From Patescibacteria group bacterium (lineage in GTDB: Bacteria; Patescibacteriota; Minisyncoccia; Phycocordibacterales; JBBTRF01): DNA of 64,000 nt. The position numbers and the translations under genes are program-made. The stretch spans positions 528,458 to 592,457 of the forward strand of contig JBBTRF010000001.1 of assembly GCA_038065315.1 (NCBI GenBank), written 5' to 3'. Of the stretch, positions 1-64,000 are shown in pieces. The notes beneath the pieces are model-generated. The model was given only the letters and a program-made list of their open reading frames with translations, ran no database searches and was not told the origin of the DNA. How positions within the stretch are numbered: the stretch's first letter is position 1; each line of letters starts with the position of its first letter.

Positions 1-738
1 GGTACTGAAATCCTTTTTGCCGGCCTTTTTATCTTTTACACTCTTTTCTTCTTTCCATTTTTTCAGACCAATTGGTCCGGCAGCTTGGACAAATAGCGCG
101 TCGTCCATGTCGGCGCGCTTGTCGAGGTATTTTTTCACCGCCTGGCGCGCCGACTCGGACAAAAAGACGACGCGCACCTTTTCGCCCTTGCCCCGCACAG
201 AAAATTCATCGGCCCGTAGGTCGAGATCCCGCGAGAGGGAACAGAGCTCGGACACACGGAGGCCGGTAGAGAAGAGCAACTCCATCATGGCCTTGTCCCG
301 CAAGCCCTTCAAGTCACCTTTGTTGGCAGCCTCATCGGCGGCGTGCATCAAGCGTTTGAGTTCATCGACGCTGATTAAGTCTAGCGAGCGTTCGGCCACC
401 TTGGCGAGCTCAATACGGTCCGGAGCCAAGGACTTCACCCCGCGACGGGCGCAGTATTTCAAAAACGAGCGTAGTGCGATCAGATAATAGTTTTGACTCT
501 TCTTTTTCAGCGTCGTTGCCACGCGCCCGTCGCGGGTTTTCGTCGCCGCCTGCCTATTGAGCCATAGTCGATACTCACGCAGCACATCATCGGTCACACC
601 CGCCGGATCCTTCAGCTTGCTGTATGCCAAAAAACGATCTAAATACCGCTCATAGTTGCCCACCGTCTTCAAACTACGACCCTTTTCGATCTCGGTATAC
701 TCGAGAAACTCGCGCTTGAGCTGATGGAGGTCGGACAT
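1..738 (-). CDS. tyrosine site-specific recombinase (XerC/XerD/phage-integrase family), partial; catalytic C-terminus lies beyond window start
   Basis: Minus-strand translation from the ATG at 738 reads MSDLHQLKREFLEYTEIEKGRSLKTVGNYERYLDRF...LAPDRIELAKV...LRDKAMMELLFSTGLRVSELCSL...GKGEKVRVVFLS. This is the N-terminal SAM-like domain plus the start of the catalytic domain of a tyrosine recombinase. The frame is open to position 1. The listed + ORFs 17..487 and 72..269 are its antisense. Confidence 0.7.
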   Translation of the reverse strand, partial: MSDLHQLKREFLEYTEIEKGRSLKTVGNYERYLDRFLAYSKLKDPAGVTDDVLREYRLWLNRQAATKTRDGRVATTLKKKSQNYYLIALRSFLKYCARRGVKSLAPDRIELAKVAERSLDLISVDELKRLMHAADEAANKGDLKGLRDKAMMELLFSTGLRVSELCSLSRDLDLRADEFSVRGKGEKVRVVFLSESARQAVKKYLDKRADMDDALFVQAAGPIGLKKWKEEKSVKDKKAGKKDFST

Positions 739-920
739 GTAGCCATTATATCAGGGAACGGGCAGGCGTGTCGCACAATATTTCCACTTTTGCTTTAAGC
801 CCAAAAATAATTGACTTTCTCATCTCAAATGTGTTAGTAATACCCTAATTACCCGCCTCGACGCCTCGAAAAAGGCTTCGAAAAAACAGCGGAAGAGCAC
901 ATACACATCGAAGGAACCCT

Positions 921-1340
921 ATGAAACTGAAAGCCACCGCTCATGCAGGCCTACCCGAAAGCCTGTTAAATGCCCTCAATGAAATCCGCCCTAAAGTGGT
1001 GAGGGGGGTCTTGGCTCCTCACCTGAAAGTCTCTCTCAAGATCGGGCCGGCAGAGTTCTTCGTTCAGCAATCCGACCTGGCTGATGCCGCTACCCACGAA
1101 TTCTTTGTCCACGTTGGCCTGAGCGGGGTATCTCTCAACAACGAGCGTTCAAACAACGATTTCACTCGCGCTCTGGAAGCCTTGGTGGCCCTCTACAAGC
1201 ATGAGATTGTGACTTGCAAGGATCTAGCTGGCACCGAAAAGCTGGTCCAGTTGTTCGTGGTCATCTACCTGGACGGCAAGCATCCAGTCACGGGAAGCAG
1301 TCTCATCGAGAGCAAAGCGGAATGGGTTTCCGTCGAGTAG
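921..1340 (+). CDS. hypothetical protein
   Basis: Intact 139-aa ORF downstream of a TTGACT-N17-TAGTAAT-like promoter. No recognisable motifs. It sits next to the integrase. Confidence 0.4.
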   Translation: MKLKATAHAGLPESLLNALNEIRPKVVRGVLAPHLKVSLKIGPAEFFVQQSDLADAATHEFFVHVGLSGVSLNNERSNNDFTRALEALVALYKHEIVTCKDLAGTEKLVQLFVVIYLDGKHPVTGSSLIESKAEWVSVE

Positions 1341-1523
1341 CCCGCGGCCCGAATAGGACCATCTGGCTCAATCCGATGGCACGCAAGTGTTGTCGGATTT
1401 TTTGTTGACATATACCGACTAGAGGCGTACTGTTTTTAGTGGACTCAGCAGTGTTTATCATCTCACGATGGTCTGCCTGAGTTGTTCCTACACAGCCGCC
1501 TCAAGGCGGCAAGGAGAATACAA

Positions 1524-2000
1524 ATGAGAATACGGAGGATTCGACCAGCGATACACAGCATTGAACTCACCGATGAAGAACGTTCGATGATGAATGAGGA
1601 AACAGTAAGTCAGTGCGAACGTTGGGGTTGGGTAGATCTCGAAGAACTCTTCAGGTGTCTGAACGATGCAAGAAGGGAGAAGAGGATGATGGAATTCGGG
1701 CATCCCCGCGCAATCTTCGAAGCATTTGGGGAGCTCAATTACCATTTCAAAGGTGAGATTCAGACAAACTGGATCCGGGAAGGAGCTTTTGGTCAAGGAG
1801 GATCTGTTCCTGACACCACAGATTCTGGTGTCATGGTTCCGGCTGGTTGGGCTAATAACGCCATCGATCTCACCGAAAAATGGATCAAGCGGGTAGACGT
1901 TAACAAAAAGGCCACTGGACTCGTTGCAACAAAGCACAATGGGGTCAAGGTCTCCATCATCAAACGTAGCGGCCACTGGACTCTCACGAAACAGGCCTGA
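1524..2000 (+). CDS. hypothetical protein (possible mobile-element cargo)
   Basis: ORF 1482..2000. The internal ATG at 1524 is preceded by AAGGAG 8 nt upstream, a strong SD that is unusual in this window. GC is lower (about 49%) and A/T-ending codons are more frequent than in neighbouring genes. Confidence 0.45.
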   Translation: MRIRRIRPAIHSIELTDEERSMMNEETVSQCERWGWVDLEELFRCLNDARREKRMMEFGHPRAIFEAFGELNYHFKGEIQTNWIREGAFGQGGSVPDTTDSGVMVPAGWANNAIDLTEKWIKRVDVNKKATGLVATKHNGVKVSIIKRSGHWTLTKQA

Positions 2001-2031
2001 TCACACAATTTAGATTACTCATTTCCCCCAA

Positions 2032-2066
2032 GCCCGTCGCGAGAAATCGCCTCGGGTCTTCTTTTT
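2032..2066 (+). terminator. weak rho-independent terminator after the 1524..2000 gene
   Basis: GCCCG...CGGG stem followed by TCTTCTTTTT. Confidence 0.3.
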
Positions 2067-2163
2067 AATACATTCTTGATAACTAAGCCATTTTTTGGCT
2101 AACTTAAGCCATTTCCGCCCTAAATCCTTGCATTTTAAAGCCTTTCATGATACCCTATATGGG

Positions 2164-2442
2164 ATGATTACTTCAACGAAAAAGGCACGGATTCTCAAAG
2201 CAGTCCAGCTCCACGACACGGATACTGGCTCTCCTGAGGCGCAGATTTCCATTTTGACCAAGCGAATTGAGGAATTGGCTGGTCACTTGAAGAAGCACGC
2301 CAAGGACCGACACTCTCGACGAGGTCTCCTTCAGATGGTCGCTGATCGACAGAACCACATGAAGTACCTCCAGAAGAAGGACACCAAGCGATACAACAGC
2401 TTGATGAAGAAGCTCGACCTCAAGCAGACCAAGAAGGCCTAA
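2164..2442 (+). CDS. rpsO: 30S ribosomal protein S15
   Basis: MITSTKKARILKAVQLHDTDTGSPEAQISILTKRIEELAGHLKKHAKDRHSRRGLLQMV is the classic S15 signature (HSRRGLL). The conserved rpsO-pnp neighbourhood supports it. Confidence 0.9.
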   Translation: MITSTKKARILKAVQLHDTDTGSPEAQISILTKRIEELAGHLKKHAKDRHSRRGLLQMVADRQNHMKYLQKKDTKRYNSLMKKLDLKQTKKA

Positions 2443-2581
2443 TACCTTCGTCTCTTCTCGTTTTCTCGACCATTTTCATACTTTTCGGTGGCATTCGCCC
2501 CATTTTCGCTTTTTTCTCAGTAATCATCAGCAGTCATGTGTGCCGATATACGGTATACTTAGTAGTAGTTAATATATTTTT

Positions 2582-3280
2582 ATGACAGTCATTAAACACA
2601 AAGAACAGCGTGTCGGTATTTTCATCGACGCACAGAATCTCTATCACTCAGCCAAAAACCTGTACCATGCTCGAGTCAATTTCGGACAGGTAGTAAAGGA
2701 TGCGCTCGCGGGCCGTGCTCTCATTCGCGCCATCGCCTACGTGATCACCACGGAGAGCGGCGAAGAGTCGGCCTTTTTCGAAGCGCTCACTAAAATGGGC
2801 ATCGAGGCCAAGACCAAAGACCTCCAGATTTTCGCCGGCGGCAGCAAGAAAGCCGATTGGGACGTGGGACTCGCGGTAGATGCAATCAAAATGGCGCCGA
2901 AGCTCGACACCGTGATCCTCGTGACCGGTGATGGCGACTTCGTACCCCTCGTCGAATACCTCCAGATGAACGAAGGATGTCAGGTGGAAGTCGTTTCCTT
3001 CGGCCGCTCAAGCTCACTCAAGCTCAAAGAAGCCGTGGATGAATTCATCGATCTCGATACCAACGCGCGCAAGTACCTCATCGGCGCAGGCATTGCTGCA
3101 CGAGGTGGTGGTCGCGGCATCCGCGGCGGACGAGGACGAGGTGGGGCAGTAAGCGATGGCCGACCGCACCTCAATCGCACTCACTCAGACGTGAACAACA
3201 CTATTTTGGACAACGCCACAGCAACCACACCTTCTCCGGAACATTCCCGAGCAGAAAACGACGGACCAGTGATACAATAA
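2582..3280 (+). CDS. NYN/LabA-like (PIN-fold) nuclease-domain protein with C-terminal RGG-rich tail
   Basis: GIFIDAQNLYHSAKNL...RAIAYVI...ADWDVGLAVDAI...VILVTGDGDFVPLV is a NYN/LabA-like motif set. The C-terminus is ARGGGRGIRGGRGRGG low complexity. Confidence 0.65.
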   Translation: MTVIKHKEQRVGIFIDAQNLYHSAKNLYHARVNFGQVVKDALAGRALIRAIAYVITTESGEESAFFEALTKMGIEAKTKDLQIFAGGSKKADWDVGLAVDAIKMAPKLDTVILVTGDGDFVPLVEYLQMNEGCQVEVVSFGRSSSLKLKEAVDEFIDLDTNARKYLIGAGIAARGGGRGIRGGRGRGGAVSDGRPHLNRTHSDVNNTILDNATATTPSPEHSRAENDGPVIQ

Positions 3281-3284
3281 GGGG

Positions 3285-5189
3285 ATGAACCCGAGGGAGT
3301 TTTCTCTTTCCATCGAAAACAAGACGCTCACTGCCTCATTCACCACGCTCGCTGAGCGAGCGAATGGCTCGGTGATCCTCCGCTACGGCACCACCGCACT
3401 TCTTGCGACGGCCGTAATGTCGGAAAATAAAAAAGAATCGGCGGATTTTCTGCCGCTCACGGTGGAGTATCAAGAACGATATTATGCAATCGGGAAAATT
3501 CTCGGCAATCGATACCAGCGACGCGAAGGGAAGCCTTCCGACGCGGCAATATTATGCGGACGCGTGGTCGACAGGACCATTCGTCCGCTGTTTGCTGCTC
3601 ACATTCGCAACGAAATACAGGTGGTGATCACCACGCTCGCCATCGATCCCGCAGATGCGGCGCGGATGCCCTGCCTCGCCGTGATTGCCGCCTCGTTGGC
3701 GCTGAGCACTTCGAATATTCCCTGGAATGGGCCAGTCGGAACAGCGCTTGTTGAAACGGATCGCCTCAAGCTGGTCGCCTGCGGAAAGGGTGGCACGTTA
3801 AATATGGTGGAGTGCGGCACAAAAGGCGCGGCGACAGGTACGACCGGCACAACGGCGGCGCCAAGCGAGCTCAGCGAGAAAGAAGTCGCCGCAGCGCTTG
3901 CTTCGGCACAAAAAGAAGTCGATCGTATCGAGGCGTTCCAAGCAGACATTGTCCGAGAGATGGGTGTGGAGAAACGCGTAGTCAATGCGCTTTCGATACC
4001 ACCCGTCCTTCGCTCTACTTTTGATAGTGAAATTGCCCTAAAACTCGTCCAACGACTCTTCACTAGGGCGGCTGGCGATGCGCAGATGGAGGCACTGCGG
4101 AGTGAATGGCTCGCGACGGCAGAAAGCGTTGTCGCCAACAGTGTCGGTACAAAATTTTCCAATATTCGCTCCTTGGCTGGCGCACTTTTCGAAGAAGCCG
4201 TGAATGAAGCGCTCCACACAGAAGCCATCGAGCGTGGCAGACGCACCGACGGACGCAAACTCACCGACATTCGACCACTCTTTGCTGAAGCGGGCGGTAT
4301 CTCGCCGCGCCTCCACGGCTCCGGACTTTTCTACCGCGGTCAGACACATATTTTCACCGCTCTCACCCTCGGTGGACCACATGAAGGTCAGATCACTGAA
4401 GGCGAACACAGCCCTAACGACGAGGGCAAGCAATTTATTCATCACTACAACTTTCCGCCATTCTCCACCGGCGAGACAGGCAAGCTCGGCGGTACCAATC
4501 GCCGCATGATTGGCCATGGCGCGCTCGTGGAAAAGTCTTTCGCCGCCGTGCTGCCTGCCAAAACACTGTTTCCTTACACTATCCGCCTCGTCTCCGAAGC
4601 ATTTTCTTCCAACGGCTCGACCTCCATGGCTTCCGTTTGTGCTTCGACCCTTGCATTGATGGACGGCGGCGTACCGATCACTCGACCGGTGGCTGGTATT
4701 TCCTGCGGCGCAATGACACGTGTCGAGAAAGACGCTCATGGCCAGACTTTTCTCAAATATGTTCTGCTCACCGACATCCAGGGACCGGAGGATCATTACG
4801 GGGATATGGATTTCAAGGTGGCGGGCACTATCGCAGGTATCACCGCAGTGCAAATGGACATCAAGACTGAGGGTATGCCAGTGGCACTGCTCGTGGAAGC
4901 GCTAGAACGGGCTCGTGTAGCGCGGTTGCAGATTCTGAAAACCATGGAGAAGGCGATTGCGGCACCCCGTACCCGCCTCTCGCCGTACGCACCGCGCATC
5001 GAGAAGATGATGATCGATCAACGACATATTGGCATCCTCATCGGCCCTGGTGGCAAAACCATCAACGGTATCAAAAAACAATCCGGCCTCCAGAACATTG
5101 ACGTTTCCGACAACGGGGAAGTAGTTCTTGTCGGCGAAAATGGTTCTACAGAAAAAGCGAAAGCCCTCATTTTGTCGGTCCTGCGTTAA
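3285..5189 (+). CDS. pnp: polynucleotide phosphorylase (PNPase), short form with KH domain but apparently lacking the S1 domain
   Basis: Two RNase PH-like cores are present, with FLPLTVEYQERYYA, HGSGLFYRGQTHIF and NGSTSMASVCASTLALMDGGVP. A KH domain (IGILIGPGGKTINGIKKQSG) lies at the extreme C-terminus. The protein is 634 aa versus about 700 for canonical PNPases, and no S1 motif is seen. Confidence 0.9.
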   Translation: MNPREFSLSIENKTLTASFTTLAERANGSVILRYGTTALLATAVMSENKKESADFLPLTVEYQERYYAIGKILGNRYQRREGKPSDAAILCGRVVDRTIRPLFAAHIRNEIQVVITTLAIDPADAARMPCLAVIAASLALSTSNIPWNGPVGTALVETDRLKLVACGKGGTLNMVECGTKGAATGTTGTTAAPSELSEKEVAAALASAQKEVDRIEAFQADIVREMGVEKRVVNALSIPPVLRSTFDSEIALKLVQRLFTRAAGDAQMEALRSEWLATAESVVANSVGTKFSNIRSLAGALFEEAVNEALHTEAIERGRRTDGRKLTDIRPLFAEAGGISPRLHGSGLFYRGQTHIFTALTLGGPHEGQITEGEHSPNDEGKQFIHHYNFPPFSTGETGKLGGTNRRMIGHGALVEKSFAAVLPAKTLFPYTIRLVSEAFSSNGSTSMASVCASTLALMDGGVPITRPVAGISCGAMTRVEKDAHGQTFLKYVLLTDIQGPEDHYGDMDFKVAGTIAGITAVQMDIKTEGMPVALLVEALERARVARLQILKTMEKAIAAPRTRLSPYAPRIEKMMIDQRHIGILIGPGGKTINGIKKQSGLQNIDVSDNGEVVLVGENGSTEKAKALILSVLR

Positions 5190-5214
5190 GAATTCTTTGC
5201 TATAATAGCTCAAT

Positions 5215-6546
5215 ATGGAAGCGCCGCATCCAGGCATCATTGATCTTGAGGCAGTTAAAAAGGCCAACGACGAAAAGCGCGCCTCGGCGTCTCTTTCTGC
5301 ACAAAATGCTATGAATGCAGCAGCGAGCGCGCCTTCTTCGCCACGCCCGAGCGGCAATGCCTTCAATCCTATCCGCACCTTTCAGCAGGATGCCGCTCGG
5401 GCGCAAGGCAAGCCGTACGAAGCCATCTCGCGAGCCAAAAATCCTCTTGAGCAGCACATTCTCTCTGAGCCACGCGAGGTTACCGGCCTAGAACAATTTG
5501 CCCCGGTCCGTCCGACGATCAACCCATATGCCGGAGCAAACCGTGAAGTGATCGAGCAGGCAGTATATCGACGCATCGACTCCACTGTCGAAGCTCCCGC
5601 CGTCGAGGCAATTCCTGAGCCAGTGATCGTCATACCAGAGAAAGAGAAAACAGCCTCGCCACTCATCCGCTCGATTCATACCTACAAAGAAGACATTGCT
5701 TCGAGTGTAAAGGGCGGGGCGTCGATCGCATCGATTGCGGCCGCTGAAAATGCCCGGCGCACCTCACAGCCTAGCGGAGACAGCGAGACAGGTGAGACCT
5801 CAAAGAATGTGGTGATTATCGCGATCAGTATCTCACTGCTTCTGATAGGCGGCATTGGCAGCTGGTATGTGTATTCGACATACAGGGAGAAAAAACAAGT
5901 AGTCATTGAACAAAAACAACGTGATCCTGTCCAAGCTGAAAAAATCACAGAGCTAGCACCGAAGACAGGTCCAAACGCCTTGGCCGTACAGCTGTATTCA
6001 AGTGTACAGAACTCCAATGCACCACTCAATTCCATAGAACGTTTGGTGCCAATTTCAAAAGAAACCTTGACACTCGCTGATGGTAGCGAAAAAACAATAC
6101 CATTGAGTACCGAGCAATTCTTCCGACAGATCAACGCCAATCTACCGGAAACCCTGCTTCGCTCACTAGACCCAAGCTTCTATTTCGGCCTCAATGCGGT
6201 ACACGGCAACCAACCATTCCTGATCTTGAAGACCAATTCTTTTGACGTGGCTCTTTCTGGCATGTTCCGCTGGGAACCAATGATGATCCGAGATTTACAA
6301 AGTATCTTTTTACGACCGTCAGACCGCGTCTCGCCACCGCTCTACACCATTGGCACAAGTAGCATCAGCTACAAGTTTGAAGACGCTATCCTACAAAACA
6401 AGGAGATTCGAGCAGTGCGAGACTCAAAGGGGAATGTCGTACTCCTCTATACATTCCTCGACACAAAAACAGTCATCATCACCAGTGATGAAGCTACTTT
6501 GAAAGATATGACGGCACGCTTGATAAAGGCGCAGTTCGTGAGATAA
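5215..6546 (+). CDS. hypothetical single-pass membrane protein
   Basis: 443-aa ORF with an Ala/Ser/Pro-rich N-terminal half. A central TM helix (VVIIAISISLLLIGGIGSWYVY) is followed by a C-terminal globular region. Confidence 0.5.
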   Translation: MEAPHPGIIDLEAVKKANDEKRASASLSAQNAMNAAASAPSSPRPSGNAFNPIRTFQQDAARAQGKPYEAISRAKNPLEQHILSEPREVTGLEQFAPVRPTINPYAGANREVIEQAVYRRIDSTVEAPAVEAIPEPVIVIPEKEKTASPLIRSIHTYKEDIASSVKGGASIASIAAAENARRTSQPSGDSETGETSKNVVIIAISISLLLIGGIGSWYVYSTYREKKQVVIEQKQRDPVQAEKITELAPKTGPNALAVQLYSSVQNSNAPLNSIERLVPISKETLTLADGSEKTIPLSTEQFFRQINANLPETLLRSLDPSFYFGLNAVHGNQPFLILKTNSFDVALSGMFRWEPMMIRDLQSIFLRPSDRVSPPLYTIGTSSISYKFEDAILQNKEIRAVRDSKGNVVLLYTFLDTKTVIITSDEATLKDMTARLIKAQFVR

Positions 6547-6553
6547 TCAAGAT

Positions 6554-6904
6554 ATGAAAACCGACCCAAAAATACTGATCGAGAAGGAGATTACTGTCGT
6601 GGAAGGTGAATTAAAGACCGTTGCTCAGCCTGATCCTGCGCGCCCAGGTGAGTGGATCGCGAAACGCGAGAATCTCGATACTGACAAGGCCGACGAGCTA
6701 GAAACAGCTGAAGATCTTGAGGAAATGGAGGGTCATGAGGCTATCGCCGAAAAGCTTGAGATGCGTCTTCACGACCTCAGACATGCCCTCGAACGGGTGA
6801 AAAATGGTTCGTATGGCAAATGTGAAGTTTGTCAGAAGCCAATCGAGGAGGGTCGTTTGGTGGCAAATTCAGCCGCGTCGACTTGTGTGGCGCATATGAA
6901 ATAA
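6554..6904 (+). CDS. DksA/TraR-family C4-type zinc-finger protein
   Basis: The C-terminal motif CEVCQKPIEEGRLVANSAASTCVAH and an acidic coiled-coil N-terminus are typical of DksA/TraR. Confidence 0.6.
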   Translation: MKTDPKILIEKEITVVEGELKTVAQPDPARPGEWIAKRENLDTDKADELETAEDLEEMEGHEAIAEKLEMRLHDLRHALERVKNGSYGKCEVCQKPIEEGRLVANSAASTCVAHMK

Positions 6905-7008
6905 GGTCTTCTCATATCAAAGGATATGAAATATTCTTTATCGAAAATTAGTGATTTCTTGAACCTTTCTTAGCAGTTTCTCTATCGCTGTTGTGCAATA
7001 CTTTCTGC

Positions 7009-8559
7009 ATGAAAATTGCAAAAGTGCTCAGCGCACAAAACGATTGTTTAGACGGTCAGATTATCCAAGTAGAGGTCGATATTTCTCGAGGTCTGCATGC
7101 TTTTTCTATTGTCGGCATGGCCGATAAAGCTGTGGCCGAGGCGAAAGATCGGATCGCCTCGGCCATCAAACATTCAGGCTACAAATCTCCAAAAAGTCGC
7201 AACGAAAAGGTGGTCATCTCGCTCGCGCCCGCCCAGCTACCGAAGGAGGGGACTGGCTTCGACCTGGCCATGGCTATCGGCTACCTCATTGCCACCCAAG
7301 ATTTGCGGCCGAACCCAGAGGCCTGTGAACTCGCCGAGAAAATGTTACTTATCGGCGAACTAGCCCTCGACGGCAACCTTCGTGGAGTGCGCGGTGTGTT
7401 ATCCATCATCAAAAGTGCCGAAGCGCAGGGGATTTCCTGTCTGTTTGTTCCGAGAGAAAATGCAGAAGAGGCTTGTCTAGTGTCTGGTATTTCCGTGTAT
7501 GGAGCAGCGACCCTTCGAGAGGTGATCCTGCACATGGAAGGGAAACATTTCATACCGGTATCGAAACTGCTACCGAAAATATCAACACCGACCAAGGAAG
7601 TGGTGGCGGGTGGAAGCGACTCGGAAGTCTCCTTCTGTGATATCGATGGACAGGAAGTGGCAAAACGCGCATTGCGGATCGCTCTGGCTGGGCAGCATTC
7701 AATCGCCCTTGTCGGCCCACCGGGCACGGGAAAAACATTACTAGCACGTAGTGCGCGCTCCATCACTCCAGATCTCACTGAGCTCGAGCAGGTTGAGGTC
7801 ATGACAATCCACTCATCCGCACACTCCACCGAATACCGCACATCCCGGCCACCGTTCCGTGCGCCACACCACAGCGCTTCATACGCCGCCATGATTGGCG
7901 GCGCTGGAAAGCAGCCGATTGGCGAGATCACTTTAGCACACAGAGGGGTTTTGTTCCTCGATGAATTCCCGGAATTCGACCGACGCGTGATCGAGGCTTT
8001 GCGACAACCAATGGAAGAAGGTGTGGTCCGTATCGCCAGAGCCGAACGTCACCACGAGCTACCAGCCCGCTGCATCACTATCCTCGCTATGAACCCGTGT
8101 CCGTGCGGGTATCGCGGATCATCGAGACGTACCTGCACCTGCAGCCAAACAATGTTACGCAGATATGCGGACAAGATCTCCGGTCCGATCATCGATCGCA
8201 TCGATATGTGGGTACGCGTGGAACAAACGGATCATCTATTCATACAGAAAAAGAAAGTGGGCGGGTGCGATGCGAGTTCGGACACTACACAAATCGAATT
8301 AATCAAAAATTCAATTGCCAAAATTCGCACAATACAAAAAAGGCGCGATCATGACCCAGGCGTTGACGGTGTGTATCTAAACGCAACAGATCAGGCAATC
8401 AGCTTGCTTGCAAAGCGGGCAAACGCCGAAGGTATTTCGACGCGAGGGTTTCATCGGACTCTACGGGTTGCAAGAACTATTGCTGACTTGGAACAATCCA
8501 AACAAGTTGAGGGGAGGCATATTCTCGAGGCGTTGCAATATCGGCGGCCGCCGCTTTAG
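7009..8559 (+). CDS. comM: YifB/ComM-family Mg-chelatase-like AAA+ ATPase
   Basis: The N-terminal Lon-protease-like domain is followed by Walker A (VGPPGTGKT), LFLDEFPEF, and Cys-rich CPCGY...CTC. Probable start is the ATG at 7009 (MKIAKVL). Confidence 0.85.
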   Translation: MKIAKVLSAQNDCLDGQIIQVEVDISRGLHAFSIVGMADKAVAEAKDRIASAIKHSGYKSPKSRNEKVVISLAPAQLPKEGTGFDLAMAIGYLIATQDLRPNPEACELAEKMLLIGELALDGNLRGVRGVLSIIKSAEAQGISCLFVPRENAEEACLVSGISVYGAATLREVILHMEGKHFIPVSKLLPKISTPTKEVVAGGSDSEVSFCDIDGQEVAKRALRIALAGQHSIALVGPPGTGKTLLARSARSITPDLTELEQVEVMTIHSSAHSTEYRTSRPPFRAPHHSASYAAMIGGAGKQPIGEITLAHRGVLFLDEFPEFDRRVIEALRQPMEEGVVRIARAERHHELPARCITILAMNPCPCGYRGSSRRTCTCSQTMLRRYADKISGPIIDRIDMWVRVEQTDHLFIQKKKVGGCDASSDTTQIELIKNSIAKIRTIQKRRDHDPGVDGVYLNATDQAISLLAKRANAEGISTRGFHRTLRVARTIADLEQSKQVEGRHILEALQYRRPPL

Positions 8560-9995
8560 ACCAACTTCGCCACCTCTTCTCGTACAACAGTACGGTCATC
8601 CCAGGCAATTGAACCACCCTTCACCACCATAGACTGTTCCGCTCCTTTGCCAGTGATCAATATGACATCCCCAGCTCCAGCAAGTGACAAGGCCTTGGCA
8701 ATACCCGCACGACGGTCACCGATCACAAACACATTTTCACCGCGTTTTTTCCCTCCAGCTTCAACCGTCTTCGCGATATCCTCACAGATCTCAATGGGAT
8801 CGTCTTCGTATGGATCAACATCGCTCACAATCACCACATCAGCCCTCCTCGCGACAATCTCGCCCATAGTCTTGCGCTTCGCCTTGTCGCGACCACCGCC
8901 CTCGGCACCCAACATCACGATCAATTTGCCGTTGGCACCGAGCATCTTTCGTGCAGCATCTGTCGCAACGCTCATACTCTGTCCTTCATGAGCGTAGTCA
9001 ACAATCACCGTCGCAGGAAAAGCACCATCTCGAGTGACCACCTCCATTCGGCCGGGGATCAATGTGAGGGTCCTCAATCCAGTCTGAATGTTCTCCTCTG
9101 AAACACCCCAGAGTCTCATCAGGGCAATAGCCGGAAGAGCATTGTAGACATTGAAAGCTCCGAGAACAGAAAGTTGATACGGAACGCAGTTGCGGTTCCC
9201 TGGACCACACACCGCAAAAGTCACACCTGTGTGGCTTTCCTGGATTTGTTCGGCCTTTATGTCAGACACCGAGTGCAAGGAGAACGTTTGGGCGATCCCT
9301 GAAGCAAGACTCAGGTAATACGGCGCATGTTCGCTGTCATTGTTTGCCAAAACAATCTTACGCACAGCAACGCCATCGAGTACTTTCTGTCGAGCAGAGT
9401 GAAGCGAGCTGAATAAAGCTCCCTTGGCCTTTTTGTAGGCTTCAAAACTACCGCCGTGAGAAGGAAGGTGTTCAGGAGTGAGGTTGGTAAAAATAGCGAC
9501 ATCATAGTCGATGCCGGCGTGTCGCCACTGCTTCAAACCCTCTGAAGTGGTTTCAACAACACATACCTTGCAACCCTTTTTCACCATCTCGCGCATCGTC
9601 CTCTGAATAGCGAAACGACCAGGCATGGTCATATGATAGTGGTTCATTGACTCTTCTTCTCCAATACGAATATTGGCGGTAGTAATAATCCCAGCCTTCA
9701 TACCAGCCGCCATCGCACATGACCAGACAAAATTGGCCGTAGAAGTCTTGCCTTTGGTACCGGTAATACCGATGACAATCATCTTGCGAGAAGGGAAGCC
9801 ATACAGAAACGCCCCGAGTACGGAAAACAGCCAATAATACGCTGAGAAAATCTGCTGCGGGACGACACGTTTCAGTACATCTTTCATGGTTGAATTATAT
9901 ATGGAGATATCGCTTTGCCCATTTTCTGACAACAAAGACACCGTACCAGAATGGCTGGAAGACAACATCTTCAATAGGCGAATGTGTCTGCCCAT
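8556..9995 (-). CDS. murE: UDP-N-acetylmuramoyl-L-alanyl-D-glutamate--diaminopimelate/lysine ligase (Mur ligase, MurE-like) with shortened N-terminal domain
   Basis: GITGTKGKTST P-loop, MEVSSH-like (VVETTSEGL), DVAIFTNLTPEHLPSHG, MLGAEGGGRDKAKR...VSDVDPYEDDP and ITGKGAEQ were seen. The internal Met (MKDVL, about 9887) may be the true start, which would remove a 100-nt overlap with the upstream fem-like gene. Confidence 0.7.
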   Translation of the reverse strand: MGRHIRLLKMLSSSHSGTVSLLSENGQSDISIYNSTMKDVLKRVVPQQIFSAYYWLFSVLGAFLYGFPSRKMIVIGITGTKGKTSTANFVWSCAMAAGMKAGIITTANIRIGEEESMNHYHMTMPGRFAIQRTMREMVKKGCKVCVVETTSEGLKQWRHAGIDYDVAIFTNLTPEHLPSHGGSFEAYKKAKGALFSSLHSARQKVLDGVAVRKIVLANNDSEHAPYYLSLASGIAQTFSLHSVSDIKAEQIQESHTGVTFAVCGPGNRNCVPYQLSVLGAFNVYNALPAIALMRLWGVSEENIQTGLRTLTLIPGRMEVVTRDGAFPATVIVDYAHEGQSMSVATDAARKMLGANGKLIVMLGAEGGGRDKAKRKTMGEIVARRADVVIVSDVDPYEDDPIEICEDIAKTVEAGGKKRGENVFVIGDRRAGIAKALSLAGAGDVILITGKGAEQSMVVKGGSIAWDDRTVVREEVAKLV

Positions 9996-10974
9996 GCCCG
10001 CCGAAACGCTGCTTGAAAGTAGTAATGCCCTTCCAGGTCTTCACCGGAAAACGTTCGGAAGAGACTCCTCCAAAGTTGTATTCGGCGTAGCCGCGTCGCT
10101 TGGCCTCAAGCAGTGCCGTCCATTGTACCAACGCGGACGCAGACACATTTCGATGGGTGTCAGAAGATGCACCAAAGACGTAGGTGGCGGTCTGTCCATA
10201 TCCGATCACCACAGCGATCGACACTACCTCACCGCCATACGAAGCGAGCACTAGGAAGGCCGACTTCGTATTCTCAAGCTCAGCGAACAACGCTTTGTAG
10301 TATCCATCTGGGTGGGGTACGAAGCCGTCTCGTGAAGCAGTCTGTTGCATCAGGCGACAAAACGCATCGAGGTGCGGAAAAAAATGCTCTCCCACAAGCT
10401 GGATTGTCACCCCTTTCCGTTGAGCATACTGAATCGAGTAGCGAGCCTTTTGATGCATACCGGCAAGCAATTCTGCCTCACTCTTCGCAAGTGGCAACAC
10501 CCACTCGGAGCGTGGCTGAAGCGAACCGTCTATCAAAAAACGTGGGCATGAGGAGCCGGTGTTCAGACTCGATGCGGCTGCACTTGTCACAACAGGGAAA
10601 AGATCGAGACGAAAAAAAGCGGCGGGTGCTGTGTTGGTGACAAGACCGAGTAGGCTAAAAGCTTTCGAGATTGCCATTCTGACCTGCACATGATCTGCTT
10701 CAGCGACACACACTGGGCCATATGGCGCATACCAATACCCTCGACCGCCGAGAAAACGGACCGGGGTGAAAAAACATTGAGCGTAGGCCACTGTTTGGGA
10801 ACCATCCTTCACTAAAAAACGCTTTGCTATTTTCCCTGCAGCAAGCTGCCATCGATAATACAGATCCGACTGTGTAAACAGTGTCTCCGCACACAAAGAA
10901 AGCGGGTCAAATGTGACAGTATCAGGTAAATATTCAATCGTGTATTCACCGCGTGATCCTCCTTCGGAATGCAT
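9895..10974 (-). CDS. FemAB-family peptidoglycan interpeptide-bridge aminoacyltransferase-like protein
   Basis: 359-aa ORF of FemAB/GNAT-fold length with a glycine-rich NFGGVSS-type motif. It is co-oriented directly upstream of murE. Confidence 0.5.
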   Translation of the reverse strand: MHSEGGSRGEYTIEYLPDTVTFDPLSLCAETLFTQSDLYYRWQLAAGKIAKRFLVKDGSQTVAYAQCFFTPVRFLGGRGYWYAPYGPVCVAEADHVQVRMAISKAFSLLGLVTNTAPAAFFRLDLFPVVTSAAASSLNTGSSCPRFLIDGSLQPRSEWVLPLAKSEAELLAGMHQKARYSIQYAQRKGVTIQLVGEHFFPHLDAFCRLMQQTASRDGFVPHPDGYYKALFAELENTKSAFLVLASYGGEVVSIAVVIGYGQTATYVFGASSDTHRNVSASALVQWTALLEAKRRGYAEYNFGGVSSERFPVKTWKGITTFKQRFGGHGQTHSPIEDVVFQPFWYGVFVVRKWAKRYLHI

Positions 10975-11005
10975 ATGTGTATCTTACACTACAAGACCTC
11001 TTCGA

Positions 11006-12094
11006 CTAAAACGGATTGCGTGCACCTCGAATCTCAAAGTGAAGATGGGGGCCGGTCGATCGCCCCGTGTTTCCAACATATCCAATAATTTGACCTTGGT
11101 AGACCTGATCTCCTGCAACGACAATGACCTCTTTCATGTGTCCATAGAGAGTCTGGGTACCATTCGAGTGACTGACCACGACATAGTTGCCATATCCACC
11201 ATTCCAACCGCTATTTCGAGAAATAATCACATCACCAGCTGCCGCAGCGTAGATCGGAGTACCGCTTGGGGACCCGAGGTCAATACCATTGTATCCGTGC
11301 AAGCCCTGTGTCCTCATACCGCTGGTCGGACGTAGATAGTATCCCGGAAATTCTGGACCGTTGGTATCGTGAGCCAAGGTGGTTTTAAACGTCTTCTCAG
11401 GGATCTTCCCAGCAGCAGAAGGCACTACTACAGTCTCTCCCTCAGGAATAGTGATGATTACTCCATCAGCGATGATATCGTTCTCATTCAAATCATTAAA
11501 CAATGCGAGCTCTGAAACGTCTGTTTTGTATTTCTTCGCAATACTCTTTAGAGTATCGCCCTTCTTGGCCGTATGAGCGATGCCGGAGATCGGCAAAATA
11601 GTGAGGGTTTGACCGAGCTGGATCGATTTTCCACTGAGATTGTTAGACCAAACAATCGTATTCACTGACACGCCATACATTTTTGCAATCTGAGTGAGGG
11701 TGTCACCCTCGCGAACAGTATAGAGACTGATGCGTTGATAGAGAGGGAAATCGTCGATATTGCCCATAGTACCCAGAGGCCCACTTTCAGCGACCAAGGC
11801 ATTACCGCTGACGATCGTGATGTCGCCACCGCCACGAGCAAATGTCGGGTCAGGACTCACCTCAGCGCTCAACAAGGCCATGTTTTGAGAGTTTCGAGTC
11901 TGAAAAATGGTTCTGGGGGTGAGTTTTTCCGCCGCAAATAGGTCAGTAAAGATGGAGAAGGCTTTGGCAAGCAATGGCTGTGGAAACACAGCGATCCCGA
12001 CGAGAAAAACCCCGATAGGTACAGCGAAGCTAGCTTTTATAGAAAAAAGCCTAAATAGAGCCGTTTTTTGGGAGTTTTTAAAAATACGCTTCAA
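11006..12094 (-). CDS. LysM-domain M23 metallopeptidase (peptidoglycan endopeptidase)
   Basis: It has an N-terminal TM/signal and two LysM repeats (DTLTQIAKMYGVSVNTI; DTLKSIAKKYKTDVSEL). The C-terminal M23 signature is GIDLGSPSGTPIYAAAAG...GYGNYVVVSHSNGTQTLYGHM...GNTGRSTGPHLHFE. Confidence 0.85.
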   Translation of the reverse strand: MKRIFKNSQKTALFRLFSIKASFAVPIGVFLVGIAVFPQPLLAKAFSIFTDLFAAEKLTPRTIFQTRNSQNMALLSAEVSPDPTFARGGGDITIVSGNALVAESGPLGTMGNIDDFPLYQRISLYTVREGDTLTQIAKMYGVSVNTIVWSNNLSGKSIQLGQTLTILPISGIAHTAKKGDTLKSIAKKYKTDVSELALFNDLNENDIIADGVIITIPEGETVVVPSAAGKIPEKTFKTTLAHDTNGPEFPGYYLRPTSGMRTQGLHGYNGIDLGSPSGTPIYAAAAGDVIISRNSGWNGGYGNYVVVSHSNGTQTLYGHMKEVIVVAGDQVYQGQIIGYVGNTGRSTGPHLHFEIRGARNPF

Positions 12095-12259
12095 ATTAGG
12101 GACTAAACGTGCGTTTCTGTCATTATATGGCTCTATTAAGCCATATTCGGTATTCCTGTAGACCTACCCTGCAAGGGTTAGTATCGTCAATTAAAGTCTA
12201 TCGGATACCCCTGGGAAGTCAATGGCGCTGTCCCCATTGTCCCGTGGTATAGTATTCGG

Positions 12260-14239
12260 GTGAAACACCTCGAGAGTCTCAATTCCGAACAAAAATCGGC
12301 CGTTTTGCAGATTGAAGGACCGCTTTTGATCCTCGCTGGCGCCGGAGCTGGCAAGACCAAGACCGTCACACATCGTATTTTGCATATCGTGAAGCAGGGA
12401 ATCGCGCCGCATCAGGTGCTGGCCATCACTTTCACCAACAAAGCAGCGAAAGAGATGCGCGAGCGCGTGCTGAAGCTGATCCGCGAAGACGAAAGTCTCA
12501 ACATGCCCGTAAGCTTCGAGGAAAAACCCTTTGTGAGCACTTTCCACGCGCTCGGGGTGCATATTTTGAAAGAAAACAGCCGACTCATTGACTTGAACCG
12601 CCATTTCACTATCTTCGACAAGACCGACGCGACGAGCGCAGTGAAAGCTGCAGTCATTGAAGCCGGTCTCGACCCGAAGCAATTCGAACCGGCCAAAATC
12701 CTGCGCGTTATCTCCCGCGAGAAGGGCAATCTCACCACCGTCGAGGCGTTCACGCGCCTCACCAGCAATGAATACTTCTCGAATATCGTCGCAACGGTCT
12801 GGAAAAAGTACGAGGAGCACTTGAAGAAGGAGCAGGCACTCGATTTCGACGATCTTCTTCTCAAAAGCGCGATCCTTCTACGCGACCACAAGGAAGTGCT
12901 CGAGCGCTACCAGAGTATTTGGAAGTATATTCACATCGATGAGTACCAGGACACCAACAAAGTGCAGTACATGATCGCCAAGCTACTCGCCAGCAAGACA
13001 CGAAACCTCTGCGTGGTAGGTGACATCGACCAAAACATCTACAGCTGGCGCGGCGCAGACATCAAGAACATCATGGATTTCGAAAAGGATTATCCTGAGG
13101 CAAAAGTCGTCACGCTCGAAGAAAACTATCGCTCCACCAAGACCATTTTGGATACCGCGAATGCAGTAATCAAGAAAAACAAGAAGCGCCGCGAGAAAAA
13201 TCTCTTTACGCGCCAGGGAGCGGGGGAGAAGATCGTAATGTTTGAAGGATACGACGAAGTGGAGGAGGCGCACTTCATCGCTGAGAAGTCCAATGAGCTA
13301 ATCCGTGGCGGAGTAGAGCCAAACGAGATCGCCGTACTGTTTCGTGCCAATTTCCAATCGCGCATTCTCGAAGAGGCTTTTTTGGCGCACAGCGTGCCGT
13401 ATCAACTGCTCGGTACGAAGTTTTTTGAGCGCAAGGAGATCAAAGATGCATTGTCGTACCTGCGTGCCGCACTCAATCCGCAAGGTTTGGCCGACCTGAA
13501 GCGCATCATCAACGAACCACCGCGCGGCATCGGCAAAGTGACTTTGCTGAAAATATTTAGCGGACAAGAAGATAGCCTGAGCGGGGCAGTGCGCGACAAG
13601 ATCCAGAGCTTCCGCAATGTGTTGGCTCAAATTCGCGATCTCGCGACCCGTGAGAAGCCATCTTCAGTGATGCGCTTCGTGATTTCGGCGAGCGGCCTCG
13701 AAGCTGAGTACAAAAAGGGTACGGAGGAGGACCTTGAACGACTCGAGAACTTGCAGGAACTCGTGACACTCTCGACCAAGTACGACCATTTGCCGCCAGT
13801 GACGCTTGACACAGAAACCAGCGCGGCTTCCGGCCTCGAAAAACTGATTGAGGAAGCCGCGCTGCAGTCCGACCAAGACGAAATGAAGGAAGCGAAGAAC
13901 GCCGTGAAGCTGATGACTGTTCACGCGTCGAAAGGTCTCGAGTTTGAACACGTCTTCATCACCGGTCTCGAACAAGACCTTTTCCCGCACTTGAAACTCA
14001 GCGAGCAATCTATGAGCGAATCGGAATCAGAAGAAGAACGTCGCCTTTTCTACGTCGCTCTCACCCGCGCGAAGAAACGACTCTATCTTACCTTTGCCGG
14101 CGTGCGCACCATCTTTGGCAGTAAGCGCATGAATGTACCTTCCGAATTTCTCGGCGACATCGCCGACCACAATGTCGAAGCAGCCTCATACGAATATCAG
14201 CGACCCGCACGTACCGGACGCTCTTTCTATTTCGACTAG
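12260..14239 (+). CDS. pcrA: ATP-dependent DNA helicase PcrA/UvrD (superfamily 1)
   Basis: LNSEQKSAV...LILAGAGAGKTKTVTHRI, HIDEYQDTN and the VHASKGLEF motifs were seen. The length of 659 aa fits. Confidence 0.9.
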   Translation: MKHLESLNSEQKSAVLQIEGPLLILAGAGAGKTKTVTHRILHIVKQGIAPHQVLAITFTNKAAKEMRERVLKLIREDESLNMPVSFEEKPFVSTFHALGVHILKENSRLIDLNRHFTIFDKTDATSAVKAAVIEAGLDPKQFEPAKILRVISREKGNLTTVEAFTRLTSNEYFSNIVATVWKKYEEHLKKEQALDFDDLLLKSAILLRDHKEVLERYQSIWKYIHIDEYQDTNKVQYMIAKLLASKTRNLCVVGDIDQNIYSWRGADIKNIMDFEKDYPEAKVVTLEENYRSTKTILDTANAVIKKNKKRREKNLFTRQGAGEKIVMFEGYDEVEEAHFIAEKSNELIRGGVEPNEIAVLFRANFQSRILEEAFLAHSVPYQLLGTKFFERKEIKDALSYLRAALNPQGLADLKRIINEPPRGIGKVTLLKIFSGQEDSLSGAVRDKIQSFRNVLAQIRDLATREKPSSVMRFVISASGLEAEYKKGTEEDLERLENLQELVTLSTKYDHLPPVTLDTETSAASGLEKLIEEAALQSDQDEMKEAKNAVKLMTVHASKGLEFEHVFITGLEQDLFPHLKLSEQSMSESESEEERRLFYVALTRAKKRLYLTFAGVRTIFGSKRMNVPSEFLGDIADHNVEAASYEYQRPARTGRSFYFD

Positions 14240-14292
14240 TTTCGGGTAGGGTAAAGGGACGACGGTCGCGCTCGCGGCGCACCACAAAAATC

Positions 14293-15108
14293 ATGCATCT
14301 TCCCGCTAAAAAGTCGCTCGGCCAAAACTTCCTCAAGTCTAAAGAGGCGGTGCGTGACATCGTGTCCGCCGCCGATATTCAGCCTGGCGATAATATCCTT
14401 GAAATTGGCCCTGGAAAGGGCGTTTTGACCGAGGCATTACTCGCGAAACTCTCCACCGGTGGCCGCCTCATCGCCATCGAAAAAGACGATCGCATGATCC
14501 CGCTCTTGCGCGAAGCCTTCGCTGGCTCACTCGCTTCGGGCAAGCTCATCCTCATCCACGGCGATATCTTGGAAATGACCGTCGAAAAGCTCGCTGAGTG
14601 CGGCCTACGCGAAGGGCAGTACAAAATCATCGCCAACATTCCGTACTACATCACCGGACAGCTCCTCCGCATGTTCCTCGAGTCGGCATACCAGCCAAGC
14701 AAGATGGTGCTGATGCTGCAAAAAGAAGTGGCGCAACGCATCGTGGCACGCGACGGCAAAGAAAGCATCCTCTCGATCAGCGTGAAAGCATATGGCACAC
14801 CAAAATATGTCGCCAAAGTACCGGCAAAATATTTTTCTCCAGAGCCGGCGGTGGATTCGGCGATTCTGCTCATCGATGCCATCTCGAAACAATTTTTCAG
14901 CAAAAATCAGCTCAGCGAATCGGCTTTTTTTGAAACAGTGAAGCTCGGATTTTCACACAAGCGCAAAATTCTCGCGAGCAATTTAGAAATCCCCAGCGAC
15001 CAACGTGTTCAGACGCTTTCAGCAATCGGCCTCGAAGAAAAGGTACGGGCTGAGGAAGTCGCGATAGAGCAGTGGGCTGCACTCGCAAAAATATTTCGTA
15101 CAGACTAA
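14293..15108 (+). CDS. rsmA: 16S rRNA (adenine1518/1519-N6)-dimethyltransferase RsmA/KsgA
   Basis: KKSLGQNFL...ILEIGPGKGVLTEAL...IANIPYYIT. Confidence 0.9.
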   Translation: MHLPAKKSLGQNFLKSKEAVRDIVSAADIQPGDNILEIGPGKGVLTEALLAKLSTGGRLIAIEKDDRMIPLLREAFAGSLASGKLILIHGDILEMTVEKLAECGLREGQYKIIANIPYYITGQLLRMFLESAYQPSKMVLMLQKEVAQRIVARDGKESILSISVKAYGTPKYVAKVPAKYFSPEPAVDSAILLIDAISKQFFSKNQLSESAFFETVKLGFSHKRKILASNLEIPSDQRVQTLSAIGLEEKVRAEEVAIEQWAALAKIFRTD

Positions 15109-16565
15109 CGCCTAATACGGATATCCGCCATCACCACGCTCGGATCGGTCGATGTGTTGATGAATTCTCCGAGAGGATCAATGATCGCAGACTCCAAACC
15201 CTTCGTAGACACAATAAAGTACTTGCCAGACTGAACCGCACGCAGAAGAGTGACCTGTCGGCCGCGACGCGCCACAATGTCGGAACCAAAAATAGCATCA
15301 TTGCCACTGATCGTCACGAGATCTGCACTGGCGCGTCGCGAAGTAGCATCCGAATACAAGACCTCCGAACAAATCAGCGGGGAAATGCGTCCCAAACCTG
15401 TCTCAAACACAAAGGAGTCCACCTGACCACCACCGACCGATGCGGAACTAAAGTCTCCTTCAGAGAGAGGCAGGAGGTGGCGCTTGTGATAGAGCTGTCG
15501 AAGCTGTCCGGCTTCGATATACGCCACTGAATTGAACAAGTGTTCATCTTTTTTGCTGTGCAGACCGATCAGAAACACTTTTTTCGGATGAGCAGTCGAC
15601 CAGCCAAGTATTTTGTCGTATACCGCTTTTATTGTCGAGCTTGGCAGTTCGTATCCGAGAGGGAGCATCGTGTTTTCATCAATGACAACAAACGAAACAG
15701 CATTTTCCGGAAGCACGACAAGATTCGCCCCTGCCGCCAAAGCGGTTTCTACGGCTTTTTCATAGTAACGAAACCCGACCAAGCCCACACTTTCTTCTTG
15801 TGTAGTGAGTGTAGAATGGATAGCTGCCACCCGAACGGGATCACCGAGCGGCTCAGCATTGATTCGATAATACCCATAGGACCATATCGCCAAAAAAGCG
15901 AGTAGGCTGGCCATAAAGTGGCGCGGTCGGCGCCATTCCAAGCTCCATCGATACAAGCAGATATTCATCGCCACCGCAAAAAATCCGAGTCCGTAGATAC
16001 CGACGAGGTGCGCGAATTGTCGAATATATTCCTGCGGTGCCAGACTAATACCGAGCTCTTGCCAGGCGATGCCGCCCGGGACAAACGACCGCGCATATTC
16101 GAGGATCGTCCAACACGCCGCGACGAACAAAATCTGCACGAACCAGTGGCGAATAGGGGAGTCTTTGGCAAAGATGCGTTTGTATGCAAGTGAAAATAAA
16201 ATAAAGAACGGCACGTCGCCAATCAACGCGAGAAGAGCGAGAAATCCATAGAGAGCGAGCTCTTTGTGTTGAAAGAGCAGACTGCTTTGCTCCAGCCACC
16301 ACCATGCGTTCGTGCTCGCCAACGGAAACAGCGTGAAGATACCGTACAAAAAACCTGTCACGCCGGCACCGATGCATATCGTCCGCGTATTTTTGGCGCG
16401 ATCGATGAAGACGAGAAGCGGAATGATCGCAATATACACACACCAGCTGAGCTCGAGCGGCGGGAAAGCAGCGAGTAACAGTGCGGCTGACAAAATAGGG
16501 AGTAAAAACAACATCGTATAATTGTAACGCACTTTTGCACGAGCAGAGTGATATAATGCAGTCAC
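15105..16565 (-). CDS. lnt: apolipoprotein N-acyltransferase
   Basis: Polytopic N-terminal membrane domain followed by a C-terminal CN-hydrolase domain (VAAIHST...LVVLPENAVS...ICSEVLY). Confidence 0.8.
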   Translation of the reverse strand: MTALYHSARAKVRYNYTMLFLLPILSAALLLAAFPPLELSWCVYIAIIPLLVFIDRAKNTRTICIGAGVTGFLYGIFTLFPLASTNAWWWLEQSSLLFQHKELALYGFLALLALIGDVPFFILFSLAYKRIFAKDSPIRHWFVQILFVAACWTILEYARSFVPGGIAWQELGISLAPQEYIRQFAHLVGIYGLGFFAVAMNICLYRWSLEWRRPRHFMASLLAFLAIWSYGYYRINAEPLGDPVRVAAIHSTLTTQEESVGLVGFRYYEKAVETALAAGANLVVLPENAVSFVVIDENTMLPLGYELPSSTIKAVYDKILGWSTAHPKKVFLIGLHSKKDEHLFNSVAYIEAGQLRQLYHKRHLLPLSEGDFSSASVGGGQVDSFVFETGLGRISPLICSEVLYSDATSRRASADLVTISGNDAIFGSDIVARRGRQVTLLRAVQSGKYFIVSTKGLESAIIDPLGEFINTSTDPSVVMADIRIRR

Positions 16566-16568
16566 TCA

Positions 16569-17579
16569 ATGGCTAGATTTTCTGCAAAACACTTTTTGCT
16601 TGCCGCTGTCGTGCTTTTTCTTTTGCCCAGAATAACCCTCGCCAACGATCCGGTCTTCACTCGGACACTACGGATCGGTGATTTTGGTGCAGATGTACAG
16701 CTATTGCAACAGAAATTAAACACTGACAGCGAAACACGTGTCGCGGAAGATGGTCCTGGATCTCCGGGACAAGAGACGGCGCTGTTTGGTATGCGGACAC
16801 AGGCAGCCGTGATCCGTTTTCAAGAAAAAAATGCCGAGAAGATACTGGCACCGCTCGGATTGAGTAGCGGTACAGGAGTAGTGGGGGAAGCGACCAGACG
16901 AGTCTTGAATGAAGTGTTTGCTCAAACAAAAACTCCGGTTCTCACCACGCCAGTAACGAACACGGCACCCGCACCGACAACCTCTGCGACAACGCCTGTC
17001 GAAAAAACCGACCTGTATATCACCTTCCCCTCGAGCTACTACGGACCACGAGGTTCCAAACTCACACTCGCCGGCAACGGCTTCACCAAGACAGGAAATA
17101 CCCTTTATCTTGGCCCTAATTTCAGTATTTCAAACATACCGTCGAGCGGCGGAGCGAGTCTCACCGCGACGATTCCCAATGACGCACCATATGGCAAACA
17201 CGTCATTTGGGTGGAAAATGCCAACGGCAAGACCCTCAACACGAGCTTCTACGTCGTGACGAAAGAAGGATCTGCGCCACCGACGATCACCAGCGTCAGC
17301 CCTGAAAGCGGCCTCTATGGACAACAAGTGACCGTCCACGGCAAGAACTTCGCACCGAAGGGGAATGAGATTTTGACAAACTATCATATAATAAAAGAAG
17401 TTCCTTCTCCGGATGGAACAACACTCACGTTCTCTGTCGCGCCATTCCCCGAGATCCCGCAACTACAAGTCGGAGTCGACTTGAAGAGGGGCATCGAAGC
17501 AGCGATGACATTCTACGTTGTGAACGAGAATGGTGTAAGCAACAAAGAAAAGCCGGGGAAGTTTACGATCAAAATCTAA
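16569..17579 (+). CDS. secreted protein: peptidoglycan-binding (PG_binding_1-like) domain followed by IPT/TIG-like beta domains
   Basis: It has a signal peptide (FLLAAVVLFLLPRITLA). The motifs LRIGDFGADVQLLQQKLN and GMRTQAAVIRFQEKN make up the PG-binding domain. Repeated GNG.../NTSFYVV beta-rich segments follow. It is the first gene of the 16569-30412 single-strand cluster. Confidence 0.55.
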   Translation: MARFSAKHFLLAAVVLFLLPRITLANDPVFTRTLRIGDFGADVQLLQQKLNTDSETRVAEDGPGSPGQETALFGMRTQAAVIRFQEKNAEKILAPLGLSSGTGVVGEATRRVLNEVFAQTKTPVLTTPVTNTAPAPTTSATTPVEKTDLYITFPSSYYGPRGSKLTLAGNGFTKTGNTLYLGPNFSISNIPSSGGASLTATIPNDAPYGKHVIWVENANGKTLNTSFYVVTKEGSAPPTITSVSPESGLYGQQVTVHGKNFAPKGNEILTNYHIIKEVPSPDGTTLTFSVAPFPEIPQLQVGVDLKRGIEAAMTFYVVNENGVSNKEKPGKFTIKI

Positions 17580-17951
17580 ATGTGCGCCTTTTTTCAAAAA
17601 TACCGCCTCTCCATCGCCATCATTTTGGCAGCCTGTTTGATTGCGGGGACTTTCGTATACAGAGCCGGCGCGACTGTCGGCTTGCCATTCGGCGGATTGA
17701 TCGTGTCCACGGTGTACTGCACCTGTACCAACGCCTTCCTCATCACCATCGCCACACCGATTCCGGGCAACTATCTCTACTTTCCGGGCACTCCACAATT
17801 TGCATGGTACCAGCTCCCTCGACCAGGTGTGTGGACGCTTGGCCTCTTTGCCCCCGGCGGCGCCTGCTTGATGTTTGCCGGAAAAGCTGGGTGTGTACCC
17901 TATGCATTACAGCCTTTTGGTACAATTATGTTTGCAGGCACCTCGCTCTAG
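17580..17951 (+). CDS. small Cys-containing secreted/membrane protein, hypothetical
   Basis: 123-aa ORF starting 1 nt after the previous stop. It has a hydrophobic N-terminus and 6 Cys residues. Confidence 0.35.
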   Translation: MCAFFQKYRLSIAIILAACLIAGTFVYRAGATVGLPFGGLIVSTVYCTCTNAFLITIATPIPGNYLYFPGTPQFAWYQLPRPGVWTLGLFAPGGACLMFAGKAGCVPYALQPFGTIMFAGTSL

Positions 17952-17969
17952 TCTCTACACGAAAGTACC

Positions 17970-18863
17970 ATGAACCCTACATACAAAAAAATCATCGTTG
18001 GTGTCGTCGTACTCGCTGCCGTGGCGGGGACAGTAATGCTTGGCTACACTAGCAAAAGTATTGACCTCGGAAATGGCACCGAGAATGGGGAGGTCAGCGG
18101 TGGCGTGCAAATTCAGGCGGTCTCCAGCAGCAATTCCGACCTGTTCAAGGACACTTTCAACACTTCGGGCACCGAAAACGGCATTTCAACGACCGAATCC
18201 AAGGTTTCTGAGGCTGAAAAGAGCTTCGAGCAGCGCAATCTCACCGACCGCATCTCTATCGACCTCTTCGCAAAGTATCTCTTCCTCAAGAACAATGGGC
18301 AGGAAATCACCCCTGAGGTGCAGGAGTCGCTGGTGAAGAACGTCATTGAGGAAAATACCCAAAAGATCGAGTACATTACCTATACGGGGGCTAATCTTGG
18401 ACTTATTTCAGCACCAACAACTGAGCAGCTCAAAACCTACGGCAACGCATTGATCACTCTGGTCATCGAAAATTCACCAAAAGATAGCTCGCAGAACGAG
18501 CTCACTTTGCTTGCTACTATGGCGGAAAGCGGGGCGAATTCAGAAAATCTCGCTCAACTCAAGGCGATTTCTACGGCATATACGACAGTGGGGCAGAAAT
18601 TAGTGAAAATGACCATCCCAAGCGATGCAAAACCTCTCCAAGTCGCCCTTGCCAACGTCGCCGGACGGATCGGCGTCAATATCGCCAACTTTACCGTATT
18701 CGAGACCGACCCAGTAACCTCCATCGCGCATGTTTCGGCATATGACCAAAATGTTACCGACCTCAATACCGTACTGAAATCTTTTGGCGCCTACTTCGCA
18801 AAAAAGGGCGTTGTATTCTCCACAAAAGAGCCTGGTTATGCCTTTACCCTTCTCGGGCAGTGA
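17970..18863 (+). CDS. membrane-anchored hypothetical protein
   Basis: An N-terminal TM helix (IIVGVVVLAAVAGTVML) is followed by a Thr/Ser/Glu-rich extracytoplasmic domain. Confidence 0.4.
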   Translation: MNPTYKKIIVGVVVLAAVAGTVMLGYTSKSIDLGNGTENGEVSGGVQIQAVSSSNSDLFKDTFNTSGTENGISTTESKVSEAEKSFEQRNLTDRISIDLFAKYLFLKNNGQEITPEVQESLVKNVIEENTQKIEYITYTGANLGLISAPTTEQLKTYGNALITLVIENSPKDSSQNELTLLATMAESGANSENLAQLKAISTAYTTVGQKLVKMTIPSDAKPLQVALANVAGRIGVNIANFTVFETDPVTSIAHVSAYDQNVTDLNTVLKSFGAYFAKKGVVFSTKEPGYAFTLLGQ

Positions 18864-18877
18864 GATAAAATTGTGAG

Positions 18878-19810
18878 GTGAAGCGATTTCGCATTGCAAA
18901 TGCGGGAAAAAACGCGATATGCTTTTTTCTCCTGACTGCCATTCTCCTTGTTACCCTCGTACCGAGCGACTTACCCCTTGTTGCCCCACGAAAAGCTGAG
19001 GCGTTCTTCTTTGGATGCCCACCTGGACTATCCTCAGGAGTGGTGACCAGTGCTGCTGGCGCAAACGCTATACCTGCGGTACCAATCATTAATCTTGGAC
19101 TATTTACGGTGAACGCACAGGCAGCACTGAACACCGGCAGCATCACTGATCGAAAATGCTATCTCGACTTCATAGTCAAAACGCTCGCAAAAGCCGTCGT
19201 CCATGCACTCGTCTCTTCCATCATCGATTGGATCAATCGCGGCTTCGAAGGGGGACCGACTTTCGTCACTGATCCCGCGGGCTTCTTCGGCAATATTGCC
19301 GACCAGGAAATTGGCCGCATGATCGACGGTTCGGCACTCGGCTTCGTCTGCGACCCGTTCCGCCTCCAACTTCAGCTCTCATTCCTTCAGCAACGCAATC
19401 GCAACGTGTCACCGTCCCGATGCAGCATCACGAGCATCGTGCAGAATTTCCAAGGCTTCGTGGGTGGCGACTTTAGCCAGGGCGGTTGGCCAGGTTGGAT
19501 CTCCATGACCAGCCAGGCGCAGAACAATCCGTTCGGCTCGCAGCTCATGGCTGAAGAAATTGTTGCCGCAAAGATCACCAGTCGACAAAATACGGCAAAG
19601 GTTTCGCTCGATTGGGGCAAGGGTTTTAAATCATTGCTGTCGAGCGACGGCACGATCAAGACCCCTGGTTCGCTGATCAACGACCAGCTCAGCAAGGCAA
19701 CAGGGAACGAGCTTGACTACCTCAACCTTGCTCGAGAATTCGATGACATCGTGATCGCCTTAGCTAACCTAGGTATCAGCCAGATCATGAGTGGCGGGCT
19801 GAAAAAATAA
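18878..19810 (+). CDS. secreted hypothetical protein
   Basis: Signal/TM (ICFFLLTAILLVTLV) followed by a globular domain. It is tightly packed within the cluster. Confidence 0.4.
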   Translation: MKRFRIANAGKNAICFFLLTAILLVTLVPSDLPLVAPRKAEAFFFGCPPGLSSGVVTSAAGANAIPAVPIINLGLFTVNAQAALNTGSITDRKCYLDFIVKTLAKAVVHALVSSIIDWINRGFEGGPTFVTDPAGFFGNIADQEIGRMIDGSALGFVCDPFRLQLQLSFLQQRNRNVSPSRCSITSIVQNFQGFVGGDFSQGGWPGWISMTSQAQNNPFGSQLMAEEIVAAKITSRQNTAKVSLDWGKGFKSLLSSDGTIKTPGSLINDQLSKATGNELDYLNLAREFDDIVIALANLGISQIMSGGLKK

Positions 19811-19811
19811 G

Positions 19812-22517
19812 ATGAAATCACACTTTGCATACAAATGGTTAGCGGGCGGAATCATGGTACTGCTTTTGACCTGTTCAGTATTTGCGGGCGTCGTCTCCGC
19901 ACAGACAGAGGGTACCAACGAGACAGCGCCGCCGGTAGCACCAGCGACACAACCGGAAGAGGGCACGGACGAAACAGCGCCGCCGGCGCCCCCAGCTAAT
20001 CCAAACGCCGATACCGACTCACTCGAGCAGACATCGAATACCAACCCCCTCTCGAACCAAAACCCTAACGCGGCCACCGATGCGTTTGAGCAGAGCTCTG
20101 GAAATACTTCGGCAAATAGTGCGAGTCAGAATCCAACCGATCCAAAGCAGGCTGGTGGAAGCGGGGACAAGGAAACAGCTTTCGCGTGGCGAATGCTGAA
20201 TCCATACTATTTTATTCCTGCAGGAATGCGAATACTCGGCAATACAATCCTCATGCTTTTTGGTTGGGTGCTCGGCTTGGTTGGCCTGATCTTCAACTTC
20301 ATCATCGATAAAACGATCGTCAATCTAAAGACGACCATCGATAGCCTCGGTGTCATCACCGACATTTGGAAAGTGATCCGAGATTTCATCAACCTCTTCT
20401 TCATTTTCGCATTGCTGTACGCCGCGGTAGGTACGATACTCGGCCTAGACAAAGTGGATTGGAAAAAAACCGTTGGCAACTTGGTGTTGGCAGCGCTCCT
20501 GATCAACTTCAGCCTTTTCATTACCAAAGCCGCTCTCGACCTTTCCAACATTGTCACTATCGGCTTCTATAGCCAACTTCCAGGGGTAGGGGTAGTGTCG
20601 ACCAACCCGACTCAGAACCAATCGCATGCCGGCGGTATTTCCAATAGCATCATGCAGTCCCTGAAATTGGAAACGATCTACAAACCAAACTACACCGGAA
20701 CAGTACAGGGAGATACCGCCAATAGTCCAGTGACTGCCTTCGCCTACATCCTCTCCACCGTCATGGGCAGCATTTTCATCTGCGTCACTATTGTGGTGAT
20801 GGTCGCAGCATGCTGGCTCTTCCTCAAGCGATTCATCGATATTATCTTCCTCATGATCCGTTCGCCGATCGCTTTTGCCGGCCTCGTCCTCCCACAGCTA
20901 GATGAATATCAAAGCAACTGGTGGAAGGAGCTGAAGGCAAACATGCTGTTCCCACCGGTGTACATGGCGATGATGTGGATCACCTTCAAGATCCTCCAGA
21001 GCCCGGGCTTCCAAACAGTCGCTCCTGGCGTTGACGGCTTCTCTGGACTCTTCTCGACTCTGAGCGGTACCACCGTGAACATCGTCTTCCGCTTTATCGT
21101 CGTGATCGCCATGATGGTCTACGCGCTCAAGAGTGCTGGAAAAGTCGGCGTGGAGGGTGGCGAAGTGTTCAACGACTTCCTCAAGAAGAAGCGTGGGCAA
21201 TTGGCCGGTGTTGTGGGCCGAAATACTGCTGGTCGCGCCGCTGCATGGGCGCAGGACAAAAATAGTTCTGTCGGTCAGGCGTTGCGAAAATTGGAATCTG
21301 TACCAATCATTGGCTCTGCTACGAGCAAGGCAATCACCGGTAGCCTAAAGGATGTTTCCGGTGCCGGATTCGGCGGAGCAAAAGGTGGCTTTGATGCGGC
21401 AGTGAAGGCAGAGGCAAAATATGCGAAGGAAGGATACACACGAGTAGGAGAGAAAGCGGAGTTCAGGGAGCGTGCACCGATCAAGCCGGATGAACCGACT
21501 CGAAAGGAGGGCGAGACCAATACTTCTTTCATAAACAGGAGAAGTGTCTATGATGAAAAGGTAAAAGAGTACGAGGAAGCGAATGTAGATTATACCTCCC
21601 GAAAAGAAACCTTCGAGGAAAAACAGAAGGAAAATGCTGAGGCCCGTCAGAAGCAATTCCGTGGAAATTACGAAAAGACATCTCTCTTCCAGAAGAACCG
21701 AGACTCAGACAAGCCGATCTTTGCGGAAAATCAGGCAGCGTTAGAAGCGATTGACAAGGATATTAAAGAAAATGACAAGAAAAAGCAAAAGACCGAAAAG
21801 GCAAAAGCGGACCTAGAACGCATCAAGGCTGAACAAGCAGAAGCAGAGGAGGGGATGCTTGAATCCTACAGAGCGTACGCAGAGGCTGCGGCCCCAGTGG
21901 CGCCGACCCAGGAAGCTGGTGAGACTGATGCCGTGTTCACAAATCGAAAGCTCGACTATCAAACAAGCAAGGCTGCGCACGAGACAGCAACAGCCCGCCT
22001 TACCTCACTATTGAAGGAGAAGTTTGATGACATCACCGACGACGCAGTGAGAGCCGAAAAGATCAGGGAGAATAAACAGGCGGTCAAAAATGTTCTCGAC
22101 GGAATGAAGGCTCTCGAAAACAGCAAGGCTGCGCAGGAGGAAGCGGAAATTGCCGAAAAAGAAGCCCGCATGAAGGCTATCGAGATTGAGCTTAAGGGTC
22201 TAGACGAAGAAAAGCGCACAAAAGAGAAGCCGACCACCGAAGCAAATATCTTAAGGTTGCAGGGAGAATTGGTAGCAGCAACTCGGTCGGTGAGAGCCAT
22301 GGAACGAAACCCTGAAAAGCGTACGGGTCACTTAAGAACCGCTGAGTCGCGTAGAAGTGAGGCTGCCACAAAGCGTGAACAGGTGATCACTCGAGAAAAT
22401 CAAATACTTCAGGAAGAAAAACTCGATTCACTCGGAAAAGATCTCGGGGATGTGAAAGAAAAGACCAGTAAGAAAGATGAAGACGGTGGGGGAGGCAAGA
22501 AAGAGGAGAAGAAGTAG
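19812..22517 (+). CDS. VirB6/TrbL-like polytopic T4SS membrane protein with Pro-rich N-terminal repeats and long C-terminal K/E-rich coiled-coil
   Basis: It has a signal peptide and imperfect EGT[ND]ETAPP repeats, then about 6-7 TM helices (for example ILGNTILMLFGWVLGLVGLIFNFII and FICVTIVVMVAACWLFL). A C-terminal K/E-rich predicted coiled-coil of about 350 aa follows. It lies 2 nt after the previous gene. Confidence 0.5.
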   Translation: MKSHFAYKWLAGGIMVLLLTCSVFAGVVSAQTEGTNETAPPVAPATQPEEGTDETAPPAPPANPNADTDSLEQTSNTNPLSNQNPNAATDAFEQSSGNTSANSASQNPTDPKQAGGSGDKETAFAWRMLNPYYFIPAGMRILGNTILMLFGWVLGLVGLIFNFIIDKTIVNLKTTIDSLGVITDIWKVIRDFINLFFIFALLYAAVGTILGLDKVDWKKTVGNLVLAALLINFSLFITKAALDLSNIVTIGFYSQLPGVGVVSTNPTQNQSHAGGISNSIMQSLKLETIYKPNYTGTVQGDTANSPVTAFAYILSTVMGSIFICVTIVVMVAACWLFLKRFIDIIFLMIRSPIAFAGLVLPQLDEYQSNWWKELKANMLFPPVYMAMMWITFKILQSPGFQTVAPGVDGFSGLFSTLSGTTVNIVFRFIVVIAMMVYALKSAGKVGVEGGEVFNDFLKKKRGQLAGVVGRNTAGRAAAWAQDKNSSVGQALRKLESVPIIGSATSKAITGSLKDVSGAGFGGAKGGFDAAVKAEAKYAKEGYTRVGEKAEFRERAPIKPDEPTRKEGETNTSFINRRSVYDEKVKEYEEANVDYTSRKETFEEKQKENAEARQKQFRGNYEKTSLFQKNRDSDKPIFAENQAALEAIDKDIKENDKKKQKTEKAKADLERIKAEQAEAEEGMLESYRAYAEAAAPVAPTQEAGETDAVFTNRKLDYQTSKAAHETATARLTSLLKEKFDDITDDAVRAEKIRENKQAVKNVLDGMKALENSKAAQEEAEIAEKEARMKAIEIELKGLDEEKRTKEKPTTEANILRLQGELVAATRSVRAMERNPEKRTGHLRTAESRRSEAATKREQVITRENQILQEEKLDSLGKDLGDVKEKTSKKDEDGGGGKKEEKK

Positions 22518-22529
22518 CACGATTACATC

Positions 22530-23126
22530 ATGGCAAAAAAATCAATACAAACTGTCGCAGAAATGAAAAGCTATTTTGATAGCCTTCCTTCTGATATCCG
22601 TGATGTGTTGACGGATGAACGCCTGGACAAGGAAATTACCCAATATTGCAAGGAGAGTGGCGTGGGGAATGTTGGCAAGGTATTGATAGACTTAACCACA
22701 TCTACCTTGATGGCTATTCAGCCGATCAAAGGATTTGTTGGACGAATCGCCCAAGCTGCGAACATTCCGACATCAGTTGCTCAAAAAATCGCCAACGAGA
22801 TCAACGAAAACATCTTCCGGCCGGTCCGACAGTCACTCATCAAGATCCACGAGATCCCGCCCAACGAACAGGCGCAGATCCCCGCAGTAGAGCCGCACTT
22901 CGAACACCTCCTCGAAATCCATGCACCGAGCATGATCGCGCTCGCGAAGCCAGCGGCAGCCAAAGTAGCACCAGTCGTGCAACAAACATCACCCATGCGC
23001 CCACCAGCGACACAGGTCGCTCCCAAAACCCTCGCGGAACAGAAGATGAGCCGTCCGACCAGCCTGCCGCCCCAAATTTCTCGCACCAGCAACGAGCCGG
23101 ACCCGTACCGCGAGCCGATCGCTTAG
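22530..23126 (+). CDS. hypothetical soluble protein in T4SS-like cluster
   Basis: 198-aa ORF with no TM segment. Confidence 0.4.
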   Translation: MAKKSIQTVAEMKSYFDSLPSDIRDVLTDERLDKEITQYCKESGVGNVGKVLIDLTTSTLMAIQPIKGFVGRIAQAANIPTSVAQKIANEINENIFRPVRQSLIKIHEIPPNEQAQIPAVEPHFEHLLEIHAPSMIALAKPAAAKVAPVVQQTSPMRPPATQVAPKTLAEQKMSRPTSLPPQISRTSNEPDPYREPIA

Positions 23127-23180
23127 GTCGTCGCTGCGCAGGTGCGTCGGCATTTCTCAAGGCTGCGGTATAATATCTAC

Positions 23181-23630
23181 ATGCGATTTCAAGTTCCACA
23201 ATTCATCGAGGTGGAGGACAAAATCATTGGTCCGCTGACCATCAAGCAATTCATCTACATCGCCGGTGGGGCAGGTATGTGCTTTGTGCTCATCCGTTAC
23301 CTTGGACTGCTCTTCGGCATCATGGCAGCCCTCCCGGTGGGTGCCTTTGCCCTCGCCCTCGCTTTCTACCACCCAAACGAACGCCAAACCTTCATTCTTT
23401 TCGTCGAAAACGTCTTCAAATATTTCGTTGGCAAAAAACTCTATATCTGGAAGAAGCAGGACAAGAAGCCGGTAGCTAGGACAACCGAGGAGCGCGAGGC
23501 GAGTAGTGATCTCGATAATCTCTACGTACCCCGCCTCGCCGACAGCAAGCTGAAAGACATGACCTGGAGCCTGGATGTAAAGACCAAGGAGCTCGCCAAC
23601 CCCGTCACGAAGAACAACAAACAAGTATAA
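23181..23630 (+). CDS. PrgI/VirB3-like small membrane protein
   Basis: MRFQVPQFIEVEDKIIGPLTIKQFIYIAGGAGMCFVLIRYLGLLFGIMAALPVGAFALALAF is the PrgI-family pattern (two TM helices). The ATG at 23181 is preferred over the listed 23142. Confidence 0.45.
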   Translation: MRFQVPQFIEVEDKIIGPLTIKQFIYIAGGAGMCFVLIRYLGLLFGIMAALPVGAFALALAFYHPNERQTFILFVENVFKYFVGKKLYIWKKQDKKPVARTTEEREASSDLDNLYVPRLADSKLKDMTWSLDVKTKELANPVTKNNKQV

Positions 23631-23654
23631 TCGGGTATAATAGAGCAAAGTACC

Positions 23655-24287
23655 ATGGCCCTCACCAAATCCGCACCAAGCCAACAATTTGTCCCTCTCA
23701 AAGAGGTGAGGGATGGCATTGCTATTCTGAAAGACGGCTCGATGCGCGCACTTCTTCTCACCTCATCGCTCAACTTCGCACTTAAATCCGCGGAGAGTCA
23801 GGAAGCGATCATCTACCAATTCCAAAACTTTCTCAATTCGCTCGACTTCACCGTGCAGATCTTCGTGTCTTCACGCCGCCTCGACATTCGCCCATACATT
23901 GCCCTCCTTGAAAACCGCTACAAGGAACAAACAGGGGAGCTGCTGCGCCTCCAGACCCGCGAATACATTGAATTCATCAAGAAATTCACCGAGTCGGCCA
24001 ATATCATGACGAAAAGCTTCTTCGTCGTCGTGCCGTACGGTTCGGCCGTACTCAACAAAAACAGTGCTTCTGGCCTATTCAGCAAAAAAGATAAGCAAAA
24101 AGAAACGGCTCAGAAAAGTGAGGCTTTCGAGGAGGCGAAATCGCAGATCCAACAGCGTGTGAGCGTGGTGGAGCAGGGGCTCACGCGCGTCGGTATTCGC
24201 GTGGCACAGCTGGGAACCGAAGAGATCATCGAGCTCTTCTACAAGATCTTTAATCCCGGTGAAACGGACAAGCCGATTCAGCTATAA
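23655..24287 (+). CDS. hypothetical protein, T4SS-like cluster
   Basis: 210-aa soluble ORF immediately upstream of virB4-like. Confidence 0.4.
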   Translation: MALTKSAPSQQFVPLKEVRDGIAILKDGSMRALLLTSSLNFALKSAESQEAIIYQFQNFLNSLDFTVQIFVSSRRLDIRPYIALLENRYKEQTGELLRLQTREYIEFIKKFTESANIMTKSFFVVVPYGSAVLNKNSASGLFSKKDKQKETAQKSEAFEEAKSQIQQRVSVVEQGLTRVGIRVAQLGTEEIIELFYKIFNPGETDKPIQL

Positions 24288-24295
24288 TCAATCCC

Positions 24296-26146
24296 ATGGG
24301 ACTTTTCTCAAACATATTCAACAAGAAGGGGGGCGGGGATGCCGAGATGAAGGCGTCGATTTTGCCGCAGGATATCTACAATGCTGCTGCCCTCGACCTG
24401 AAAGATGTCATCGCTCCTTCTGCGCTCAAGGTGAGCCCTCGTTCGCTCAACCTCGGCGAAAAGCTCGTCCGCACGTTCTTTGTCATTTCGTACCCTCGAT
24501 ACCTCTCCGAAGGTTGGTTTTCGCCGATCATCAACCTCGACAAGATCTTCGATATTTCTATTTTTATTCACCCAATCGACACCGCGCAAGTACTCCGCCA
24601 ATTCCAGAAAAAGGTGGCTGAGGTATCGAGCCAGATTCACGGCCGCGAGCGCAAAGGTCTCGTCCGCGACCCAATGCTCGACACCGCATACCAAGACCTC
24701 GAATCGCTTCGTGACAATCTCATGCAAGCCCAAGAAAAACTCTTTGATGTCGGTCTCTATATCTCTATCTACGGCGACACGGAGCAAGATCTCGACAAGA
24801 TCGAGAGCGAAATCAAGTCGATCCTCGAAGCGAAACTTATCTACCTCCGCCCAGCACTCTTCCAGCAAGAGCAGGGCTTGCGTAGCGTATTACCAATCGC
24901 AACCGACGAGCTGAACGTGCTTTCGAAACTCAATTCATCGCCGCTCTCCAGCCTTTTCCCGTTCACCTCTTTCGACCTCACTTCTGACAAAGGCATTTTG
25001 TATGGCATCAACCGCCACAACTCTTCACTCGTGCTTTTCGACCGTTTCTCCCTCGAAAACTACAACTCCATTACCTTCGCGAAGTCCGGTTCTGGAAAAT
25101 CATACTGTACGAAGCTCGAAATTCTTCGAACACTGATGTTTGACACCGAGGTGATCGTCATCGACCCAGAAAAAGAATACGAGTACATGGCCCAGGCCAC
25201 GGGAGGAAAGTACTTCAACATCTCGCTCAATTCGCCGCACCACATTAACCCTTTCGACCTGCCGACACCGCGCGAGGATGAATCCGCGGCAGACGTGCTC
25301 CGCTCAAACATCATCAACCTGGTGGGTATTTTCCGTATCATGCTTAGTGGCCTCACTCCGGAGGAGGACGCGATCATCGACCGCGCCATCACTGAAACCT
25401 ACGCACTCAAAGACATCACCCCCGATGCCGACCTCACCAAAGTCGAGGCGCCGCTCATGTCCGACTTTGAGCTCGTGCTCGCCGGCATGCAGGGAGCGGA
25501 GTCACTCGTGCAACGCCTCACCAAATACACCCGCGGCACTTGGTCGGGCTTCCTCAACAAGCCAACCAACGTTGACATCAACAACAAATTCATCGTCTTC
25601 TCCCTCCGCGACATGGAAGAGGAGCTCAAGCCGGTAGCGATGTACATTGTCACACACTTCATTTGGAACGCGGTGCGCAAAAATCTCCGCAAGCGCCTGC
25701 TCGTGATCGACGAGGCATGGTGGATGATGAAGTCCGAAGATACGGCTTCATTCCTGCTTAGTTTGGCAAAACGAGGCCGAAAATACTATCTCGGACTCGC
25801 TACCATCACCCAGGACGTGGACGACTTTTTGAAGTCTCCGTACGGCTTGCCGATTATCACCAACTCTTCCATTCAGATCCTCTTGAAACAGTCGCCGACC
25901 TCGATCGACAAGCTCCAAGCGACCTTCAACCTCACCGACGAGGAAAAATTCTTGCTCCTCGAATCCAGTGTCGGCGAAGGTCTCTTCTTCGTGGGCCTAA
26001 AACATGTCGCGATCAAGATTATTGCCTCATACACCGAGGACCAGATCATCACTTCCGACCCATCGCAGATTTTGGCCATCCAGAAGGCCAAGGCCGAACT
26101 TTCTGCGAGCACCGACGGGAGAGAGGGCGGGGGAGCGGCGAAATAA
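24296..26146 (+). CDS. VirB4/TrbE/CagE-like type IV secretion ATPase
   Basis: Walker A ITFAKSGSGKSYCT and Walker B-like VIVIDPEKEY...LLVIDEAWWMM (AAA_10/DUF87-like architecture). Length is 616 aa. Confidence 0.8.
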   Translation: MGLFSNIFNKKGGGDAEMKASILPQDIYNAAALDLKDVIAPSALKVSPRSLNLGEKLVRTFFVISYPRYLSEGWFSPIINLDKIFDISIFIHPIDTAQVLRQFQKKVAEVSSQIHGRERKGLVRDPMLDTAYQDLESLRDNLMQAQEKLFDVGLYISIYGDTEQDLDKIESEIKSILEAKLIYLRPALFQQEQGLRSVLPIATDELNVLSKLNSSPLSSLFPFTSFDLTSDKGILYGINRHNSSLVLFDRFSLENYNSITFAKSGSGKSYCTKLEILRTLMFDTEVIVIDPEKEYEYMAQATGGKYFNISLNSPHHINPFDLPTPREDESAADVLRSNIINLVGIFRIMLSGLTPEEDAIIDRAITETYALKDITPDADLTKVEAPLMSDFELVLAGMQGAESLVQRLTKYTRGTWSGFLNKPTNVDINNKFIVFSLRDMEEELKPVAMYIVTHFIWNAVRKNLRKRLLVIDEAWWMMKSEDTASFLLSLAKRGRKYYLGLATITQDVDDFLKSPYGLPIITNSSIQILLKQSPTSIDKLQATFNLTDEEKFLLLESSVGEGLFFVGLKHVAIKIIASYTEDQIITSDPSQILAIQKAKAELSASTDGREGGGAAK

Positions 26147-26173
26147 TCCTGCGCACGGGCGCATACCACTACC

Positions 26174-26683
26174 ATGGCAGCCAAAAAACCTGAACCCATC
26201 ACCAATCTCGGCTGGTTTTTCCTTATTGCCTTTACCATTTTTGTCGACATTTTGCAGATCGTGCTAGACCTAGCTTTTGGTGCCGGTGTCATCGCAAATC
26301 GTATCATCGATGTGGGGTTTGCTTTTGCCCTCCTCCTTATTTTTCACCTAAAAGACATTCCTCTCACGCCGGCGCAATACGCCAGCATCGCCGCGGCTTT
26401 TGTCGGCGAAGAAATTCCAGCTCTGGACGCTCTCCCCATGTGGACATTAGATGTCGTGTATATTTGCGCAAGCATCAAGGGCCAGGAAGTCGCCGAGAAA
26501 GCAGGGGTGGCAGGAAAGGTGGCAGTGATGGCTCTGAAAGCTGCAAAGAAAGCTGACGGTAAAGAGCTGTTTACCGATGAGCAAGGAGCCCTCTCCGGAG
26601 GAACTGAATCAAAATTACCCTTATCAACCCCCGAACACCTCCCGACCAACACCGTAGACCTTCGACCATCCGGAAAAGCCTAA
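26174..26683 (+). CDS. polytopic membrane protein, hypothetical (T4SS-like cluster)
   Basis: 3-4 predicted TM helices (WFFLIAFTIFVDILQIVLDLAFGAGVIANRIIDVGFAFALLLIF). Confidence 0.45.
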   Translation: MAAKKPEPITNLGWFFLIAFTIFVDILQIVLDLAFGAGVIANRIIDVGFAFALLLIFHLKDIPLTPAQYASIAAAFVGEEIPALDALPMWTLDVVYICASIKGQEVAEKAGVAGKVAVMALKAAKKADGKELFTDEQGALSGGTESKLPLSTPEHLPTNTVDLRPSGKA

Positions 26684-26736
26684 TATTACGAAAGTTATTC
26701 ACTCCGACCGCCGGACCTTTGTGATAAAATAGAGCA

Positions 26737-27954
26737 ATGAGATCTCCCAATGTTCTCACCTATGCCATTGCATCTTTTTGCCTATGTGTCATTTCTCTAT
26801 GGGGGATCGGCACTATCTCAATCGCCACCGCAGACGCCCAAGCAGCTGGCTCAGGGGCCGGAACAGCAACAACCTCGGCCTCATCAGCAAGCTCCACCCC
26901 CCAGGAGGATGCGCTTGACGCCCTGCTAAAACAGCTCACTGCCACTTCGAGCATTCCGGACTATCTGAAAAATGCCAAGCCACCCACGGAAGCGGACATT
27001 CCTGAGTTGCCCGAAGAGTTTAAAAAAGCACCACTCAATGTCGTCTTGAATCCGGAATATCCAGCAGCCTTCCAAGATGTCGTGGCGAGTGTCGACAGCT
27101 ACTCTGCAGATATGGATCGCAGTACGATCACCTGGTCGCTCAATGGCAAAGTGCTACAAAAGGGTATTGGTGCCAAAAATTTCCGCTTCAAAGCCGGGAA
27201 GAATGGTAGCTACACCACACTCACTGTGTCGATCCTCGCAAACGGCATCACGAGCACGCAAAATCTCAGCATCACTCCTGCCACCGTCGACCTGCTCTGG
27301 CAATCTGATTCTTACGTCCCACCTTTCTACAAAGGTAAGGCTCTTTTCTCTCACCAGAGCGGCATTAAGGTTGTGGCCGTACCAAACATCTTTACCAAAG
27401 ATGGCGTGTTGATCCCGAGCTCAAAGCTCATCTACCGATGGAAGCTCGACAAGGAGTTTGTCGCAGCCGCATCGGGCGTCGGCAAAAATATTGTTACTTT
27501 CAGAGATGGAATACCGGTAAATGAGAAGCAGATAAGTGTCGAGGTATCAACGGCAGACACGAGCGTAAAGACAGTTGGGCAAATCTTCCTACATAGTGTT
27601 GGCACTGCACCGGTCTTGTACCAAGACACCCCGCTCACCGGCATTTCGTATGAACGCGCCCTGCCAAGCAGCCTGAACCTCGCTGATTCCGAAATGAAGT
27701 TGGTGATCGAACCATACTTTTTCTCTGTGAAGAGCCGTGATAGTAACAATCTGTACTATTCCTGGTCACTGAATGGCAAAAATGTTCCCGATGTCACCCG
27801 TAGCAGTATCGTTTTTAAAGTACCTGACACCGAGAAGGGAAGTGCTCAGGTGAATGTCGAGCTCCGTCAGCCGACCAAAGTCTTCCAGACCAATGCCACC
27901 GCTCTTATTATCAATTTTGTGAGTCCCGGCAGTGCCAGCAAATCACTCTTTTAA
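26737..27954 (+). CDS. secreted hypothetical protein
   Basis: Signal peptide (LCVISLWGIGTISIATADA) followed by a beta-rich body. Confidence 0.45.
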   Translation: MRSPNVLTYAIASFCLCVISLWGIGTISIATADAQAAGSGAGTATTSASSASSTPQEDALDALLKQLTATSSIPDYLKNAKPPTEADIPELPEEFKKAPLNVVLNPEYPAAFQDVVASVDSYSADMDRSTITWSLNGKVLQKGIGAKNFRFKAGKNGSYTTLTVSILANGITSTQNLSITPATVDLLWQSDSYVPPFYKGKALFSHQSGIKVVAVPNIFTKDGVLIPSSKLIYRWKLDKEFVAAASGVGKNIVTFRDGIPVNEKQISVEVSTADTSVKTVGQIFLHSVGTAPVLYQDTPLTGISYERALPSSLNLADSEMKLVIEPYFFSVKSRDSNNLYYSWSLNGKNVPDVTRSSIVFKVPDTEKGSAQVNVELRQPTKVFQTNATALIINFVSPGSASKSLF

Positions 27955-27957
27955 TCC

Positions 27958-29088
27958 ATGACTATGAGTACTCTCAACAGAATAAGGAATGTCTTGGTAC
28001 TTGCGAGTGCATTCCTTCTACTTGCCAGCACTGTAGCCCCGATGAGTGTCTTTGCGGCTTTTGCGGGCGAAAAAGACTATGTCCTTTTGGCACCGATTCC
28101 CGGAACATACAACGAGGGAAGTTGCGCGGCAGGTACGATCAATACCTACAACGCCGGCGGCGCTTTTAGTGGCAACGGCGCGGGTACCATAAACTGCACA
28201 ACGGATTTTGTTACGTATCTCAAAGGTTTTTTCCGCCTCGTGATCTCACTTTCATCGATTATTGCCGTACTTGTGATCACCTTCGAGGGCTTCAAGTTGG
28301 CCATCTCTACGAGCGAAGGTGCTCGCGAGACGGCTAAAGAACGGATCGAACAGGCCCTTATTGGTCTCGGCCTCGTCCTTGGTTCATATCTCATTTTGAA
28401 CACGATCAATCCGCAGCTCACGAAAATTAACTTTTATGTCGACAAGATTTCCGATGCGGGACTTACCGGTTCGTCAGCTTTTCTGCAGGATGGGTTGAGT
28501 CAGGCTCTGGTAAATGAACGCGAGCAGGCGGCCTTCGCGGCACGCTCTGAAGCTTCGAGAGTTGCCAATGAGGCATTCAGCGCAGCAGTGACACCACTTC
28601 GAACAGAGCTTGCGGCACTTAAAGCAGAGTGTGAAAATGAACCAGCCGAAACAGAGGCTGAGTGTCTCTTGGGAAATGCTGGGAGAATACAAGAGTTGGA
28701 AGATCAGATTAAGGTTGCCGAAATTTCCACCGATAAGCAGGCGGCAATTAATATTATCCAGACTCTCGGCGACACACAATTCAATCAGCTGGTGAAGCCG
28801 ATCGAAAAAACCGATGACCGTTTGGCGGATATTGCCCAAATGAGAAATCTTGCAAAGCTGCAGATTGCCACGGTAAAAAATGAGACCCAAGCGCGTGTGG
28901 CAGATTTGATCGCAAAAGGGCGAGGGGAGGATGCTGCGGCGGTGCTCGCTGAATCAAATAAAGTTATTGCTGATATGAATGCCAAAATAGAGCATCGTGT
29001 ACGCTGTCCTTACTCAGACTATAACGTCCAAGCTGTTTCAGGAGGTAGTGTGGGAGGTGCCGCACCAAATATAACACCCTGTTATTAA
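27958..29088 (+). CDS. pilin-like protein with VirB2/TrbC-type topology plus coiled-coil C-terminal extension
   Basis: A signal peptide and a Cys-containing segment come first. Then two hydrophobic helices (FFRLVISLSSIIAVLVITF / ALIGLGLVLGSYLILNTI) are separated by a short polar loop, as in T4SS pilins. A long helical tail follows. Confidence 0.4.
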   Translation: MTMSTLNRIRNVLVLASAFLLLASTVAPMSVFAAFAGEKDYVLLAPIPGTYNEGSCAAGTINTYNAGGAFSGNGAGTINCTTDFVTYLKGFFRLVISLSSIIAVLVITFEGFKLAISTSEGARETAKERIEQALIGLGLVLGSYLILNTINPQLTKINFYVDKISDAGLTGSSAFLQDGLSQALVNEREQAAFAARSEASRVANEAFSAAVTPLRTELAALKAECENEPAETEAECLLGNAGRIQELEDQIKVAEISTDKQAAINIIQTLGDTQFNQLVKPIEKTDDRLADIAQMRNLAKLQIATVKNETQARVADLIAKGRGEDAAAVLAESNKVIADMNAKIEHRVRCPYSDYNVQAVSGGSVGGAAPNITPCY

Positions 29089-29089
29089 C

Positions 29090-30412
29090 ATGAAAAAAAG
29101 TACCGCATACACAATCCTAGGAATCATCATCGGTATCGTCATTGTCGCGCTGGGCGTGTTGTATTTTGTCTTTCTGAGAACACCGGGGGTGGTAGATCCT
29201 GGTCCGGACGTCAACAACGAAGGGAAGGCAGACCGAGGCGGTTTCGATGGCACGGTTGACGACACTGAGCCAGTAACTCCTGTCGAACCAAAAACTCCAA
29301 TAGCCACCACTACGGGGGAGCGACCGGAACCACCAAAACTTCGAAAGATATCGACTGGACCGATAGCTGGAGGCATTGCCTACGACACAACCATCAAAAC
29401 AGGCAAGGTGAGTGTGACGGAGACCCACATCCGCTTCATCGACCGCATCAATGGCGCGATCCACGAAACCCGTACCGACGTTTTGGACACCCAGAAGATT
29501 GCCAGTGCTTCGATTCAGAAGATTCGCGAGGCGTTTTGGGCAAAAGACGGCGCTAGTGTGTACATCCGATATGTCACCGACGCCAACCCATACACCATCG
29601 AGACATATCTCGCTAAACTCGTACCTTCGAAGACCGCGTCCTCTTCACAGGCGGCACTCCCAAGTGACATCAGCTTCCTTCCACAAGAGGTGCGCGGCAA
29701 CTATCTCACTCGCAATCTCAAAGAAGTCCTACCTTCACCATTTACCCTCGGCACTATTTTCTACACCTTGCCAAAAGGTGCGGACCTGCAAGGTATCATC
29801 TCGAGCAAGGACGATACTAAAAGGGTAGAGGTGCTCAACTCACCAATCACCGAGTGGACCAGTCAGTGGCTCGCCTCGAATTTGTTCGCCATCACCACAA
29901 AAGCCTCAACTTTCTCAGATGGCTTCCTGTACTTCCTCAACACCGACACCCAGAAGCTCGACCGCGTGCTCGGCAACATCCGTGGCCTCACCACTCTTGC
30001 GAGCGCCGACCAAAAATATGTGATCTACTCGAACTCCAGAGATGATGGCTTCACCACACGACTTTTCAATACCAAGACTGGTCTGCTCGAGCAATTCTCA
30101 TTCACCGTATTGCCGGAAAAATGTGTCTGGAGCAAGAAACAAGTCGCGGTCGTGTATTGTGCCGTACCACAGTACCTTCCAAGTGGGCTCTACCCCGACG
30201 GTTGGTATCAAGGCGTTGTCAGCTTCACCGACGATCTCTGGAGAATCGACGCTTCGACCGGCTCCACAAAGCTCCTCGCCAGTCTCGCCGCAGTCTCAAA
30301 AGAAGAAATCGACGTGATCCGACCATTCCTCGATCCGCAAGAAAAATACCTCTTCTTCACCAACAAGCGTGATGGCGCTTTCTGGAACCTACTTCTTCCG
30401 ACGAATAAATAG
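29090..30412 (+). CDS. membrane-anchored hypothetical protein (last gene of cluster)
   Basis: N-terminal TM (ILGIIIGIVIVALGVLYFVFL) and a beta-rich extracytoplasmic domain. Its 3' end overlaps the convergent yidC by 24 nt. Confidence 0.45.
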   Translation: MKKSTAYTILGIIIGIVIVALGVLYFVFLRTPGVVDPGPDVNNEGKADRGGFDGTVDDTEPVTPVEPKTPIATTTGERPEPPKLRKISTGPIAGGIAYDTTIKTGKVSVTETHIRFIDRINGAIHETRTDVLDTQKIASASIQKIREAFWAKDGASVYIRYVTDANPYTIETYLAKLVPSKTASSSQAALPSDISFLPQEVRGNYLTRNLKEVLPSPFTLGTIFYTLPKGADLQGIISSKDDTKRVEVLNSPITEWTSQWLASNLFAITTKASTFSDGFLYFLNTDTQKLDRVLGNIRGLTTLASADQKYVIYSNSRDDGFTTRLFNTKTGLLEQFSFTVLPEKCVWSKKQVAVVYCAVPQYLPSGLYPDGWYQGVVSFTDDLWRIDASTGSTKLLASLAAVSKEEIDVIRPFLDPQEKYLFFTNKRDGAFWNLLLPTNK

Positions 30413-31099
30413 CTCCTGACCAATAGCGAAGACGTTGCTCGTGGTCCAATAAATAGCGATACCAGCATTGATACTGTATGAGGCAAAGAAGACGATGACA
30501 GGGAGGACATACTTCATCTGCGTACTCATGGCATGCGCCAGGTCTGTACCAAAAGACGGCGCTACGTTTGGATCTTTTTTGGTGACTGGCATTGAATATT
30601 TGATCTGAAAAAACTGTGTGATCGCCGCCAAGAGGGCGAGTTCCCAACTTTTCTTTGTAATATCGATGAACCAAAGCTTCATGGTGACCAACTCAGGGGA
30701 GTGGATGAATGAATAGAGCAGGGAGGCGTCGATCTTTGGCAAGCCGCCGCTATAGAAGATCTGGTAGAGCGCGAGGATGATCGGGATTTGGATAAAAATA
30801 AGCAGGATGCTCGAAAACGGGTTGATACCCGACTCTTTGTAGAGCTTCATGGTCTGCATCGACTGCTCAGCTGGATCTTTGTATTTCGCCTTGAGCTCAT
30901 TGATCCGCGGCTCAAGCTCCTTCATCTTCATTTGGCTCAAAACCGCCTTGCGAGAGAGGGGAAAGAGGATGAGCTTCACAATCACCGTAAATACCACAAT
31001 AGCCACACCGAAATCTGCCCACTGTGGAAGGGTGTTGATGAGAAAAATAAGCCCGTTGTACAACGGGTCGTAGAAAAACGTATGGTAGAGGTAACTCAT
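30389..31099 (-). CDS. yidC: membrane protein insertase YidC/Oxa1 (short form)
   Basis: IVVFTVIVKLILFPLSRKAVLSQMKMKELEPRINELKAKYKDPAEQSMQTMKLYKESGINP is the YidC core motif. The rpmH-rnpA-yidC synteny supports it. Confidence 0.85.
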   Translation of the reverse strand: MSYLYHTFFYDPLYNGLIFLINTLPQWADFGVAIVVFTVIVKLILFPLSRKAVLSQMKMKELEPRINELKAKYKDPAEQSMQTMKLYKESGINPFSSILLIFIQIPIILALYQIFYSGGLPKIDASLLYSFIHSPELVTMKLWFIDITKKSWELALLAAITQFFQIKYSMPVTKKDPNVAPSFGTDLAHAMSTQMKYVLPVIVFFASYSINAGIAIYWTTSNVFAIGQELFIRRKK

Positions 31100-31108
31100 C
31101 AGGCTATT

Positions 31109-31489
31109 CTAGACTAATTTCACTTTTTTGAGAAGCAGGCGAATCTCGGCCTCGATTTCAGGCAAAGGCAGCTCTTTTGCAGCCTTGGTCGCACCTCCCA
31201 CACCCTTGCCACCAGGCACTCTCACAAAGAAGGCGCCGCTAAAAGGAGCCTTTAGTGAGCCATTTTTTCGCACTTCTGCCAGCACATTCTCCAGCGCGGC
31301 GGCGAAGCGTCGCTTGATCCGATTGCGCAGCACAGCTGTGCCAGCCGCCTTCTTTGAGACTACGACGGAGCATTTCAAGGTAGGGGACGGCAAAAGACGT
31401 GCTGAAAAGGTCGCTGAGGAACAAAAAACACCCTTTCCGAGCAATTCGGGGAAGAGCGTTTTTGTGACTCGTTGAGTCTTTGGGAGCAT
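31109..31489 (-). CDS. rnpA: ribonuclease P protein component
   Basis: 126-aa basic protein with RNR motif (LRNRIKRRF). It lies between rpmH and yidC. Confidence 0.8.
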   Translation of the reverse strand: MLPKTQRVTKTLFPELLGKGVFCSSATFSARLLPSPTLKCSVVVSKKAAGTAVLRNRIKRRFAAALENVLAEVRKNGSLKAPFSGAFFVRVPGGKGVGGATKAAKELPLPEIEAEIRLLLKKVKLV

Positions 31490-31505
31490 CGAACAGGGCG
31501 TGTCT

Positions 31506-31658
31506 TTAAGCCTTTCCGCTCTTCTTCACGGAGAGCTTCTTGCGTCCCTTGAGTCGTCGTCGAGCGAGCACACGCTTGCCGCCCGAAGTTCGGCCTCGTA
31601 CGAGGAAGCCGTGGGTCTTCGCGCGCTTTCGCTTCTTTGGATGATATGTGAATGACAT
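31506..31658 (-). CDS. rpmH: 50S ribosomal protein L34
   Basis: [44 protein letters not shown]. The ATG at 31658 is preferred over the TTG at 31694. Confidence 0.85.
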
Positions 31659-31744
31659 GGGGAATAGCGTAACACAGAGTGCGAAAATGTTCAATATTTA
31701 TGAAAAGAAAAGCGACCACCCTCATCTAGAATACTGGGGTGGCC

Positions 31745-31990
31745 GCCATGGCGCGTTTGATTGTGTCTCTTCCGGCTACTCCGCCTCTGGGAATAGCTAC
31801 CCGTCTTAGCCTTGGTGTTGGCCGTTACCCCACCAACTAGCTGATAGGACGCGAACCCCTCAATGAATCTTTTGCCGCGTAGCTGATCGGCAGGTTGCTC
31901 ATTGAGTTGGTAATTCACGCATTACTCGCAACAGACCGAAGCCTGCAGAACTCTGGCGCCAAAGAAAGTATAGTCCTTTCAGCACGAATC
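31745..31990 (-). pseudogene. 16S rRNA 5'-domain-like fragment (corresponds roughly to E. coli 16S positions 50-330), co-oriented with and immediately upstream of rpmH
   Basis: Minus strand reads ...GCGAGTAATGCGTGAATTACC...GGTTCGCGTCCTATCAGCTAGTTGGTGGGGTAACGGCCAACACCAAGGCTAAGACGGGTAGC.... This matches the conserved 16S blocks GTGAGTAACGCGTGGG and GATTAGCTAGTTGGTGGGGTAACGGC-ACCAAGGCGACGATCCGTAGC, including a 23/23 match to AGCTAGTTGGTGGGGTAACGGCC. Similarity decays on both sides. The intergenic space is only about 560 nt, so this cannot be a complete gene. Confidence 0.5.
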
Positions 31991-32031
31991 AGTCAACTTT
32001 GGTTAATAAGTATGTTGAAGGTGTGTCTAGT

Positions 32032-32139
32032 AGGGGAGGAGAGATGAAATGTGAGGGACTACGGAGCGCGTCGGCGCGAGTCGGAGCGAAAAGTCAGCAG
32101 ACTTTTACGCGTGCCCTTACATTTCATCTCTCCTCCCCT
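32032..32139. repeat. 26-bp near-perfect inverted repeat (25/26) flanking a 56-nt GC-rich loop
   Basis: Arm1 AGGGGAGGAGAGATGAAATGTGAGGG at 32032-32057. Arm2 CCCTTACATTTCATCTCTCCTCCCCT at 32114-32139. The reverse complement of arm2 equals arm1 except one G/A position, which is a G-U pair if transcribed. Confidence 0.85.
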
Positions 32140-32216
32140 CTATCCACAACTTATCAACATGTTTCTCCACCCTCCACAAGTGTTGCATTTTCTCCCCAGC
32201 TTATATAATACGTTTC
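32140..32216 (+). promoter_or_regulatory. dnaA promoter region with DnaA-box-like sites
   Basis: cTATCCACA at 32140-32148 (8/9 to TTATCCACA), TTATCAACA at 32151-32159 (8/9) and TCCACAAG were seen. TATAAT at 32204-32209 lies about 12 nt before the dnaA ATG. Confidence 0.4.
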
Positions 32217-32220
32217 ACTT

Positions 32221-33567
32221 ATGGACTACAAGCAAATGTGGGATAAAGTATTGGTTGAGATTGAGCTTGCTATCTCAAAGGCTACATTCATCACTTGGTT
32301 CTCCAACACCCACATCCAAAAGATCGACGATGGCACCGTCCACCTCCATGTCCCAAACGTCTTCGCGAAAGATTGGATCAGCAACAAGTATCACAAACAG
32401 ATCCTGAAGAACCTCCGAGGGCAGAACGAGACCATCAGGGCGATGGCCTACGTCATTGCCAAAGAGGACGGCACGCGCAAGAAGGTAGAGGAGCCACCGA
32501 AGGCACCGTTTAATCCCACCACCCAACTGCCGCTCAGCGACGTTCAGATCAACAAGGACGACAACCTCAACCCGCGCTACACCTTCGACACGCTCATCGT
32601 CGGTAGCTTCAACGAACTCGCCCACGCCGCCTCACAAGCCATCATCAAGAAGCCCGGGCAGGCATACAACCCCTTCTTCATCTATGGCAACACCGGTCAC
32701 GGCAAGACCCACCTCGTGCAGTCGATAGGGAACTACATCAAAACCCACTACGCTGGGAAAAAAGTGTACTACCTCACCTCAGAAAAGTTTGGCCAGGAGT
32801 GCATCAATGCCCTTCAGACCAACAAAATGAATCTCTTCAAGGAGAAGTATCGCAAGTACGATGTCATCATCATGGATGATGTGCAATTCTTCTCCAACAA
32901 AGACAAGATCCAGGAGGAGCTTTTCCATTTGTTCAATTTCTTCTTCGACAACAACCGCCAGATCATTTTCTCGGCCGACAAGCACCCCAACTTCATCGCC
33001 AATGTCGAAGACCGCCTCCGCTCACGCTTCAGCTCAGGCATGCTGGTGGAGCTGCCATACCCGGATCTCGAGTCTCGTACAGCCATTTTGAAGGCCAAGG
33101 CATCACAGAGCGGCTTTACGCTCAATGATGAGACCGCCGAGTATCTTGCATCTTCTGTTGAGGGTAATATTCGCGAGCTTGAGGGTGCGCTCAACTCAAT
33201 CATTTGCCAGGCCCAGCTAAAAGGGAAGGACCTCAGCATGTTGGAGATCAAAAACTTGGTAAAAAACAGTGCGAAGCCAAAGAAAACGATTGCCGCGAAG
33301 GATATTATCAAAATTATCGCCGACTACTACAACATCGACGAGGCAAGCATCTACGACAAGACCCGCCGAAAGGAGGTGGTGCGCCCTCGACAGATGGTTA
33401 TGTACATTTTGCGAGAGGATTGTAGTGTCTCGTACCCTTCGATCGGCCAAAAGCTCGGCGGGCGAGACCACACGACCGTCATCCACTCGTGCGAGAAGAT
33501 CAAACACGAGATTAAGACCGACACGACCCTGATGCAGGAATTGAATCAGATTCGAGCTCTTCTTTAA
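32221..33567 (+). CDS. dnaA: chromosomal replication initiator protein DnaA
   Basis: MDYKQMWDKVLVEIELAISKATFITWF..., the AAA+ motif YNPFFIYGNTGHGKTHL, and a C-terminal DNA-binding domain (PSIGQKLGGRDHTTVIHSCEKI). Confidence 0.95.
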   Translation: MDYKQMWDKVLVEIELAISKATFITWFSNTHIQKIDDGTVHLHVPNVFAKDWISNKYHKQILKNLRGQNETIRAMAYVIAKEDGTRKKVEEPPKAPFNPTTQLPLSDVQINKDDNLNPRYTFDTLIVGSFNELAHAASQAIIKKPGQAYNPFFIYGNTGHGKTHLVQSIGNYIKTHYAGKKVYYLTSEKFGQECINALQTNKMNLFKEKYRKYDVIIMDDVQFFSNKDKIQEELFHLFNFFFDNNRQIIFSADKHPNFIANVEDRLRSRFSSGMLVELPYPDLESRTAILKAKASQSGFTLNDETAEYLASSVEGNIRELEGALNSIICQAQLKGKDLSMLEIKNLVKNSAKPKKTIAAKDIIKIIADYYNIDEASIYDKTRRKEVVRPRQMVMYILREDCSVSYPSIGQKLGGRDHTTVIHSCEKIKHEIKTDTTLMQELNQIRALL

Positions 33568-33844
33568 ATTGGGGATAATTCTGTGGATAAGGGTATGATA
33601 AGTGCCTGAACTCTGTGGATGGATCTGGGGAGAGGGTGTGGGGCGGACGGGGAAGCGGTGTGTAGAAGTCGGGGTATTTTGGGGAAGTTCTCCACCGTCG
33701 TCCCCACCTATCCAGAGTCTCCCCAACAGGGGTGGGGAGAAGAAATCGCCAGCCACGGCCCGGTTGAGCGACTCCCAGACTTATACACATATCCACAGTC
33801 TTAATAATAGTAATAACTCTTTATATAGAATATAGTAAAAACAC
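33568..33844. promoter_or_regulatory. candidate oriC: DnaA-box cluster plus AT-rich unwinding element between dnaA and dnaN
   Basis: TTCTGTGGATAA contains a perfect TTATCCACA on the minus strand, about 33581-33592. Near matches are CTGTGGATGG, CTATCCAGA and ATATCCACAG. The AT-rich tract CTTAATAATAGTAATAACTCTTTATATAGAATATAGTAAAAAC at about 33793-33840 is the likely unwinding element. Confidence 0.7.
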
Positions 33845-34945
33845 ATGAGGATAGAATGCGTACGAGAAAAATTTGCGGCAGCAGTCCAAAAGGCCGAACG
33901 AGTAACTGGAAAGAATCTGACCCTTCCGGTATTAAAGTGCCTCTACCTGAAAGCAGAGCGTGGCAACTTGCTCATCCGGGCAACCAATCTTGACCTCGGC
34001 ATTGAGATCAACCTGCCTGTGAAAGTGGAAATTCCTGGTTCAGTCGCCATCCCGGGCGCCGTACTCTCAAGCTTCCTCCAGCAGGTGCGCAATGACAAGA
34101 ACATCATCCTTGAAACCATCGACGGCAACCTCTCAGTATCAACCCAGAACAACTCAACCCTCATCAAGGCATTGCCGCACGACGATTTTCCAACCGTACC
34201 AGTGTTCATGAAGGAGAACAGCCTCACCTTGGCTCCAAAAGAGTTTGTGCGCGGCCTTAAAGCCGTCTGGTATGCCTCTGGAACCTCCCAGGTGAAGCCG
34301 GAACTCTCCAGTGTATATGTGTTCGCAGATCAGGACGAATTGGTCTTTGTAGCCACCGACTCTTTCCGTCTTGCTGAGAAGCGAGTGCGGGTGAAAAAGG
34401 CACAAGACTTCTCTCACGTGCTCATTCCGTTCAAAAACGTCACTGAAATTATGCGTATTCTTGAAGAGATCGATGAAGATGTCGAAATTTCCTTCGACAA
34501 AAACCAGATTGCCTTCTCCTCGAGCAATGTGTACCTCACCTCACGTCTCATCGACGGCTCTTTCCCTGATTACAAACAGATTATTCCAAAAGAACACAAA
34601 ACTGAGGCGACCCTACTCAAGGAAGACCTCGTTAATTCGTTGAAAATGGCGCATATTTTTTCCGACAAATTCAATCAGGTCTCCTTGTCTGTCACACCAT
34701 CGAAAAAGGCCTTTGAAATGAAGACCAAGAACGCCGAAGTGGGGGAGAATGTAAACAAGCTCAAGGCCAATCTCACCGGTGAGGACATTGATATGAATTT
34801 CAATCATAAATACGTCACCGATTGCTTCCAGTCAATCGATTCAGACAGCATTACCCTCCATTTCAACGGCCCTAGTCGTCCGGTAGTGCTCCGTGGTGTG
34901 TCCGACAAAACATTCTTGTACTTGGTGATGCCAATGAATCGCTAG
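33845..34945 (+). CDS. dnaN: DNA polymerase III beta sliding clamp
   Basis: 366 aa. MRIECVREKFAAAVQKAERVTGKNLTLPVLKCLYLKAERGNLLIRATNLDLGIEI has the typical three-domain clamp pattern. It immediately follows dnaA-oriC. Confidence 0.9.
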   Translation: MRIECVREKFAAAVQKAERVTGKNLTLPVLKCLYLKAERGNLLIRATNLDLGIEINLPVKVEIPGSVAIPGAVLSSFLQQVRNDKNIILETIDGNLSVSTQNNSTLIKALPHDDFPTVPVFMKENSLTLAPKEFVRGLKAVWYASGTSQVKPELSSVYVFADQDELVFVATDSFRLAEKRVRVKKAQDFSHVLIPFKNVTEIMRILEEIDEDVEISFDKNQIAFSSSNVYLTSRLIDGSFPDYKQIIPKEHKTEATLLKEDLVNSLKMAHIFSDKFNQVSLSVTPSKKAFEMKTKNAEVGENVNKLKANLTGEDIDMNFNHKYVTDCFQSIDSDSITLHFNGPSRPVVLRGVSDKTFLYLVMPMNR

Positions 34946-34969
34946 TACGGCAACACGTCGCCTTTTTCT

Positions 34970-35221
34970 ATGTTCAACATATCGAACTTTCTCGCCAAGT
35001 TCTCGAATCTGCGAAACAATGCCTTTGTTGTCCGCGACGCTTTTATTCAAGTGGCACAAGACGTGGCAGGCATTACGCTTTTGGGCACACAAGTGGAGGT
35101 GAAGGAAGGTGTTGCTCGCGTGCAGGCGCACTCGATGATCAAAAACGTTCTGCACATCAAGAAAGAGGCCATTCTTGAGGTGCTACGACAGAAAGGCGTT
35201 GCCCTAAAGGACATTAAATGA
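34970..35221 (+). CDS. small protein after dnaN, possibly DUF721/DciA-like (replicative-helicase operator)
   Basis: 83-aa ORF. The VEVKEGVARVQAHSMIKNVLHIKKEAILEVL segment resembles the conserved core of DUF721. Its position next to dnaN is typical for dciA. The call is weak. Confidence 0.3.
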   Translation: MFNISNFLAKFSNLRNNAFVVRDAFIQVAQDVAGITLLGTQVEVKEGVARVQAHSMIKNVLHIKKEAILEVLRQKGVALKDIK

Positions 35222-37873
35222 CGTCGTCGCCTCGGTTTTGTTGCCGACACTGTCTTTCGCCACAGCTTTGAGTACGTTTGGACCCGAGAGGTTTGCTGAG
35301 TCAGTATCTGATAGATGGAAGGAAAATATCCAAGGGGACTGCTCGGTGGTGCCGAGGTACGCATTGTTGAGATAGTAATCGATTCGGTTGAGTGGGAAGT
35401 GGCTGCGGATGCCGACAGATACACTGACGGTGTCTGTCTTGGAGAGGGAGGCGTTTGGTGCGGGAGTGGTGAAGGTGAGGGATGGGAAGAATTCCGGCAC
35501 GTGCACGTCGTCTTTCTGTGTCGGGATCACCCCCGTACCTTCGTCAATGAGTCGGTTCAGCTCCGCCCACTTTTGGACCGAGTACTCCCAATTTGCAAAT
35601 GACGGGTCACTGCTCGGCATCAGCGGTTGAGGTCCGTTCGGGTCATTTTTGTCGATCCAGTAGAGGATGGAGTGTGCGCTTCGGATGACGCGCTCTTCTC
35701 TGAGCTCGGGCGGCGTGTATTCGGTGGCGAGCTTGCCGGTGATCTTGTCGACAGAGTACGATTGGTTACCTTGCCAGAAGCCTCGGAGTACCGGCTTGAC
35801 TGTCTCATCCTGGAGCGGCGTCGGCTTCGGGAAGTTTTCGGCTGGGTATTTTTTAAACGTTTCATACATGAAGGCATTCCAGAGGGGGGCGATCACCTGG
35901 CGGGCGGAATTCTCTTTAGCGATCGGGCGGCCGTCGTTGTTGCCGGCCCAGGCACCCACCGCGATGTTGGGTGTGTAGCCCACCACCCACATATCCTTGA
36001 ACTCATTGGTGGTTCCCGTCTTTACCGCCACGTCATATCCAGGGAAGCGAAGTGCCGAGTTGTTGCCAAAGATTGGCGCACGAGCTTCATTGTCTGAAAG
36101 CACATCCGAGATGGTGAGGGCGATATTTGGATCTAGTACCGGTACGGGGCGAGCCTGAAACTGCTCTAGGACGTTGCCGTCGCGATCCGTGATCTTCAAG
36201 ATGCCTGTTTCTGGATTGCGCACTCCTTGGTTGGCAAATACTGAATATGCGCTAGTCATATCGAGAGGGGTCACTTCGCCACCACCAAGCACCAAAGTGA
36301 GGCCGTATCGGTCGGCATCTGCGAGACCACTAATACCCATCTCTTTCGCTAGTGTGAGGGAGTCGTGGATGCCCGCAAGGTACAAAGTCTTGATCGCTGG
36401 GATGTTGATCGACTGGGCGAGTGCGTCGCGCAGTGTTATCGGCCCACGGAAGCCACCGTCATAGTTGCGCGGGGAGTAGCAGACGGCATCCGGGCGATTT
36501 GGTGTGCTTGAGGCCACGATCAGCTGGGTGCTAGTGGCGCTGACAGTGATGTTTGGGGTGCAGTCGCTCGAAAACTCGGTTGGGAGGTCGAAAAGCACGG
36601 TCTCCGGAGAGTACCCCTTGATGAAAGCCTCAGCGTACACGAATGGTTTGAATGAAGATCCGGGCTGTCGGCGGGCGAGAGTGACGTTGAAGTTGCCATT
36701 GATCTCCGTGTCGAAGTAGTCGCGCGAGCCGATCATGGTGAGGATCTGGCCGGTCTTTGGATCGAGCGCGACGAGGGCAGCGTTTTCCGCATCGATGGTC
36801 TTTTTGTTGTCGATCGCAAAACGCTTCACAATTTCTTCGCCTTTTTGCTGGAGTTCGTAGTCGAGGGTGGTGATCACCTTTAGTCCACCCTCAGACACGA
36901 CCTGCTCACCATACTTCTCTGTAATATACTCACGAATATAGAAGACAAAATGCGGGGCTTTGATGCCGCGATTTTCCGGTTTGTTGAAAGTGACAGTTTC
37001 TTTTCTAGCGGCATCATATTCTTTTTGTGTAATGAAAGCATGCTCAAGCATTTGTTGTAGCACGACGTTTTTGCGTACCTCGAGGCGGTCAACATGGTTG
37101 CCAAAAGGGGAGAAGAAAGAAGGTGCTTGGGGCAAGGCGGCGAGATATGCAGATTGAGCCAAGGTCAAATCGCTAGCATGAACCCCAAAAAACTCCTCAG
37201 ACGCTTGTTCTACGCCGTAAATAGTGCCGCCGTACGGTGCCTCATTGAGATAGATCCCCAAAATTTGGTCCTTGGTGAGCACCCGTTCGAGTTTCAGAGC
37301 CAACACCCACTCCTTCAGCTTTCGAGTGATGGTTTTGTCGGTGGTGAGGAGCGAGTTTTTTACAACCTGCTGCGTGATTGTTGAGCCACCCTGTGCGAGC
37401 TGTAAAGTAAAGATGTCGGTGATGATTGCTCGCAAGATCGCTGTCGGCTTGATGCCAGAGTGTTCGTAAAATTCAGTATCCTCGATGGCTACAGTCGCAT
37501 TCTTCACATTCCGAGAGATCTCTTCAAATGCGACATTTTTGCGCTTGATATTGTTATGTACATCGTAGAGGAGGATTTTGCCTGTGCGGTCGTAGATTTT
37601 GGTCGATTCACTCAATTTTCGGTCCTCAAAAGAGGCCAAGTCGGGTAGCTGGAAGGTGGATACCCAGAAGGTCATGAAGCCGCCGATGATAAAGCAGAGG
37701 GAAATGCCAACCAGCACCACTTCCTTGAGGAGCGTGGAGCGATGTTTCAGCCAGTGGTGCGCATGGCGGACTGTGTGTCGGGCGATCTTGTGGGCGTAAT
37801 GAGCGCCCTGCTGGGCCGCCTTCCGCGCCCTTTTACGCGCGAGGGCGAGGTCTGCCGAAGATATGCGTTTCAT
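35204..37873 (-). CDS. class A penicillin-binding protein (transglycosylase + transpeptidase) with C-terminal Ig-like extension
   Basis: It has an N-terminal TM helix and the GT51 motifs (AIEDTEFYEHSGI, RKLKE). Transpeptidase SxxK/SxN-like regions were seen. Length is 889 aa. Confidence 0.9.
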   Translation of the reverse strand: MKRISSADLALARKRARKAAQQGAHYAHKIARHTVRHAHHWLKHRSTLLKEVVLVGISLCFIIGGFMTFWVSTFQLPDLASFEDRKLSESTKIYDRTGKILLYDVHNNIKRKNVAFEEISRNVKNATVAIEDTEFYEHSGIKPTAILRAIITDIFTLQLAQGGSTITQQVVKNSLLTTDKTITRKLKEWVLALKLERVLTKDQILGIYLNEAPYGGTIYGVEQASEEFFGVHASDLTLAQSAYLAALPQAPSFFSPFGNHVDRLEVRKNVVLQQMLEHAFITQKEYDAARKETVTFNKPENRGIKAPHFVFYIREYITEKYGEQVVSEGGLKVITTLDYELQQKGEEIVKRFAIDNKKTIDAENAALVALDPKTGQILTMIGSRDYFDTEINGNFNVTLARRQPGSSFKPFVYAEAFIKGYSPETVLFDLPTEFSSDCTPNITVSATSTQLIVASSTPNRPDAVCYSPRNYDGGFRGPITLRDALAQSINIPAIKTLYLAGIHDSLTLAKEMGISGLADADRYGLTLVLGGGEVTPLDMTSAYSVFANQGVRNPETGILKITDRDGNVLEQFQARPVPVLDPNIALTISDVLSDNEARAPIFGNNSALRFPGYDVAVKTGTTNEFKDMWVVGYTPNIAVGAWAGNNDGRPIAKENSARQVIAPLWNAFMYETFKKYPAENFPKPTPLQDETVKPVLRGFWQGNQSYSVDKITGKLATEYTPPELREERVIRSAHSILYWIDKNDPNGPQPLMPSSDPSFANWEYSVQKWAELNRLIDEGTGVIPTQKDDVHVPEFFPSLTFTTPAPNASLSKTDTVSVSVGIRSHFPLNRIDYYLNNAYLGTTEQSPWIFSFHLSDTDSANLSGPNVLKAVAKDSVGNKTEATTSFNVL

Positions 37874-37919
37874 TGCTCATACAATAGCAGAAAAACCGCC
37901 GACATGGTAGATTATTTCT

Positions 37920-39158
37920 ATGAACCCCCTCTTTTCTTTCCTCAGAAAACAGCCGAATATCAACGTTGACCCTAAAAAAGTGGCCGATATTCTCACTCGC
38001 GGTGTCGAAGATGTATTTGTAAAGGAGTCACTGGAGAAAAAACTTCTTTCTGGCAAGCAGCTACGCGTGAAGCTTGGTATTGACCCTACAAGTGCAAAGA
38101 TTCATCTCGGCCGTGCTATTACCTTGCGAAAGCTCAAGGCATTTCAGGACCTCGGGCATCAGATAGTGCTCATTGTTGGAGACTTCACTGCGCTTGTTGG
38201 TGATCCTTCAGACAAGCTCGACAAGCGCCCGATGCTCACGCCGGAAAAGATCCGCGAAAATCTCCGCGATTACAAAAAGCAGATTGGCAAGATCATCGAC
38301 GTCAACCGTACGGAATTTGTGTTCAACAGTAAATGGCTCTCGAAACTCGGTTTCGCCGAGATTGCCACGCTCGCCGAAAGCTTCTCCGTGCAACAGATGA
38401 CCGCACGACGCAACTTCAAAGACCGACTCGATAAGGGTGAGGAGATTTCGCTCCGAGAGCTTTTGTACCCACTCATGCAAGGGTACGACTCTGTGGCGGT
38501 GAAAGCCGATATCGAGCTTGGTGGATTTGATCAACTATTTAATTTGAAAGCGGGGCGTGTTATCCAGAAGCACTACGGTCAGCCGGAGCAGGACGTGCTT
38601 ACTACCGCGATGCTCGAGGGTACCGATGGCCGAAAGATGTCTTCGAGTTGGGGGAATGTCATTGCGATTGTGGACAGTGCCGATGAGATGTTCGGCAAGC
38701 TAATGTCCGTACGCGACGAATTAGTTTCGAAATATTTCTTGCTTTGCACCGACCTCTCGGAGAGCGAGATTACAGCGGGGGAGGCGGCCATTGCCACCGG
38801 CGCCAATCCACGTGACCGAAAAGTGCAACTCGCTAAGGCTATTGTTGCTCTCTATCACGACCAAGGGGCGGCCGATGCCGCTGAGCAGCGTTTTAATAAT
38901 GTATTTGCTTCAGGTGCGATGCCTGATGACGCGCCGACAGTGTCTGTTGCGAAGGGCGCCGTGCTCGCTGATGTTCTAGTTGCCGAAAAAATTGTTTCTT
39001 CAAAGTCCGATTGGCGTCGCCTCGTAGATGGTGGCGGAGTGCATATCGTGGGTGCTGACGGTCCGAAGGACAAGATCACTGACTACCACTTTGCTGTCTC
39101 TACCGACATTGATCTGAAGATTGGCGCTCGCCGTTTCGCGAAGATCCGTACTAAATAA
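37920..39158 (+). CDS. tyrS: tyrosine--tRNA ligase (class Ic, with C-terminal S4-like domain)
   Basis: GIDPTSAKIHLGRAI is the HIGH-type motif. VGDFTALVGDPSDK was also seen. KMSSS is a KMSKS variant. A C-terminal S4-like region makes the 412 aa fit TyrS better than TrpS. Confidence 0.7.
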   Translation: MNPLFSFLRKQPNINVDPKKVADILTRGVEDVFVKESLEKKLLSGKQLRVKLGIDPTSAKIHLGRAITLRKLKAFQDLGHQIVLIVGDFTALVGDPSDKLDKRPMLTPEKIRENLRDYKKQIGKIIDVNRTEFVFNSKWLSKLGFAEIATLAESFSVQQMTARRNFKDRLDKGEEISLRELLYPLMQGYDSVAVKADIELGGFDQLFNLKAGRVIQKHYGQPEQDVLTTAMLEGTDGRKMSSSWGNVIAIVDSADEMFGKLMSVRDELVSKYFLLCTDLSESEITAGEAAIATGANPRDRKVQLAKAIVALYHDQGAADAAEQRFNNVFASGAMPDDAPTVSVAKGAVLADVLVAEKIVSSKSDWRRLVDGGGVHIVGADGPKDKITDYHFAVSTDIDLKIGARRFAKIRTK

Positions 39159-39260
39159 GCAAAAGTGAAATGTTTTTTGGAACTGCGGAGCGCGGCGGCG
39201 CGAGCCGGAGCAAAATCCTAGCAAGGATTTATGCGTGTCCAAAAAACATTTCACTTTTTG

Positions 39261-39533
39261 CTACCATTCTTCTTTTTCGTCCGCGTCATCGATGTCCGGA
39301 GAAAAATCCTCCTCGGTCATCACGTCTGGTATTTCCTCGATGGCAGGAACCTCTGGATCATCGATCTTTTCATCAACTTCTTCAAGTGCCTTCTCCACTT
39401 CCTTGCTGATCGGTGCATGCTCATCCTTCTCTTCCTCTTTTTCTACCGTTTTTTCCAACGGTTTGGTGGCACCCTTTACCGCTTTCGATGCAAGCTTTTT
39501 CTTTACCAATGTTTTACTCGATTTCTTCGCCAT
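39261..39533 (-). CDS. small bipolar protein (Lys-rich N-terminus, highly acidic C-terminus), hypothetical
   Basis: MAKKSSKTLVKKKLASKAVKGATKPLEK... then EEEKDEH...DDPEVPAIEEIPDVMTEEDFSPDIDDADEKEEW. It has its own upstream intergenic region. Confidence 0.3.
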   Translation of the reverse strand: MAKKSSKTLVKKKLASKAVKGATKPLEKTVEKEEEKDEHAPISKEVEKALEEVDEKIDDPEVPAIEEIPDVMTEEDFSPDIDDADEKEEW

Positions 39534-39665
39534 GCTGGTGTGCTTAATGGATAACTCAGAATATGATTCAGGCTAGTATCCTCGAAATATATATTTTTGC
39601 AAGTAGTTTGCCAAGAAAGCCCTGTGGATATTGAAATAGGCGTTGCAAGCTAGCGGCGCTGACAC

Positions 39666-40190
39666 CTATTGCCGATATGAAGCCAGGCAGGTAATGGCGC
39701 AGGCGATCGCGTCGTATTCGTCGTCGTGTTCGATGTCTTTTGTGATCTTGATGAGCTTAGGGATCATGCTGATGACCTGTCGTTTGTCGCTCTTGCCGTA
39801 GCCGGTGGTGGCATTTTTGATCTGCCCAGGGCCATACTCAGCGATCGGGAGGCCGTGGCGAGCGGCTTCGTATACGATGACGCCGCGAGCCTCAGCCACA
39901 TTCATCGCCGTCTTTTGGTTGTTAGTGAAAAAGAGCGTCTCGATCGCCATGATGGTCGGATCGAATTCTTCGATCACTCGTGCGAGTTCTTCTCCAAGTG
40001 CGCGGAGACGGACAGGGAAGGCGGCCTTGGCCGAGGTTTGGAAGCATTCTGAGAAAAGGAGAATGTCTTTGCCGCGCATCGTACCTTCTGTCACTCGCTC
40101 AGCTACGGCAATGCCAAGTCGCTCGTATCCCGGGTCGATGGCGAGAACGCGAAGAGGTTTTGTTATCGCAGTTTTTTTGGTGGCGGACAT
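39666..40190 (-). CDS. ruvC: crossover junction endodeoxyribonuclease RuvC
   Basis: LRVLAIDPGYERLGIAVAE and later catalytic acidic residues were seen. The internal ATG (MSATKK) avoids overlap with yebC. Confidence 0.85.
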   Translation of the reverse strand: MSATKKTAITKPLRVLAIDPGYERLGIAVAERVTEGTMRGKDILLFSECFQTSAKAAFPVRLRALGEELARVIEEFDPTIMAIETLFFTNNQKTAMNVAEARGVIVYEAARHGLPIAEYGPGQIKNATTGYGKSDKRQVISMIPKLIKITKDIEHDDEYDAIACAITCLASYRQ

Positions 40191-40197
40191 GCTCGTG

Positions 40198-40743
40198 TTA
40201 TTCAGCATTGGTGAATACTTCTTGCACCTCATCATTTTCCTCGAGGGCTTCGGTGAGTGTCATGAGCTGAGCACCATCTTCTTCGGAGAGGGGAATGGTG
40301 GTGGTTGGGTTCCAGACCTCACAGCCGTCCTCAGTACGAGTTTTTTCAAAAGCCCAACTTGCCGAGCCGATGCCGGCAAGCTCAAAGCCGTGGTCGGAAA
40401 GAATATGCTTCACTTCCTGCGCTGCTTTGTTGCGGTTGTCTGTGAGAGTTTCAATGATCATCGCACAGCCGCCGGGTCCGTATGCCTCGTAGATAATATG
40501 TTCCATTGCACCGCCACCAGCTTCAGTGGCTTTTTTGATGGCGCGTTCGATATTGTCGTTTGGCATGTTGGCGGCTCGGGCACGTTCGATCACCGCTTTT
40601 ACATTCGGGGCGTCTTTCCGCCCGCCCGCCTTCTTTGCCTCCACTGTCAGCAGGCGGGCGTACTTCGTGAACGCACGGCTCTTCTGAGCATCGGTCTTAC
40701 CCTTCTTTTCCTTAATCTGCTTCCATTTGTTGTGGCCGGACAT
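40198..40743 (-). CDS. yebC: YebC/PmpR(TACO1)-family regulator, shortened (181 aa vs about 240)
   Basis: MSGHNKWKQIKEKKGKTDAQKSRAFTKYARLLTVEAKKAGG...IYEAYGPGGCAMIIETLTDNRN. It appears to lack about 55 aa of the middle domain. Confidence 0.75.
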   Translation of the reverse strand: MSGHNKWKQIKEKKGKTDAQKSRAFTKYARLLTVEAKKAGGRKDAPNVKAVIERARAANMPNDNIERAIKKATEAGGGAMEHIIYEAYGPGGCAMIIETLTDNRNKAAQEVKHILSDHGFELAGIGSASWAFEKTRTEDGCEVWNPTTTIPLSEEDGAQLMTLTEALEENDEVQEVFTNAE

Positions 40744-41008
40744 GTGCCCATTCTACTCACATTAGATATTTTATGCCAGTTTACTCGACGCATTATTTTG
40801 CTGCGAATGTAATAAAAGATTTTTTATTTTACGCGTCACAAGAAAAAGTTGTCCACACACTGGCACTTTTTTTCATTGTGCTTTCGTAGATTGAGCGCAT
40901 AATGAATACAGTCAATGTAAATATATTTTTGCGCGCAAGCGTCTAAGTCGAAAAAATAATTTATATACTTTTATTACGAAGCAATATATTTCTGATATTT
41001 ATACTCAC

Positions 41009-41101
41009 ATGGCAAAGAAGACAAAGAAGCGTTCAGTAAAGAAGGCGGTCAAGCGAACCGCAAAGCGAAAGACTGCGAAGAAGACTTCAAAGCGACGCTA
41101 A
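41009..41101 (+). CDS. 30-aa Lys/Arg-rich micro-protein (MAKKTKKRSVKKAVKRTAKRKTAKKTSKRR)
   Basis: Below the ORF-track cutoff and seen directly in sequence. It is preceded by 260 bp of AT-rich DNA and followed within 30 nt by tandem hairpins with a U-tract. Confidence 0.4.
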   Translation: MAKKTKKRSVKKAVKRTAKRKTAKKTSKRR

Positions 41102-41130
41102 CCTCGAGAGGGAATTGCCCTCGAGAAACA

Positions 41131-41165
41131 AAAACCGCCACAGAGTGTGCGGTTTTTGTTTGTAT
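41131..41165 (+). terminator. rho-independent terminator
   Basis: AAAAACCGCCACAGAGTGTGCGGTTTTTGTTTG. A palindromic CTCGAGAGGGAATTGCCCTCGAG hairpin lies immediately upstream. Confidence 0.6.
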
Positions 41166-41227
41166 TGACAATGAGAGCTAGTCGAATTATACTTAAACTG
41201 TATTACAAAATATACACATTATATTAC

Positions 41228-41443
41228 ATGCGAACCGTACTAAATATATCATTGCCAACTGACTTGGCGAAAGAAGTTCGTCGAGAGGTAAAATCTGGCA
41301 GCTTCGCTTCTACTAGCGAGTTTATTCGCCACCTTATTCGCCTTTGGAACACGGAGAAGCTTGCGCTCCAGCTCAGGCATGACAAGGTTGATTTTGAAAA
41401 GGGGAAAGGTAAAGTGCTTCGCTCCCTAGCTTCTTTGCGATAA
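41228..41443 (+). CDS. ribbon-helix-helix (CopG/ParD-like) antitoxin
   Basis: MRTVLNISLPTDLAKEVRREVKSGSFASTSEFIRHLIRLW is an RHH signature. The ATG at 41228 is preferred. A toxin-like gene follows 14 nt later. Confidence 0.55.
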   Translation: MRTVLNISLPTDLAKEVRREVKSGSFASTSEFIRHLIRLWNTEKLALQLRHDKVDFEKGKGKVLRSLASLR

Positions 41444-41457
41444 TCTCCTGCGTTGCC

Positions 41458-41721
41458 ATGCAGCTCCACATCCTTTATTCTGCACGGTTCGCAAGACACT
41501 ATAAAAAGATGTCGATGCATATAAAAAATCTCGCCGAGAAGAAAGAGACTGTATTCAGACAAGATCCATTCGATAGAGGTCTAAAAACCCACAAATTACA
41601 TGGAGTGCTCGAAGGGTTCTACGCGTTCTCGCTTACTGCAGAGCACCGTATCATTTTTGATTTTGCTGACAAAAACACTGTTCGTTTTTACGATATTGGC
41701 GATCATGATATCTATTACTGA
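41458..41721 (+). CDS. RelE/ParE-superfamily toxin (YafQ-like)
   Basis: KTHKLHGVLEGFYAFSLTAEHRIIFDFADKNTVRFYDIGDHDIY matches the RelE/YafQ C-terminal pattern (H-K-L-G...R-Y...GxH). Length is 87 aa. Confidence 0.6.
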   Translation: MQLHILYSARFARHYKKMSMHIKNLAEKKETVFRQDPFDRGLKTHKLHGVLEGFYAFSLTAEHRIIFDFADKNTVRFYDIGDHDIYY

Positions 41722-41731
41722 TTACTAGACG

Positions 41732-42790
41732 TTACAGAAACTTTCCCGAAGCTTTCAATCCAAGGTGTTCGTGCGCCTTGCCGGTGGCGATGCGGCCGCG
41801 CGGGGTGCGTTCGAGGAAACCGAGCTGGAGTAAGTATGGTTCGTGTACCTCTTCGATGGTCGCTTCTTCCTCGGAGAGCGCGGCCGCCAGAGTGTTTAGG
41901 CCTACAGGGCCGCCACTGAATTTTTCGATAAGAGTTGTAAGTACGGCACGGTCTGAAGGCAACAGGCCAATGTGGTCGACGCCAAGGAGGTCGAGCGCTT
42001 TCTTCACAACGTCGGCATCGAGCTTGCCTTTTTTCACTTGGGCAAAGTCGCGGCAGCGCTTGAGCAGATAGTTGGCAGTACGCGGCGTGAAGCGGCTGCG
42101 CTTGGCGATCTCGGCAATCGCGGCAGTTTCAATCTCCACCCCGAGAATCTTCGCTGAACGCTTCACGATCTCTTCGATCTCGGGTTGGGAATAAAATTCG
42201 AGACGGAAGGTGCCGCCACTGAAGCGTGAACGAAGCGGCGAGGACAGCATGGCAATGCGCGTGGTAGCGGCGATCAAAGTAAACGCGGGCAGCTCAAGCT
42301 GAATAGTGCGCGCCGAAGGTCCTTTGCCAATGATGATGTCTAGCGAGCCCGACTCCATGGCAGGGTAAAGGATCTCTTCAATGGAGCGGTTCAGACGATG
42401 TATCTCATCGACAAACAAAATGTCACCAGCCGAAAGATTGGTTAAAATCGAGGCCAAGTCGCCGACTTTCTCGATCGCCGGGCCGGAGGTCACCTTCATC
42501 TGTGCGTTCATTTCTTTGGAAATGAGATGGGCGAGAGTGGTTTTGCCGAGACCTGGTGGGCCGTAGAAGAGAATGTGTTCAGGTGGATGGTTGCGTTCGC
42601 GTGCGGCAGTGAGCAGGATACTGAGGTTCTCCTTGATATTTTTCTGGCCAATATAATCATCCCACTGCGACGGGCGCAGTGTTTGATCGAGGAAATTCTC
42701 GTCGGCAGGTGCACCACCAACATCGGTTCCTACTGAAGGCACCTTTCCGGCACCTTTTTGCAGGTCTTTTTTTGAATCGCTCTGCGACAT
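41732..42790 (-). CDS. ruvB: Holliday junction branch-migration ATPase RuvB
   Basis: [19 protein letters not shown]...[24 protein letters not shown]...[10 protein letters not shown]. Confidence 0.95.
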
Positions 42791-42905
42791 GCGCCCATTA
42801 TACTCCTTTTCGTGAGGCGACAGCCCTTTACTTTTAGCCGAACTTTGGTACTGTTACAGGCCGCGTTGGTCAGGAGGGTCTCGCGAAGAGGGCAGGAGGT
42901 GACTT

Positions 42906-42934
42906 GACATTTAGCTTAAATAATGCTAAGATAG
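42906..42934 (+). promoter_or_regulatory. sigma70-type promoter (TTGACA-N17-TAAGAT) with no downstream ORF
   Basis: cTTGACAtttagcttaaataatgcTAAGATagtc. The next 270 nt have no plus-strand ORF of 60 aa or more. Confidence 0.45.
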
Positions 42935-42940
42935 TCAATG

Positions 42941-43215
42941 AATCGGTCAGAAGTCGAGCGTATCGACAAATCAATTTGAAAGAGAAAGGAACGAAAAACG
43001 GCCATAATAGGCCATTTTTTCACGCATTTCCAGCATAGTAATCTCTAAGCAATACACCTGCAAGGGTTTAGTAGTTTCTCAACAAGGACGTCCTGGCTTC
43101 GGCTGTGAGTATCCTTAGTCGCTTAACTTGGCTTTTAGTCTAGTATTAAAAGCATTGCTTAGAGATTACTGCGCTCGAACCTCTTTTTAAGACGCCCTTC
43201 GGGGCATTTTGTCTT
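42941..43215 (+). ncRNA. candidate structured small RNA(s) of unknown class
   Basis: It lies downstream of the promoter above. A GTCGA-GCGTA-TCGAC hairpin and a GGCC...GGCC+T6 element were seen at about 43008-43030. A perfect 17-bp inverted repeat pair encloses about 100 nt. A GCCC-UUCG-GGGC hairpin plus a U-tract sits at about 43193-43215. Confidence 0.3.
43037..43170. repeat. perfect 17-bp inverted repeats AGTAATCTCTAAGCAAT / ATTGCTTAGAGATTACT separated by 100 bp
   Basis: 43037-43053 and 43154-43170 are exact reverse complements. The interior contains the CCTGCAAGGGTTTAGTA motif that recurs at 12163. Confidence 0.85.
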
Positions 43216-43303
43216 TTTCTGCCACCATCTTATCGTACCGATACATTCCTGCAACTTCCGTTTCAGAAAAAACGTGTTGCGGTTTTTGTTCTGACGAATT
43301 TTT

Positions 43304-45001
43304 CTAGAATTCGTCGAAGAGGTCAATCACACGACTCAGTTCATCGAGGGAAGTGACACCACGGAGCATTTTCAACACGCCATCTTGACGCATGTCGAGG
43401 ATACCTTGAGCGAGCGCGGCCTTTTTGATCTCGCGCTCGCTCGGATTGCCGATCACCGCTTGTTCTATTGCTTCGCTGCGCAGGATAGCTTCATAGATAC
43501 CGATTCGGCCCTTGTATCCGGTCAGATTGCATTTATCACAGCCGACAGGGAGCCATTGTTTCGTGGCGTCGACAGATTCTTTTGTCAGGGCATCTCGATA
43601 TGACGGATCGGCAATCGCGGCGAGGGTCTTGGCTACGAGCGCAGCATTTTCCGGATCTAGTGGCGCTTGTTTTTTGCACGATGGACACAATACGCGTACA
43701 AGTCGCTGTGCCAGAGCGATATTCACGGCCGAGGTAAGCGTCTTTGGATTTACACCGAGGTCGATGAGGCGGGGGAAGGTGCCAGCAGCGCTATTGGTGT
43801 GCAGTGTGGAGAATACAAGGTGGCCAGTCTGTGCGGAGTTGATCGCAATTTGCGCGGTTTCATTGTCGCGAATTTCACCCACCATGATCACATCAGGGTC
43901 CTGTCGCAAAGCAGCGCGCAATCCGTTCAAAAAATCATACCCTTTTTCCGACTCGACCTGCGTCTGCACGATGCCAGGCAGATGATATTCGATCGGGTCT
44001 TCGATGGTGATAATCTTGATCTCCGGCTTGCTCACTTTCCTCAAAAAGGCATATAGCGTCGTGGTTTTTCCAGATCCGGTCGGGCCAGTGGTGAGGATCA
44101 TGCCCTCTGGTCGGTCGATCTCTTTCTGCAACACCGCGAAGAGCTTCGGGTCGATGCCCATGTCTTCGAGCGGCACCGCAATATTTTTTGGATTCAAAAT
44201 ACGCATTACGATAGACTCGCTGTACGAGCCGGGCAGGATTGATACGCGGATTTCGATCTCACTTTCGTTGAGCTTCACGCTGAGACGACCGTCTTGCGCG
44301 TCGGTTTTGATATTGAGCTTCATGCCCGACAACAGCTTTACGCGAGAGAGGAGGAGGTGGTATGTCTCATGATCGAGAGAGAGTACATTGTGGAGTACGC
44401 CATCGAGACGCAAGCGCAGACGCACAGCATTTTCTTCCGGCTCGAGGTGGACGTCGGAAGCGCCGGTGGCCAATGCACCAGCAAGGATGATTTCGAAGAT
44501 TTTCGAGATACGGAAACCTTTATTTTGAGATAAAATGTCCGCGACCATCTTCTTCACGTCCTCGACCGTCTGCACTTTGGCGAGCATTTCCGCGATCTCC
44601 TCACTCGACACCTCGAGCGAACCAGCCTTGGTCTCCGAAGCGAAGGAAAGATCCTTGTACATCTCCCAAGCACGAGTGAGACTGTTGATCGATGCCATCG
44701 CCTGCGACACTTTGTATCCTTTCTGCTCAAGCTCGCCAATCAAAGCGATGGTCGCATCATTTTTTGGCGAGAGTACGGCGATCTCGAGGCGCTTGTCGAC
44801 GCGGTTGTATGCCACACATTTCGCCGCACGCGCTTTTGATTCTTCGATTACACGCAGCGCATCGCTATTGATGGGGATCTGCGAGAAATTCACATAGAGC
44901 AAGCCATAGCGTGCGGCGAGCATCTGGGCCAGCTCCTCTTCCTCGGTGGAGTAGAGGTCCTTGATCTTCTTATTTTGCTTGTCTTCGTCAAACTGGATCA
45001 T
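43304..45001 (-). CDS. pilB: type IV pilus assembly / type II secretion ATPase (PilB/GspE family)
   Basis: It has an N-terminal GspE_N-like domain. Walker A TGPTGSGKTTTLYAFL and the His-box region follow. A C-terminal Cys cluster (CPSCKK...CDKC) was seen. Length is 565 aa. Confidence 0.9.
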   Translation of the reverse strand: MIQFDEDKQNKKIKDLYSTEEEELAQMLAARYGLLYVNFSQIPINSDALRVIEESKARAAKCVAYNRVDKRLEIAVLSPKNDATIALIGELEQKGYKVSQAMASINSLTRAWEMYKDLSFASETKAGSLEVSSEEIAEMLAKVQTVEDVKKMVADILSQNKGFRISKIFEIILAGALATGASDVHLEPEENAVRLRLRLDGVLHNVLSLDHETYHLLLSRVKLLSGMKLNIKTDAQDGRLSVKLNESEIEIRVSILPGSYSESIVMRILNPKNIAVPLEDMGIDPKLFAVLQKEIDRPEGMILTTGPTGSGKTTTLYAFLRKVSKPEIKIITIEDPIEYHLPGIVQTQVESEKGYDFLNGLRAALRQDPDVIMVGEIRDNETAQIAINSAQTGHLVFSTLHTNSAAGTFPRLIDLGVNPKTLTSAVNIALAQRLVRVLCPSCKKQAPLDPENAALVAKTLAAIADPSYRDALTKESVDATKQWLPVGCDKCNLTGYKGRIGIYEAILRSEAIEQAVIGNPSEREIKKAALAQGILDMRQDGVLKMLRGVTSLDELSRVIDLFDEF

Positions 45002-45160
45002 CCCACCAGTATACCTGTGTCCGAGCCTGAAATCGAGGGAAAATAGGGGATTTCCAGCCGGATTATTGACTTTTTGATACTAAGTGTGGTATAATACACT
45101 CAGGTCAGAACACTGACATTGTCGCGAATCCGTATGGATCCGACGCAACCTAGTCACTTT

Positions 45161-45709
45161 ATGAAAACCAACACTCGGTCGGTTCGGTCGTTCCTGCCGC
45201 TTTTGGTCGCAGGACTCTCTCTGCTCCTCGGGGTCGGCTGTGCTGGCCTTCGCCAGGAGCGGTTCTACAGCCTCACACAGGCGGCCGATGGGAAGTTCTA
45301 CGATCCTACCGGCGAACAGCGTTTCCCGTCGGCAGCGACGGTGAGGGTGGAAAACACTCTGGAAAAGGGGACAATCGAGGTTTTCGTTCGCGAAGACAAA
45401 AACGTCGTCCTTATTCCACCGAAAAGTTTCAGGACTGTCCATGTGCAGCTCGACTACTACCAGCAGGGGTATGTCGCCGTGCTCTTTGCCCGGATTCTTG
45501 ACGACAACACGCCAGGAAGGACTCTCGCTAAGCGGGCGTTCATATTTCAAAACGCCCGCCACAACGACCGAGTCTACGGGCAGGACTTTGGACCGGTGAT
45601 CCCAGAGACGAAAGTCTGGATCGTCAAGCGGGAAGAATTCATTCTCCCGCCACCTCAGCCACCTGCCCAAGTTCGCAGTAGCGGATTCGGTCTCGGATGG
45701 TTTCGTTGA
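45161..45709 (+). CDS. putative lipoprotein / secreted protein, hypothetical
   Basis: MKTNTRSVRSFLPLLVAGLSLLLGVGCAG has n-region, h-region and Cys (a lipobox-like LGVGC). A TTGACT...TGTGGTATAAT promoter lies about 70 nt upstream. The fully overlapping minus ORF 45080..45670 is judged spurious. Confidence 0.5.
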   Translation: MKTNTRSVRSFLPLLVAGLSLLLGVGCAGLRQERFYSLTQAADGKFYDPTGEQRFPSAATVRVENTLEKGTIEVFVREDKNVVLIPPKSFRTVHVQLDYYQQGYVAVLFARILDDNTPGRTLAKRAFIFQNARHNDRVYGQDFGPVIPETKVWIVKREEFILPPPQPPAQVRSSGFGLGWFR

Positions 45710-45797
45710 TGTCGGCTACGGTCGTACATCATCTCAGCCGGACACTCGCAACGCAACATGTTTGCGCGAGTGTCCGGCTTTTACTATACTTGGCGAA

Positions 45798-46265
45798 ATG
45801 AACCCTTCCCCCAATACTCCCGCCGCTCTCTTTGTGAGCAAAGCACTCAGCGATACAGCAGAGTTCGCTAAGCAGATCGTTTTGAGCCTCCAACCCCATT
45901 CGACGACTGCGACCATCCTCGCTCTCTCCGGCGACCTCGGCTCCGGGAAGACGGCTTTTGTAAAAGCTCTCGCCTCGGCGCTCGGGATCAAAGAAACCAT
46001 TACCAGCCCAACGTTTGTCATTGAGCAGATTTACACACTGCCGAAAGGTGCAATTTTCGACCGCCTCATCCACATCGACGCCTACCGCCTCGAAAAGTCG
46101 AGTGAGCTTGAGCGGCTTGGTTGGGCAGAGATTGCGACGAATCCACGAAATCTCATTTGCCTCGAGTGGCCGGAAAATGTTGTTGGCCTGTCTCATTTTG
46201 ACAACGCCCGCGAGCTAAAATTCCACTTCATTGACGAAAACACCAGGGAGATTTCCTTTTCATAA
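45798..46265 (+). CDS. tsaE: tRNA threonylcarbamoyladenosine biosynthesis ATPase TsaE
   Basis: LALSGDLGSGKTAFVKALASALGI...SPTFVIEQIY...IHIDAYRL. Confidence 0.75.
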   Translation: MNPSPNTPAALFVSKALSDTAEFAKQIVLSLQPHSTTATILALSGDLGSGKTAFVKALASALGIKETITSPTFVIEQIYTLPKGAIFDRLIHIDAYRLEKSSELERLGWAEIATNPRNLICLEWPENVVGLSHFDNARELKFHFIDENTREISFS

Positions 46266-46294
46266 CGCCGCGCCCGAAGTGATACAATAGCCTC

Positions 46295-48748
46295 ATGAAA
46301 AAGGGCTCCGACGAACCGAGCAAAAAGCGAGTATCCACCGTGCCAAAGCGCCTCGTGCTACTCGATGTACATGCGATCTTGCATCGGGCATACCACGCGT
46401 TGCCAGAATTTGCCTCAAGCAAAGGTGAGCCGACCGGCGCGTTGTATGGCCTCTGCACCATGATCATCAAAATAGTGGGCGAGCTGCACCCCGACTACAT
46501 CGCCGCTTGCTACGACCTTCCGGGCCCGACGTATCGCCACGAGGCATACAAAGACTACAAAGCTGGACGCTCAAAGACCGACGAAGCCCTCGTCGCGCAG
46601 ATCATTCGTTCGAAAGATATTTTCACAGCGTTCAATATTCCAGTGTACGAAATGGCGGGCTTTGAGGCCGACGACATGCTCGGTACCATTGTGGAGCAGG
46701 TGCTCACGCGCAAAGACCTCGCCAACTTTGATGTGGTGATCGCTTCCGGCGACATGGACACGCTCCAGCTTGTGAAGGGCGACCGCGTGCAGGTGTACAC
46801 GTTGAAAAAGGGGATTAAAGACACTGTGATATACGACGAAGCTGGCGTGAAAGAGCGCTTCAGCTTTGGTCCTGAACTGTTGCCCGACTACAAAGGTCTG
46901 CGCGGCGATCCGTCCGACAATATCATTGGTATCAAAGGTATTGGCGAAAAAACCGCCACGATTTTGATCCAAAAATTCGGCTCGATCGAGAGCATGTACA
47001 AGGCGCTAAAGAAAGACCCCGATGCTTTCGAGGGTGTGGTGACCCCGCGCATGGCCGAATTGCTCAAGCAAGGCGAAGAGGAGGCGAATTTTTCGAAGAT
47101 GCTCGCCTCGATTCGCCGCGACGCACCGGTGACCTATACGATCCCGGAAAAGGGGTGGAAAGAGGGGATCGAAACTCAGGCCATCCTCGACCTGTTCAGT
47201 GCTTTGGAATTCCGTGCTCTTGGTTCGCGTGTGAAGGAGGCGTTTTCGTTGCAGGGAAGCTTGCTCGATCTCGCTCCGACGGTTGGCCCAAATGGCGAAG
47301 AAAAAAATGAAGGCTCTGCGGCAGAATCGGCCCAAAATATCGACCCAGCCCAACTCAAAGAAACCTCCATCGCGCTGTATCTCGTGAATTCCAACCTCAG
47401 CAACCCCGGCCTCGAGGAGATCTTGCAATTTGCGAAGACCCGCGATTTTGCGAAGGCACGGACGATCATTCTCGACGAATTGAGAAAGCGTGGCGGCGAA
47501 AAGGTGTTGCGCGATATCGAAATGCCGATCGTGCCCGTCGTCGAAAAAATGGAACAGCTCGGCGTGAAGGTCGACAAAACGTATCTGAAAGAGCTGTCGG
47601 TGCGATATCACAAGGAGCTCAACAAGCTCGAAAAATCTATTTGGGAAATGTCGGGCGGCGAGGAGTTCAATATCAATTCACCGAAGCAGCTTGGCGAGAT
47701 CCTGTTTGTGAAGATGGGCCTGGTCGGCAAGAATATGAAGAAGACTGAAGGCGGCGTGCCGTCTACTCGCGAGTCGGAGCTCGAAAAGTTGCGCGAATTG
47801 CACCCGATCATCAGCAAGATCCTCGAGTATCGCGAATTTCAGAAGCTTCTCTCCACCTACATCGACAACATTCCCGGTATGCTCGACGACAACAGCCGCT
47901 TGCACGCCACTTTTTTGCAGGCAGGTGCGGCGACAGGACGCATGTCTTCGAATAGTCCGAACCTGCAGAATATTCCGATCAAGACCGAGCTCGGTCGCAA
48001 TATTCGCAAGGCTTTTGTCGCTGAAAAAGGTTTTGCGTTGCTTGACCTGGACTATTCTCAGATCGAATTGCGCATCGCCGCGTTTTTGTCGGGCGACGAA
48101 AAGCTGAAAGGCATTTTCAAGCGGGGAGAGGACGTCCATACCGCCGTGGCCGCGCAGGTGTTCAAGGTGCCGCTCGAAAAGGTCGACAAAGAAATGCGCC
48201 GTCGTGCCAAAGTGATCAACTTCGGTATTTTGTATGGCATGGGCATCAACGCGCTGCGCACCAACCTCGGCACCGACCGCAAAGAAGCACAGGCATTTCA
48301 CGATGCGTATTTTGAGACGTTTAGCGAGCTCGCGAAGTATATTGATGCGACGAAAGCGGCGGCGGCACGACAAGGGTACGTAGAGACGTTCTTTGGCCGC
48401 CGCCGCAACTTCGAAGGCATCAAATCGCCTATCCCATACATCCGCGCCGCCGCCGAGCGCATGGCGGTGAACGCGCCGATGCAAGGCACCCAGGCCGACC
48501 TGATCAAGCTCGCCATGGGGAAGATCGACGCCTATTTGAACGAAAAAGGCCTCGCCGACGACGTCCGCCTCATCCTTCAGGTGCATGACGAGCTCGTGTA
48601 TGAAGTGCGCGAATCGATTGCGAAGAAGGTCGGCGCAGAGATCCGTACTCTCATGGAGGGCGTCATCACCCAGAAAGAAACCGACGGTGTGCCGATCTGC
48701 GCCAACGCCTCCATCGGTCCAAATTGGGGCGAAGTTGAGCTTTTGTAA
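46295..48748 (+). CDS. polA: DNA polymerase I (5'-3' exonuclease + polymerase domains)
   Basis: The N-terminal 5'-3' exonuclease/FEN domain (LLDVHAILHRAYHAL) and the Pol A motifs (RRAKVINFGILYGMG; QVHDELVYEV) were seen. At 817 aa, the 3'-5' exonuclease domain appears reduced. Confidence 0.95.
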   Translation: MKKGSDEPSKKRVSTVPKRLVLLDVHAILHRAYHALPEFASSKGEPTGALYGLCTMIIKIVGELHPDYIAACYDLPGPTYRHEAYKDYKAGRSKTDEALVAQIIRSKDIFTAFNIPVYEMAGFEADDMLGTIVEQVLTRKDLANFDVVIASGDMDTLQLVKGDRVQVYTLKKGIKDTVIYDEAGVKERFSFGPELLPDYKGLRGDPSDNIIGIKGIGEKTATILIQKFGSIESMYKALKKDPDAFEGVVTPRMAELLKQGEEEANFSKMLASIRRDAPVTYTIPEKGWKEGIETQAILDLFSALEFRALGSRVKEAFSLQGSLLDLAPTVGPNGEEKNEGSAAESAQNIDPAQLKETSIALYLVNSNLSNPGLEEILQFAKTRDFAKARTIILDELRKRGGEKVLRDIEMPIVPVVEKMEQLGVKVDKTYLKELSVRYHKELNKLEKSIWEMSGGEEFNINSPKQLGEILFVKMGLVGKNMKKTEGGVPSTRESELEKLRELHPIISKILEYREFQKLLSTYIDNIPGMLDDNSRLHATFLQAGAATGRMSSNSPNLQNIPIKTELGRNIRKAFVAEKGFALLDLDYSQIELRIAAFLSGDEKLKGIFKRGEDVHTAVAAQVFKVPLEKVDKEMRRRAKVINFGILYGMGINALRTNLGTDRKEAQAFHDAYFETFSELAKYIDATKAAAARQGYVETFFGRRRNFEGIKSPIPYIRAAAERMAVNAPMQGTQADLIKLAMGKIDAYLNEKGLADDVRLILQVHDELVYEVRESIAKKVGAEIRTLMEGVITQKETDGVPICANASIGPNWGEVELL

Positions 48749-48780
48749 GCGAGCGACACCCAGCCTGCGATTTATTTATC

Positions 48781-49575
48781 ATGATCTACCTTCTTCACGG
48801 CGAAGACACCGAAAAGGCTCGCACCAAAGCGCACGAGTTGGTGGATTCGCTGCGCGCGAAAAAACCGGACGCCTCTTTTTTCAAAATAGAAGCAGCGCAA
48901 TTTTCCGCAGAAAAGCTTGATGAGCTGATCAATTCGCAAGGGCTTTTTGAAAGCAAATACATCGTTCTACTTGATCGCGTCTTCGAAAACAAAGAAGCGA
49001 AGGAGCAGCTAATCGGCTCGCGCAAAGAGCTCGCAGAATCGCCACACATTTTCATTCTGCTGGAGGGCAAGGTCGACAAGGCTGCACTCACCAAACTCGA
49101 GAAGGTTGCTGCGAAGGCGCAGGTGTTTGAGGTAGGTGGCGCCGGTGGTTCGAGCGGTGGTTTTGGCGGTGGGGCTGGAGGCAAGGGCCGCCAATTCGCC
49201 GTGGGGGAGACCGGCGGACAGTTTTCAATCAGCGAATTCAACATTTTCTCGCTCGGTGACGCATTCGGCCGCCGCGACAAAAAAGAACTGTGGTTTTTGT
49301 TTAGCAAGGCAGCACTGCGCAACATTCCAGCCGAAGAGATCCACGGCATTTTGTTCTGGGCTTGGAAATCCATGGCCCTGGCCGCCGCCTCGAAAGATGC
49401 CGCCGAAGCCGGCATTAACCCCTACGTCTTCCAAAAAAGCTCGGGCTTTGCCAAGAATTTCAGCGCCAACGAGCTCGCCACCATGGGCGCACGCCTCGTC
49501 CGAATGTCTCACGACGCGCACCGCGGCAAGACCGATTTTGATATCGAGCTGGAGCGGTTTGTGTTGGGGGTGTAA
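48781..49575 (+). CDS. holA: DNA polymerase III delta subunit-like (HolA-like) with internal Gly-rich insertion
   Basis: MIYLLHGEDTEKARTKAHELV is a HolA-type N-terminus. A low-complexity GGAGGSSGGFGGGAGGKG segment lies mid-protein. It is located right after polA. Confidence 0.45.
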   Translation: MIYLLHGEDTEKARTKAHELVDSLRAKKPDASFFKIEAAQFSAEKLDELINSQGLFESKYIVLLDRVFENKEAKEQLIGSRKELAESPHIFILLEGKVDKAALTKLEKVAAKAQVFEVGGAGGSSGGFGGGAGGKGRQFAVGETGGQFSISEFNIFSLGDAFGRRDKKELWFLFSKAALRNIPAEEIHGILFWAWKSMALAAASKDAAEAGINPYVFQKSSGFAKNFSANELATMGARLVRMSHDAHRGKTDFDIELERFVLGV

Positions 49576-49599
49576 AATGCGCACAAAAAGTTGCAAAAA

Positions 49600-49629
49600 C
49601 ATCCAGTCTCTCCTCAGAGAGACTGGATG
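49600..49629. terminator. bidirectional stem-loop between convergent genes
   Basis: CATCCAGTCTCTC-ctca-GAGAGACTGGATG is a perfect 13-bp stem flanked by A-run and T-rich sequence. Confidence 0.5.
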
Positions 49630-49647
49630 TTGGCGAAGAAGCTGAGC

Positions 49648-50733
49648 TTACTTGACGGCGATTTCTCCAGTCATCGCATTGACGGGCCAGGCCAGCCGTT
49701 TGATCACTGTGTCCATGAGACGTTTTCCGGTTGGATTGAACAGATTCCAGATATTCTCCGGGTCCAAGTTTCTTTTCACAAAGCGGTGAATACGGTCGCT
49801 TGCGGCGATTCGCAAACTTAGCCGGTATGCTCCCGCTGAGAGCAAACCGCTGGCAAGCCCGTTCGCAAGCGCGATGAGGAGCACTGTCTGCTCGCCCATT
49901 TTACCCTTGGTGAGCAATGCGGTTGTCGAAGTGACAAGCAACGTTACCAGTGCCCCCATCCAATGGGCTTCTTTCCCCGACATCCTTGCGATAAGCAGAG
50001 GGAGCCGAGTGAGTGCTTGACCGATGGTGGCTACCATCGACAGGACTGGTGTAAGCACGAAGCTAACCAGCCAAATGACCCCGAAAGTGCTCAGTGCCAA
50101 GGTAAAAATGGTGCCCACGTAGGTGACTATGAAGGTCTTGGTTGCCACAAACAGCAGCACGCTTCGTGACCACAGCCGACCGAGCTTGCTTTTTTCGGTG
50201 TCCAAACTAATCCCTATAATGAAGCCTAGGGAGGCGGCAAGAATAGCCATGATCCAGAGCCCGAGAATCAGCAAGGACATATCTTGGTCGGGTTGATGCA
50301 GGCGGTGATATGTTGAGATAAGGACAAATCCAACCCAAGCCAACCCGATGATCCAGTCAGTGGTCCGCAAACGATTTTCTGTTGACTGTCGAAGCCACCG
50401 ACAAGAGCGGGGCAGGAGAGATAAGACGCGGCCGAGTCCGTCGCCAAGTCGCCTCCAGTTGTTTGGGCCGCGTTGGTTCAGATCGCTGAGCCAGGCCGCC
50501 GCTCGGGGCCATGTGTTGCTGACCTTGCTGGGCGCAGTCCGTGGTTCGTGCAATTTCTTCCAGATCTCGGGGGCCCAGAAGCCGATGATGAAGCCGAGGA
50601 GACAGGCCGCGAACATCGGCCAGAAGCCAGCGAAGTGAAAGGCGAGGATGCCAGTCGCGCCACCAGCGAAGCCACCGACGAAGTGTCTGAGGGTGAGGTT
50701 CATAAGCGTGTGAGTTGCTGCAGTTTGTGTCAA
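49648..50733 (-). CDS. polytopic membrane protein, hypothetical
   Basis: 361 aa with about 8 predicted TM helices. Confidence 0.5.
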   Translation of the reverse strand: MTQTAATHTLMNLTLRHFVGGFAGGATGILAFHFAGFWPMFAACLLGFIIGFWAPEIWKKLHEPRTAPSKVSNTWPRAAAWLSDLNQRGPNNWRRLGDGLGRVLSLLPRSCRWLRQSTENRLRTTDWIIGLAWVGFVLISTYHRLHQPDQDMSLLILGLWIMAILAASLGFIIGISLDTEKSKLGRLWSRSVLLFVATKTFIVTYVGTIFTLALSTFGVIWLVSFVLTPVLSMVATIGQALTRLPLLIARMSGKEAHWMGALVTLLVTSTTALLTKGKMGEQTVLLIALANGLASGLLSAGAYRLSLRIAASDRIHRFVKRNLDPENIWNLFNPTGKRLMDTVIKRLAWPVNAMTGEIAVK

Positions 50734-50839
50734 ACAGGGCGGGGAATCGGCAACGAGCCGACTCTTTTAGGTGAATTCCCGTCCAGTGCTATTTGCTAGC
50801 AAAGTACACTAAATCAAGGATAGTGTCAAGGTGGCGCCG

Positions 50840-51682
50840 CTACCTCCTAAACAACCCTTCAAAGTCCTCCTTCGGCATCTCGTAATTAAACCCTGGCGCT
50901 TTCTCCTGCAATCGCCCGCAGCGTTCTTTGTCATATTTCGGCGTCTTCTTCAATTGCACAAAACACACGGCTGAATACCGGCCCTCCTTTGCGGTCTGCG
51001 CGGTGGCGACCACCCGATGGCAGGTGGCTTTCAGCTGTCCGCTGGAGCGTAGCTGCATTTGCATCGAGGGGATGATCACGGTTTCGTCAGCCGAAACAGG
51101 CATGTCGATCCATTGCTTCTCGCGAGTGAGGCACTGCAACCCCGCCGCGCTCTCGTACAAGTGGGGAGTGAAGCCGCTTTGATCCGCGTGGGCACTGGCG
51201 ATCTCTTCGCCGACGGTCCGATCGCCAAAATAATGAATAAAGCGGATGAAATACGCATCCTCGCCCTGCTCGACCTCCTTTGTGAAATCTGGTAGAGCAA
51301 AAGCCTCTTCCGCCTGTCGCGCAAATTCCACGATGAGCGGCTTGGTCAGCGCCACTAGCGCCGAAGCGTCTTCGATGAAGCACAGGGCGACGGCGTTCTT
51401 CACCTTGCCGGCGTTTTCCGTGAGCCAGCGCTTGCTGCCGGTAGTGACATCGAAATTTTCCTTGTGATCTGCCTTGTTTCCAACACCGTCTTTCAATTCG
51501 TATCCAACTCCATCAGCATTGTTGCTGTAGGGGAGACCGCGCTTCACTTCGGTCGGCAACGCACAGAACTCTTGCCACGAAGCGACAGCTTTTTCGACCG
51601 CCGCGCGCAGCTGCGGCGGGTACTTCATTGATACAAAACCGGTTGTAGCTAGATTTTCGATGTCTTTGATTGGATGTTTCAT
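50840..51682 (-). CDS. 2-oxoglutarate/Fe(II)-dependent oxygenase superfamily protein (IPNS-like fold)
   Basis: HADQSGFTPHL...GLQ...ATCHRVV gives the HxD...H facial triad plus the RxS-like 2OG-binding region. The ATG (MKHPIKD) at 51682 is preferred. Confidence 0.5.
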   Translation of the reverse strand: MKHPIKDIENLATTGFVSMKYPPQLRAAVEKAVASWQEFCALPTEVKRGLPYSNNADGVGYELKDGVGNKADHKENFDVTTGSKRWLTENAGKVKNAVALCFIEDASALVALTKPLIVEFARQAEEAFALPDFTKEVEQGEDAYFIRFIHYFGDRTVGEEIASAHADQSGFTPHLYESAAGLQCLTREKQWIDMPVSADETVIIPSMQMQLRSSGQLKATCHRVVATAQTAKEGRYSAVCFVQLKKTPKYDKERCGRLQEKAPGFNYEMPKEDFEGLFRR

Positions 51683-51736
51683 GTCCAAAGTATACAAAGC
51701 CGCGAAAAACAAAAAAGCGAGGGAGTCCTCGGTAAT

Positions 51737-52453
51737 TTACATCTTCTCACCAACCTGCTCATCTTCCTCGTAGAAGAAGGGCAGTGAGTCGATTTTGCTG
51801 TTGCTGATCGCGACGAGCACCTTGGCGATGGCTTTGAGCGAGTCGAACTCTGCGGATTCATTTTGGATAGCTTGGTCGATTGGCACCCACATGTTTTTGC
51901 CGAATTCGGTGTCGATCAATTCGCCCGAGTGGCTGCTCGCATACGCGATGGGGAAGAAGACATCTGAAAACAACTCATCTTTCACATACAGCATGCGGCG
52001 CTGGATGCCGACGATCCTGAAGTCCGCGTCGAGTCCGGTTTCGGTTTTCAGTTTTCGCGCGGCTGCCTTTTCAACCGGCTCTGCTTTGCGCACGATGCCA
52101 CCCATCACGCCGATTTTCCCAAAAGAGGGGTGGCTCTGGCGGAGCTGGTTGAGGATCTCAAGCTTGCCGTCTCGGACGCGCGACACAATGGTGATGACAT
52201 TCACTTTGAACAGACTCGCAATCTTTTCTTGCTCGTCCACGAGGTGCGGATCGGCGACATGTTTGATGCCGCTCTGTGCGAGAGAGTATCCGTCATCGCT
52301 GCGCTCAACCAGGCCTTTTTTCACGAGGAATTGCAGGTGATAATTGAAGAGGTCGTTCGGGATCTTTTCTGGCGCGAGTTCGCTGTAGCGGAGGAGTTTC
52401 GCGTTTTTTAGCTTGGTGAGAATGTGGTTTTGGATGGGGGAGAGGGCGGGCAT
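51737..52453 (-). CDS. winged-HTH + NUDIX hydrolase fusion protein
   Basis: The N-terminal wHTH (LTKLKNAKLLRYSELAPEKIPNDLFNYHLQFLVKKGLVERSDDGYSL) is followed by the Nudix box GGIVRKAEPVEKAAARKLKTETGL (G-x5-E-x7-REUxEExGU-like). The true start is probably the internal ATG MPALSPIQ; the listed TTG start reads through the upstream terminator. Confidence 0.55.
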   Translation of the reverse strand: MPALSPIQNHILTKLKNAKLLRYSELAPEKIPNDLFNYHLQFLVKKGLVERSDDGYSLAQSGIKHVADPHLVDEQEKIASLFKVNVITIVSRVRDGKLEILNQLRQSHPSFGKIGVMGGIVRKAEPVEKAAARKLKTETGLDADFRIVGIQRRMLYVKDELFSDVFFPIAYASSHSGELIDTEFGKNMWVPIDQAIQNESAEFDSLKAIAKVLVAISNSKIDSLPFFYEEDEQVGEKM

Positions 52454-52509
52454 TGGAGTGTCGAGTAGAGCGTAGCACGGCAAAAAGGAAAAGAAAAATC
52501 GCAAAGAAA

Positions 52510-52544
52510 AAACCAGTTTCGACTTGCGTCTAACTGGTTGATGA
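52510..52544 (-). terminator. rho-independent terminator on minus strand just upstream of the NUDIX gene start
   Basis: On the minus strand it reads AACCAGTTAGACGCAAGTCGAAACTGGTTTTTT, a 6-7 bp stem with a U6 tail. Confidence 0.5.
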
Positions 52545-52940
52545 ATCGGGACGAGGTGATATCTACCCCATCACAGTCGGGGAGTACACCCCAAGCTGTT
52601 GTCCGGTTGGGACGGACTCCTATTTAGTTTCGCTGCATGAGAAATCTTTTTGAGATCCCCCAGTGACTAGCTAGGCGATGATGGAAGGTGCTTCGTTATG
52701 CGAGTGACACGCTTCGTGTCCCCTAATTACTCACGGTCTGTCTTGCTCCCGTGCGCACTTATCATTCCTCTCTGGGTCTATTTGTAAGGCAGTCCAACTC
52801 CGATATTGTCCGGGCGCATTGCTCGGGCGGCTCGGCTAGAACTGGCACAAACGCGATTCGTCTTTCAACTTGTCGCTTTACGACCCTTTCGTCGCTCCCT
52901 TGCGAGAGCTCACTTTCAATATCCTGCTCGACCGATTCAG
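52545..52940 (-). ncRNA. candidate about 400-nt structured RNA or long leader of unknown class
   Basis: A minus-strand TTGACA-N17-TACGCT promoter-like element lies at about 52945-52975. Several hairpins were seen (GACACG-aagc-GTGTC; GGGG-tgtact-CCCC). The region ends at the terminator above. The only ORFs here (76 and 97 aa) use rare codons. Confidence 0.3.
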
Positions 52941-53116
52941 TGACTAGCGTACTCCCAGAGGTAGGGGGTGTCAACTGTGTCGGCCGCGCCATCCCGGAAA
53001 GTCATTTTGTAATGTATTACGACGGACGGCGGCTTAGTAAGTGATCGAGACTAATACGCATCAATCACTCATATTTATACAATACCTTTATACAATAACA
53101 ATTAATCACCATCTTT

Positions 53117-53776
53117 ATGATCAACACAACCACACTTCGCAACGCCAACGTCTCCACTATCGGCATCTTCGTCGCAGCGCTTATTCTCACCGCTTCATTT
53201 GCAGCGGAGAAGGCGGATGCGGCTATCGTCAGCCAGCTCCAGCTTGGTTCAAGCGGTGCACAAGTCACCCAGCTCCAACAGTTTTTGGCGCTCAACACCA
53301 AGGTGTACCCAGCCGGTCTCGTCACTGGCTACTTCGGACCGATGACTCAGGCAGCGGTCTTGCAGTTCCAGGCCAACTATGACATTTCTCAGGTAGGACG
53401 AGTCGGACCTGCGACCATGGCACGCATGAACGCAGTGATGAATGCCGGTCAGGGCCTCGACATCGATGCACCATCGATCTCAAATCTCACCGTACAGACC
53501 AATAGCTTCAGCACCACTTTGAGCTTGAACAGCGACTCGAATGTTCGCGCGAAGGTTTTCTACAGCACACAACCCTTGCAGGTTCAGGAGGCTTCGTACA
53601 GCTTCACTGCTCCATCGGTCAGCGGACTTTCTGTAGAGTCCGGTGCATTTGGTACCTCACAGAGTATCTCTCTGACCAACTTGTCATCGAACACCATCTA
53701 CTACTACCTCGTACAGGCGACCGATCTTTCGGGGAACGTTTCTGTCACCCGACAGAGCAGCTTCCAGACACGGTAG
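53117..53776 (+). CDS. secreted peptidoglycan-binding-domain protein with fibronectin-III-like C-terminal domain
   Basis: It has a signal peptide. The PG_binding_1-like region is LQLGSSGAQVTQLQQFLALN...GYFGPMTQAAVLQFQ. An S/T-rich beta domain follows. Confidence 0.55.
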   Translation: MINTTTLRNANVSTIGIFVAALILTASFAAEKADAAIVSQLQLGSSGAQVTQLQQFLALNTKVYPAGLVTGYFGPMTQAAVLQFQANYDISQVGRVGPATMARMNAVMNAGQGLDIDAPSISNLTVQTNSFSTTLSLNSDSNVRAKVFYSTQPLQVQEASYSFTAPSVSGLSVESGAFGTSQSISLTNLSSNTIYYYLVQATDLSGNVSVTRQSSFQTR

Positions 53777-53812
53777 TCGAAAATAGTCGAAACGAAAAAT
53801 ACGCCAAATCGC

Positions 53813-53843
53813 AAAAACCACCGCATTCTCAGCGGTGGTTTTT
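53813..53843. terminator. bidirectional rho-independent terminator
   Basis: AAAAACCACCGC-attctca-GCGGTGGTTTTT. Confidence 0.7.
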
Positions 53844-53869
53844 GTACACGAAGCTTAGATAGAGACGTA

Positions 53870-54151
53870 TCAACTTTTTGCAGCCATCTGAAGTTCTTTT
53901 TGAAGTTTGGAAAGTTCCTGGTCACTGCGCCCTTTTTCCTGCCTTAGTTTTAAGGTCTCAGATTCGAGTTTCCTGACATCTCCGTCGATTTTTCGGACCT
54001 CTCCTTCTAGTTTGGCAATCTCAGATTGTTTCTGTGTCAGACTAGCCTTGGCACCTCTAAGTTCGGTTTCTTTTTGTTGGAGTTCGGATACCCCCTTTTG
54101 AATTTGTCTTTGTAATTCCGAAATCGCCGCTGAAATGTTGCTACTGTTCAT
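53870..54151 (-). CDS. small coiled-coil protein, hypothetical
   Basis: 93 aa with a heptad-rich sequence (ELQRQIQKGVSELQQKETELRGAKASLTQKQSEIAKLEGEVRKIDGDVRKLESETLKL). Confidence 0.4.
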   Translation of the reverse strand: MNSSNISAAISELQRQIQKGVSELQQKETELRGAKASLTQKQSEIAKLEGEVRKIDGDVRKLESETLKLRQEKGRSDQELSKLQKELQMAAKS

Positions 54152-54235
54152 GCTGAGATGATTAGTATATTAATGGATTGAATTATATCACAAGCAGAAA
54201 GGGGAACGTGCGAGCGATTTTGTATGTTTGACATT

Positions 54236-54265
54236 CATAAACCAAAGTATATACTTTGGTTTATG
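54236..54265. promoter_or_regulatory. 30-bp perfect palindrome (putative antitoxin operator) overlapping the dinJ-like start codon
   Basis: CATAAACCAAAGTATATACTTTGGTTTATG. Its last three nt are the ATG of the antitoxin ORF. Confidence 0.6.
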
Positions 54266-54532
54266 AAGACCGTACTCAACCTGAAGGTCGATAAGGCGTT
54301 GAAAGTGCAGGCACAGAAAACCGCCGCGGATTTTGGTATTCCGCTCGGCACGCTGATGAATGCCTTTCTGCGGCAGTTTGTGCGGACGAAGGAAGTAAAT
54401 CTCGATCTCACGTATCAGCCGACCAAGTATCTTGCGGACATCATTAAGGAATCGCGGGCGGAGTATGCCAGAGGAGAGGCGAACGGGCCTTTTACGGGAG
54501 ATGAGTTTATTGAGCATCTGAAGAAGCTTTAG
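54263..54532 (+). CDS. RelB/DinJ-family antitoxin
   Basis: MKTVLNLKVDKALKVQAQKTAADFGIPLGTLMNAFLRQFVRTKEVNLDL follows the DinJ pattern (MxxxLNxKxDxxLKxxA...G..LS...N.FL). Confidence 0.6.
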   Translation: MKTVLNLKVDKALKVQAQKTAADFGIPLGTLMNAFLRQFVRTKEVNLDLTYQPTKYLADIIKESRAEYARGEANGPFTGDEFIEHLKKL

Positions 54533-54538
54533 TTTCCA

Positions 54539-54799
54539 ATGCGGTATTTGAGCTCAAAAAAATTTGATAAGCAGTTTTCAAAATTGCCAAAAGGGCTAAA
54601 GTTGAAGGCTGTCGAGCGCGTCACGATTTTTACAAAGGATCCTTTTGCTCCGATCCTAAACAATCATCAGCTGAATGGGGTGTGGGCGAATTGTCGGAGT
54701 ATCAATATTACTGCGGATATTCGAGCCGTGTATGAGATGGTGGAAGAGGATGTTGCGTATTTCGTGGCGATCGGGTCGCATGCAGAGCTGTATCGGTAA
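54539..54799 (+). CDS. YafQ/RelE-family mRNA-interferase toxin
   Basis: FDKQFSKLPKGLKLKAVERVTIF...HQLNGVWANCRSINITADIRAVYEMVEEDVAYFVAIGSHAELY matches YafQ (DKQFxKL...HxLxGxWxxxRexHIxpDwlLIYk...GtHsdLF). Confidence 0.6.
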   Translation: MRYLSSKKFDKQFSKLPKGLKLKAVERVTIFTKDPFAPILNNHQLNGVWANCRSINITADIRAVYEMVEEDVAYFVAIGSHAELYR

Positions 54800-54969
54800 T
54801 CTACTGTGTGGTCACGGATAATTTCTTCGCCGTCGCTCAGAAATTTCTTCGAAGCCTCCCGGCATTCGCTACTGCTCACCTGCCTCGGCTGTTTTGCCTG
54901 GTGGCAAAACATGCCTCCGGCTCACACCTGTACGAAAAAATCCGGAGCAGTCCGGATTTTTTCGTCTTG

Positions 54970-55042
54970 TGCGCCCGGTTGGAATCGAACCAACGACCCT
55001 CTGCTTAAAAGGCAGGTGCTCTACCGACTGAGCTACGGGCGC
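54970..55042 (-). tRNA. tRNA-Lys (anticodon TTT)
   Basis: The minus strand reads GCGCCCGTAGCTCAGTCGGTAGAGCACCTGCCTTTTAAGCAGAGGGTCGTTGGTTCGATTCCAACCGGGCGCA. The acceptor stem is 7 bp. D-loop AGCTCAGTCGGTAGAGC, anticodon loop CTTTTAA and T-loop GGTTCGATTCC are present. CCA is not encoded. Confidence 0.9.
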
Positions 55043-55188
55043 AAGTGAGAAACAAAGATCGAGCTCGCTCGAGCTTTGGTTTCGAACGCAGCGCCCGTAT
55101 GTACATGCGGGCGCATGGACATACGGCGCGTGAGTCAAAATATACCAGAAAACCTTGAAATGTCGAGGATTTGGCGTATAGTGGGGCG

Positions 55189-55722
55189 ATGAAAACCAGT
55201 GCCGCTTCGCCGACAAAAACGCATCGAGACATCCGCGTGTTGCTGCACGATATTCGCAGCGTGCACAATGTCGGTTCAATGTTTCGCACCTCGGATGCCG
55301 CGGGAGTGTCGCACTTGTATCTTTCGGGGTATACGCCGACGCCGGTGGATCGTTTTAAACGTCCCCGCAAAGACTTGGCGAAGGTAGCACTCGGGGCAGA
55401 GAAAAATATCTCGTGGACGGCGCTCGTGCAAGGCGAGACTCCGACCGCACTCATCAAGCAGCTCAAGAAAGACGGATTTACGGTGATCGCAGTGGAGCAA
55501 GATGCTCGCGCGGTGGACTACAAGGTTGTCGCAGCTGATCTGGCCATCACCAACAAAAATGCAAAATTGCTGCTCATCTTCGGCAATGAAGTCGACGGCG
55601 TTTCAAAAAACATTTTGGCGCTATGCGACAGTGTGGCCGAGATTCCGATGGCGGGGAAGAAGGAGTCACTCAATGTGGCGGTGTCGTTTGGTATCGCGCT
55701 GTTTCGATTGCTTGGAATTTAG
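55189..55722 (+). CDS. SpoU/TrmH-family RNA 2'-O-methyltransferase
   Basis: LLHDIRSVHNVGSMFRTSDAAGV...LIFGNEVDGVS...IPMAGKKESLNVAVSFGIAL are the SPOUT motifs. Confidence 0.8.
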   Translation: MKTSAASPTKTHRDIRVLLHDIRSVHNVGSMFRTSDAAGVSHLYLSGYTPTPVDRFKRPRKDLAKVALGAEKNISWTALVQGETPTALIKQLKKDGFTVIAVEQDARAVDYKVVAADLAITNKNAKLLLIFGNEVDGVSKNILALCDSVAEIPMAGKKESLNVAVSFGIALFRLLGI

Positions 55723-55734
55723 GTGCAGCTGGAT

Positions 55735-56715
55735 TTAGTACGACACCTGGTCCACGACTTTGCCGTCGGCATCGAGGAGTTGGATGATCTCGCGCTGGGT
55801 TTTCCAAAGCGGCTCGGTGCGGTTCAAAAAGACTCGCCACTCTTTCGAGAAGAAGTCGGTGTCGGGTTGGTGGAGACTGACGCAGGAGTTGTATGTGGCG
55901 TGATCCGCGATCCACACTTGGCATTCATGAGAGAGATACTCCGGCAAATTTTTGATCTGATTGCCACAGGTCGGCCATCGATTGATATAGTCGAGACACT
56001 TGTCGTTGAGCGCGTTTGGTGCGAGCGGCATTTTTTCGTCTCGAAGCAGTGGACAATACTCGCTGATGCTTGGGTTGAAGGTTTGGAATTGATTGAAATG
56101 CCCCATGCATTTGTTGATGAGGAAGGAGTTGCCGATCGGGGAACGCGCGGTGGAGACGATGGCTTTGTCGCCCGGTCGGAGACTGATTTCATCTTCGCCT
56201 TTCACTGCAGTCGAGGCGTATGAAGAGGGGAGGAGCACTGCCTTGCCGATCGATGCCTGGTGGCCGCTCTTCGTGCTGCGGAGCATCCAGCCAGTGATAT
56301 TTACTGATTCGGTGGAGATGAACGAGCTAGTTTTTCGATAGTCGATGGTGATGTGTTCCTGCTTCACGTCAGTACTCGCGGCGCCGGAAGGGCGATTAAT
56401 ACGGATCACTTTGAAAAGTCGCGATTTGTTTTCAATGTCTTTGTACTGTTCATCGCTACTGTACGGGTTGGTTTGGGCAGTCACAATACCAGATGGGGTG
56501 AGCTTCGTGCCGCCGTTCGCACCCCCGCCCGATCCTTCATTTGTCTGATTGGTGTTCGAGATGACTTTTCCGGAGCTGTCGGTGACAGTGACATTCGTCC
56601 GCTGTTCGAGCGCTTTTTCTTTGCCGCCGTTGAAGAACCAGACCACTCCGAGCAAGAGCAGAATGCCGACAAATTGCATGAAATCTTTGACCGCGTCGTG
56701 TTCAAGAATAGACAT
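55735..56715 (-). CDS. membrane-anchored extracytoplasmic protein with Cys-rich C-terminal region, hypothetical
   Basis: N-terminal TM (FVGILLLLGVVWFF) followed by a Gly/Thr/Asn-rich linker and a beta-rich domain. About 8 Cys lie in the C-terminal 110 aa. Confidence 0.4.
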   Translation of the reverse strand: MSILEHDAVKDFMQFVGILLLLGVVWFFNGGKEKALEQRTNVTVTDSSGKVISNTNQTNEGSGGGANGGTKLTPSGIVTAQTNPYSSDEQYKDIENKSRLFKVIRINRPSGAASTDVKQEHITIDYRKTSSFISTESVNITGWMLRSTKSGHQASIGKAVLLPSSYASTAVKGEDEISLRPGDKAIVSTARSPIGNSFLINKCMGHFNQFQTFNPSISEYCPLLRDEKMPLAPNALNDKCLDYINRWPTCGNQIKNLPEYLSHECQVWIADHATYNSCVSLHQPDTDFFSKEWRVFLNRTEPLWKTQREIIQLLDADGKVVDQVSY

Positions 56716-56785
56716 GGGGAAAGTATAGCAAAATCTGCCGAAAAAGGGCTATTTGCAAGGGGGAAATGGGGGCAAGCGCAGGATA

Positions 56786-56815
56786 TTGACAAATGTGGGT
56801 ATAAGGTGGTATAAT
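56786..56815 (+). promoter_or_regulatory. sigma70-type promoter TTGACA-N18-TATAAT with extended -10 (GGTGGTATAATAC)
   Basis: atTTGACAaatgtgggtataaggtggTATAATac. The same extended -10 context (GTGGTATAATAC) recurs at about 45085-45097. Confidence 0.45.
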
Positions 56816-56963
56816 ACTAGCAGTGATACCTTGTCGATATCGCTAGCATATTCTTAGCCCTTTATTGGGCAGCCCTTGTTGGCCGGAAGCCGCAAGTAAG
56901 CTGGGGCACGTACGCCCTCTCGAATGTGATAAAAACTCGGCAAAGAAGTGGTTGTTTGACAGT

Positions 56964-57704
56964 ATGAAAATTCAAAGTCAGAACTCGTGCGGATTCCAAG
57001 GCCGCACCACCCGCCAACTCGTCGCCACCGGGGAGATTCCCAAGTGGGTCATCGACCGGTTGGTCTCCGTCGGCTACGAGGACCCTCGCAAGGAGTATCG
57101 GCTGATGACCATCGTCAATGCCGTCTGCTTGCTCATCGTGTTGTGCTGCACTGCGTTGGTCGCCTTCGTGCTCAATACGGCGAGAAACACAATGGGTAAT
57201 GTGGGCATTGCTGACCTGATCGCGCCCATGGTTGTCATTATCTTCTACTCCGCTATCGCGGCCGGTTGCTTCCTCATGAGGGGCCTGCTCGAAGATCGCA
57301 TGCTTGAGAAGACGAAACGTTTCGATCAGGTGATCGAACGCCTCATCCGCTCGCCGCGCCCGCAGTTCACGCCGGCGGACTTGGTCACTAAACGTGAACT
57401 CTACGTATCGGTGGAGAATGCGTTGGTCAATCTCGCTGCTTGCAAGACCGTCTTCTTGGAGCATGAAAGGAAGGTTCCTGGCAGTGCGCGAATACTGTCC
57501 AACTTTGCCAACGAGGACCTCGGCAAGCTCCTCGATGTTGGCAAAGAGCTCGGTGTGGTTGATCCTAATTACACCTATGTTCGGTTCTTCCAACGGGCAG
57601 AAATCTGCTGCGTAGACAAAGTTCGTGAGAAATTCGTCAAGATGCTCGCTGGACTGAAGCCAAACGAACAGCCACCGCTCTTCTGGTATCCCGACAGCAA
57701 CTAA
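56964..57704 (+). CDS. two-TM membrane protein, hypothetical
   Basis: The helices LMTIVNAVCLLIVLCCTALVAFVL and IADLIAPMVVIIFYSAIAAGCFLM were seen. The fully overlapping minus ORF 56862..57707 is judged antisense. Confidence 0.45.
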   Translation: MKIQSQNSCGFQGRTTRQLVATGEIPKWVIDRLVSVGYEDPRKEYRLMTIVNAVCLLIVLCCTALVAFVLNTARNTMGNVGIADLIAPMVVIIFYSAIAAGCFLMRGLLEDRMLEKTKRFDQVIERLIRSPRPQFTPADLVTKRELYVSVENALVNLAACKTVFLEHERKVPGSARILSNFANEDLGKLLDVGKELGVVDPNYTYVRFFQRAEICCVDKVREKFVKMLAGLKPNEQPPLFWYPDSN

Positions 57705-57744
57705 CAAGGCACCGACGATCGCCTAGAAGGTCGCTCGACATTTT

Positions 57745-57772
57745 CCCCCGCCAGCGCTTGCGCTGGCGGGGG
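57745..57772. terminator. bidirectional rho-independent terminator (perfect 12-bp GC stem)
   Basis: CCCCCGCCAGCG-cttg-CGCTGGCGGGGG flanked by ACATTTT and ATTTTCATT. Confidence 0.75.
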
Positions 57773-57797
57773 ATTTTCATTACAAAATCTACCGATC

Positions 57798-58760
57798 TTA
57801 CCTGAACAGTTTTTGATGTGTATCGCAGAAATGCGCGCCGCGGCCACCCATGGCTAGGCGGCGAATCGTACCTTTGCAACCGCGGCGCTCACAGGGTTTG
57901 CTGGTGTTGCGATATGCGTGATGGTGGTAATGAAATGCACCGCGCTCACCCATGGGGTTGCGATAGTCAGAAGTAGAGTCGCCGCCGAAGCTAATACCTT
58001 TCTTGAGAATTTCTTTAGACTTTCTGTATATTTCCTTCATCTTTGCCAGTGGCACTTTGCTCACGGTGCTCGCAGGGTGAACACTCGCGGCCCACAGGAT
58101 CTCGTCGGAATAAATGTTGCCGATGCCGGCGAGCACGGCTGGATCCATCAGCACGAGTTTGATCTTGCCCGTTAGCCGAGTGAGGAGGCGTTCGTGGAAG
58201 AGATGGAAGATGAAGGTGGAGTCGAGCGGTTCGGGACCGATATCAGAGAGATGCTCGCTTTCATGCGCGCTGGCCGTCGGTACGACGGTGACTTTCGCAA
58301 ACTTTCGGACATCGGCCAGCGCGAGATGCGTTCCATCTGCAAACGAAATCATCATATGCACGAAACGGCTAAAAGGATCTTTCAGAGCTTCAGGCGAGAG
58401 GGCTTCCCACGACACTTTTTTGCCAGTGCCGATTTGTCTGTATTTCCCATACAGCAAATGCCCAGTCATCTTCATGTGTACGATGATGGTGTGTCTTTCG
58501 ACACCTCGGCTGCCGGTTTTCTTTCCCGCACCGCCGCCTTCGATATTGATTAGTACATTTTTCCCGCGACGGTGCGTCTTGGTGATGCGCGCACCAATCA
58601 AAGTCTTGCGGAAAGTCGCGAAAAACTCCGGATTTTTGATATTGTCCTTGCCGGCGTAGTGGGGGCTATTGTAGTCGGTCCAAACATCAGCGATCGTCCG
58701 TCCGACGACGAGCTTGCCGAGCATGGTGGCCGTAGTATGTACCTCGGGGAGTTCGGGCAT
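57798..58760 (-). CDS. mutM: formamidopyrimidine/endonuclease VIII-type DNA glycosylase (Fpg/Nei family)
   Basis: MPELPEV is the N-terminal catalytic Pro-Glu. The H2TH region and a C-terminal zinc finger CERRGCKGTIRRLAMGGRGAHFC follow. Confidence 0.8.
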   Translation of the reverse strand: MPELPEVHTTATMLGKLVVGRTIADVWTDYNSPHYAGKDNIKNPEFFATFRKTLIGARITKTHRRGKNVLINIEGGGAGKKTGSRGVERHTIIVHMKMTGHLLYGKYRQIGTGKKVSWEALSPEALKDPFSRFVHMMISFADGTHLALADVRKFAKVTVVPTASAHESEHLSDIGPEPLDSTFIFHLFHERLLTRLTGKIKLVLMDPAVLAGIGNIYSDEILWAASVHPASTVSKVPLAKMKEIYRKSKEILKKGISFGGDSTSDYRNPMGERGAFHYHHHAYRNTSKPCERRGCKGTIRRLAMGGRGAHFCDTHQKLFR

Positions 58761-58774
58761 GCGTCAACGATACG

Positions 58775-59359
58775 CTATTTGCCGAGCAATTTCAAAGCCG
58801 CCTTGAGTTTGTCACTCGTCGAGCCACTCGCCGCCACCTTTTTGTCGATCTTCTTCAAAGCCTCGCGAGATTCGCGCTCCGAATAGCCAAGACTCTTGAG
58901 TGCCTCCACGGCATCGGATTCATCTTGATACACATCGTTCTTGAAACGTTCGTCGGAAAACTTGTCCTTCAATTCCATCACGATCTTCTCGGCATTCTTC
59001 TTGCCAATGCCGGAGATCTTCGTCAAATGTCCCGGCTCTCCCGTAGCAATGGCGCCTCGAAGGGTAGAGACAGAGGCGAGAGCGAGGATGCCGATAGCGG
59101 TCTTTGGGCCGATGCCGTTGACGCTAATAAGGTGTTCAAAAAGCTCGAGAGCCTCGCGATCCAAAAAGCCATACAAATCCAAAGCGTCATCGCGCACGGC
59201 CAAATAGGTGCACAGACGCACCTTGTCGTCTACCCCCACGCTGGCGAGCTTGTCGAGGGTCTCAGGGGTGACGCGCACCTTGTAGCCGACGCCGCCAGCC
59301 ATCACCACCATATATTGGTCGTTGCGCCACGAAATGACACCTTCCAATTCTGCGATCAT
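58775..59359 (-). CDS. ruvA: Holliday junction DNA helicase RuvA
   Basis: MIAELEGVI...GGVGYKVRV and the HhH motifs (LISVNGIGPKTAIGILA) were seen. Length is 194 aa. Confidence 0.9.
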   Translation of the reverse strand: MIAELEGVISWRNDQYMVVMAGGVGYKVRVTPETLDKLASVGVDDKVRLCTYLAVRDDALDLYGFLDREALELFEHLISVNGIGPKTAIGILALASVSTLRGAIATGEPGHLTKISGIGKKNAEKIVMELKDKFSDERFKNDVYQDESDAVEALKSLGYSERESREALKKIDKKVAASGSTSDKLKAALKLLGK

Positions 59360-59422
59360 GAAATATAGTATAGCACTTTGAGGTATAATAGAGCGTAATC
59401 ATCAAATAACGCAGCATATCCA

Positions 59423-59839
59423 ATGACCCAAAAACCCATTTCAATCATTATTTTCCTTGTCGTCGCCGGCGTAATCATCTTCGCTGTCCTTGGTTTGAGA
59501 AAGGCTCCAAGCACGGCGCCTATTTCGACCCAAACCCAAGCCACCACCTCTGCTGCTGGTACCTCGTCATCGACTCCGGCCTCCATCGCCGTGGGCGAGG
59601 GGTTGCCGGTATACACATTTGCTGATGTCGCGAAGCACGGGTCTCCAAAGGATTGCTGGACGACCGTGAACGGCAACGTGTACGACCTCACGCCCTTTGT
59701 CGGCAAGCATCCTGGCGGCGAAGATATTTTAAAGGTCTGCGGTATCGACGGTACGAAGCTCTTCACAGATCAACATGGCGGCCAGGCGAAGCAAGAAAAC
59801 CAATTGGCCGGCTTGGAGATCGGCGTGTTGGCGAAATAA
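59423..59839 (+). CDS. membrane-anchored cytochrome b5-like heme-binding domain protein
   Basis: It has an N-terminal TM helix and a Thr/Ser-rich linker. The b5 core is FADVAKHGSPKDCWTTVNGNVYDLTPFVGKHPGGEDIL (HPGG motif). Confidence 0.7.
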   Translation: MTQKPISIIIFLVVAGVIIFAVLGLRKAPSTAPISTQTQATTSAAGTSSSTPASIAVGEGLPVYTFADVAKHGSPKDCWTTVNGNVYDLTPFVGKHPGGEDILKVCGIDGTKLFTDQHGGQAKQENQLAGLEIGVLAK

Positions 59840-59851
59840 TCGACACGTAAC

Positions 59852-60271
59852 ATGAAATTCTCAATCAATTTACTTCCGCAATACGCGCCGACCGTGTTGC
59901 GCGTCGGTATTTCGCTGGTCTTTCTGTGGTTCGCCTTTCAGCAATTGACCAATACCGATGCGTGGACCGGCTTCGTACCAGATCTCGCCGTCTCGCTTTC
60001 CGGCTTGTCTGCCGAGACTCTTGTGTTGTTCAACGGCGTCTTCGAAGCGGTGTTTGGTCTCGCGCTACTCGTCGGCTTCTATACTCGCCTCGCTGCCGCG
60101 CTACTTTCGCTCCATCTATTTCACCTAGTGTTCGTCGTCGGCTACAGTGCTATCGGCGTGCGTGACTTTGGCCTGGCGGTCGCGACTCTCTCCATTGCTT
60201 TGGCTGAGGTGGATCGTTGGACGCTCGAGGCCTTTCTGATGCGCCGCGCGGCCGCAGGGGCGGTTCAATAA
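59852..60271 (+). CDS. DoxX-family membrane protein
   Basis: 139 aa with 4 TM helices. LRVGISLVFLWFAFQQL...LVLFNGVFEAVFGLALLVGF is typical of DoxX. Confidence 0.65.
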   Translation: MKFSINLLPQYAPTVLRVGISLVFLWFAFQQLTNTDAWTGFVPDLAVSLSGLSAETLVLFNGVFEAVFGLALLVGFYTRLAAALLSLHLFHLVFVVGYSAIGVRDFGLAVATLSIALAEVDRWTLEAFLMRRAAAGAVQ

Positions 60272-60285
60272 TCACTCATTTGTCT

Positions 60286-61590
60286 ATGGAACAACGCATT
60301 CGCATCGTGATAGTGGGCAACGGCTTCGGTGGGGTATACACCGCGCGACATTTGCAGTCGCTCGTGGAACGCGGATTGGCCGAGATCACGATCATCGGGC
60401 GAGCGAATCATTTTTTGTTCACGCCGCTGTTGCATGAGGTGGCTACGGGAGGCTTGAGCCCGACGAGCGTAGTGGAGCCGTTGCACGAAGTGTTCCGCCA
60501 TTCGAATATCCGCTGTTTGGAAATGGAGGTGGGGAAGGTGGACCTCGCTGAGCAGGCCGTGATCGGTGCCTGTCGCGGCACGCCGGAGCGTGTCTCGTAC
60601 GACTATCTCGTGATCGCTTCGGGTGCTGAGACGAATGCATATGGCATCAAAGGCGTGGCTGAGCATGCGTATGCCCTGAAGACGCTGGCGGATGCAGTGG
60701 CGATCAGAAATCGCATTATTCAGGCGGTGGAGGAGGCGTCGGCGACGACAGATGTGGTGAAGCGAAAGTCACTCCTCTCTTTTGCGGTGGTGGGTGCCGG
60801 TCCGACTGGAGTCGAGCTCGTCTCCGAAATGATCGAATTCCTCGAAGAATTGGTTGGCGACTATTATTCCAAAAATCTCTCACTTGCCGACATTTCAGTG
60901 TCGCTCATCAGCTCCGGTCCGGACATTATCACGCAGTTTGTGCCAACGTTGCGGAAAAAGGCGCTCGATATTTTGACCGCCAAAAAAGTGACGGTACTTT
61001 TGAATATGGCTGTCTGTGAAGTGACTGAGCAAGGCGTGCTCGCAAAATGCGGCACGACTGAGCCGAGCATGCTCTCTGCTGGCACCGTGGTGTGGGTGGC
61101 AGGGGTGAAGGGTACGCCAGTGTCGCTGGTGGAGAGGTCCGGTGTTGCTCCGGTCGTGGTACATCCTTCAGGTCGATTGGTCGTGAGCGAGCAATTGCAA
61201 TTGCCCGGGTACGAACAGGTCTTTGCGCTTGGTGACTCTGCCACGCATCTCGCTTCGCTAGACGGCCGGCCGCTCCCAATGCTCGCTCAGGTAGCCGAGC
61301 AGGAGGCCGAGGTGGTCGCGGCCAATATAAAATCCCTCATCGAATCTCGCATCTCCGGCCGCCCCGCCTCACTTTTCCCATACAAACTCACACTGAAAGG
61401 CATGCTCCTTTCGCTGGGGCAGTGGCAAGCTGTTGGCGACATCTACGGCTTCCACCTCTCCGGCCCGCTCATGTGGTGGCTGTGGCGCACCGCGTATCTC
61501 TCGAAATTTTTGTCCTGGCGCAAGCGCTGCAAGATTGTCTTCGAGTGGACGATCAACCTTTTTTCGCCGCGGGATATTACGAGGGTGTAG
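60286..61590 (+). CDS. ndh: type II NADH dehydrogenase (NDH-2) / FAD-dependent pyridine nucleotide-disulfide oxidoreductase
   Basis: RIVIVGNGFGGVYTAR is the FAD GxGxxG motif. FAVVGAGPTGVE is the second NAD(P) GxGxxG. C-terminal amphipathic/TM segments were seen. The ATG at 60286 (MEQRIRIV) is preferred. Confidence 0.75.
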   Translation: MEQRIRIVIVGNGFGGVYTARHLQSLVERGLAEITIIGRANHFLFTPLLHEVATGGLSPTSVVEPLHEVFRHSNIRCLEMEVGKVDLAEQAVIGACRGTPERVSYDYLVIASGAETNAYGIKGVAEHAYALKTLADAVAIRNRIIQAVEEASATTDVVKRKSLLSFAVVGAGPTGVELVSEMIEFLEELVGDYYSKNLSLADISVSLISSGPDIITQFVPTLRKKALDILTAKKVTVLLNMAVCEVTEQGVLAKCGTTEPSMLSAGTVVWVAGVKGTPVSLVERSGVAPVVVHPSGRLVVSEQLQLPGYEQVFALGDSATHLASLDGRPLPMLAQVAEQEAEVVAANIKSLIESRISGRPASLFPYKLTLKGMLLSLGQWQAVGDIYGFHLSGPLMWWLWRTAYLSKFLSWRKRCKIVFEWTINLFSPRDITRV

Positions 61591-61700
61591 GGGCAGCTTG
61601 AGAGAGGTGACTTTTGCACCACCCTGTGCTAAAAATGAAGGAGTTTTTGACATCAACCATCAACCGTCGCGCAAGCGACTAACGGAAAGGTAAAGTCGGT

Positions 61701-62360
61701 ATGATCTCCACAACAAACATCTCGGGTTTCTCGTCGCTCCGCTCTGTGTTCGATCGCGCCACCCCCGAACATCATCAGACGTTGGCGAGGATGGAGTCTT
61801 TCATCGTCAGTGTGGCAGATGGAGCGTATTCGCAGGCAGGCAGTGCGGTAGAGCAAACCTTTGATGAGGGCGACTTTCACTCACTGGCCCGCATGGCTGC
61901 TTTCAAGGCTATCGTCGAATACCGTTCGGGTGGGGCAAGTCTGCCAAACCATGTCTCGGCTACGATCCAGCACCATCTCCAGGATGAAATCCGTCGTCTG
62001 AACCATTCGCGCCGCTTGTTCCAGGCGAGAATAATTCCATTCAATGCGCCCATCGACCCGACTGGGTATGATGAGGAAACCACACTGATTGACGTGTTTC
62101 CTGACACCGCCACGCTTTCGCCTTCGCTTCGCGCAGAGCTGGTTGATGTGTTCGAGATTCTTCGCGCCGCGCTCGACACGCTGGAAGATCGGATCCGGCA
62201 GATCTTCGAACTCCGCTTCCTCGAGGATTGGCCGGTCACGGAGATCGCCAGACGCTTCGGTGTGAGCGGGTCGAAGATTTACGAGCTCATCGAGAAGGGA
62301 ATCGAGGCTCTCCAGGGGCTCATCCCATTTTCTTTCCGTGGCGTTTCAAGTGCCCAATGA
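61701..62360 (+). CDS. sigma-70-family RNA polymerase sigma factor (regions 2 and 4 only)
   Basis: The region 4 HTH is IRQIFELRFLEDWPVTEIARRFGVSGSKIYELIEKGIEAL. A region 2-like segment is upstream. Length is 219 aa. Confidence 0.65.
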   Translation: MISTTNISGFSSLRSVFDRATPEHHQTLARMESFIVSVADGAYSQAGSAVEQTFDEGDFHSLARMAAFKAIVEYRSGGASLPNHVSATIQHHLQDEIRRLNHSRRLFQARIIPFNAPIDPTGYDEETTLIDVFPDTATLSPSLRAELVDVFEILRAALDTLEDRIRQIFELRFLEDWPVTEIARRFGVSGSKIYELIEKGIEALQGLIPFSFRGVSSAQ

Positions 62361-62391
62361 GAATCCCGAACGGGGGATCTGCAGTTTCAAG

Positions 62392-62428
62392 AAACCGGCT
62401 CAACAGAGGGCCGGTTTTCCTTTTTCAT
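62392..62428 (+). terminator. rho-independent terminator after the sigma-factor gene
   Basis: AACCGGC-tcaacagagg-GCCGGTT followed by TTCCTTTTTC. Confidence 0.55.
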
Positions 62429-62456
62429 TGACTTTTCCTCGATAATTTGCTATTAT
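62428..62456 (+). promoter_or_regulatory. sigma70-type promoter TTGACT-N17-TATTAT for the DEAD-box helicase gene, followed by an about 160-nt structured 5' UTR
   Basis: caTTGACTtttcctcgataatttgcTATTATacagg. The UTR contains the inverted repeat ATTGTTACAGC...GGTTGTAACAAT. Confidence 0.45.
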
Positions 62457-62618
62457 ACAGGTACAATTTCATCTCTCGGTTTTGTCCTTATATCTCAACA
62501 TATATTGTTACAGCGCTCGGAGACGGTTGCCAGCAAGGGTATTTAGCGGCATCAGCGCCCAAACGCGCACCCAGCCCTGCTATCGGTTGTAACAATAACG
62601 CAGTAATCATCTATATTT

Positions 62619-64000
62619 ATGGAACATTCTTCACATGCCCCAAAAGCAGGCGGTTTTCGTACCAGCAGCCATGTCGCGCAGCCAGCGTCTCGCGCAGGCG
62701 GCTCTAGTGCACGATCTGGCGGCTTCTCACGAGGCGGCGCAGGACGTTCGTCCGGCGGTTTTTCTCGTGGTGGCTCATCTTCCGGTGGTCGCTCATATGG
62801 CGGCGGCTCATCTTCTGGCTCCCGCTTTAGCAGCTCACACAGCGGTCGCGGCGGGCATCGTGGCACCCGATCAGGTGGCGGCTTTAGCCATCGCGGTGGT
62901 GGACGTAGCCAACACATCGATATTTCTCGTTTCATCAACAAAGCCGTAGTCACTGAAGAGAAAGCAGTATTCGTACCAGAACATCAGTTCGTGGACTTTG
63001 CTGTCGACGCGCGACTCAAGGCGAACATTGTCTCAAAGGGATACAAGCTCCCAACCCCAATTCAGGATCGCGTCATTCCATATATTTTGAAGGGAAGTGA
63101 CGTCGTGGGTATTGCGAACACCGGTACCGGCAAGACCGCAGCCTTCCTCATTCCACTCATCAACAAAGCGCTCCTTGCAGGCGAGCCAAAGTCCAAGGCA
63201 CACCCAAAGACCCTCATCATGGTGCCCACCCGCGAGCTCGCGCAACAGATCGAAGGCGAGATCCACGGCTTCCTCAAGGGCCTCAAGCTGTATTCCGTAT
63301 GCTGTGTTGGAGGTTCCCCAATGGGCCGACAGATCTCTTCGCTCCGATACCACAACGACTTTGTCATCGGTACTCCGGGCCGATTGAAGGACCTCATCGA
63401 ACAGAAATACATCAACCTCGCAGAATTCCACACCGTGGTGCTCGACGAGGCCGACCGTATGTTGGACATGGGTTTCATCGCTGACATGCGTTGGATGATG
63501 GCTCGTATGCCAAAGCCTCGACACACCCTTTTCTTCTCCGCGACCTTGTCGAAGGAGATCGAAGGCTTGATCAAAGAATTTTTGCATGAACCGGTGATGG
63601 TTTCTGTGAAGACACAGGAGACCGCAAAAAATATCGACCAGGATATTATCCGCATCCAACATGGCATGACCAAGATCGACGTACTTCACGACCTCCTCAA
63701 CAAAGCGGAGTTCAAAAAGGTGCTCATCTTCGGCAAGACCAAGCATGGTGTGGAGAAGCTCTCGCACGTGCTTGTGGAGCGTGGCTTCAAGAGCGATTCT
63801 ATCCACGGCAACAAGAGCCAGTCTCAGCGACAGCGCGCGTTGGCGGGCTTCAAGGCGGGTGCCGTCCAGGTGCTCACTGCCACCGACGTGGCTGCTCGAG
63901 GCTTGGACATTGTCGGCGTCACTCACGTGATCAACTTCGACATCCCCGCCACCTACGACGACTACGTGCACCGCATCGGTCGTACCGGCCGCGGTGGCAA
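62619..64000 (+). CDS. DEAD-box ATP-dependent RNA helicase with N-terminal Gly/Ser/Arg-rich low-complexity region; 3' end beyond window
   Basis: Frame from the ATG at 62619 reads MEHSSHAPKAGGFRTSS...RSGGFSRGGAGRSSGGFSRGGSSSGGRSYGGG...HRGGGRSQ. Then the Q-motif region, motif I ANTGTGKTAAF, PTRELA, DEAD (VLDEADRM), SAT, HGNKSQSQRQRAL, TDVAARGLDI and HRIGRTGRGG follow. It is not in the ORF track because no stop occurs before 64000. ORF 62635..62949 is the +1 frame of the RGG-coding repeats. Confidence 0.9.
   Translation, partial: MEHSSHAPKAGGFRTSSHVAQPASRAGGSSARSGGFSRGGAGRSSGGFSRGGSSSGGRSYGGGSSSGSRFSSSHSGRGGHRGTRSGGGFSHRGGGRSQHIDISRFINKAVVTEEKAVFVPEHQFVDFAVDARLKANIVSKGYKLPTPIQDRVIPYILKGSDVVGIANTGTGKTAAFLIPLINKALLAGEPKSKAHPKTLIMVPTRELAQQIEGEIHGFLKGLKLYSVCCVGGSPMGRQISSLRYHNDFVIGTPGRLKDLIEQKYINLAEFHTVVLDEADRMLDMGFIADMRWMMARMPKPRHTLFFSATLSKEIEGLIKEFLHEPVMVSVKTQETAKNIDQDIIRIQHGMTKIDVLHDLLNKAEFKKVLIFGKTKHGVEKLSHVLVERGFKSDSIHGNKSQSQRQRALAGFKAGAVQVLTATDVAARGLDIVGVTHVINFDIPATYDDYVHRIGRTGRGG

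Follow-up and report, generated by a model that had tools for sequence, protein, structure and literature searches.

A probable non-conjugative T4SS beside the replication origin of a groundwater Patescibacteria genome

We describe a cluster of 13 genes in a Patescibacteria genome which, with a probability that we put at about 0.85, encodes a non-conjugative Patescibacteria T4SS, located beside the replication origin and derived from monoderm MPF-FATA conjugation machinery. We infer that, during episymbiosis, it is likely to serve contact-dependent exchange with the host cell. An earlier reading, made from the sequence alone, had likened the cluster to the non-conjugative T4SS machinery of ultra-small episymbionts. 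This likeness is supported by the source of the genome, a MAG of the class Paceibacteria from a 0.1-um groundwater fraction, and by its relatives, which are likewise Patescibacteria of 0.1-um groundwater fractions. The 120 VirB4 sequence clusters listed as relatives show 81-98% identity, and every one of the minority bearing an informative organism name is Patescibacteria.

The layout of this locus is already published (2023-2025; PMC12102498, PMC10633639). To it we add a nearly invariant C-terminal peptide (DPYREPI) in o6, three Ig-like repeats in o11 and a beta-propeller in o13, both probable, and a comparable cluster, likewise lacking a coupling protein, in a Pontibacillus replicon. The sequence-only reading is amended in that VirB4 is encoded by two genes and that the partner set is conserved, not unusual, in the lineage.

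Gene order and chromosomal setting

The window, meaning the whole 64-kb stretch of DNA that was analysed, belongs to a 188-kb contig. All 13 co-oriented ORFs of the sequence-only reading are present at 16569-30412, on the + strand:

16569..17579, +, o1: secreted protein with a PG-binding domain and two IPT/TIG domains (Pfam)
17580..17951, +, o2: small Cys-containing secreted/membrane protein, paired with o1 (N-terminal TM/signal segment)
17970..18863, +, o3: one N-terminal TM anchor (residues 8-26) and an extracytoplasmic domain
18878..19810, +, o4: conserved signal-/TM-anchored protein, encoded immediately before the VirB6-like gene
19812..22517, +, o5: putative VirB6-like membrane protein, extended and polytopic, whose long C-terminal tail is charged
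22530..23126, +, o6: soluble accessory protein, no TM, with the C-terminal DPYREPI peptide
23142..23630, +, o7: PrgI/VirB3-like, two TM helices (Pfam PF12666)
23655..24287, +, o8: TrsD/TraD-like, detached VirB4 N-terminal domain (NCBIfam and PF26593 matches)
24296..26146, +, o9: VirB4 ATPase motor domain of monoderm CD1110/MPF-FATA type (NF045971, P-loop_TraG, PDB 4ag5)
26174..26683, +, o10: small membrane protein, 2-3 TM
26737..27954, +, o11: secreted protein with three tandem homologous domains of ~100 aa (signal peptide, internal repeats)
27958..29088, +, o12: VirB2-type T4SS pilin domain and helical C-terminal extension (Pfam T4SS_pilin)
29090..30412, +, o13: N-terminal TM anchor (residues 9-27) and candidate propeller ectodomain

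The genes are closely packed, as had been noted, with gaps from o1 to o13 of 0, 18, 14, 1, 12, 15, 24, 8, 27, 53, 3 and 1 nt; the earlier statement that most are under 10 nt is slightly overstated, since this holds for five of the twelve (range 0-53 nt). A single transcript, as in the operon proposed before, is doubtful because several genes within the cluster have their own leaderless-type -10 box and because most relatives encode the o1-o2 pair on the other strand. The start of o7 is probably the ATG at 23181, the gene caller assigning 149 aa to this protein; TATAAT starts at -12 relative to this ATG, and 41 of 62 orthologues have a -10-like box.

On one side of the cluster lie uvrD, ksgA and lnt, on the other yidC, rnpA, dnaA and dnaN; DnaA boxes are grouped at 32140-32159 and 33570-33797. 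A comparison of gene order with relatives, for which the sequence-only reading had called, recovered the same order (ksgA...o3-o13-yidC-rnpA-dnaA-dnaN) in about 80 species-level GTDB genomes of the Paceibacteria, a recurrence far beyond chance, and the syntenic loci also contain ORFs analogous to o6 and o10 by position. The synteny of the o3-o13 block across these species makes the cluster a core system of the chromosome rather than a mobile element. The partner proteins, which had been called an unusual complement, are conserved by homology or position across the same ~80 Paceibacteria species.

Conjugation-type components and missing conjugation functions

Family HMM searches assign o9 to the VirB4 family and match other ORFs to PrgI, TrsD and T4SS_pilin; each family proposed beforehand (VirB4, PrgI/VirB3-like, pilin, VirB6-like and PG-binding/IPT) survived testing. 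The VirB4 ATPase with its Walker A (AKSGSGKS) and Walker B (LLVIDEAW) motifs is borne out in o9 by the NCBIfam model of CD1110-family VirB4 (NF045971; 381.9 bits, cut-off 325), which aligns over model positions 183-733 of 752, by Pfam P-loop_TraG (1.2e-28) and by PDB matches to 4ag5 VirB4 (7e-41) and TrwK (1e-7). Positions 2-123 of the CD1110 VirB4 model are matched by o8, as are positions 100-233 of the Mbov_0397 VirB4 model, TrsD (7.7e-6) and PF26593 (TraC-like), and the o8 homologue is a separate gene in 78 relatives. By these alignments VirB4 is split into two genes, o8 and o9. Most of the nine uncharacterised partners counted earlier stand as such; their number becomes eight because o8 is the detached, TrsD-like N-terminal domain of VirB4. 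The median identity of VirB4 is 79.5% (79 species), as against 59.8% for DnaA and 51.4% for DnaN, and at 80 species loci VirB4 is 76-96% identical; the extracytoplasmic partner proteins show 25-35% identity among relatives.

The small membrane protein o7 matches PrgI (PF12666) at 32.7 bits (cut-off 27), in agreement with its earlier PrgI/VirB3-like assignment. The pilin-topology protein is confirmed in o12, which has a signal peptide and two TM helices and matches T4SS_pilin (PF18895) over residues 84-148 at 28.6 bits (cut-off 26.6), and the NCBIfam Mbov_0395 pilin-like model at 8.9e-7. Its C-terminal extension measures ~225 aa, which a canonical VirB2 filament may not accommodate, and is at least 100 aa long in 47 of 58 orthologues. 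A signal peptide, ~6-7 hydrophobic helices and a 454-aa tail, 40% charged, make up o5, which has no match in Pfam; its predicted structure, with moderate scores (TM ~0.4-0.5, Foldseek E 0.016), suggests that it is VirB6-like. The 6-7 TM topology, VirB6-like character and charged tail described earlier are retained, and the Pro-rich repeats amount to two imperfect copies of EGT(N/D)ETAPP. An ORF of 110-200 aa with 2-3 TM occupies the o10 position in ~52 of 62 loci; in o10 the Asp of TM1 is invariant and the motif E.IP....LP.WT is present, no PDB match was obtained, and hhalign gives a relation to the pilin or PrgI a probability below 2%.

Among the likely-gene ORFs of at least 120 aa scanned in the window there is no relaxase, coupling protein (VirD4/TcpA family) or VirB11, as the sequence-only reading had observed, and no integrase. 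With neither of these two conjugation functions, relaxase and coupling protein, linked to it, the cluster appears not to conjugate DNA. A coupling protein may be encoded elsewhere in the genome, outside the window, since VirD4-like genes are reported to lie far from virB4 in most Patescibacteria (PMC12102498). An ordinary conjugative element (ICE or integrated plasmid), with its relaxase and coupling protein beyond the window, would account for the presence of VirB4, PrgI, TrsD and VirB6, all conjugation-type parts, and for the nearest plasmid VirB4s residing in Bacillota conjugative elements. The identical ksgA and yidC-rnpA-dnaA context in ~80 species, the uniform GC content, the better conservation of VirB4 than of DnaA, the lack of integrase, relaxase and T4CP among the scanned ORFs, and the occurrence of relaxases in only 103 of 3,035 genomes (PMC12102498) all argue against such an element, to which we assign an extremely low probability.

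Partner proteins and proposed mechanism

The PG-binding/IPT protein anticipated at the 5' end is o1, which has a hydrophobic N-terminal signal and matches PG_binding_1 (23.9 bits, cut-off 23) and TIG (37.6 bits); in 20 relatives its homologues adjoin the cluster, in most cases encoded on the other strand. Its partner o2 has no match among Pfam and NCBIfam families, and in 17 relatives the two genes stay together, usually in divergent orientation to o3. The latter is found in 34 relatives at ~25% identity and has no match in the PDB; bacterial TSP3 (Ca-binding) repeats occur in 10 of 32 orthologues. Found in 57 relatives, o4 carries the conserved motif IDWIN.GFEGGP.FVTDP and belongs to a family of 6215 representatives (E<=1e-3) with a typical length of ~530 aa, of which it is a short form without the typical coiled-coil C-terminus; no fold is assigned because its structure model is poor (pLDDT 57). 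The three repeats of o11, a protein found in 74 relatives, align with one another at hhalign probabilities of 91-97% and match Hoc (0.0032) and BiPBP_C weakly; they are probably Ig-like beta-sandwiches. Weak but convergent matches of the o13 family profile to 12 distinct TolB sequences in the PDB (best E 0.012), and of its orthologues to the propeller families PD40, DPPIV_N and DUF5050, indicate that the ectodomain, which has a conserved Cys pair, is probably a TolB-like beta-propeller.

Searches of the PDB with profiles of o3, o4, o11 and o13 gave no VirB8, TcpC, TraM or PrgL match, and no VirB8-like component was identified inside the cluster; of these four proteins a structure was predicted for o4, with a poor model. 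A VirB1-type peptidoglycan hydrolase was likewise not found in the cluster, where the only PG-binding domain is that of o1; the nearby LysM+M23 hydrolase (11006-12094) is encoded 4.5 kb upstream of it. Two further PG-binding secreted proteins had been reported in the window; a PG_binding_1 protein is present at 53117-53776, and the PilB ATPase reported at 43304-45001 is upheld by T2SSE at 8.5e-118. The position of o6 is taken by a soluble ORF in 49 of 49 loci; o6 has no match in Pfam or the PDB, and in 47 of 50 orthologues DPY[RHK]E falls within the 15 C-terminal residues, which marks the C-terminal DPYREPI, as judged from these sequences, as nearly invariant.

Building on this parts list and its conservation, and by analogy with R388 and Gram-positive T4SS models, we propose that the two-gene VirB4 ATPase (o8 and o9) docks on the membrane via o7, and that the extended VirB6-like o5, possibly with o10, forms a membrane platform or channel. 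VirB4 would pull the pilin-domain protein o12 out of the membrane and polymerise it on this platform into a tube or fibre, with the long C-terminal extension facing outward. The fast-evolving secreted and anchored proteins o1-o4, o11 and o13 would constitute the wall-spanning and host-contacting part, while o6, with its invariant C-terminal peptide, would act as a cytoplasmic accessory that probably binds the equally conserved VirB4 ATPase.

The pilin-domain gene with its large outward-facing extension, the abundance of surface proteins built from Ig-like, TIG, propeller and PG-binding modules, and the lack of a substrate-recruiting T4CP nearby would also fit a T4SS core that only assembles an attachment pilus or adhesin and translocates no substrate. 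We consider this very unlikely: a separate type IV pilus system (PilB) already serves adhesion in Patescibacteria (PMC12857230), and the strong conservation of the VirB6 platform with its cytoplasmic tail, and of the cytoplasmic o6, points to a function that faces the cytoplasm and goes beyond building a fibre.

Exchange could also run inward, through a T4CP-less T4SS akin to Helicobacter ComB or archaeal Ced that imports nucleic acid or nutrients and would thereby supply a cell unable to make nucleotides. Uptake T4SSs without a T4CP are established, and uptake through the pilus has been speculated upon (both in review PMC12857230); the window has no coupling protein or relaxase, o9 has a P-loop stretch in common with CedB (2.4e-9), and the o5 tail is net positive in most orthologues. 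A 2026 preprint on a cultivated member of the Minisyncoccota (the Patescibacteria phylum) describes tubular structures, possibly T4SS pili, together with host-RNA feeding in the same organism. However, the CedB match is a partial one, a P-loop fragment with 36 bits where the cut-off is 700, and S. epibionticum can do without comEC but not without its T4SS (PMC12857230), so that uptake via ComEC is not the essential role. Such an import function seems unlikely to us.

Relation to known secretion systems

The ComB and Ced systems resemble the cluster in having a VirB4-family ATPase without relaxase or T4CP and VirB2-like and VirB6-like membrane parts. ComB is built on a diderm VirB7/9/10 core, for which there is no match here; CedD scores 15.6 bits against a cut-off of 600, and no CedA-type match was found.

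With the monoderm MPF-FATA conjugative T4SSs (pGO1/pSK41 Trs, pIP501 Tra, pCF10 Prg/Pcf, the C. difficile CD1110-type and C. botulinum pCDC3875) the cluster shares PrgI, a VirB4 of the CD1110 family (32% identity) and a VirB6/TrbL-like protein; its VirB4 N-terminus is split off in the TrsD manner, as it is in the pGO1 subclass. These systems reside on mobile DNA and include a T4CP of the VirD4 kind, an SLT/CHAP hydrolase and a relaxase, none of which was found for the present cluster. As a rule they lack pilin-domain genes such as o12.

In the plasmid collection the nearest VirB4, a short form with only 35% identity, belongs to a T4SS-like cluster on the 898-kb replicon of Pontibacillus sp. 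ALD_SL1 (NZ_CP062975.1). That cluster also has a TrsD-like gene of its own (118 bits), a VirB3-like gene and two pilin-like genes, which match the o12 profile at 33-37 bits. A polytopic protein of 779 aa, with a tail that is long and charged, resembles o5 (hhalign 91%), and neither a T4CP nor a relaxase lies within 10 kb. This locus differs in its Bacillota genome, flagellar gene flanks and 1050-aa M23 peptidase, and homologues of o3, o4, o6, o11 and o13 were not detected in it.

Among Patescibacteria, Saccharimonadia have arrays of 2-11 short pilins where the present cluster has a single pilin gene, coding for a protein extended far at its C-terminus, and in S. epibionticum (SEML1_0006-0019) peptidase/lysozyme genes, of which the present cluster has none, lie directly downstream of virB4. 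In that epibiont the T4SS and pilins are essential for epibiotic growth by Tn-seq (Wang et al. 2023, PMC10633639; also covered in review PMC12857230). The Paceibacteria T4SS has the same component set, no relaxase and a dnaA/ksgA/rnpA neighbourhood (Quinonero-Coronel et al. 2025, PMC12102498), and RAAC4_OD1_1 shows the order VirB6-x-VirB3-TrsD-VirB4-x-VirB2; counterparts of o1-o4, o6, o10, o11 and o13 carry no T4SS-component assignment in this example (Table S3, PMC12102498). The present cluster resembles the Patescibacteria clade in its VirB4 with an adjacent TrsD-like gene, PrgI/VirB3, VirB6 and PF18895 VirB2-like pilin, in having no linked relaxase or T4CP, and in the Paceibacteria position near dnaA/dnaN/rnpA/ksgA.

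A conserved block beside the putative replication origin

The cluster consists of thirteen ORFs (o1-o13) in a single orientation, as the sequence-only reading had described. The gaps between them are indeed short, ranging from 0 to 53 nt; it is not the case that most are under 10 nt, since this holds for five of the twelve. GC content is about 0.51 and uniform over the cluster and its flanks, which are occupied by housekeeping genes.

16569-30412, plus strand: thirteen-ORF cluster, o1-o13
22530-23126, plus strand: o6, a soluble protein; its C-terminal DPYREPI motif at about 23100-23123
24296-26146, plus strand: o9, VirB4 ATPase
Upstream flank: UvrD/PcrA helicase, KsgA/RsmA and Lnt
Downstream flank: YidC, RnpA, DnaA (32221-33567) and DnaN

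Six of the 19 DnaA-box matches in the window (at most one mismatch) fall within 32140-32159, upstream of dnaA, and 33570-33797, in the dnaA-dnaN spacer; this spacer also contains the sole perfect TTATCCACA of the window. This clustering indicates that oriC is probably located in the dnaA-dnaN spacer, and the box positions place the end of the cluster about 3 kb from the likely origin; GC skew in the window is confounded by coding strand. Transcription of the cluster runs towards the putative oriC, an orientation kept in all related loci, and would be head-on to replication if forks start at the spacer.

VirB4 homologues at 81-98% identity occupy the first 120 clusters listed in a protein search, where the informative organism names are Taylorbacteria, Yanofskybacteria, Paceibacterota and Parcubacteria. 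A protein identical to o9 is encoded on a 188-kb contig of the metagenome-assembled genome GCA_964355935.1, as well as on Hainich groundwater contigs that come from 0.1-um filter fractions. Scanning one genome per GTDB species yielded 80 loci with VirB4 identities of 76-96% and the collinear order uvrD-ksgA-...-o3-o4-o5-(o6)-o7-o8-o9-(o10)-o11-o12-o13-yidC(-)-rnpA(-)-dnaA-dnaN. Within the o3-o13 block, eight genes are detectable by homology, o3 weakly, and o6 and o10 by position. Detection of the last two by tblastn is rare in relatives; nevertheless, all 49 of 49 loci have a soluble ORF of 180-400 aa in the o5-o7 interval, about 52 of 62 have an ORF of 110-200 aa with two or three transmembrane (TM) helices in the o9-o11 interval, and the alignments of both families display conserved motifs.

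The o1-o2 pair, a secreted protein and its small partner, occurs in about 20 relatives, usually on the opposite strand and divergent from o3. The lnt gene is found upstream of the cluster only in the window's own lineage and in two relatives, L006 and, weakly, L076. Given this strand variation and the rarity of lnt, the conserved unit is an eleven-gene block, o3-o13, with a neighbouring o1-o2 module. Comparison of the region 15105-17951 with loci L007-L085 shows that the o1-o2 module has been inverted into the cluster's orientation in the window and in L006. An apolipoprotein N-acyltransferase, the product of lnt, is unexpected in a presumed monoderm.

Median identity across the related loci of about 80 species
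o9 (VirB4): 79.5%
o8: 61.7%
DnaA: 59.8%
UvrD: 54.5%
DnaN: 51.4%
KsgA: 50%
o7: 49.3%
YidC: 47.6%
All extracytoplasmic partners: 25-35%

By these values the VirB4 motor is constrained more strongly than DnaA, which initiates replication, and the exposed parts of the cluster evolve fast, at about the rate of antigens.

The VirB4 motor and its partners

The ATPase recognised in the sequence-only reading is a VirB4. Both Walker motifs, A (AKSGSGKS) and B (LLVIDEAW), are found in the o9 protein, which matches P-loop_TraG, AAA_10 and DUF87 in Pfam. Against the NCBIfam CD1110-family VirB4-like ATPase it scores 381.9 bits (cut-off 325), aligning with positions 183-733 of a model 752 positions long, and among solved structures it is closest to Thermoanaerobacter VirB4 (4ag5, 7e-41) and TrwK/VirB4. 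The N-terminal part of this model, absent from o9, is supplied by the adjacent o8, which aligns with positions 2-123 and also matches the N-terminus of a Mycoplasma ICE VirB4 and TrsD/TraD in NCBIfam; the precomputed annotation of o8 is PF26593 TraC-like. Because o8 carries the missing part of the model, it is the detached N-terminal domain of VirB4, which two genes encode here. A frameshift artefact is ruled out as the source of this split: in 78 related loci o8 stands as a gene of its own, about 213 aa long, and it is likewise separate in one Bacillota relative.

A small membrane protein of PrgI/VirB3 pattern and a protein of pilin topology had also been noted, and both exceed their Pfam thresholds: o7 for PrgI (32.7 against 27) and residues 84-148 of o12 for T4SS_pilin (28.6 against 26.6), the latter also resembling the Mbov_0395 pilin-like conjugal protein of NCBIfam. 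In most o12 orthologues the second pilin helix is followed by an extension (median 193 aa), which would be extracellular given the usual VirB2 topology. The o5 protein has no direct HMM match in Pfam or NCBIfam; a VirB6-like identity is supported by Pfam TrbL/VirB6 matches in four of 27 homologues, by precomputed PF19590 or PF04610 annotations in several, and by a Foldseek search with a predicted structure that ranked TrwI chains first. Its charged C-terminal tail measures 454 aa in the window copy (orthologue median 370 aa) and is shared by 58 of 59 orthologues, its net charge having a median of +11; this long tail makes o5 an 'extended VirB6' as defined in a recent review (PMC12857230). At the 5' end, o1 carries the PG_binding_1 and TIG domains of the predicted peptidoglycan-binding/IPT protein. 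The lack of VirD4, VirB11 and a relaxase noted earlier is borne out as well: among the window ORFs 120 aa or longer that were judged likely genes, Pfam searches detected neither a VirD4/TcpA-type coupling protein nor a VirB11, a relaxase or an integrase.

NCBIfam returned nothing for the remaining partners (o3, o4, o6, o10, o11 and o13), nor for o1, o2 and o5. The soluble o6 matches no Pfam or PDB family and is poorly conserved apart from a mid-protein IENPTP motif and its C-terminus, where 47 of 50 orthologues have DPY[RHK]E (consensus DPYREPI) within their final 15 residues and two of the remaining three have a near-match. This pattern looks like that of a candidate docking peptide, for which the similarly conserved o8 and o9 would be the obvious partners. 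The small o10 has two or three TM helices, an invariant Asp and the motif E.IP....LP.WT; we rejected it as a second pilin or VirB3 paralogue (hhalign probability below 2%, no PDB match). The hhalign comparisons between cluster families covered selected pairs.

Among the secreted and anchored proteins, o11 is built of three mutually homologous domains, each about 100 aa long (hhalign 91-97%), with weak Ig-like matches. The membrane-anchored o13 is probably a beta-propeller, judging from weak profile matches to TolB in the PDB (12 distinct sequences, best E 0.012) and from orthologues that match PD40, DPPIV_N and DUF5050. A single N-terminal TM anchor characterises o3, ten of whose 32 orthologues have TSP3 calcium-binding repeats; PDB and Pfam searches gave no support for a VirB8-like identity. 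The o4 family has 6215 representatives in a profile search of 1.84 billion, which returned strong family members only and no link to a known family. Its members are usually about 530 aa long with a coiled-coil C-terminus that is absent from the window copy. The position of o4 before the VirB6-like gene raised the idea of a VirB5-like stalk or tip, for which the PDB profile matched only coiled coils of the long-form C-terminus. The AlphaFold model is poor (pLDDT 57, pTM 0.24) and Foldseek found nothing with it. One o4 homologue matches DUF4141 (1e-3), which is probably a Bacteroidetes TraI family.

Other genes of the window bear on the cell wall and on pili.

8556-12094, minus strand: Mur ligase, FemAB-family transferase and LysM(x2)+Peptidase_M23 hydrolase, 4.5 kb upstream of the cluster
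43304-45001, minus strand: PilB-type ATPase (T2SSE + MshEN), between ruvB and small unassigned ORFs
53117-53776: PG_binding_1 protein (Pfam)

The M23 enzyme could substitute for the missing VirB1 function, as proposed for other Patescibacteria; the cell-wall group lies outside the conserved block. The PilB ATPase had been named correctly (T2SSE 8.5e-118), and no recognised pilus assembly genes were found among the neighbouring ORFs scanned. Further genes identified in the window encode PNPase, ComM, PBP1, TyrRS, RuvABC, PolA and Fpg. Three ORFs of 300-440 aa (5215-6546, plus strand; 49648-50733 and 63033-63971, minus strand) match no Pfam family, and the first has no convincing NCBIfam match.

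Leaderless signals within the cluster

A scan of 14-33 kb for consensus promoters and terminators performed no better than on shuffled sequence. A -10-like TANNNT hexamer, by contrast, gives a strong signal at one position: of 44 window genes, 15, against 0.37 expected, have a hexamer whose first base lies exactly 12 nt before the start codon (P about 1e-20; for example at starts 3285, 12260, 18878, 23181, 26737, 31099(-), 42790(-), 45001(-) and 46295), and Shine-Dalgarno motifs are almost absent from the window. Together these are the signature of leaderless mRNAs, and suggest that such mRNAs are the norm in the source organism; we found nothing specific on leaderless translation in the CPR literature. 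Within the cluster the box precedes o4, o7 (ATG at 23181), o9 and o11, with boxes slightly further upstream of the starts of o1 and o8. It is found before o7 in 41 of 62 orthologues, and in related genomes the signal also appears upstream of o8, yidC and dnaN. The thirteen genes clearly form one functional cluster; the single operon originally proposed is not borne out, the internal boxes before o4, o7, o9 and o11 indicating that a single 13-gene transcript is probably wrong.

Proposed mechanism and comparison with known systems

We propose a model in which a two-part VirB4 motor would sit on a platform of the PrgI/VirB3 and VirB6-like proteins and drive the extraction of the pilin-domain protein and its assembly into an extracellular structure. 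The fast-evolving secreted and anchored proteins would form the wall-spanning, host-facing part, and o6 and the VirB6 tail may act on the cytoplasmic side. Transfer could run in either direction, exporting effectors or importing material from the host. Conjugation is unlikely, since no relaxase or coupling protein (T4CP) is linked to the cluster.

A more radical proposal gives the eight conserved genes left without a family assignment a role beyond passive wall decoration: they would constitute a coupling-protein-independent substrate module. In this module o6, through its DPYREPI motif, and the positively charged o5 tail are the candidates for bringing nucleic acid or protein to the VirB4 motor, or for taking it up there. 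On this view the cluster would encode a new functional class of type IV secretion system (T4SS), for instance an importer of host RNA or DNA, common to uncharacterised Bacillota clusters such as that of Pontibacillus. We consider this improbable, and the locus is no new kind of system but one of a kind already known.

Patescibacteria account for a large part of the diversity of bacteria and are host-dependent, and their T4SS is essential in the single lineage where this could be tested: transposon sequencing of Southlakia epibionticum found the T4SS and pilins to be required for epibiotic growth, in a system that lacks coupling and relaxase proteins (Wang et al. 2023, PMC10633639). A 2025 review summarises this work and puts forward, as speculation, a pilus conduit (PMC12857230). 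A survey of 3,035 Patescibacteria genomes described VirB4 proteins that form one monophyletic clade inside MPF-FATA, with TrsD as their commonest companion, VirB3/PrgI, VirB6 and PF18895 VirB2-like pilins near virB4, relaxases almost lacking, and T4CP homologues mostly distant from virB4; the Paceibacteria neighbourhood comprises dnaA, dnaN, rnpA, ksgA and rpmH (Quinonero-Coronel et al. 2025, PMC12102498). The layout VirB6-x-VirB3-TrsD-VirB4-x-VirB2 reported there for RAAC4_OD1_1, a member of the Paceibacteria (Table S3), is that of the window cluster. With the published layout and essentiality work, the sequence-only interpretation as a non-conjugative T4SS-like apparatus is correct, subject to the corrections made here, yet it describes a published type of system (PMC12102498, PMC10633639).

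The value of the locus lies in its being a clean, complete Paceibacteria example with a per-gene parts list, a potential guide for structural studies and genetics when cultivated Paceibacteria become available. To the published picture we add the per-gene conservation map, the C-terminal motif of o6, the repeats of o11, the probable propeller of o13, the pilin extension, the leaderless promoter signature and a look-alike cluster in Bacillota. Among the VirB4 proteins of the plasmid collection, the one nearest to o9 is only 35% identical and belongs to this look-alike cluster, on an 898-kb replicon of Pontibacillus sp. ALD_SL1 (NZ_CP062975.1, 350336-361354). Set among flagellar genes, this cluster resembles that of the window in its VirB6-like protein with a charged tail, its VirB3-like and TrsD-like proteins and its short VirB4; it also has two pilin-like genes and a 1050-aa M23 peptidase, and no T4CP or relaxase within 10 kb. 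The conjugative Clostridium botulinum plasmid pCDC3875 differs in encoding an unsplit VirB4 together with VirD4, VirB6, PrgI and an SLT hydrolase. The Pontibacillus cluster may represent a monoderm lineage ancestral to the Patescibacteria T4SS, in which the pilin was already present.

Follow-up and report, generated by a model that had tools for sequence, protein, structure and literature searches.

A candidate stand-alone small-RNA gene resembling a miniature 16S rRNA sub-domain in the rpmH-dnaA spacer of a Patescibacteria group bacterium

Positions 31996-31703 on the minus strand of the window, the 64,000-nt stretch of Patescibacteria DNA analysed here, are tentatively read as a stand-alone small-RNA gene. 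Its product, a mini-16S RNA, would act in trans as a decoy of a 16S rRNA sub-domain. We put this reading a little short of an even chance; both the transcription of the unit and its action as a decoy are predicted from the DNA. The unit is flanked by the minus-strand genes yidC, rnpA and rpmH and by the plus-strand genes dnaA and dnaN. Relatives of the host DnaA carry the labels Paceibacteria or Parcubacteria (CPR), and the contigs identical to the window are Hainich groundwater assemblies. The rpmH-dnaA spacer measures 562 nt, in agreement with the ~560 nt given in a previous sequence-only reading of this DNA, and the spacers of 79 related genomes in which it was measurable have a median of 139 nt (range 74-698). 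The 80 nt adjoining dnaA, with their DnaA-box-like motifs, are the only part of the spacer common to distant relatives. On the other side of the operon, two convergent ORFs of 376 and 440 aa lie downstream of yidC (window 27958-30412). The pair is syntenic in the relatives L090, L098, L100 and L110, and the 376-aa ORF has a weak T4SS_pilin (PF18895) match on the identical contigs.

The relationship of the unit to 16S rRNA is evident in both sequence and structure. The universal 16S helix-11 string AGCTAGTTGGTGGGGTAACGGCC is matched at 23 of 23 positions at 31842-31820 (minus strand), exactly as the sequence-only reading had stated, with an expectation of 0 from 100 shuffles. The Infernal comparison with SSU rRNA proposed in that reading was run as an Rfam scan of 31450-32250 and gave a significant match to SSU_rRNA_bacteria (RF00177; gathering score 50 bits) at 31928-31773 of the minus strand (60.7 bits, E 1.2e-16; model positions 107-310). 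A piece resembling the 16S 5' domain is therefore present as claimed, but Infernal supports only 156 nt of the ~250 nt that had been described as 16S-like; the rest of the ~255-nt unit consists of a UUCG hairpin, a closing stem and a terminator. Positions 107-310 alone were matched out of the full-length RF00177 model (positions 1-1533, all domains), and with a spacer of 562 nt the earlier remark that a complete rRNA gene cannot fit here holds. In the SSU alignment, helices 7, 11 and 12 are placed with high posterior probability and nearly all helices of the window copy are intact, helix 11 having one C-C mismatch and a 2-nt bulge. The region of helices 8-10 is shrunk to ~32 nt.

No second rRNA-like piece was found in the window by Rfam scans or by blastn comparison with the rrn operon of E. 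coli and with three genuine 16S loci, and the same blastn comparison of the loci used in this work returned no other rRNA-like piece. The 60.7-bit SSU match is missed when the whole 64-kb window is submitted to Rfam cmscan, with the gathering or with an E-value threshold, and is reported when 801 nt are scanned. This miss is an artefact of the speed filters and not evidence of absence; short rRNA-like fragments can escape Rfam scans of long inputs in this way. Two other explanations of the segment were rejected. A coding role was discarded because the 75-aa ORF in the sense direction is not conserved, L095 having a frameshift and a stop. The duplication of an rrn promoter or leader, suggested in the earlier reading, fails because the match is internal to the model: homology begins at position 107 and the 16S 5' end is missing.

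Around the 16S-like core, the unit has the parts expected of a small gene (Table 1). The promoter-like site agrees with the consensus at 10 of 12 positions and is the sole such site in 31400-32300. If the site does function as a promoter, the RNA is predicted to start near 31960, where the closing stem has its foot. The terminator-like hairpin was passed over by a terminator consensus scanner owing to its loop of more than 8 nt, and the element is 89-93% conserved in L098 and L100. As a whole, the window copy folds modestly better than shuffled sequences (z = -2.5). The UUCG hairpin may be a vestige of helix 6. Set against bacterial 16S rRNA (RF00177), the mini-16S RNA shares positions 107-310, the GAGUAA linker and helices 7, 11 (with AGCTAGTTGGTGGGGTAACGGCC) and 12. 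It differs in covering only ~13% of the molecule, in having a single hairpin for helices 8-10 and in missing positions ~95-106; furthermore, it has a new closing stem, a promoter-like site and terminator of its own and a location between dnaA and rpmH, and it is dispensable in sister species.

Table 1 Features of the mini-16S unit and its surroundings (window coordinates)
Feature	Position	Strand	Details and basis
Sigma-70-type promoter-like site TTGACT-18-TATACT	31967..31996	-	TTGACT 31996-31991, TATACT 31972-31967; consensus match
Closing stem P0, 5' strand UGGCGC	31956..31961	-	Pairs with 31754-31749; minimum-free-energy fold
Hairpin GCAGGC-UUCG-GUCUGU	31931..31946	-	Directly 5' of GAGUAAU; from sequence
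16S rRNA-like core, SSU positions 107-310	31773..31928	-	Infernal alignment, exact 23-mer, three-member consensus helices
GAGUAAU linker	5' part of 16S-like core, after UUCG hairpin	-	
Helix-7-like stem with new hairpin cap replacing helices 8-10	31920-31849	-	
Helix-11-like stem	31848-31800	-	
Helix-12-like stem	31797-31775	-	Followed by A-rich linker, then closing-stem 3' strand
Closing stem P0, 3' strand GCGCCA	31749..31754	-	Fold; in tail surviving in L098 and L100
Terminator-like element	31703..31746	-	10-bp G+C-rich stem 31746-31737/31721-31712, 15-nt loop, T-run TTTTCTTTT 31711-31703
Ancestral rpmH promoter TTGAAC-17-TACGCT	31666..31694	-	TTGAAC 31694-31689, TACGCT 31671-31666; 7 nt to ATG (31658)
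rpmH (ribosomal protein L34, 50 aa)	31506..31658	-	Then rnpA 31489-31109, yidC 31099-30389; Pfam families on identical contigs
Long inverted-repeat element, left neighbour of the unit, outside the RNA gene	32022..32148	.	Genus-specific structured repeat family
Conserved dnaA upstream region with DnaA-box-like TGTGGATA/TTATCAACA motifs	32140..32220	+	Comparison with relatives

Two further units of the same architecture were found in other genomes. A metagenome pattern scan for GAGTAAYRCGTG and AGCTNGTTGGTRRGGTAA 50-80 nt apart, a gap constraint that pre-selects a short helix 8-10 region, brought up L095, a true analogue; its other six hits were real 16S genes. A second analogue, L112 (GCA_964674995.1), was reached via a close relative of the PemK-like neighbour of L095. 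The L095 unit matches the SSU model with 56.6 bits, above the gathering score and with the same boundaries (107-310), and has a fold of -120.5 kcal/mol (z = -7.9). L112 aligns to positions 108-309 with 22.5 bits only, and its fold has a z of -4.5. As for the six real 16S genes (L091-L094, L096 and L097), they belong to another lineage and have an expanded variable helix-6 insertion; GGAGTAATACGTG in their helix 8 is the sequence that matched the first anchor of the pattern.

All three members share a promoter-like site just before the closing stem, the stem differing in sequence and not in position, as well as a UUCG hairpin in the same place with different stems. They have in common GAGUAA, a single hairpin replacing helices 8-10 and, just after the unit, a hairpin and T-run terminator. 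Two DNA motifs that deviate from the Rfam consensus, CGTGAATTACCAA and GAGGG(G)TTC, are likewise common to all three and correspond to the helix-7 strands CGUGAAUUACCAA and GAGGG(G)UUC. Helix 11 is near-invariant among the three, and helix 12 keeps its pairing through changes. The mini-16S family was defined from these three members by the closing stem, the UUCG hairpin, GAGUAA, CGUGAAUUACCAA, a capped helix 7, helices 11 and 12 and the terminator, all of which the window copy possesses. L095 and L112 are close relatives and count as one independent context, making two contexts in all with the window.

Comparing L095 with L112, the core segments of the RNA are 93-97% identical and the third codon positions of pemK 82-84%. 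These sequence identities argue moderately for purifying selection on the RNA core, the other non-coding flanks being ~90% identical too. Meanwhile, the helix-7 cap is unalignable between the two, the tip of helix 11 differs by a 53-nt insertion and the tip of helix 12 by a 20-nt hairpin. Functional structured RNAs usually show this pattern of a conserved junction and freely varying hairpins at the periphery. The 53-nt insertion (L112 3770-3822) contains AGTGGCGAACG, which we take to match in full the conserved 16S sequence immediately before GAGTAA (~E. coli 95-105) that is otherwise missing in the minis; a second piece of 16S origin may have been rearranged into this place, or the match may be due to chance.

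Searches beyond these three added no member. A three-member nhmmer profile run against all 113 loci and the window found no further copy. Six scans of viral contigs gave zero hits or one false positive (L113, in a coding region of a small Rep/capsid-type virus), and blastn against plasmids and phages detected only helices 11-12 of real 16S genes.

Among the relatives of the host, neither nhmmer nor blastn detected any similarity to the element in 80 species-representative dnaA loci or in L088, L089 and L090, whose DnaA proteins are 70-79% identical to that of the host. Remnants are found in sister lineages of the window (RnpA 85-87% identical; 85% for the L100 lineage). L109 has the inverted-repeat element followed by the rpmH promoter, the unit being wholly deleted. 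In L098 and L099, the inverted repeat runs straight into a tail made up of AATCAAACGCGC, the 3' strand of the closing stem and the terminator (89% identical to the window). In L100, L101 and L103, the second half of helix 12, TCCCAGAGGCGGA, is joined to the 3' half of the inverted-repeat core, and the tail and terminator come next, at 93% identity to window 31792-31703. The inverted-repeat element formed one end of the deletion by which the L100 lineage lost the unit. Given that the tail holds the closing strand and the terminator, the sister states are best read as deletions from an ancestor with the complete unit. On this reading, the unit predates the splits of the sister species and was lost two or three times. 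We also considered the L100 arrangement, an inverted-repeat core with half of helix 12, as the ancestral state and rejected it, since the second window copy of the repeat and the copies in L098 and L109 continue into the right arm.

Given these repeated losses, the unit can be dispensed with, and an accessory role is favoured over a housekeeping one. Its deletion more than once in sister lineages, together with a patchy distribution, marks the mini-16S unit as an accessory, dispensable element. The deletion pattern also fits relaxed selection, which brings in the most serious rival, namely a relic without function: 16S rDNA sequence, or a mini-16S gene that functioned in the past, would have been captured in the variable spacer and would now be drifting and undergoing deletion, the window copy being the last intact one. 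We judge this possible while doubting it. Absence from the 83 more distant relatives and partial or whole deletion in three sister lineages are what a relic would leave, the weak fold z-score of -2.5 and the mismatch and bulge in helix 11 point the same way, and the dnaA-rpmH spacer has proved a hotspot for deletions and palindromic insertions. As with rRNA pseudogenes in general, this is a short piece of rRNA outside an rrn operon that has been lost in relatives. However, its helices are almost all intact, and a closed domain with a promoter-like site at the foot of its closing stem and a terminator right after it would not be expected from random capture. Homologous copies exist elsewhere, in unrelated contexts, that are strongly structured and have the same 16S boundaries and the same internal replacement. 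Moreover, the unit predates the split from the L100 lineage and is yet intact in the window. The decayed rrn remnant proposed in the sequence-only reading stays a live rival, although it explains neither the closed architecture nor the homologous copies.

Other structured sequences share the spacer. Between the mini-16S terminator and the rpmH promoter, L098 (2132-2290) and L100 (121-250) carry a different palindromic insert of ~130-160 nt, which has CCTCATACTTTTGTATGA at its centre and G-rich and C-rich outer arms that differ between the lineages; the window has none. Copies of the inverted-repeat family were located in the window (32022-32148 and 39160-39258), L098 (1944-2062), L109 (832-948) and L100 (1-30). 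They combine a ~24-bp outer stem, which differs in sequence between copies, with a conserved core of two inner hairpins, AAAAGUC-UGCU-GACUUUU and GCGC-CGAC-GCGC (GGCC-CGAC-GGCC in L100). Compensatory double changes occur in 21 of the 44 predicted pairs, as counted from only four sequences. One window copy is upstream of dnaA and the other between convergent genes. Rfam gave no match to the family other than spurious miRNA-hairpin hits, and the repeat could be an RNA or a REP/MITE-like element.

The sequence-only reading had described the 16S-like piece as embedded in the rpmH leader. Its orientation is that of rpmH (minus strand), as stated there, but the unit has its own promoter-like site and terminator, and the conserved rpmH promoter lies downstream of that terminator. 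Since the promoter-like site and the terminator precede an intact rpmH promoter, we regard the rRNA-like unit as separate from the rpmH leader. The same promoter-to-ATG layout is found upstream of rpmH in L088, L089, L090, L008 and L010, and the promoter stretch is identical at 50 of 50 nt in the sister-lineage loci L098-L104 (96% in L105). Species without a single difference in this 50-nt region (100% identity) have RnpA proteins of only 85-87% identity. In rpmH of these Paceibacteria, the -10 hexamer lies only 7-8 nt before the ATG, without a Shine-Dalgarno sequence, which implies a leaderless mRNA.

A cis-acting role would require transcription from 31996-31967 to run into rpmH-rnpA-yidC, with the binding of a ribosomal protein to the mimic controlling the terminator at 31746-31703. 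The location of the unit directly upstream of rpmH and in its orientation, with a terminator between mimic and gene, would suit such an attenuator. So would CGCC-AU-GGCG at 31753-31744, which from its sequence could form an alternative hairpin competing with both the closing stem and the terminator stem. We nevertheless find this improbable, as rpmH retains its highly conserved, apparently leaderless promoter after the terminator, relatives do without the element (median spacer 139 nt), and L34 binds 23S rRNA and not 16S. In addition, the L095 and L112 units are followed by a PemK-like gene, and in both of them the closing stem has no overlap with the terminator.

The related suggestion of a regulatory rRNA mimic for a ribosomal-protein operon fares no better. 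Ribosomal-protein leaders, such as those for S15, S8/spc, L1, L20, S4 and S6:S18, are short motifs in the 5' UTR of the binder's own operon that are conserved with the operon and have little extended identity to rRNA (PMC3616713, PMC3895269, PMC7247131). The mini-16S RNA is like them in imitating an rRNA site outside the ribosome, and the window copy does lie upstream of a ribosomal-protein gene. In contrast to a 5' UTR that leads into its operon without an intervening terminator and promoter, it is followed by the terminator at 31746-31703 and the promoter at 31694-31666. It is not conserved with rpmH, being absent upstream of this gene in 83 more distant relatives and deleted in sister lineages. 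The operon consists of rpmH (L34, a protein of the 50S subunit), rnpA and yidC, and the mimicked site lies in 16S, whose helix 11 is bound by S17 (PMC4604426). It also differs in its 150 nt of homology at the sequence level and in having its own terminator, and the other members precede the PemK-like gene and are not beside ribosomal-protein genes.

In L095 and L112, the gene order is promoter, mini-16S RNA, terminator and PemK-like gene. The last encodes a PemK/MazF-family protein of 123 aa (PF02452, 26.7 bits; L095 1063-1434, L112 4001-4372). At every occurrence, its gene comes after the mini-16S RNA and is followed by a ZIP transporter gene in convergent orientation, and no ORF for a protein antitoxin was found near it in either locus. 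Its 90%-identity cluster has six sequences only, one per contig, and a word-indexed protein search with the PemK-like neighbour returned nothing beyond this cluster. Searches of PDB, NCBIfam and PADLOC with the protein gave no match, and a single-sequence AlphaFold model was unusable (pLDDT 39).

This neighbourhood raises the alternative that the RNA is an antitoxin or immunity decoy of a MazF/PemK-type RNase targeting 16S rRNA, similar to type III systems, with the window copy as an orphan antitoxin. The type III toxin-antitoxin systems ToxIN, CptIN and TenpIN pair an RNA of tandem repeats with a ToxN/AbiQ toxin. The L095 and L112 loci resemble them in their succession of promoter, structured RNA, terminator and endoribonuclease-family gene with no protein antitoxin, and frequent loss and a patchy distribution are typical of such accessory modules. 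Unlike the RNA of those systems, the mini-16S RNA is not a tandem-repeat array: Tandem Repeats Finder found none in the unit, its only hit being a 10-nt repeat of 2.8 copies inside the core of the adjoining inverted repeat. The neighbour belongs by Pfam to PemK/MazF and not to ToxN/AbiQ. While L095 and L112 have the PF02452 gene directly downstream of the RNA, the window has no endoribonuclease toxin gene in that place and no PemK-like sequence at all (best tblastn E = 0.5). Further weighing against this alternative, the linkage is one independent observation (two genomes, 92% amino acid identity), and the protein lacks matches in PDB, NCBIfam and PADLOC as well as a usable model. We give the antitoxin alternative little weight.

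A metagenome assembly chimera, with the chromosome misjoined to a 16S gene, had been listed in the sequence-only reading and is contradicted by several lines of evidence. Coverage is low (2-5x by contig names), and three assemblies end within the segment, at window positions 31820, 31823 and 31900. However, four independent assemblies from different Hainich samples (L084, L085, L086 and L107) are 100% identical to the window over the whole spacer, and the breaks sit at universal helix-11 k-mers. Two contigs of one Logan run, L081 (ending at 31823) and L106 (beginning at 31852), share an overlap of k-1 = 30 nt that falls exactly on the universal helix-11 sequence. Contigs break here because helix-11 k-mers are shared with the real 16S genes of the community. 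Furthermore, the segment is not contiguous 16S: parts are deleted internally, sequence other than rRNA sets in within 40 nt on either side, and a deletion derivative of it occurs in another species from another study (L100-L103). A chimera is accordingly so improbable that we set it aside.

Equally improbable is a trans-supplied piece of a fragmented 16S rRNA, whose main gene would be without positions 107-310: separately transcribed rRNA pieces do occur in some organelles (PMC3382252) and CPR rRNA genes are unusual, with insertions and one copy per genome (PMC9297842, PMC11270868), but this fragment is self-closed by a new stem, is without helices 8-10 and has been deleted by sister lineages. 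CPR bacteria normally have one rRNA copy in which helices 6, 10 and 17 are reduced, and their rRNA genes frequently contain insertions (PMC9297842, PMC11270868). Such reduction and insertions may explain part of the truncation of the mini-16S unit and offer a possible source of the fragment.

Returning to the small-RNA gene, we propose the following mechanism. Transcription would start from the sigma-70-type promoter at the foot of the closing stem, and the resulting RNA of ~255 nt would fold into the UUCG hairpin and a miniature of the 16S 5'-domain junction of helices 7, 11 and 12. One hairpin would stand in for helices 8-10, the junction core being kept and the helix tips freely swapped within the family. 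The hairpin and U-run would then end the RNA just upstream of the intact rpmH promoter. Acting in trans, the mini-16S RNA would mimic the 16S sub-domain for a protein that normally recognises it. Candidate ligands are uS17, a helix-11 binder, or an rRNA-directed nuclease, for instance the PemK/MazF-like protein encoded beside the L095 and L112 units. S17 contacts helix 11, S20 contacts helices 6, 8, 9 and 10, S16 the pocket of helices 7, 15 and 17, and S4 the 3/4/16/17/18 junction (PMC4604426). By retaining a closed helix 7/11/12 sub-domain, the mini RNA keeps the S17 site and drops the other sites.

More broadly, the family may represent an undescribed class of stand-alone small RNAs, self-closed helix 7-11-12 minis that CPR-type genomes would carry as accessory genes and that would serve as decoys for an rRNA-recognising protein. 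We advance this class as a speculative proposal, with considerable doubt. In one version, the RNA would be an antitoxin or immunity factor against a MazF/PemK-like RNase attacking the 30S body; in another, it would be a sponge for uS17.

Decoy RNA mimics are established in bacteria, 6S RNA imitating open promoters and CsrB the binding sites of CsrA. By analogy, the logic proposed here would be the same, in that a protein would meet a stable small RNA that copies its natural nucleic-acid ligand. To our knowledge, rRNA mimicry occurs only as short motifs in ribosomal-protein mRNA leaders, and we know of no bacterial small RNA that imitates a whole rRNA folding domain. In the literature searched on rRNA-like small RNAs and rRNA fragments, we met no account of a small RNA that is a stand-alone rRNA domain. 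The mini-16S unit would extend the known principle of rRNA mimicry, and it would be categorically new if the decoy function holds.

The finding bears on genome reconstruction as well as on biology. Mini-16S pieces break metagenome assemblies at this locus and can seed false partial-16S calls in CPR bins. If the unit is a relic only, it documents the capture of an rRNA fragment and its subsequent erosion by microhomology-type deletions beside genes of the replication origin. If the decoy reading is true, the mini-16S RNA would give cells or selfish elements a new means of titrating a nuclease or a protein that binds the ribosome, and the helix 7/11/12 junction, which nucleates part of 30S assembly, would have a natural minimal model.

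Follow-up and report, generated by a model that had tools for sequence, protein, structure and literature searches.

A conserved structured RNA of Paceibacteria, encoded divergently from ruvB, as a probable protein-binding scaffold

The gap between ruvB and a pilB-like gene

The window, by which we mean the whole 64-kb stretch of DNA that was analyzed, has a gap of 513 nt (42791–43303) between two minus-strand genes: ruvB and a pilB-like gene for a T2SSE ATPase. This gap holds an RNA element. Its parts and its neighbors, by position in the window, are:

41732–42790, minus strand: ruvB (Pfam RuvB_N, AAA_lid_4 and RuvB_C), the divergent neighbor of the RNA gene
42904–42932, plus strand: promoter of the RNA gene, with −35 TTGACA at 42904–42909, a 17-nt spacer, TG at 42924–42925 and −10 TAAGAT at 42927–42932
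42939–43027, plus strand: 5ʹ leader, with a small hairpin at 42953–42967 and an A/U-flanked GGCC hairpin at 42994–43019
43028–43053, plus strand: 5ʹ strand of the closing helix P1, containing the 17-mer at 43037–43053; 21 of 25 P1 pairs are compensatory (16 species)
43056–43067, plus strand: P2, a short 5ʹ-side hairpin of the junction (ACCU-GCAA-GGGU), supported by the constrained fold, by relatives and by comparison of native with swapped partners
43073–43128, plus strand: P3, the long apical arm, made up of P3a (AGUU 43073–43076 with AACU 43125–43128; supported by relatives, the constrained fold and the swap test), P3b (AGGA 43085–43088 with UCCU 43112–43115; invariant in 16 of 16 species) and P3c with a cUUCGg tip (43090–43109; P3c covaries)
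43131–43153, plus strand: P4, a hairpin (GCUUUUA-GUCUAGUA-UUAAAAGC) that abuts the 3ʹ strand of P1, supported by the fold, relatives, covariation and the swap test
43154–43179, plus strand: 3ʹ strand of P1, supported by complementarity and covariation
43180–43218, plus strand: 3ʹ end signals, namely a U tract (CCUCUUUUU, 43180–43188) directly 3ʹ of P1, then a terminator hairpin (AGACGCCC-UUCG-GGGC...GUCU) with a U run
43304–45001, minus strand: pilB-like T2SSE ATPase gene (Pfam T2SSE), the convergent neighbor of the RNA gene

The window also contains ruvA (58775–59359) and rnpA.

The original prediction for this locus described a TTGACA-N17-TAAGAT promoter reading into a region without any plus-strand ORF. 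The promoter is present and has, in addition, an upstream TG. It is of the extended −10 type, matches the consensus at 10 of 12 positions, and is the top promoter-like site within 42600–43500. Judging from the position of the −10 element, the transcript is predicted to start near 42939–42940. The absence of plus-strand ORFs also holds, save for a mechanical 44-aa TTG ORF (42904–43038) and a 13-aa ATG ORF at 42939, neither of which is conserved in relatives.

The perfect 17-bp inverted repeat that had drawn attention to the region consists of AGTAATCTCTAAGCAAT at 43037–43053 and its exact complement at 43154–43170, with a spacing of 100 nt. It can be extended to 26-nt arms with 88% complementarity (43028–43053 and 43154–43179), and corresponds to helix P1 of a conserved RNA. 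With up to three mismatches allowed, the 17-mer is present in the 64 kb only as this pair; the chance expectation is 0.10 matches, and two or more matches occurred in 1 of 100 shuffles. The search for extra copies that had been suggested for a mobile element found a single copy of the element in the 64-kb window. Two further long-stem elements with a conserved core lie in the same window.

Two cUUCGg hairpins, likewise foreseen, were found: GGC-UUCG-GCU, with its loop at 43098–43101, and GCCC-UUCG-GGGC at 43194–43205. The second is followed by AUUUUGUCUUUUU (to 43218), and together they form the terminator that had been described as a terminal hairpin with a U tract. Interruption of the U run kept a consensus scan from flagging this terminator. 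On both strands, the 278-nt transcript has a more stable fold than shuffled sequences (z −3.8 for the plus strand, −5.1 for the minus strand). Hence, folding alone does not identify the strand, and comparative data are what do so. The window sequence matches groundwater Patescibacteria assembly GCA_964355935.1 (contig CAYHFM010000002.1) and several contigs from wells H41, H43 and H52 of the Hainich aquifer. Since the ruvB/pilB gap is 100% identical across all strain-level contigs retrieved, more distant relatives were required for comparison.

Homologues, fold and strand of the RNA

A RuvB scan with one genome per species returned 80 loci. The element is found in all 16 of the closest species-level relatives, whose RuvB proteins are 63–79% identical and which are Paceibacteria labelled Kaiserbacteria, Zambryskibacteria, Minisyncoccia and similar. 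In each case, it is immediately upstream of ruvB and divergent from it, with a TTGACA/TGnTAnnnT promoter followed by a homologous element. None was detectable by the family covariance model, R1, at the 64 more distant RuvB loci (other phyla and other CPR).

A DNA pattern built from the RNA only (ATCTCTAAR...AGGAC...TTAGAGAT), and hence ignoring ruvB, matched at least 120 metagenome stretches. Among the matches listed, 108 of 120 are true members; the remaining 12, which match by chance in coding DNA, were discarded. The genomic context of these members is uniform. Among the matches listed, ruvB is divergent and within 600 nt in all 98 of the 98 members for which 500 nt or more of upstream sequence is available, with RuvB identities of 62–85%, and pilB is convergent and within 700 nt in 60 of 75 loci. 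The end of pilB is often 16–70 nt from P1. The promoter is similarly uniform, with a perfect TTGACA in 114 and a TG-extended −10 in 121 of the 122 loci compared. The leader, from promoter to P1, is conserved neither in length (9–186 nt over the 120 loci compared) nor in sequence. A phage-borne element was rejected: 2.9 million viral contigs yielded no family member, and the two pattern matches on viral contigs are both non-members.

What is the structure of this RNA? P1 (25–30 bp) closes a four-way junction with two short hairpins, P2 and P4, and the long P3 arm, and the conserved body is ~150 nt. Family members often have a bulge-free P1, with up to 26 contiguous pairs. The P1 sequence, AAAUCUCUAAGCAAU, is unusually conserved, being found in 12 of 16 species, and is wholly replaced yet fully paired in relatives L009, L019, L021 and L022. 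P2 has 4–6 bp across the family, is often UUCG-capped and differs in sequence between relatives; it is absent from the Kaiserbacteria-like L019 and L021. P3 starts with P3a, which has 4–8 covarying pairs; an internal loop separates this from P3b, in which a bulged C lies opposite YA, and P3c with the tip comes last. P3b is the invariant AGGA/UCCU helix and is flanked by small bulges, and the length of the tip varies between a UUCG tetraloop, as in the window, and roughly 90 nt, as in L022. A 3–4-nt linker (UUA/UUAA) joins P3 to P4, the base of P4 is CUUU/AAAG, and the distance from AUCCU to the 3ʹ strand of P1 is constant across the family, at 45–46 nt to AGAGAT. Only 0–4 nucleotides of the junction are unpaired. 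All of the loops are variable, and conservation is confined to the helices and the junction. A U-rich tract directly follows P1 in 79 of the 109 family members compared; this tract, a separate hairpin, or both would mark the end of the transcript in this subfamily, to which the Moranbacteria described below do not belong.

The comparison of homologous loci that had been suggested for the structure supports this fold. We aligned 16 sequences, those of the window and 15 relatives, leaving out L022 because of its long P3 insertion. Compensatory double changes are seen in 29 of the 39 pairs, as compared with 14.4 in shuffles (0/500), and 94.3% of cells are paired, versus 78.9% in column shuffles (0/500) and 42–53% when partners are slid. 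Length variation bars a fixed-column test of P2, P3a and P4, and native and swapped duplexes were compared instead: P1, P2, P3a, P3c and P4 are each more stable with their native than with swapped partners. A column-wise mutual-information scan recovered P1, P3c and P4, and revealed no additional or pseudoknot pairs.

The same alignment identifies the strand. G-U pairs are frequent (for example, UG in 12 of 16 sequences and GU in 8–9 of 16), and would be A-C mismatches on the opposite strand. This indicates that the RNA is on the plus strand of the window, which is the strand of the promoter. Model R1 scores 60–153 bits on the RNA strand and 27–50 bits on the opposite strand; together with the G-U pairs, these scores rule out a minus-strand RNA or an element of the ruvB 5ʹ UTR.

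A second subfamily is found in Moranbacteria. In L030, whose RuvB is 60% identical, an element lies between ruvB and a pilB-like ATPase gene, divergent from ruvB and with the same promoter type, and six more Moranbacteria loci, retrieved via RuvB homologues, all have it. Their alignment has the topology of the main subfamily: P1, P2, P3 and P4 surround a four-way junction. Of the 54 pairs in this alignment, 20 are compensatory. P2 has 9 bp and an invariant 11-nt loop, UUCUAUCUUUU. The base of P3 is GGGAAC/GUUCC, there is a UCAAGA/UCGA motif, the P1 sequence differs from that of the main subfamily, and two members have 100–150-nt insertions at the P3 tip. There is no U tract after P1. These members were undetected by R1, and L030 has no Rfam match. 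We infer that the two subfamilies are homologous on the basis of position, promoter and topology, not sequence.

Together, the conserved, covarying and strand-specific fold, the consensus promoter and the fixed locus indicate that the flagged region is a real RNA gene.

Relationship to known RNAs and possible function

By eye, the original prediction could not match the region to RNase P RNA, tmRNA, SRP RNA or 6S RNA, and our searches agree. Rfam 15 at the gathering threshold gave no match to the RNA element of the window, and hence no reassignment to a known family. At E≤10, scans of 300–600 nt of the window, L021, L008 and L030 gave nothing meaningful for 6S, SRP, RNase P, tmRNA or Y RNA, and RF00013 (6S) had no match in any of the four. 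In the reverse direction, R1 reached no more than 4.5 bits on the E. coli ssrS locus. ARAGORN was negative for tmRNA and tRNA. Literature searches found no 6S RNA in CPR, no ruvB-associated RNA, and no CPR-specific structured RNA of this type. As judged from these searches, the RNA belongs to a family that is confined to Paceibacteria (CPR/Patescibacteria) and not represented in Rfam 15.

Several known classes were rejected for reasons beyond the lack of a match. AAGGACGUCCUGGC resembles the CR-I motif of RNase P RNA, GAGGAAAGUCCGGGC, but this segment pairs locally within P3; there is no partner equivalent to P4/CR-V of RNase P RNA, RF00010 has no match even at E≤10, and the RNA is not large enough. 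Despite their divergence, RNase P RNAs of CPR have been reported as detectable with RF00010 at lowered thresholds (PMC8172020). Since rnpA is in the window, an ordinary RNase P RNA is expected elsewhere. For SRP RNA, which also lacks an Rfam match here, both the sequence and the length of the P3 tip vary, unlike those of helix 8. A tmRNA or tRNA-like RNA is not indicated by ARAGORN, and the T-loop-like GUUCGAAU of L030 is not conserved in relatives. A riboswitch or other cis-acting leader was rejected because the next gene, pilB, is convergent, with a terminator 3ʹ of the element and no same-strand gene downstream. A terminator and nothing else would not account for the conserved ~100-nt multi-helix core enclosed by P1, and the Moranbacteria subfamily has no U tract.

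What, then, might the RNA do? We propose, with a probability of about 0.62, that this is a self-standing gene whose product is a stable, extensively folded small RNA of a new Paceibacteria family, that the RNA probably serves as a protein-binding scaffold, and that its promoter is interlocked with ruvB in most relatives. The helices and junction are conserved while all loops are variable; hence, a scaffold role is more likely than base-pairing, and the RNA is most likely to be one that binds or sequesters protein rather than a base-pairing regulator. A near-consensus σ70 promoter with an extended −10 would drive its synthesis, and the RNA probably accumulates as an abundant, stable species. 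With its long and almost perfect duplex, P1 has the appearance of a substrate for an RNase III-type enzyme, and trimming of the leader and tail probably takes place there. The RNA body would then act through its helices and junction by binding or sequestering a protein. Its transcription probably also interferes with expression of ruvB in cis.

Precedents exist for RNAs of this general form. Bacterial Y RNAs (YrlA; Ro/Rsr-associated) are protein scaffolds in which a long, sequence-conserved end stem closes a multi-branched module. The RNA described here shares the long closing stem and the branched module, and may share the scaffold role, but it has no Rfam Y RNA match and no conserved T-loop or tRNA-like module. 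To our knowledge, orphan structured sRNAs such as Bacteroidales-1 and the raiA motif are likewise restricted to a single lineage, with a covariation-supported fold, conserved neighbors and no known function. Our RNA differs from them in fold and sequence, does not match such Rfam families, and has an unusually uniform consensus promoter that is interlocked with that of its neighbor.

6S RNA (ssrS; RF00013), which binds RNA polymerase, is the known RNA with the most similar layout. By analogy, RNA polymerase is the leading named candidate for the partner, albeit a tentative one. The RNA would in that case be a diverged 6S RNA of Paceibacteria that binds the σ70 holoenzyme as an open-promoter mimic and is released via pRNA copying, with P1 and P3 as the closing and apical stems, respectively, and the regions of P2 and P4 as the two strands of the central bulge. 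We regard this explanation as possible but unlikely. 6S RNA is also stand-alone, strongly promoted, monocistronic and ~150–190 nt long, with a long closing stem formed from its 5ʹ and 3ʹ ends. Moreover, comparison with the E. coli fold shows a long apical stem with small internal loops and a 3ʹ-side central hairpin adjoining the closing stem, and 6S RNAs evolve fast in sequence while keeping their fold. In canonical 6S RNAs, a central region with mutually unpaired strands lies between a closing and an apical stem, and a hairpin faces the 5ʹ bulge (PMC8414754). The size and the two long arms of our RNA fit this description, and its center may be read as having mutually unpaired strands and a hairpin opposite the 5ʹ bulge. 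Its strong housekeeping promoter, monocistronic arrangement, terminator and single conserved copy per genome region are likewise those expected of a 6S RNA. In Firmicutes, 6S RNA is syntenic with rarA, which encodes an AAA+ recombination ATPase, and is divergent from rarA in B. subtilis (PMC8414754); the ruvB neighbor is a parallel. No CPR 6S RNA is reported in the literature we searched, and 6S RNAs are known to evade covariance-model searches (PMC4227106, PMC8414754).

Other features argue against a 6S RNA. In addition to the negative result for RF00013 on four members at E≤10 and that for R1 on E. coli ssrS, the center of our RNA is a four-way junction with two covarying hairpins, whereas that of 6S RNA is an open bulge, although the 6S center does not have to be single-stranded throughout (PMC4227106, PMC8414754). 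P2 forms a stable hairpin that covaries; it has a UUCG cap in many members, and 9 bp with an invariant 11-nt loop in Moranbacteria. Such a hairpin would sit awkwardly in the active site as a template strand. In many members, P1 is a perfect, bulge-free closing duplex of about 26 bp, whereas 6S closing stems are irregular. Finally, we recognized by inspection no conserved UCGG-type template for the start of a pRNA in the 5ʹ central region.

A large part of bacterial diversity belongs to the Patescibacteria (CPR), almost all of which are uncultured. In these organisms, whose regulatory repertoires are minimal, the near-consensus promoter, the covariation-supported fold and the occurrence in each member examined of a broad clade suggest either an RNA-protein particle that has gone unrecognized or a 6S-type regulator that has been strongly remodelled. 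For genome-wide annotation, model R1 and the two alignments provide a seed.

Promoter overlap with ruvB and the remaining alternatives

TTGACAT is the reverse complement of ATGTCAA, and the −35 box of the RNA overlaps the start of ruvB: among the matches listed, the furthest in-frame ruvB ATG is the CAT directly after the −35 box in 72 of 93 loci. Within the leader of the RNA, 48 of the 119 loci compared have a perfect ruvB-strand TGCTATAAT, 23–25 or 46 nt after the −10 of the RNA; a looser ruvB-strand pattern is present in 61 loci, versus 15.5 expected by chance. The predicted RNA and ruvB promoters would thus stand face to face about 25–50 bp apart in many relatives, with overlapping 5ʹ transcript ends. 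The window genome is an exception, with 114 nt between the −35 box and the ruvB ATG, and TATAAT at 42802–42797, 6 nt before that ATG. Members of the Moranbacteria subfamily also have no overlap (~135 nt from the −35 box to the ruvB ATG in L030), yet they keep the synteny with ruvB.

The unbroken synteny of the RNA with ruvB is probably due to the interlocked promoters, since separation would destroy both. Interlocked promoters alone could explain the conserved position, but they cannot explain the covarying structure. The arrangement offers a compact and testable candidate for transcriptional interference affecting a DNA-repair gene, and a caution that physical overlap, rather than shared function, can yield tight synteny. 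A face-to-face promoter pair that acts by transcriptional interference is that of pR and pL in phage 186. Many relatives resemble it in having a strong RNA promoter that faces the TGCTATAAT promoter of ruvB, and, by analogy, interference may occur here. The likeness is limited to the cis layer, and the facing arrangement is absent from the window genome and the Moranbacteria subfamily.

The overlap raises an alternative explanation, that the element acts only in cis. In this case, the promoter/terminator cassette would stop read-through from pilB and throttle ruvB by means of facing promoters and the 5ʹ antisense overlap, and the RNA product would be functionless. The overlap of the −35 box with the in-frame ruvB ATG, the ruvB-strand promoter patterns in the leader, and the short distance from the end of pilB to P1 are all consistent with such a cassette, as are the A-rich 5ʹ flank of P1 and the U tract that follows it (79 of the 109 loci compared). 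We nonetheless consider this explanation improbable. A terminator or insulator needs no conserved four-way junction, no invariant AGGA/UCCU and no constant 45–46-nt spacing, and the G-U pairs reflect selection on a plus-strand RNA fold. Furthermore, Moranbacteria keep the fold without a U tract or an overlap, and the window genome is also without an overlap.

With a protein-binding RNA as the preferred reading, the position next to ruvB brings to mind a more specific partner. The almost perfectly stacked four-way junction might mimic branched (Holliday-type) DNA and so titrate or guide RuvA, RuvB, RuvC or an HU-like protein, making this a housekeeping RNP RNA of a new class. If true, this would explain why the RNA stays at ruvB across orders of the class, including lineages without promoter overlap; however, we consider it very unlikely. 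A substitute for a missing RuvA is ruled out, given that ruvA is present at 58775–59359.

A similarly slim chance attaches to P1 as a processing duplex, with an RNase III cut that yields a short duplex or a guide RNA from the P1 strands. P1 has up to 26 contiguous pairs without bulges, 12 of 16 species have its sequence AAAUCUCUAAGCAAU, the variable leaders look dispensable, and the window has two other long-stem elements with a conserved core. However, the P1 sequence is replaced, with pairing kept, in L009, L019, L021, L022 and the Moranbacteria, no target complementarity was found within the 64-kb window, and the conserved interior (P3b and the junction) would be left unexplained.

The original prediction offered two readings of the geometry, a structured sRNA or a 134-bp MITE-like element. 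The first is favored by the homologues at one locus, the covariation and the strand evidence. The second, a ~134-bp mobile unit bounded by perfect 17-bp terminal inverted repeats 100 nt apart, can be set aside with near certainty: there is one copy in the 64-kb window, one per locus, and no transposase nearby, the locus is always the same in more than 120 genomes, with no members on viral contigs, the element has its own promoter and terminator, and the arms change sequence between lineages but stay complementary, G-U pairs included (21 of 25 P1 pairs compensatory), and are therefore an RNA helix rather than a site for transposase.

Replication-origin region and a second long-stem element family

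The stretch at ~30389–34945 is the replication-origin region. Cumulative GC skew is lowest at ~32–34 kb of the window, and a DnaA-box-like TATCCACA lies near 32141. A second family of long-stem elements is represented by two copies in the window, one of which occupies the origin spacer.

Features of the origin region and copies of the second element family
Within ~30389–34945, minus strand: yidC, rnpA and rpmH
32032–32139: second element family, copy 1, in the rpmH-dnaA (origin) spacer
32221–33567, plus strand: dnaA
33845–34945, plus strand: dnaN
39161–39258: second element family, copy 2, 3 nt past the tyrS stop

Each copy has a long perfect stem. The stem arms (26 nt and 21 nt) are wholly unlike in sequence between the copies, and the stem encloses a conserved core of 56 nt (ACTnCGGAGCGCGnCGGCGCGAGnCGGAGC...AGCA...GCGTG) that folds as two hairpins. 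Hairpin 2 shows covariation between both copies (z -7.5 to -9). For this family, Rfam returned only sub-threshold matches to miRNA precursors, which are spurious, and the core had no further occurrence among the loci examined.

The same rpmH-dnaA intergenic region, adjoining the presumed origin, includes a fragment of ~155 nt that matches bacterial 16S rRNA (31773–31928, minus strand; 62.4 bits, E = 2e-17). This fragment corresponds to model positions 107–310 with an internal deletion, and is absent from the whole-window scan at the gathering threshold. Possible readings are a remnant of a pseudogene, a chimera made in assembly, and a functional mimic.

Arrangement of the ruv genes and overlap of promoters

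ruvA and ruvB are usually found in one operon. In the window they are 16 kb apart, and an RHH antitoxin and YafQ/YoeB-like toxin pair sits as an insertion between ruvB and yebC-ruvC.

The ruv genes and the toxin-antitoxin insertion
39666–40743, minus strand, and 41147–41721, plus strand: intervals of the yebC-ruvC/toxin-antitoxin arrangement
41732–42790, minus strand: ruvB
58775–59359, minus strand: ruvA

At 72 of 93 loci (L095, L118 and L132 among them), the ruvB start, ATGTCAA, is the reverse complement of TTGACAT, the -35 box of the structured small RNA gene beside ruvB. Furthermore, a perfect TGCTATAAT on the ruvB strand falls within the leader of the small RNA at 48/119 loci, including L012 and L013, and thus the two promoters are face-to-face and overlapping.

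Leader and P3 tip of the small RNA

The leader in the window includes a 13-codon ATG ORF (42939–42980, plus strand; MNRSEVERIDKSI), whose first base is at the predicted transcription start. This ORF is not conserved among relatives that have short leaders. Downstream, at 42994–43019, is a hairpin, GGCC-AUAAUA-GGCC, with A/U flanks. Read on the minus strand it is terminator-like (10 bp, one G-U pair), but the plus-strand reading gives a weaker hairpin. Minus-strand read-through from the convergent pilB-like gene towards ruvB could be attenuated by this hairpin.

Some family members (L209 and L213, of the Moranbacteria subfamily, and the close relative L022) carry insertions of 90–150 nt at the tip of P3, the long apical arm, indicating that the tip tolerates large additions. 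The insertion in L213 includes tandem AACTAGAT-like repeats. Positions 1–459 of L209 encode an IS110-family transposase (DEDD_Tnp_IS110/Transposase_20). In this one Moranbacteria genome, the transposase gene is ~1 kb away from the RNA locus and takes the place that pilB has in the others.
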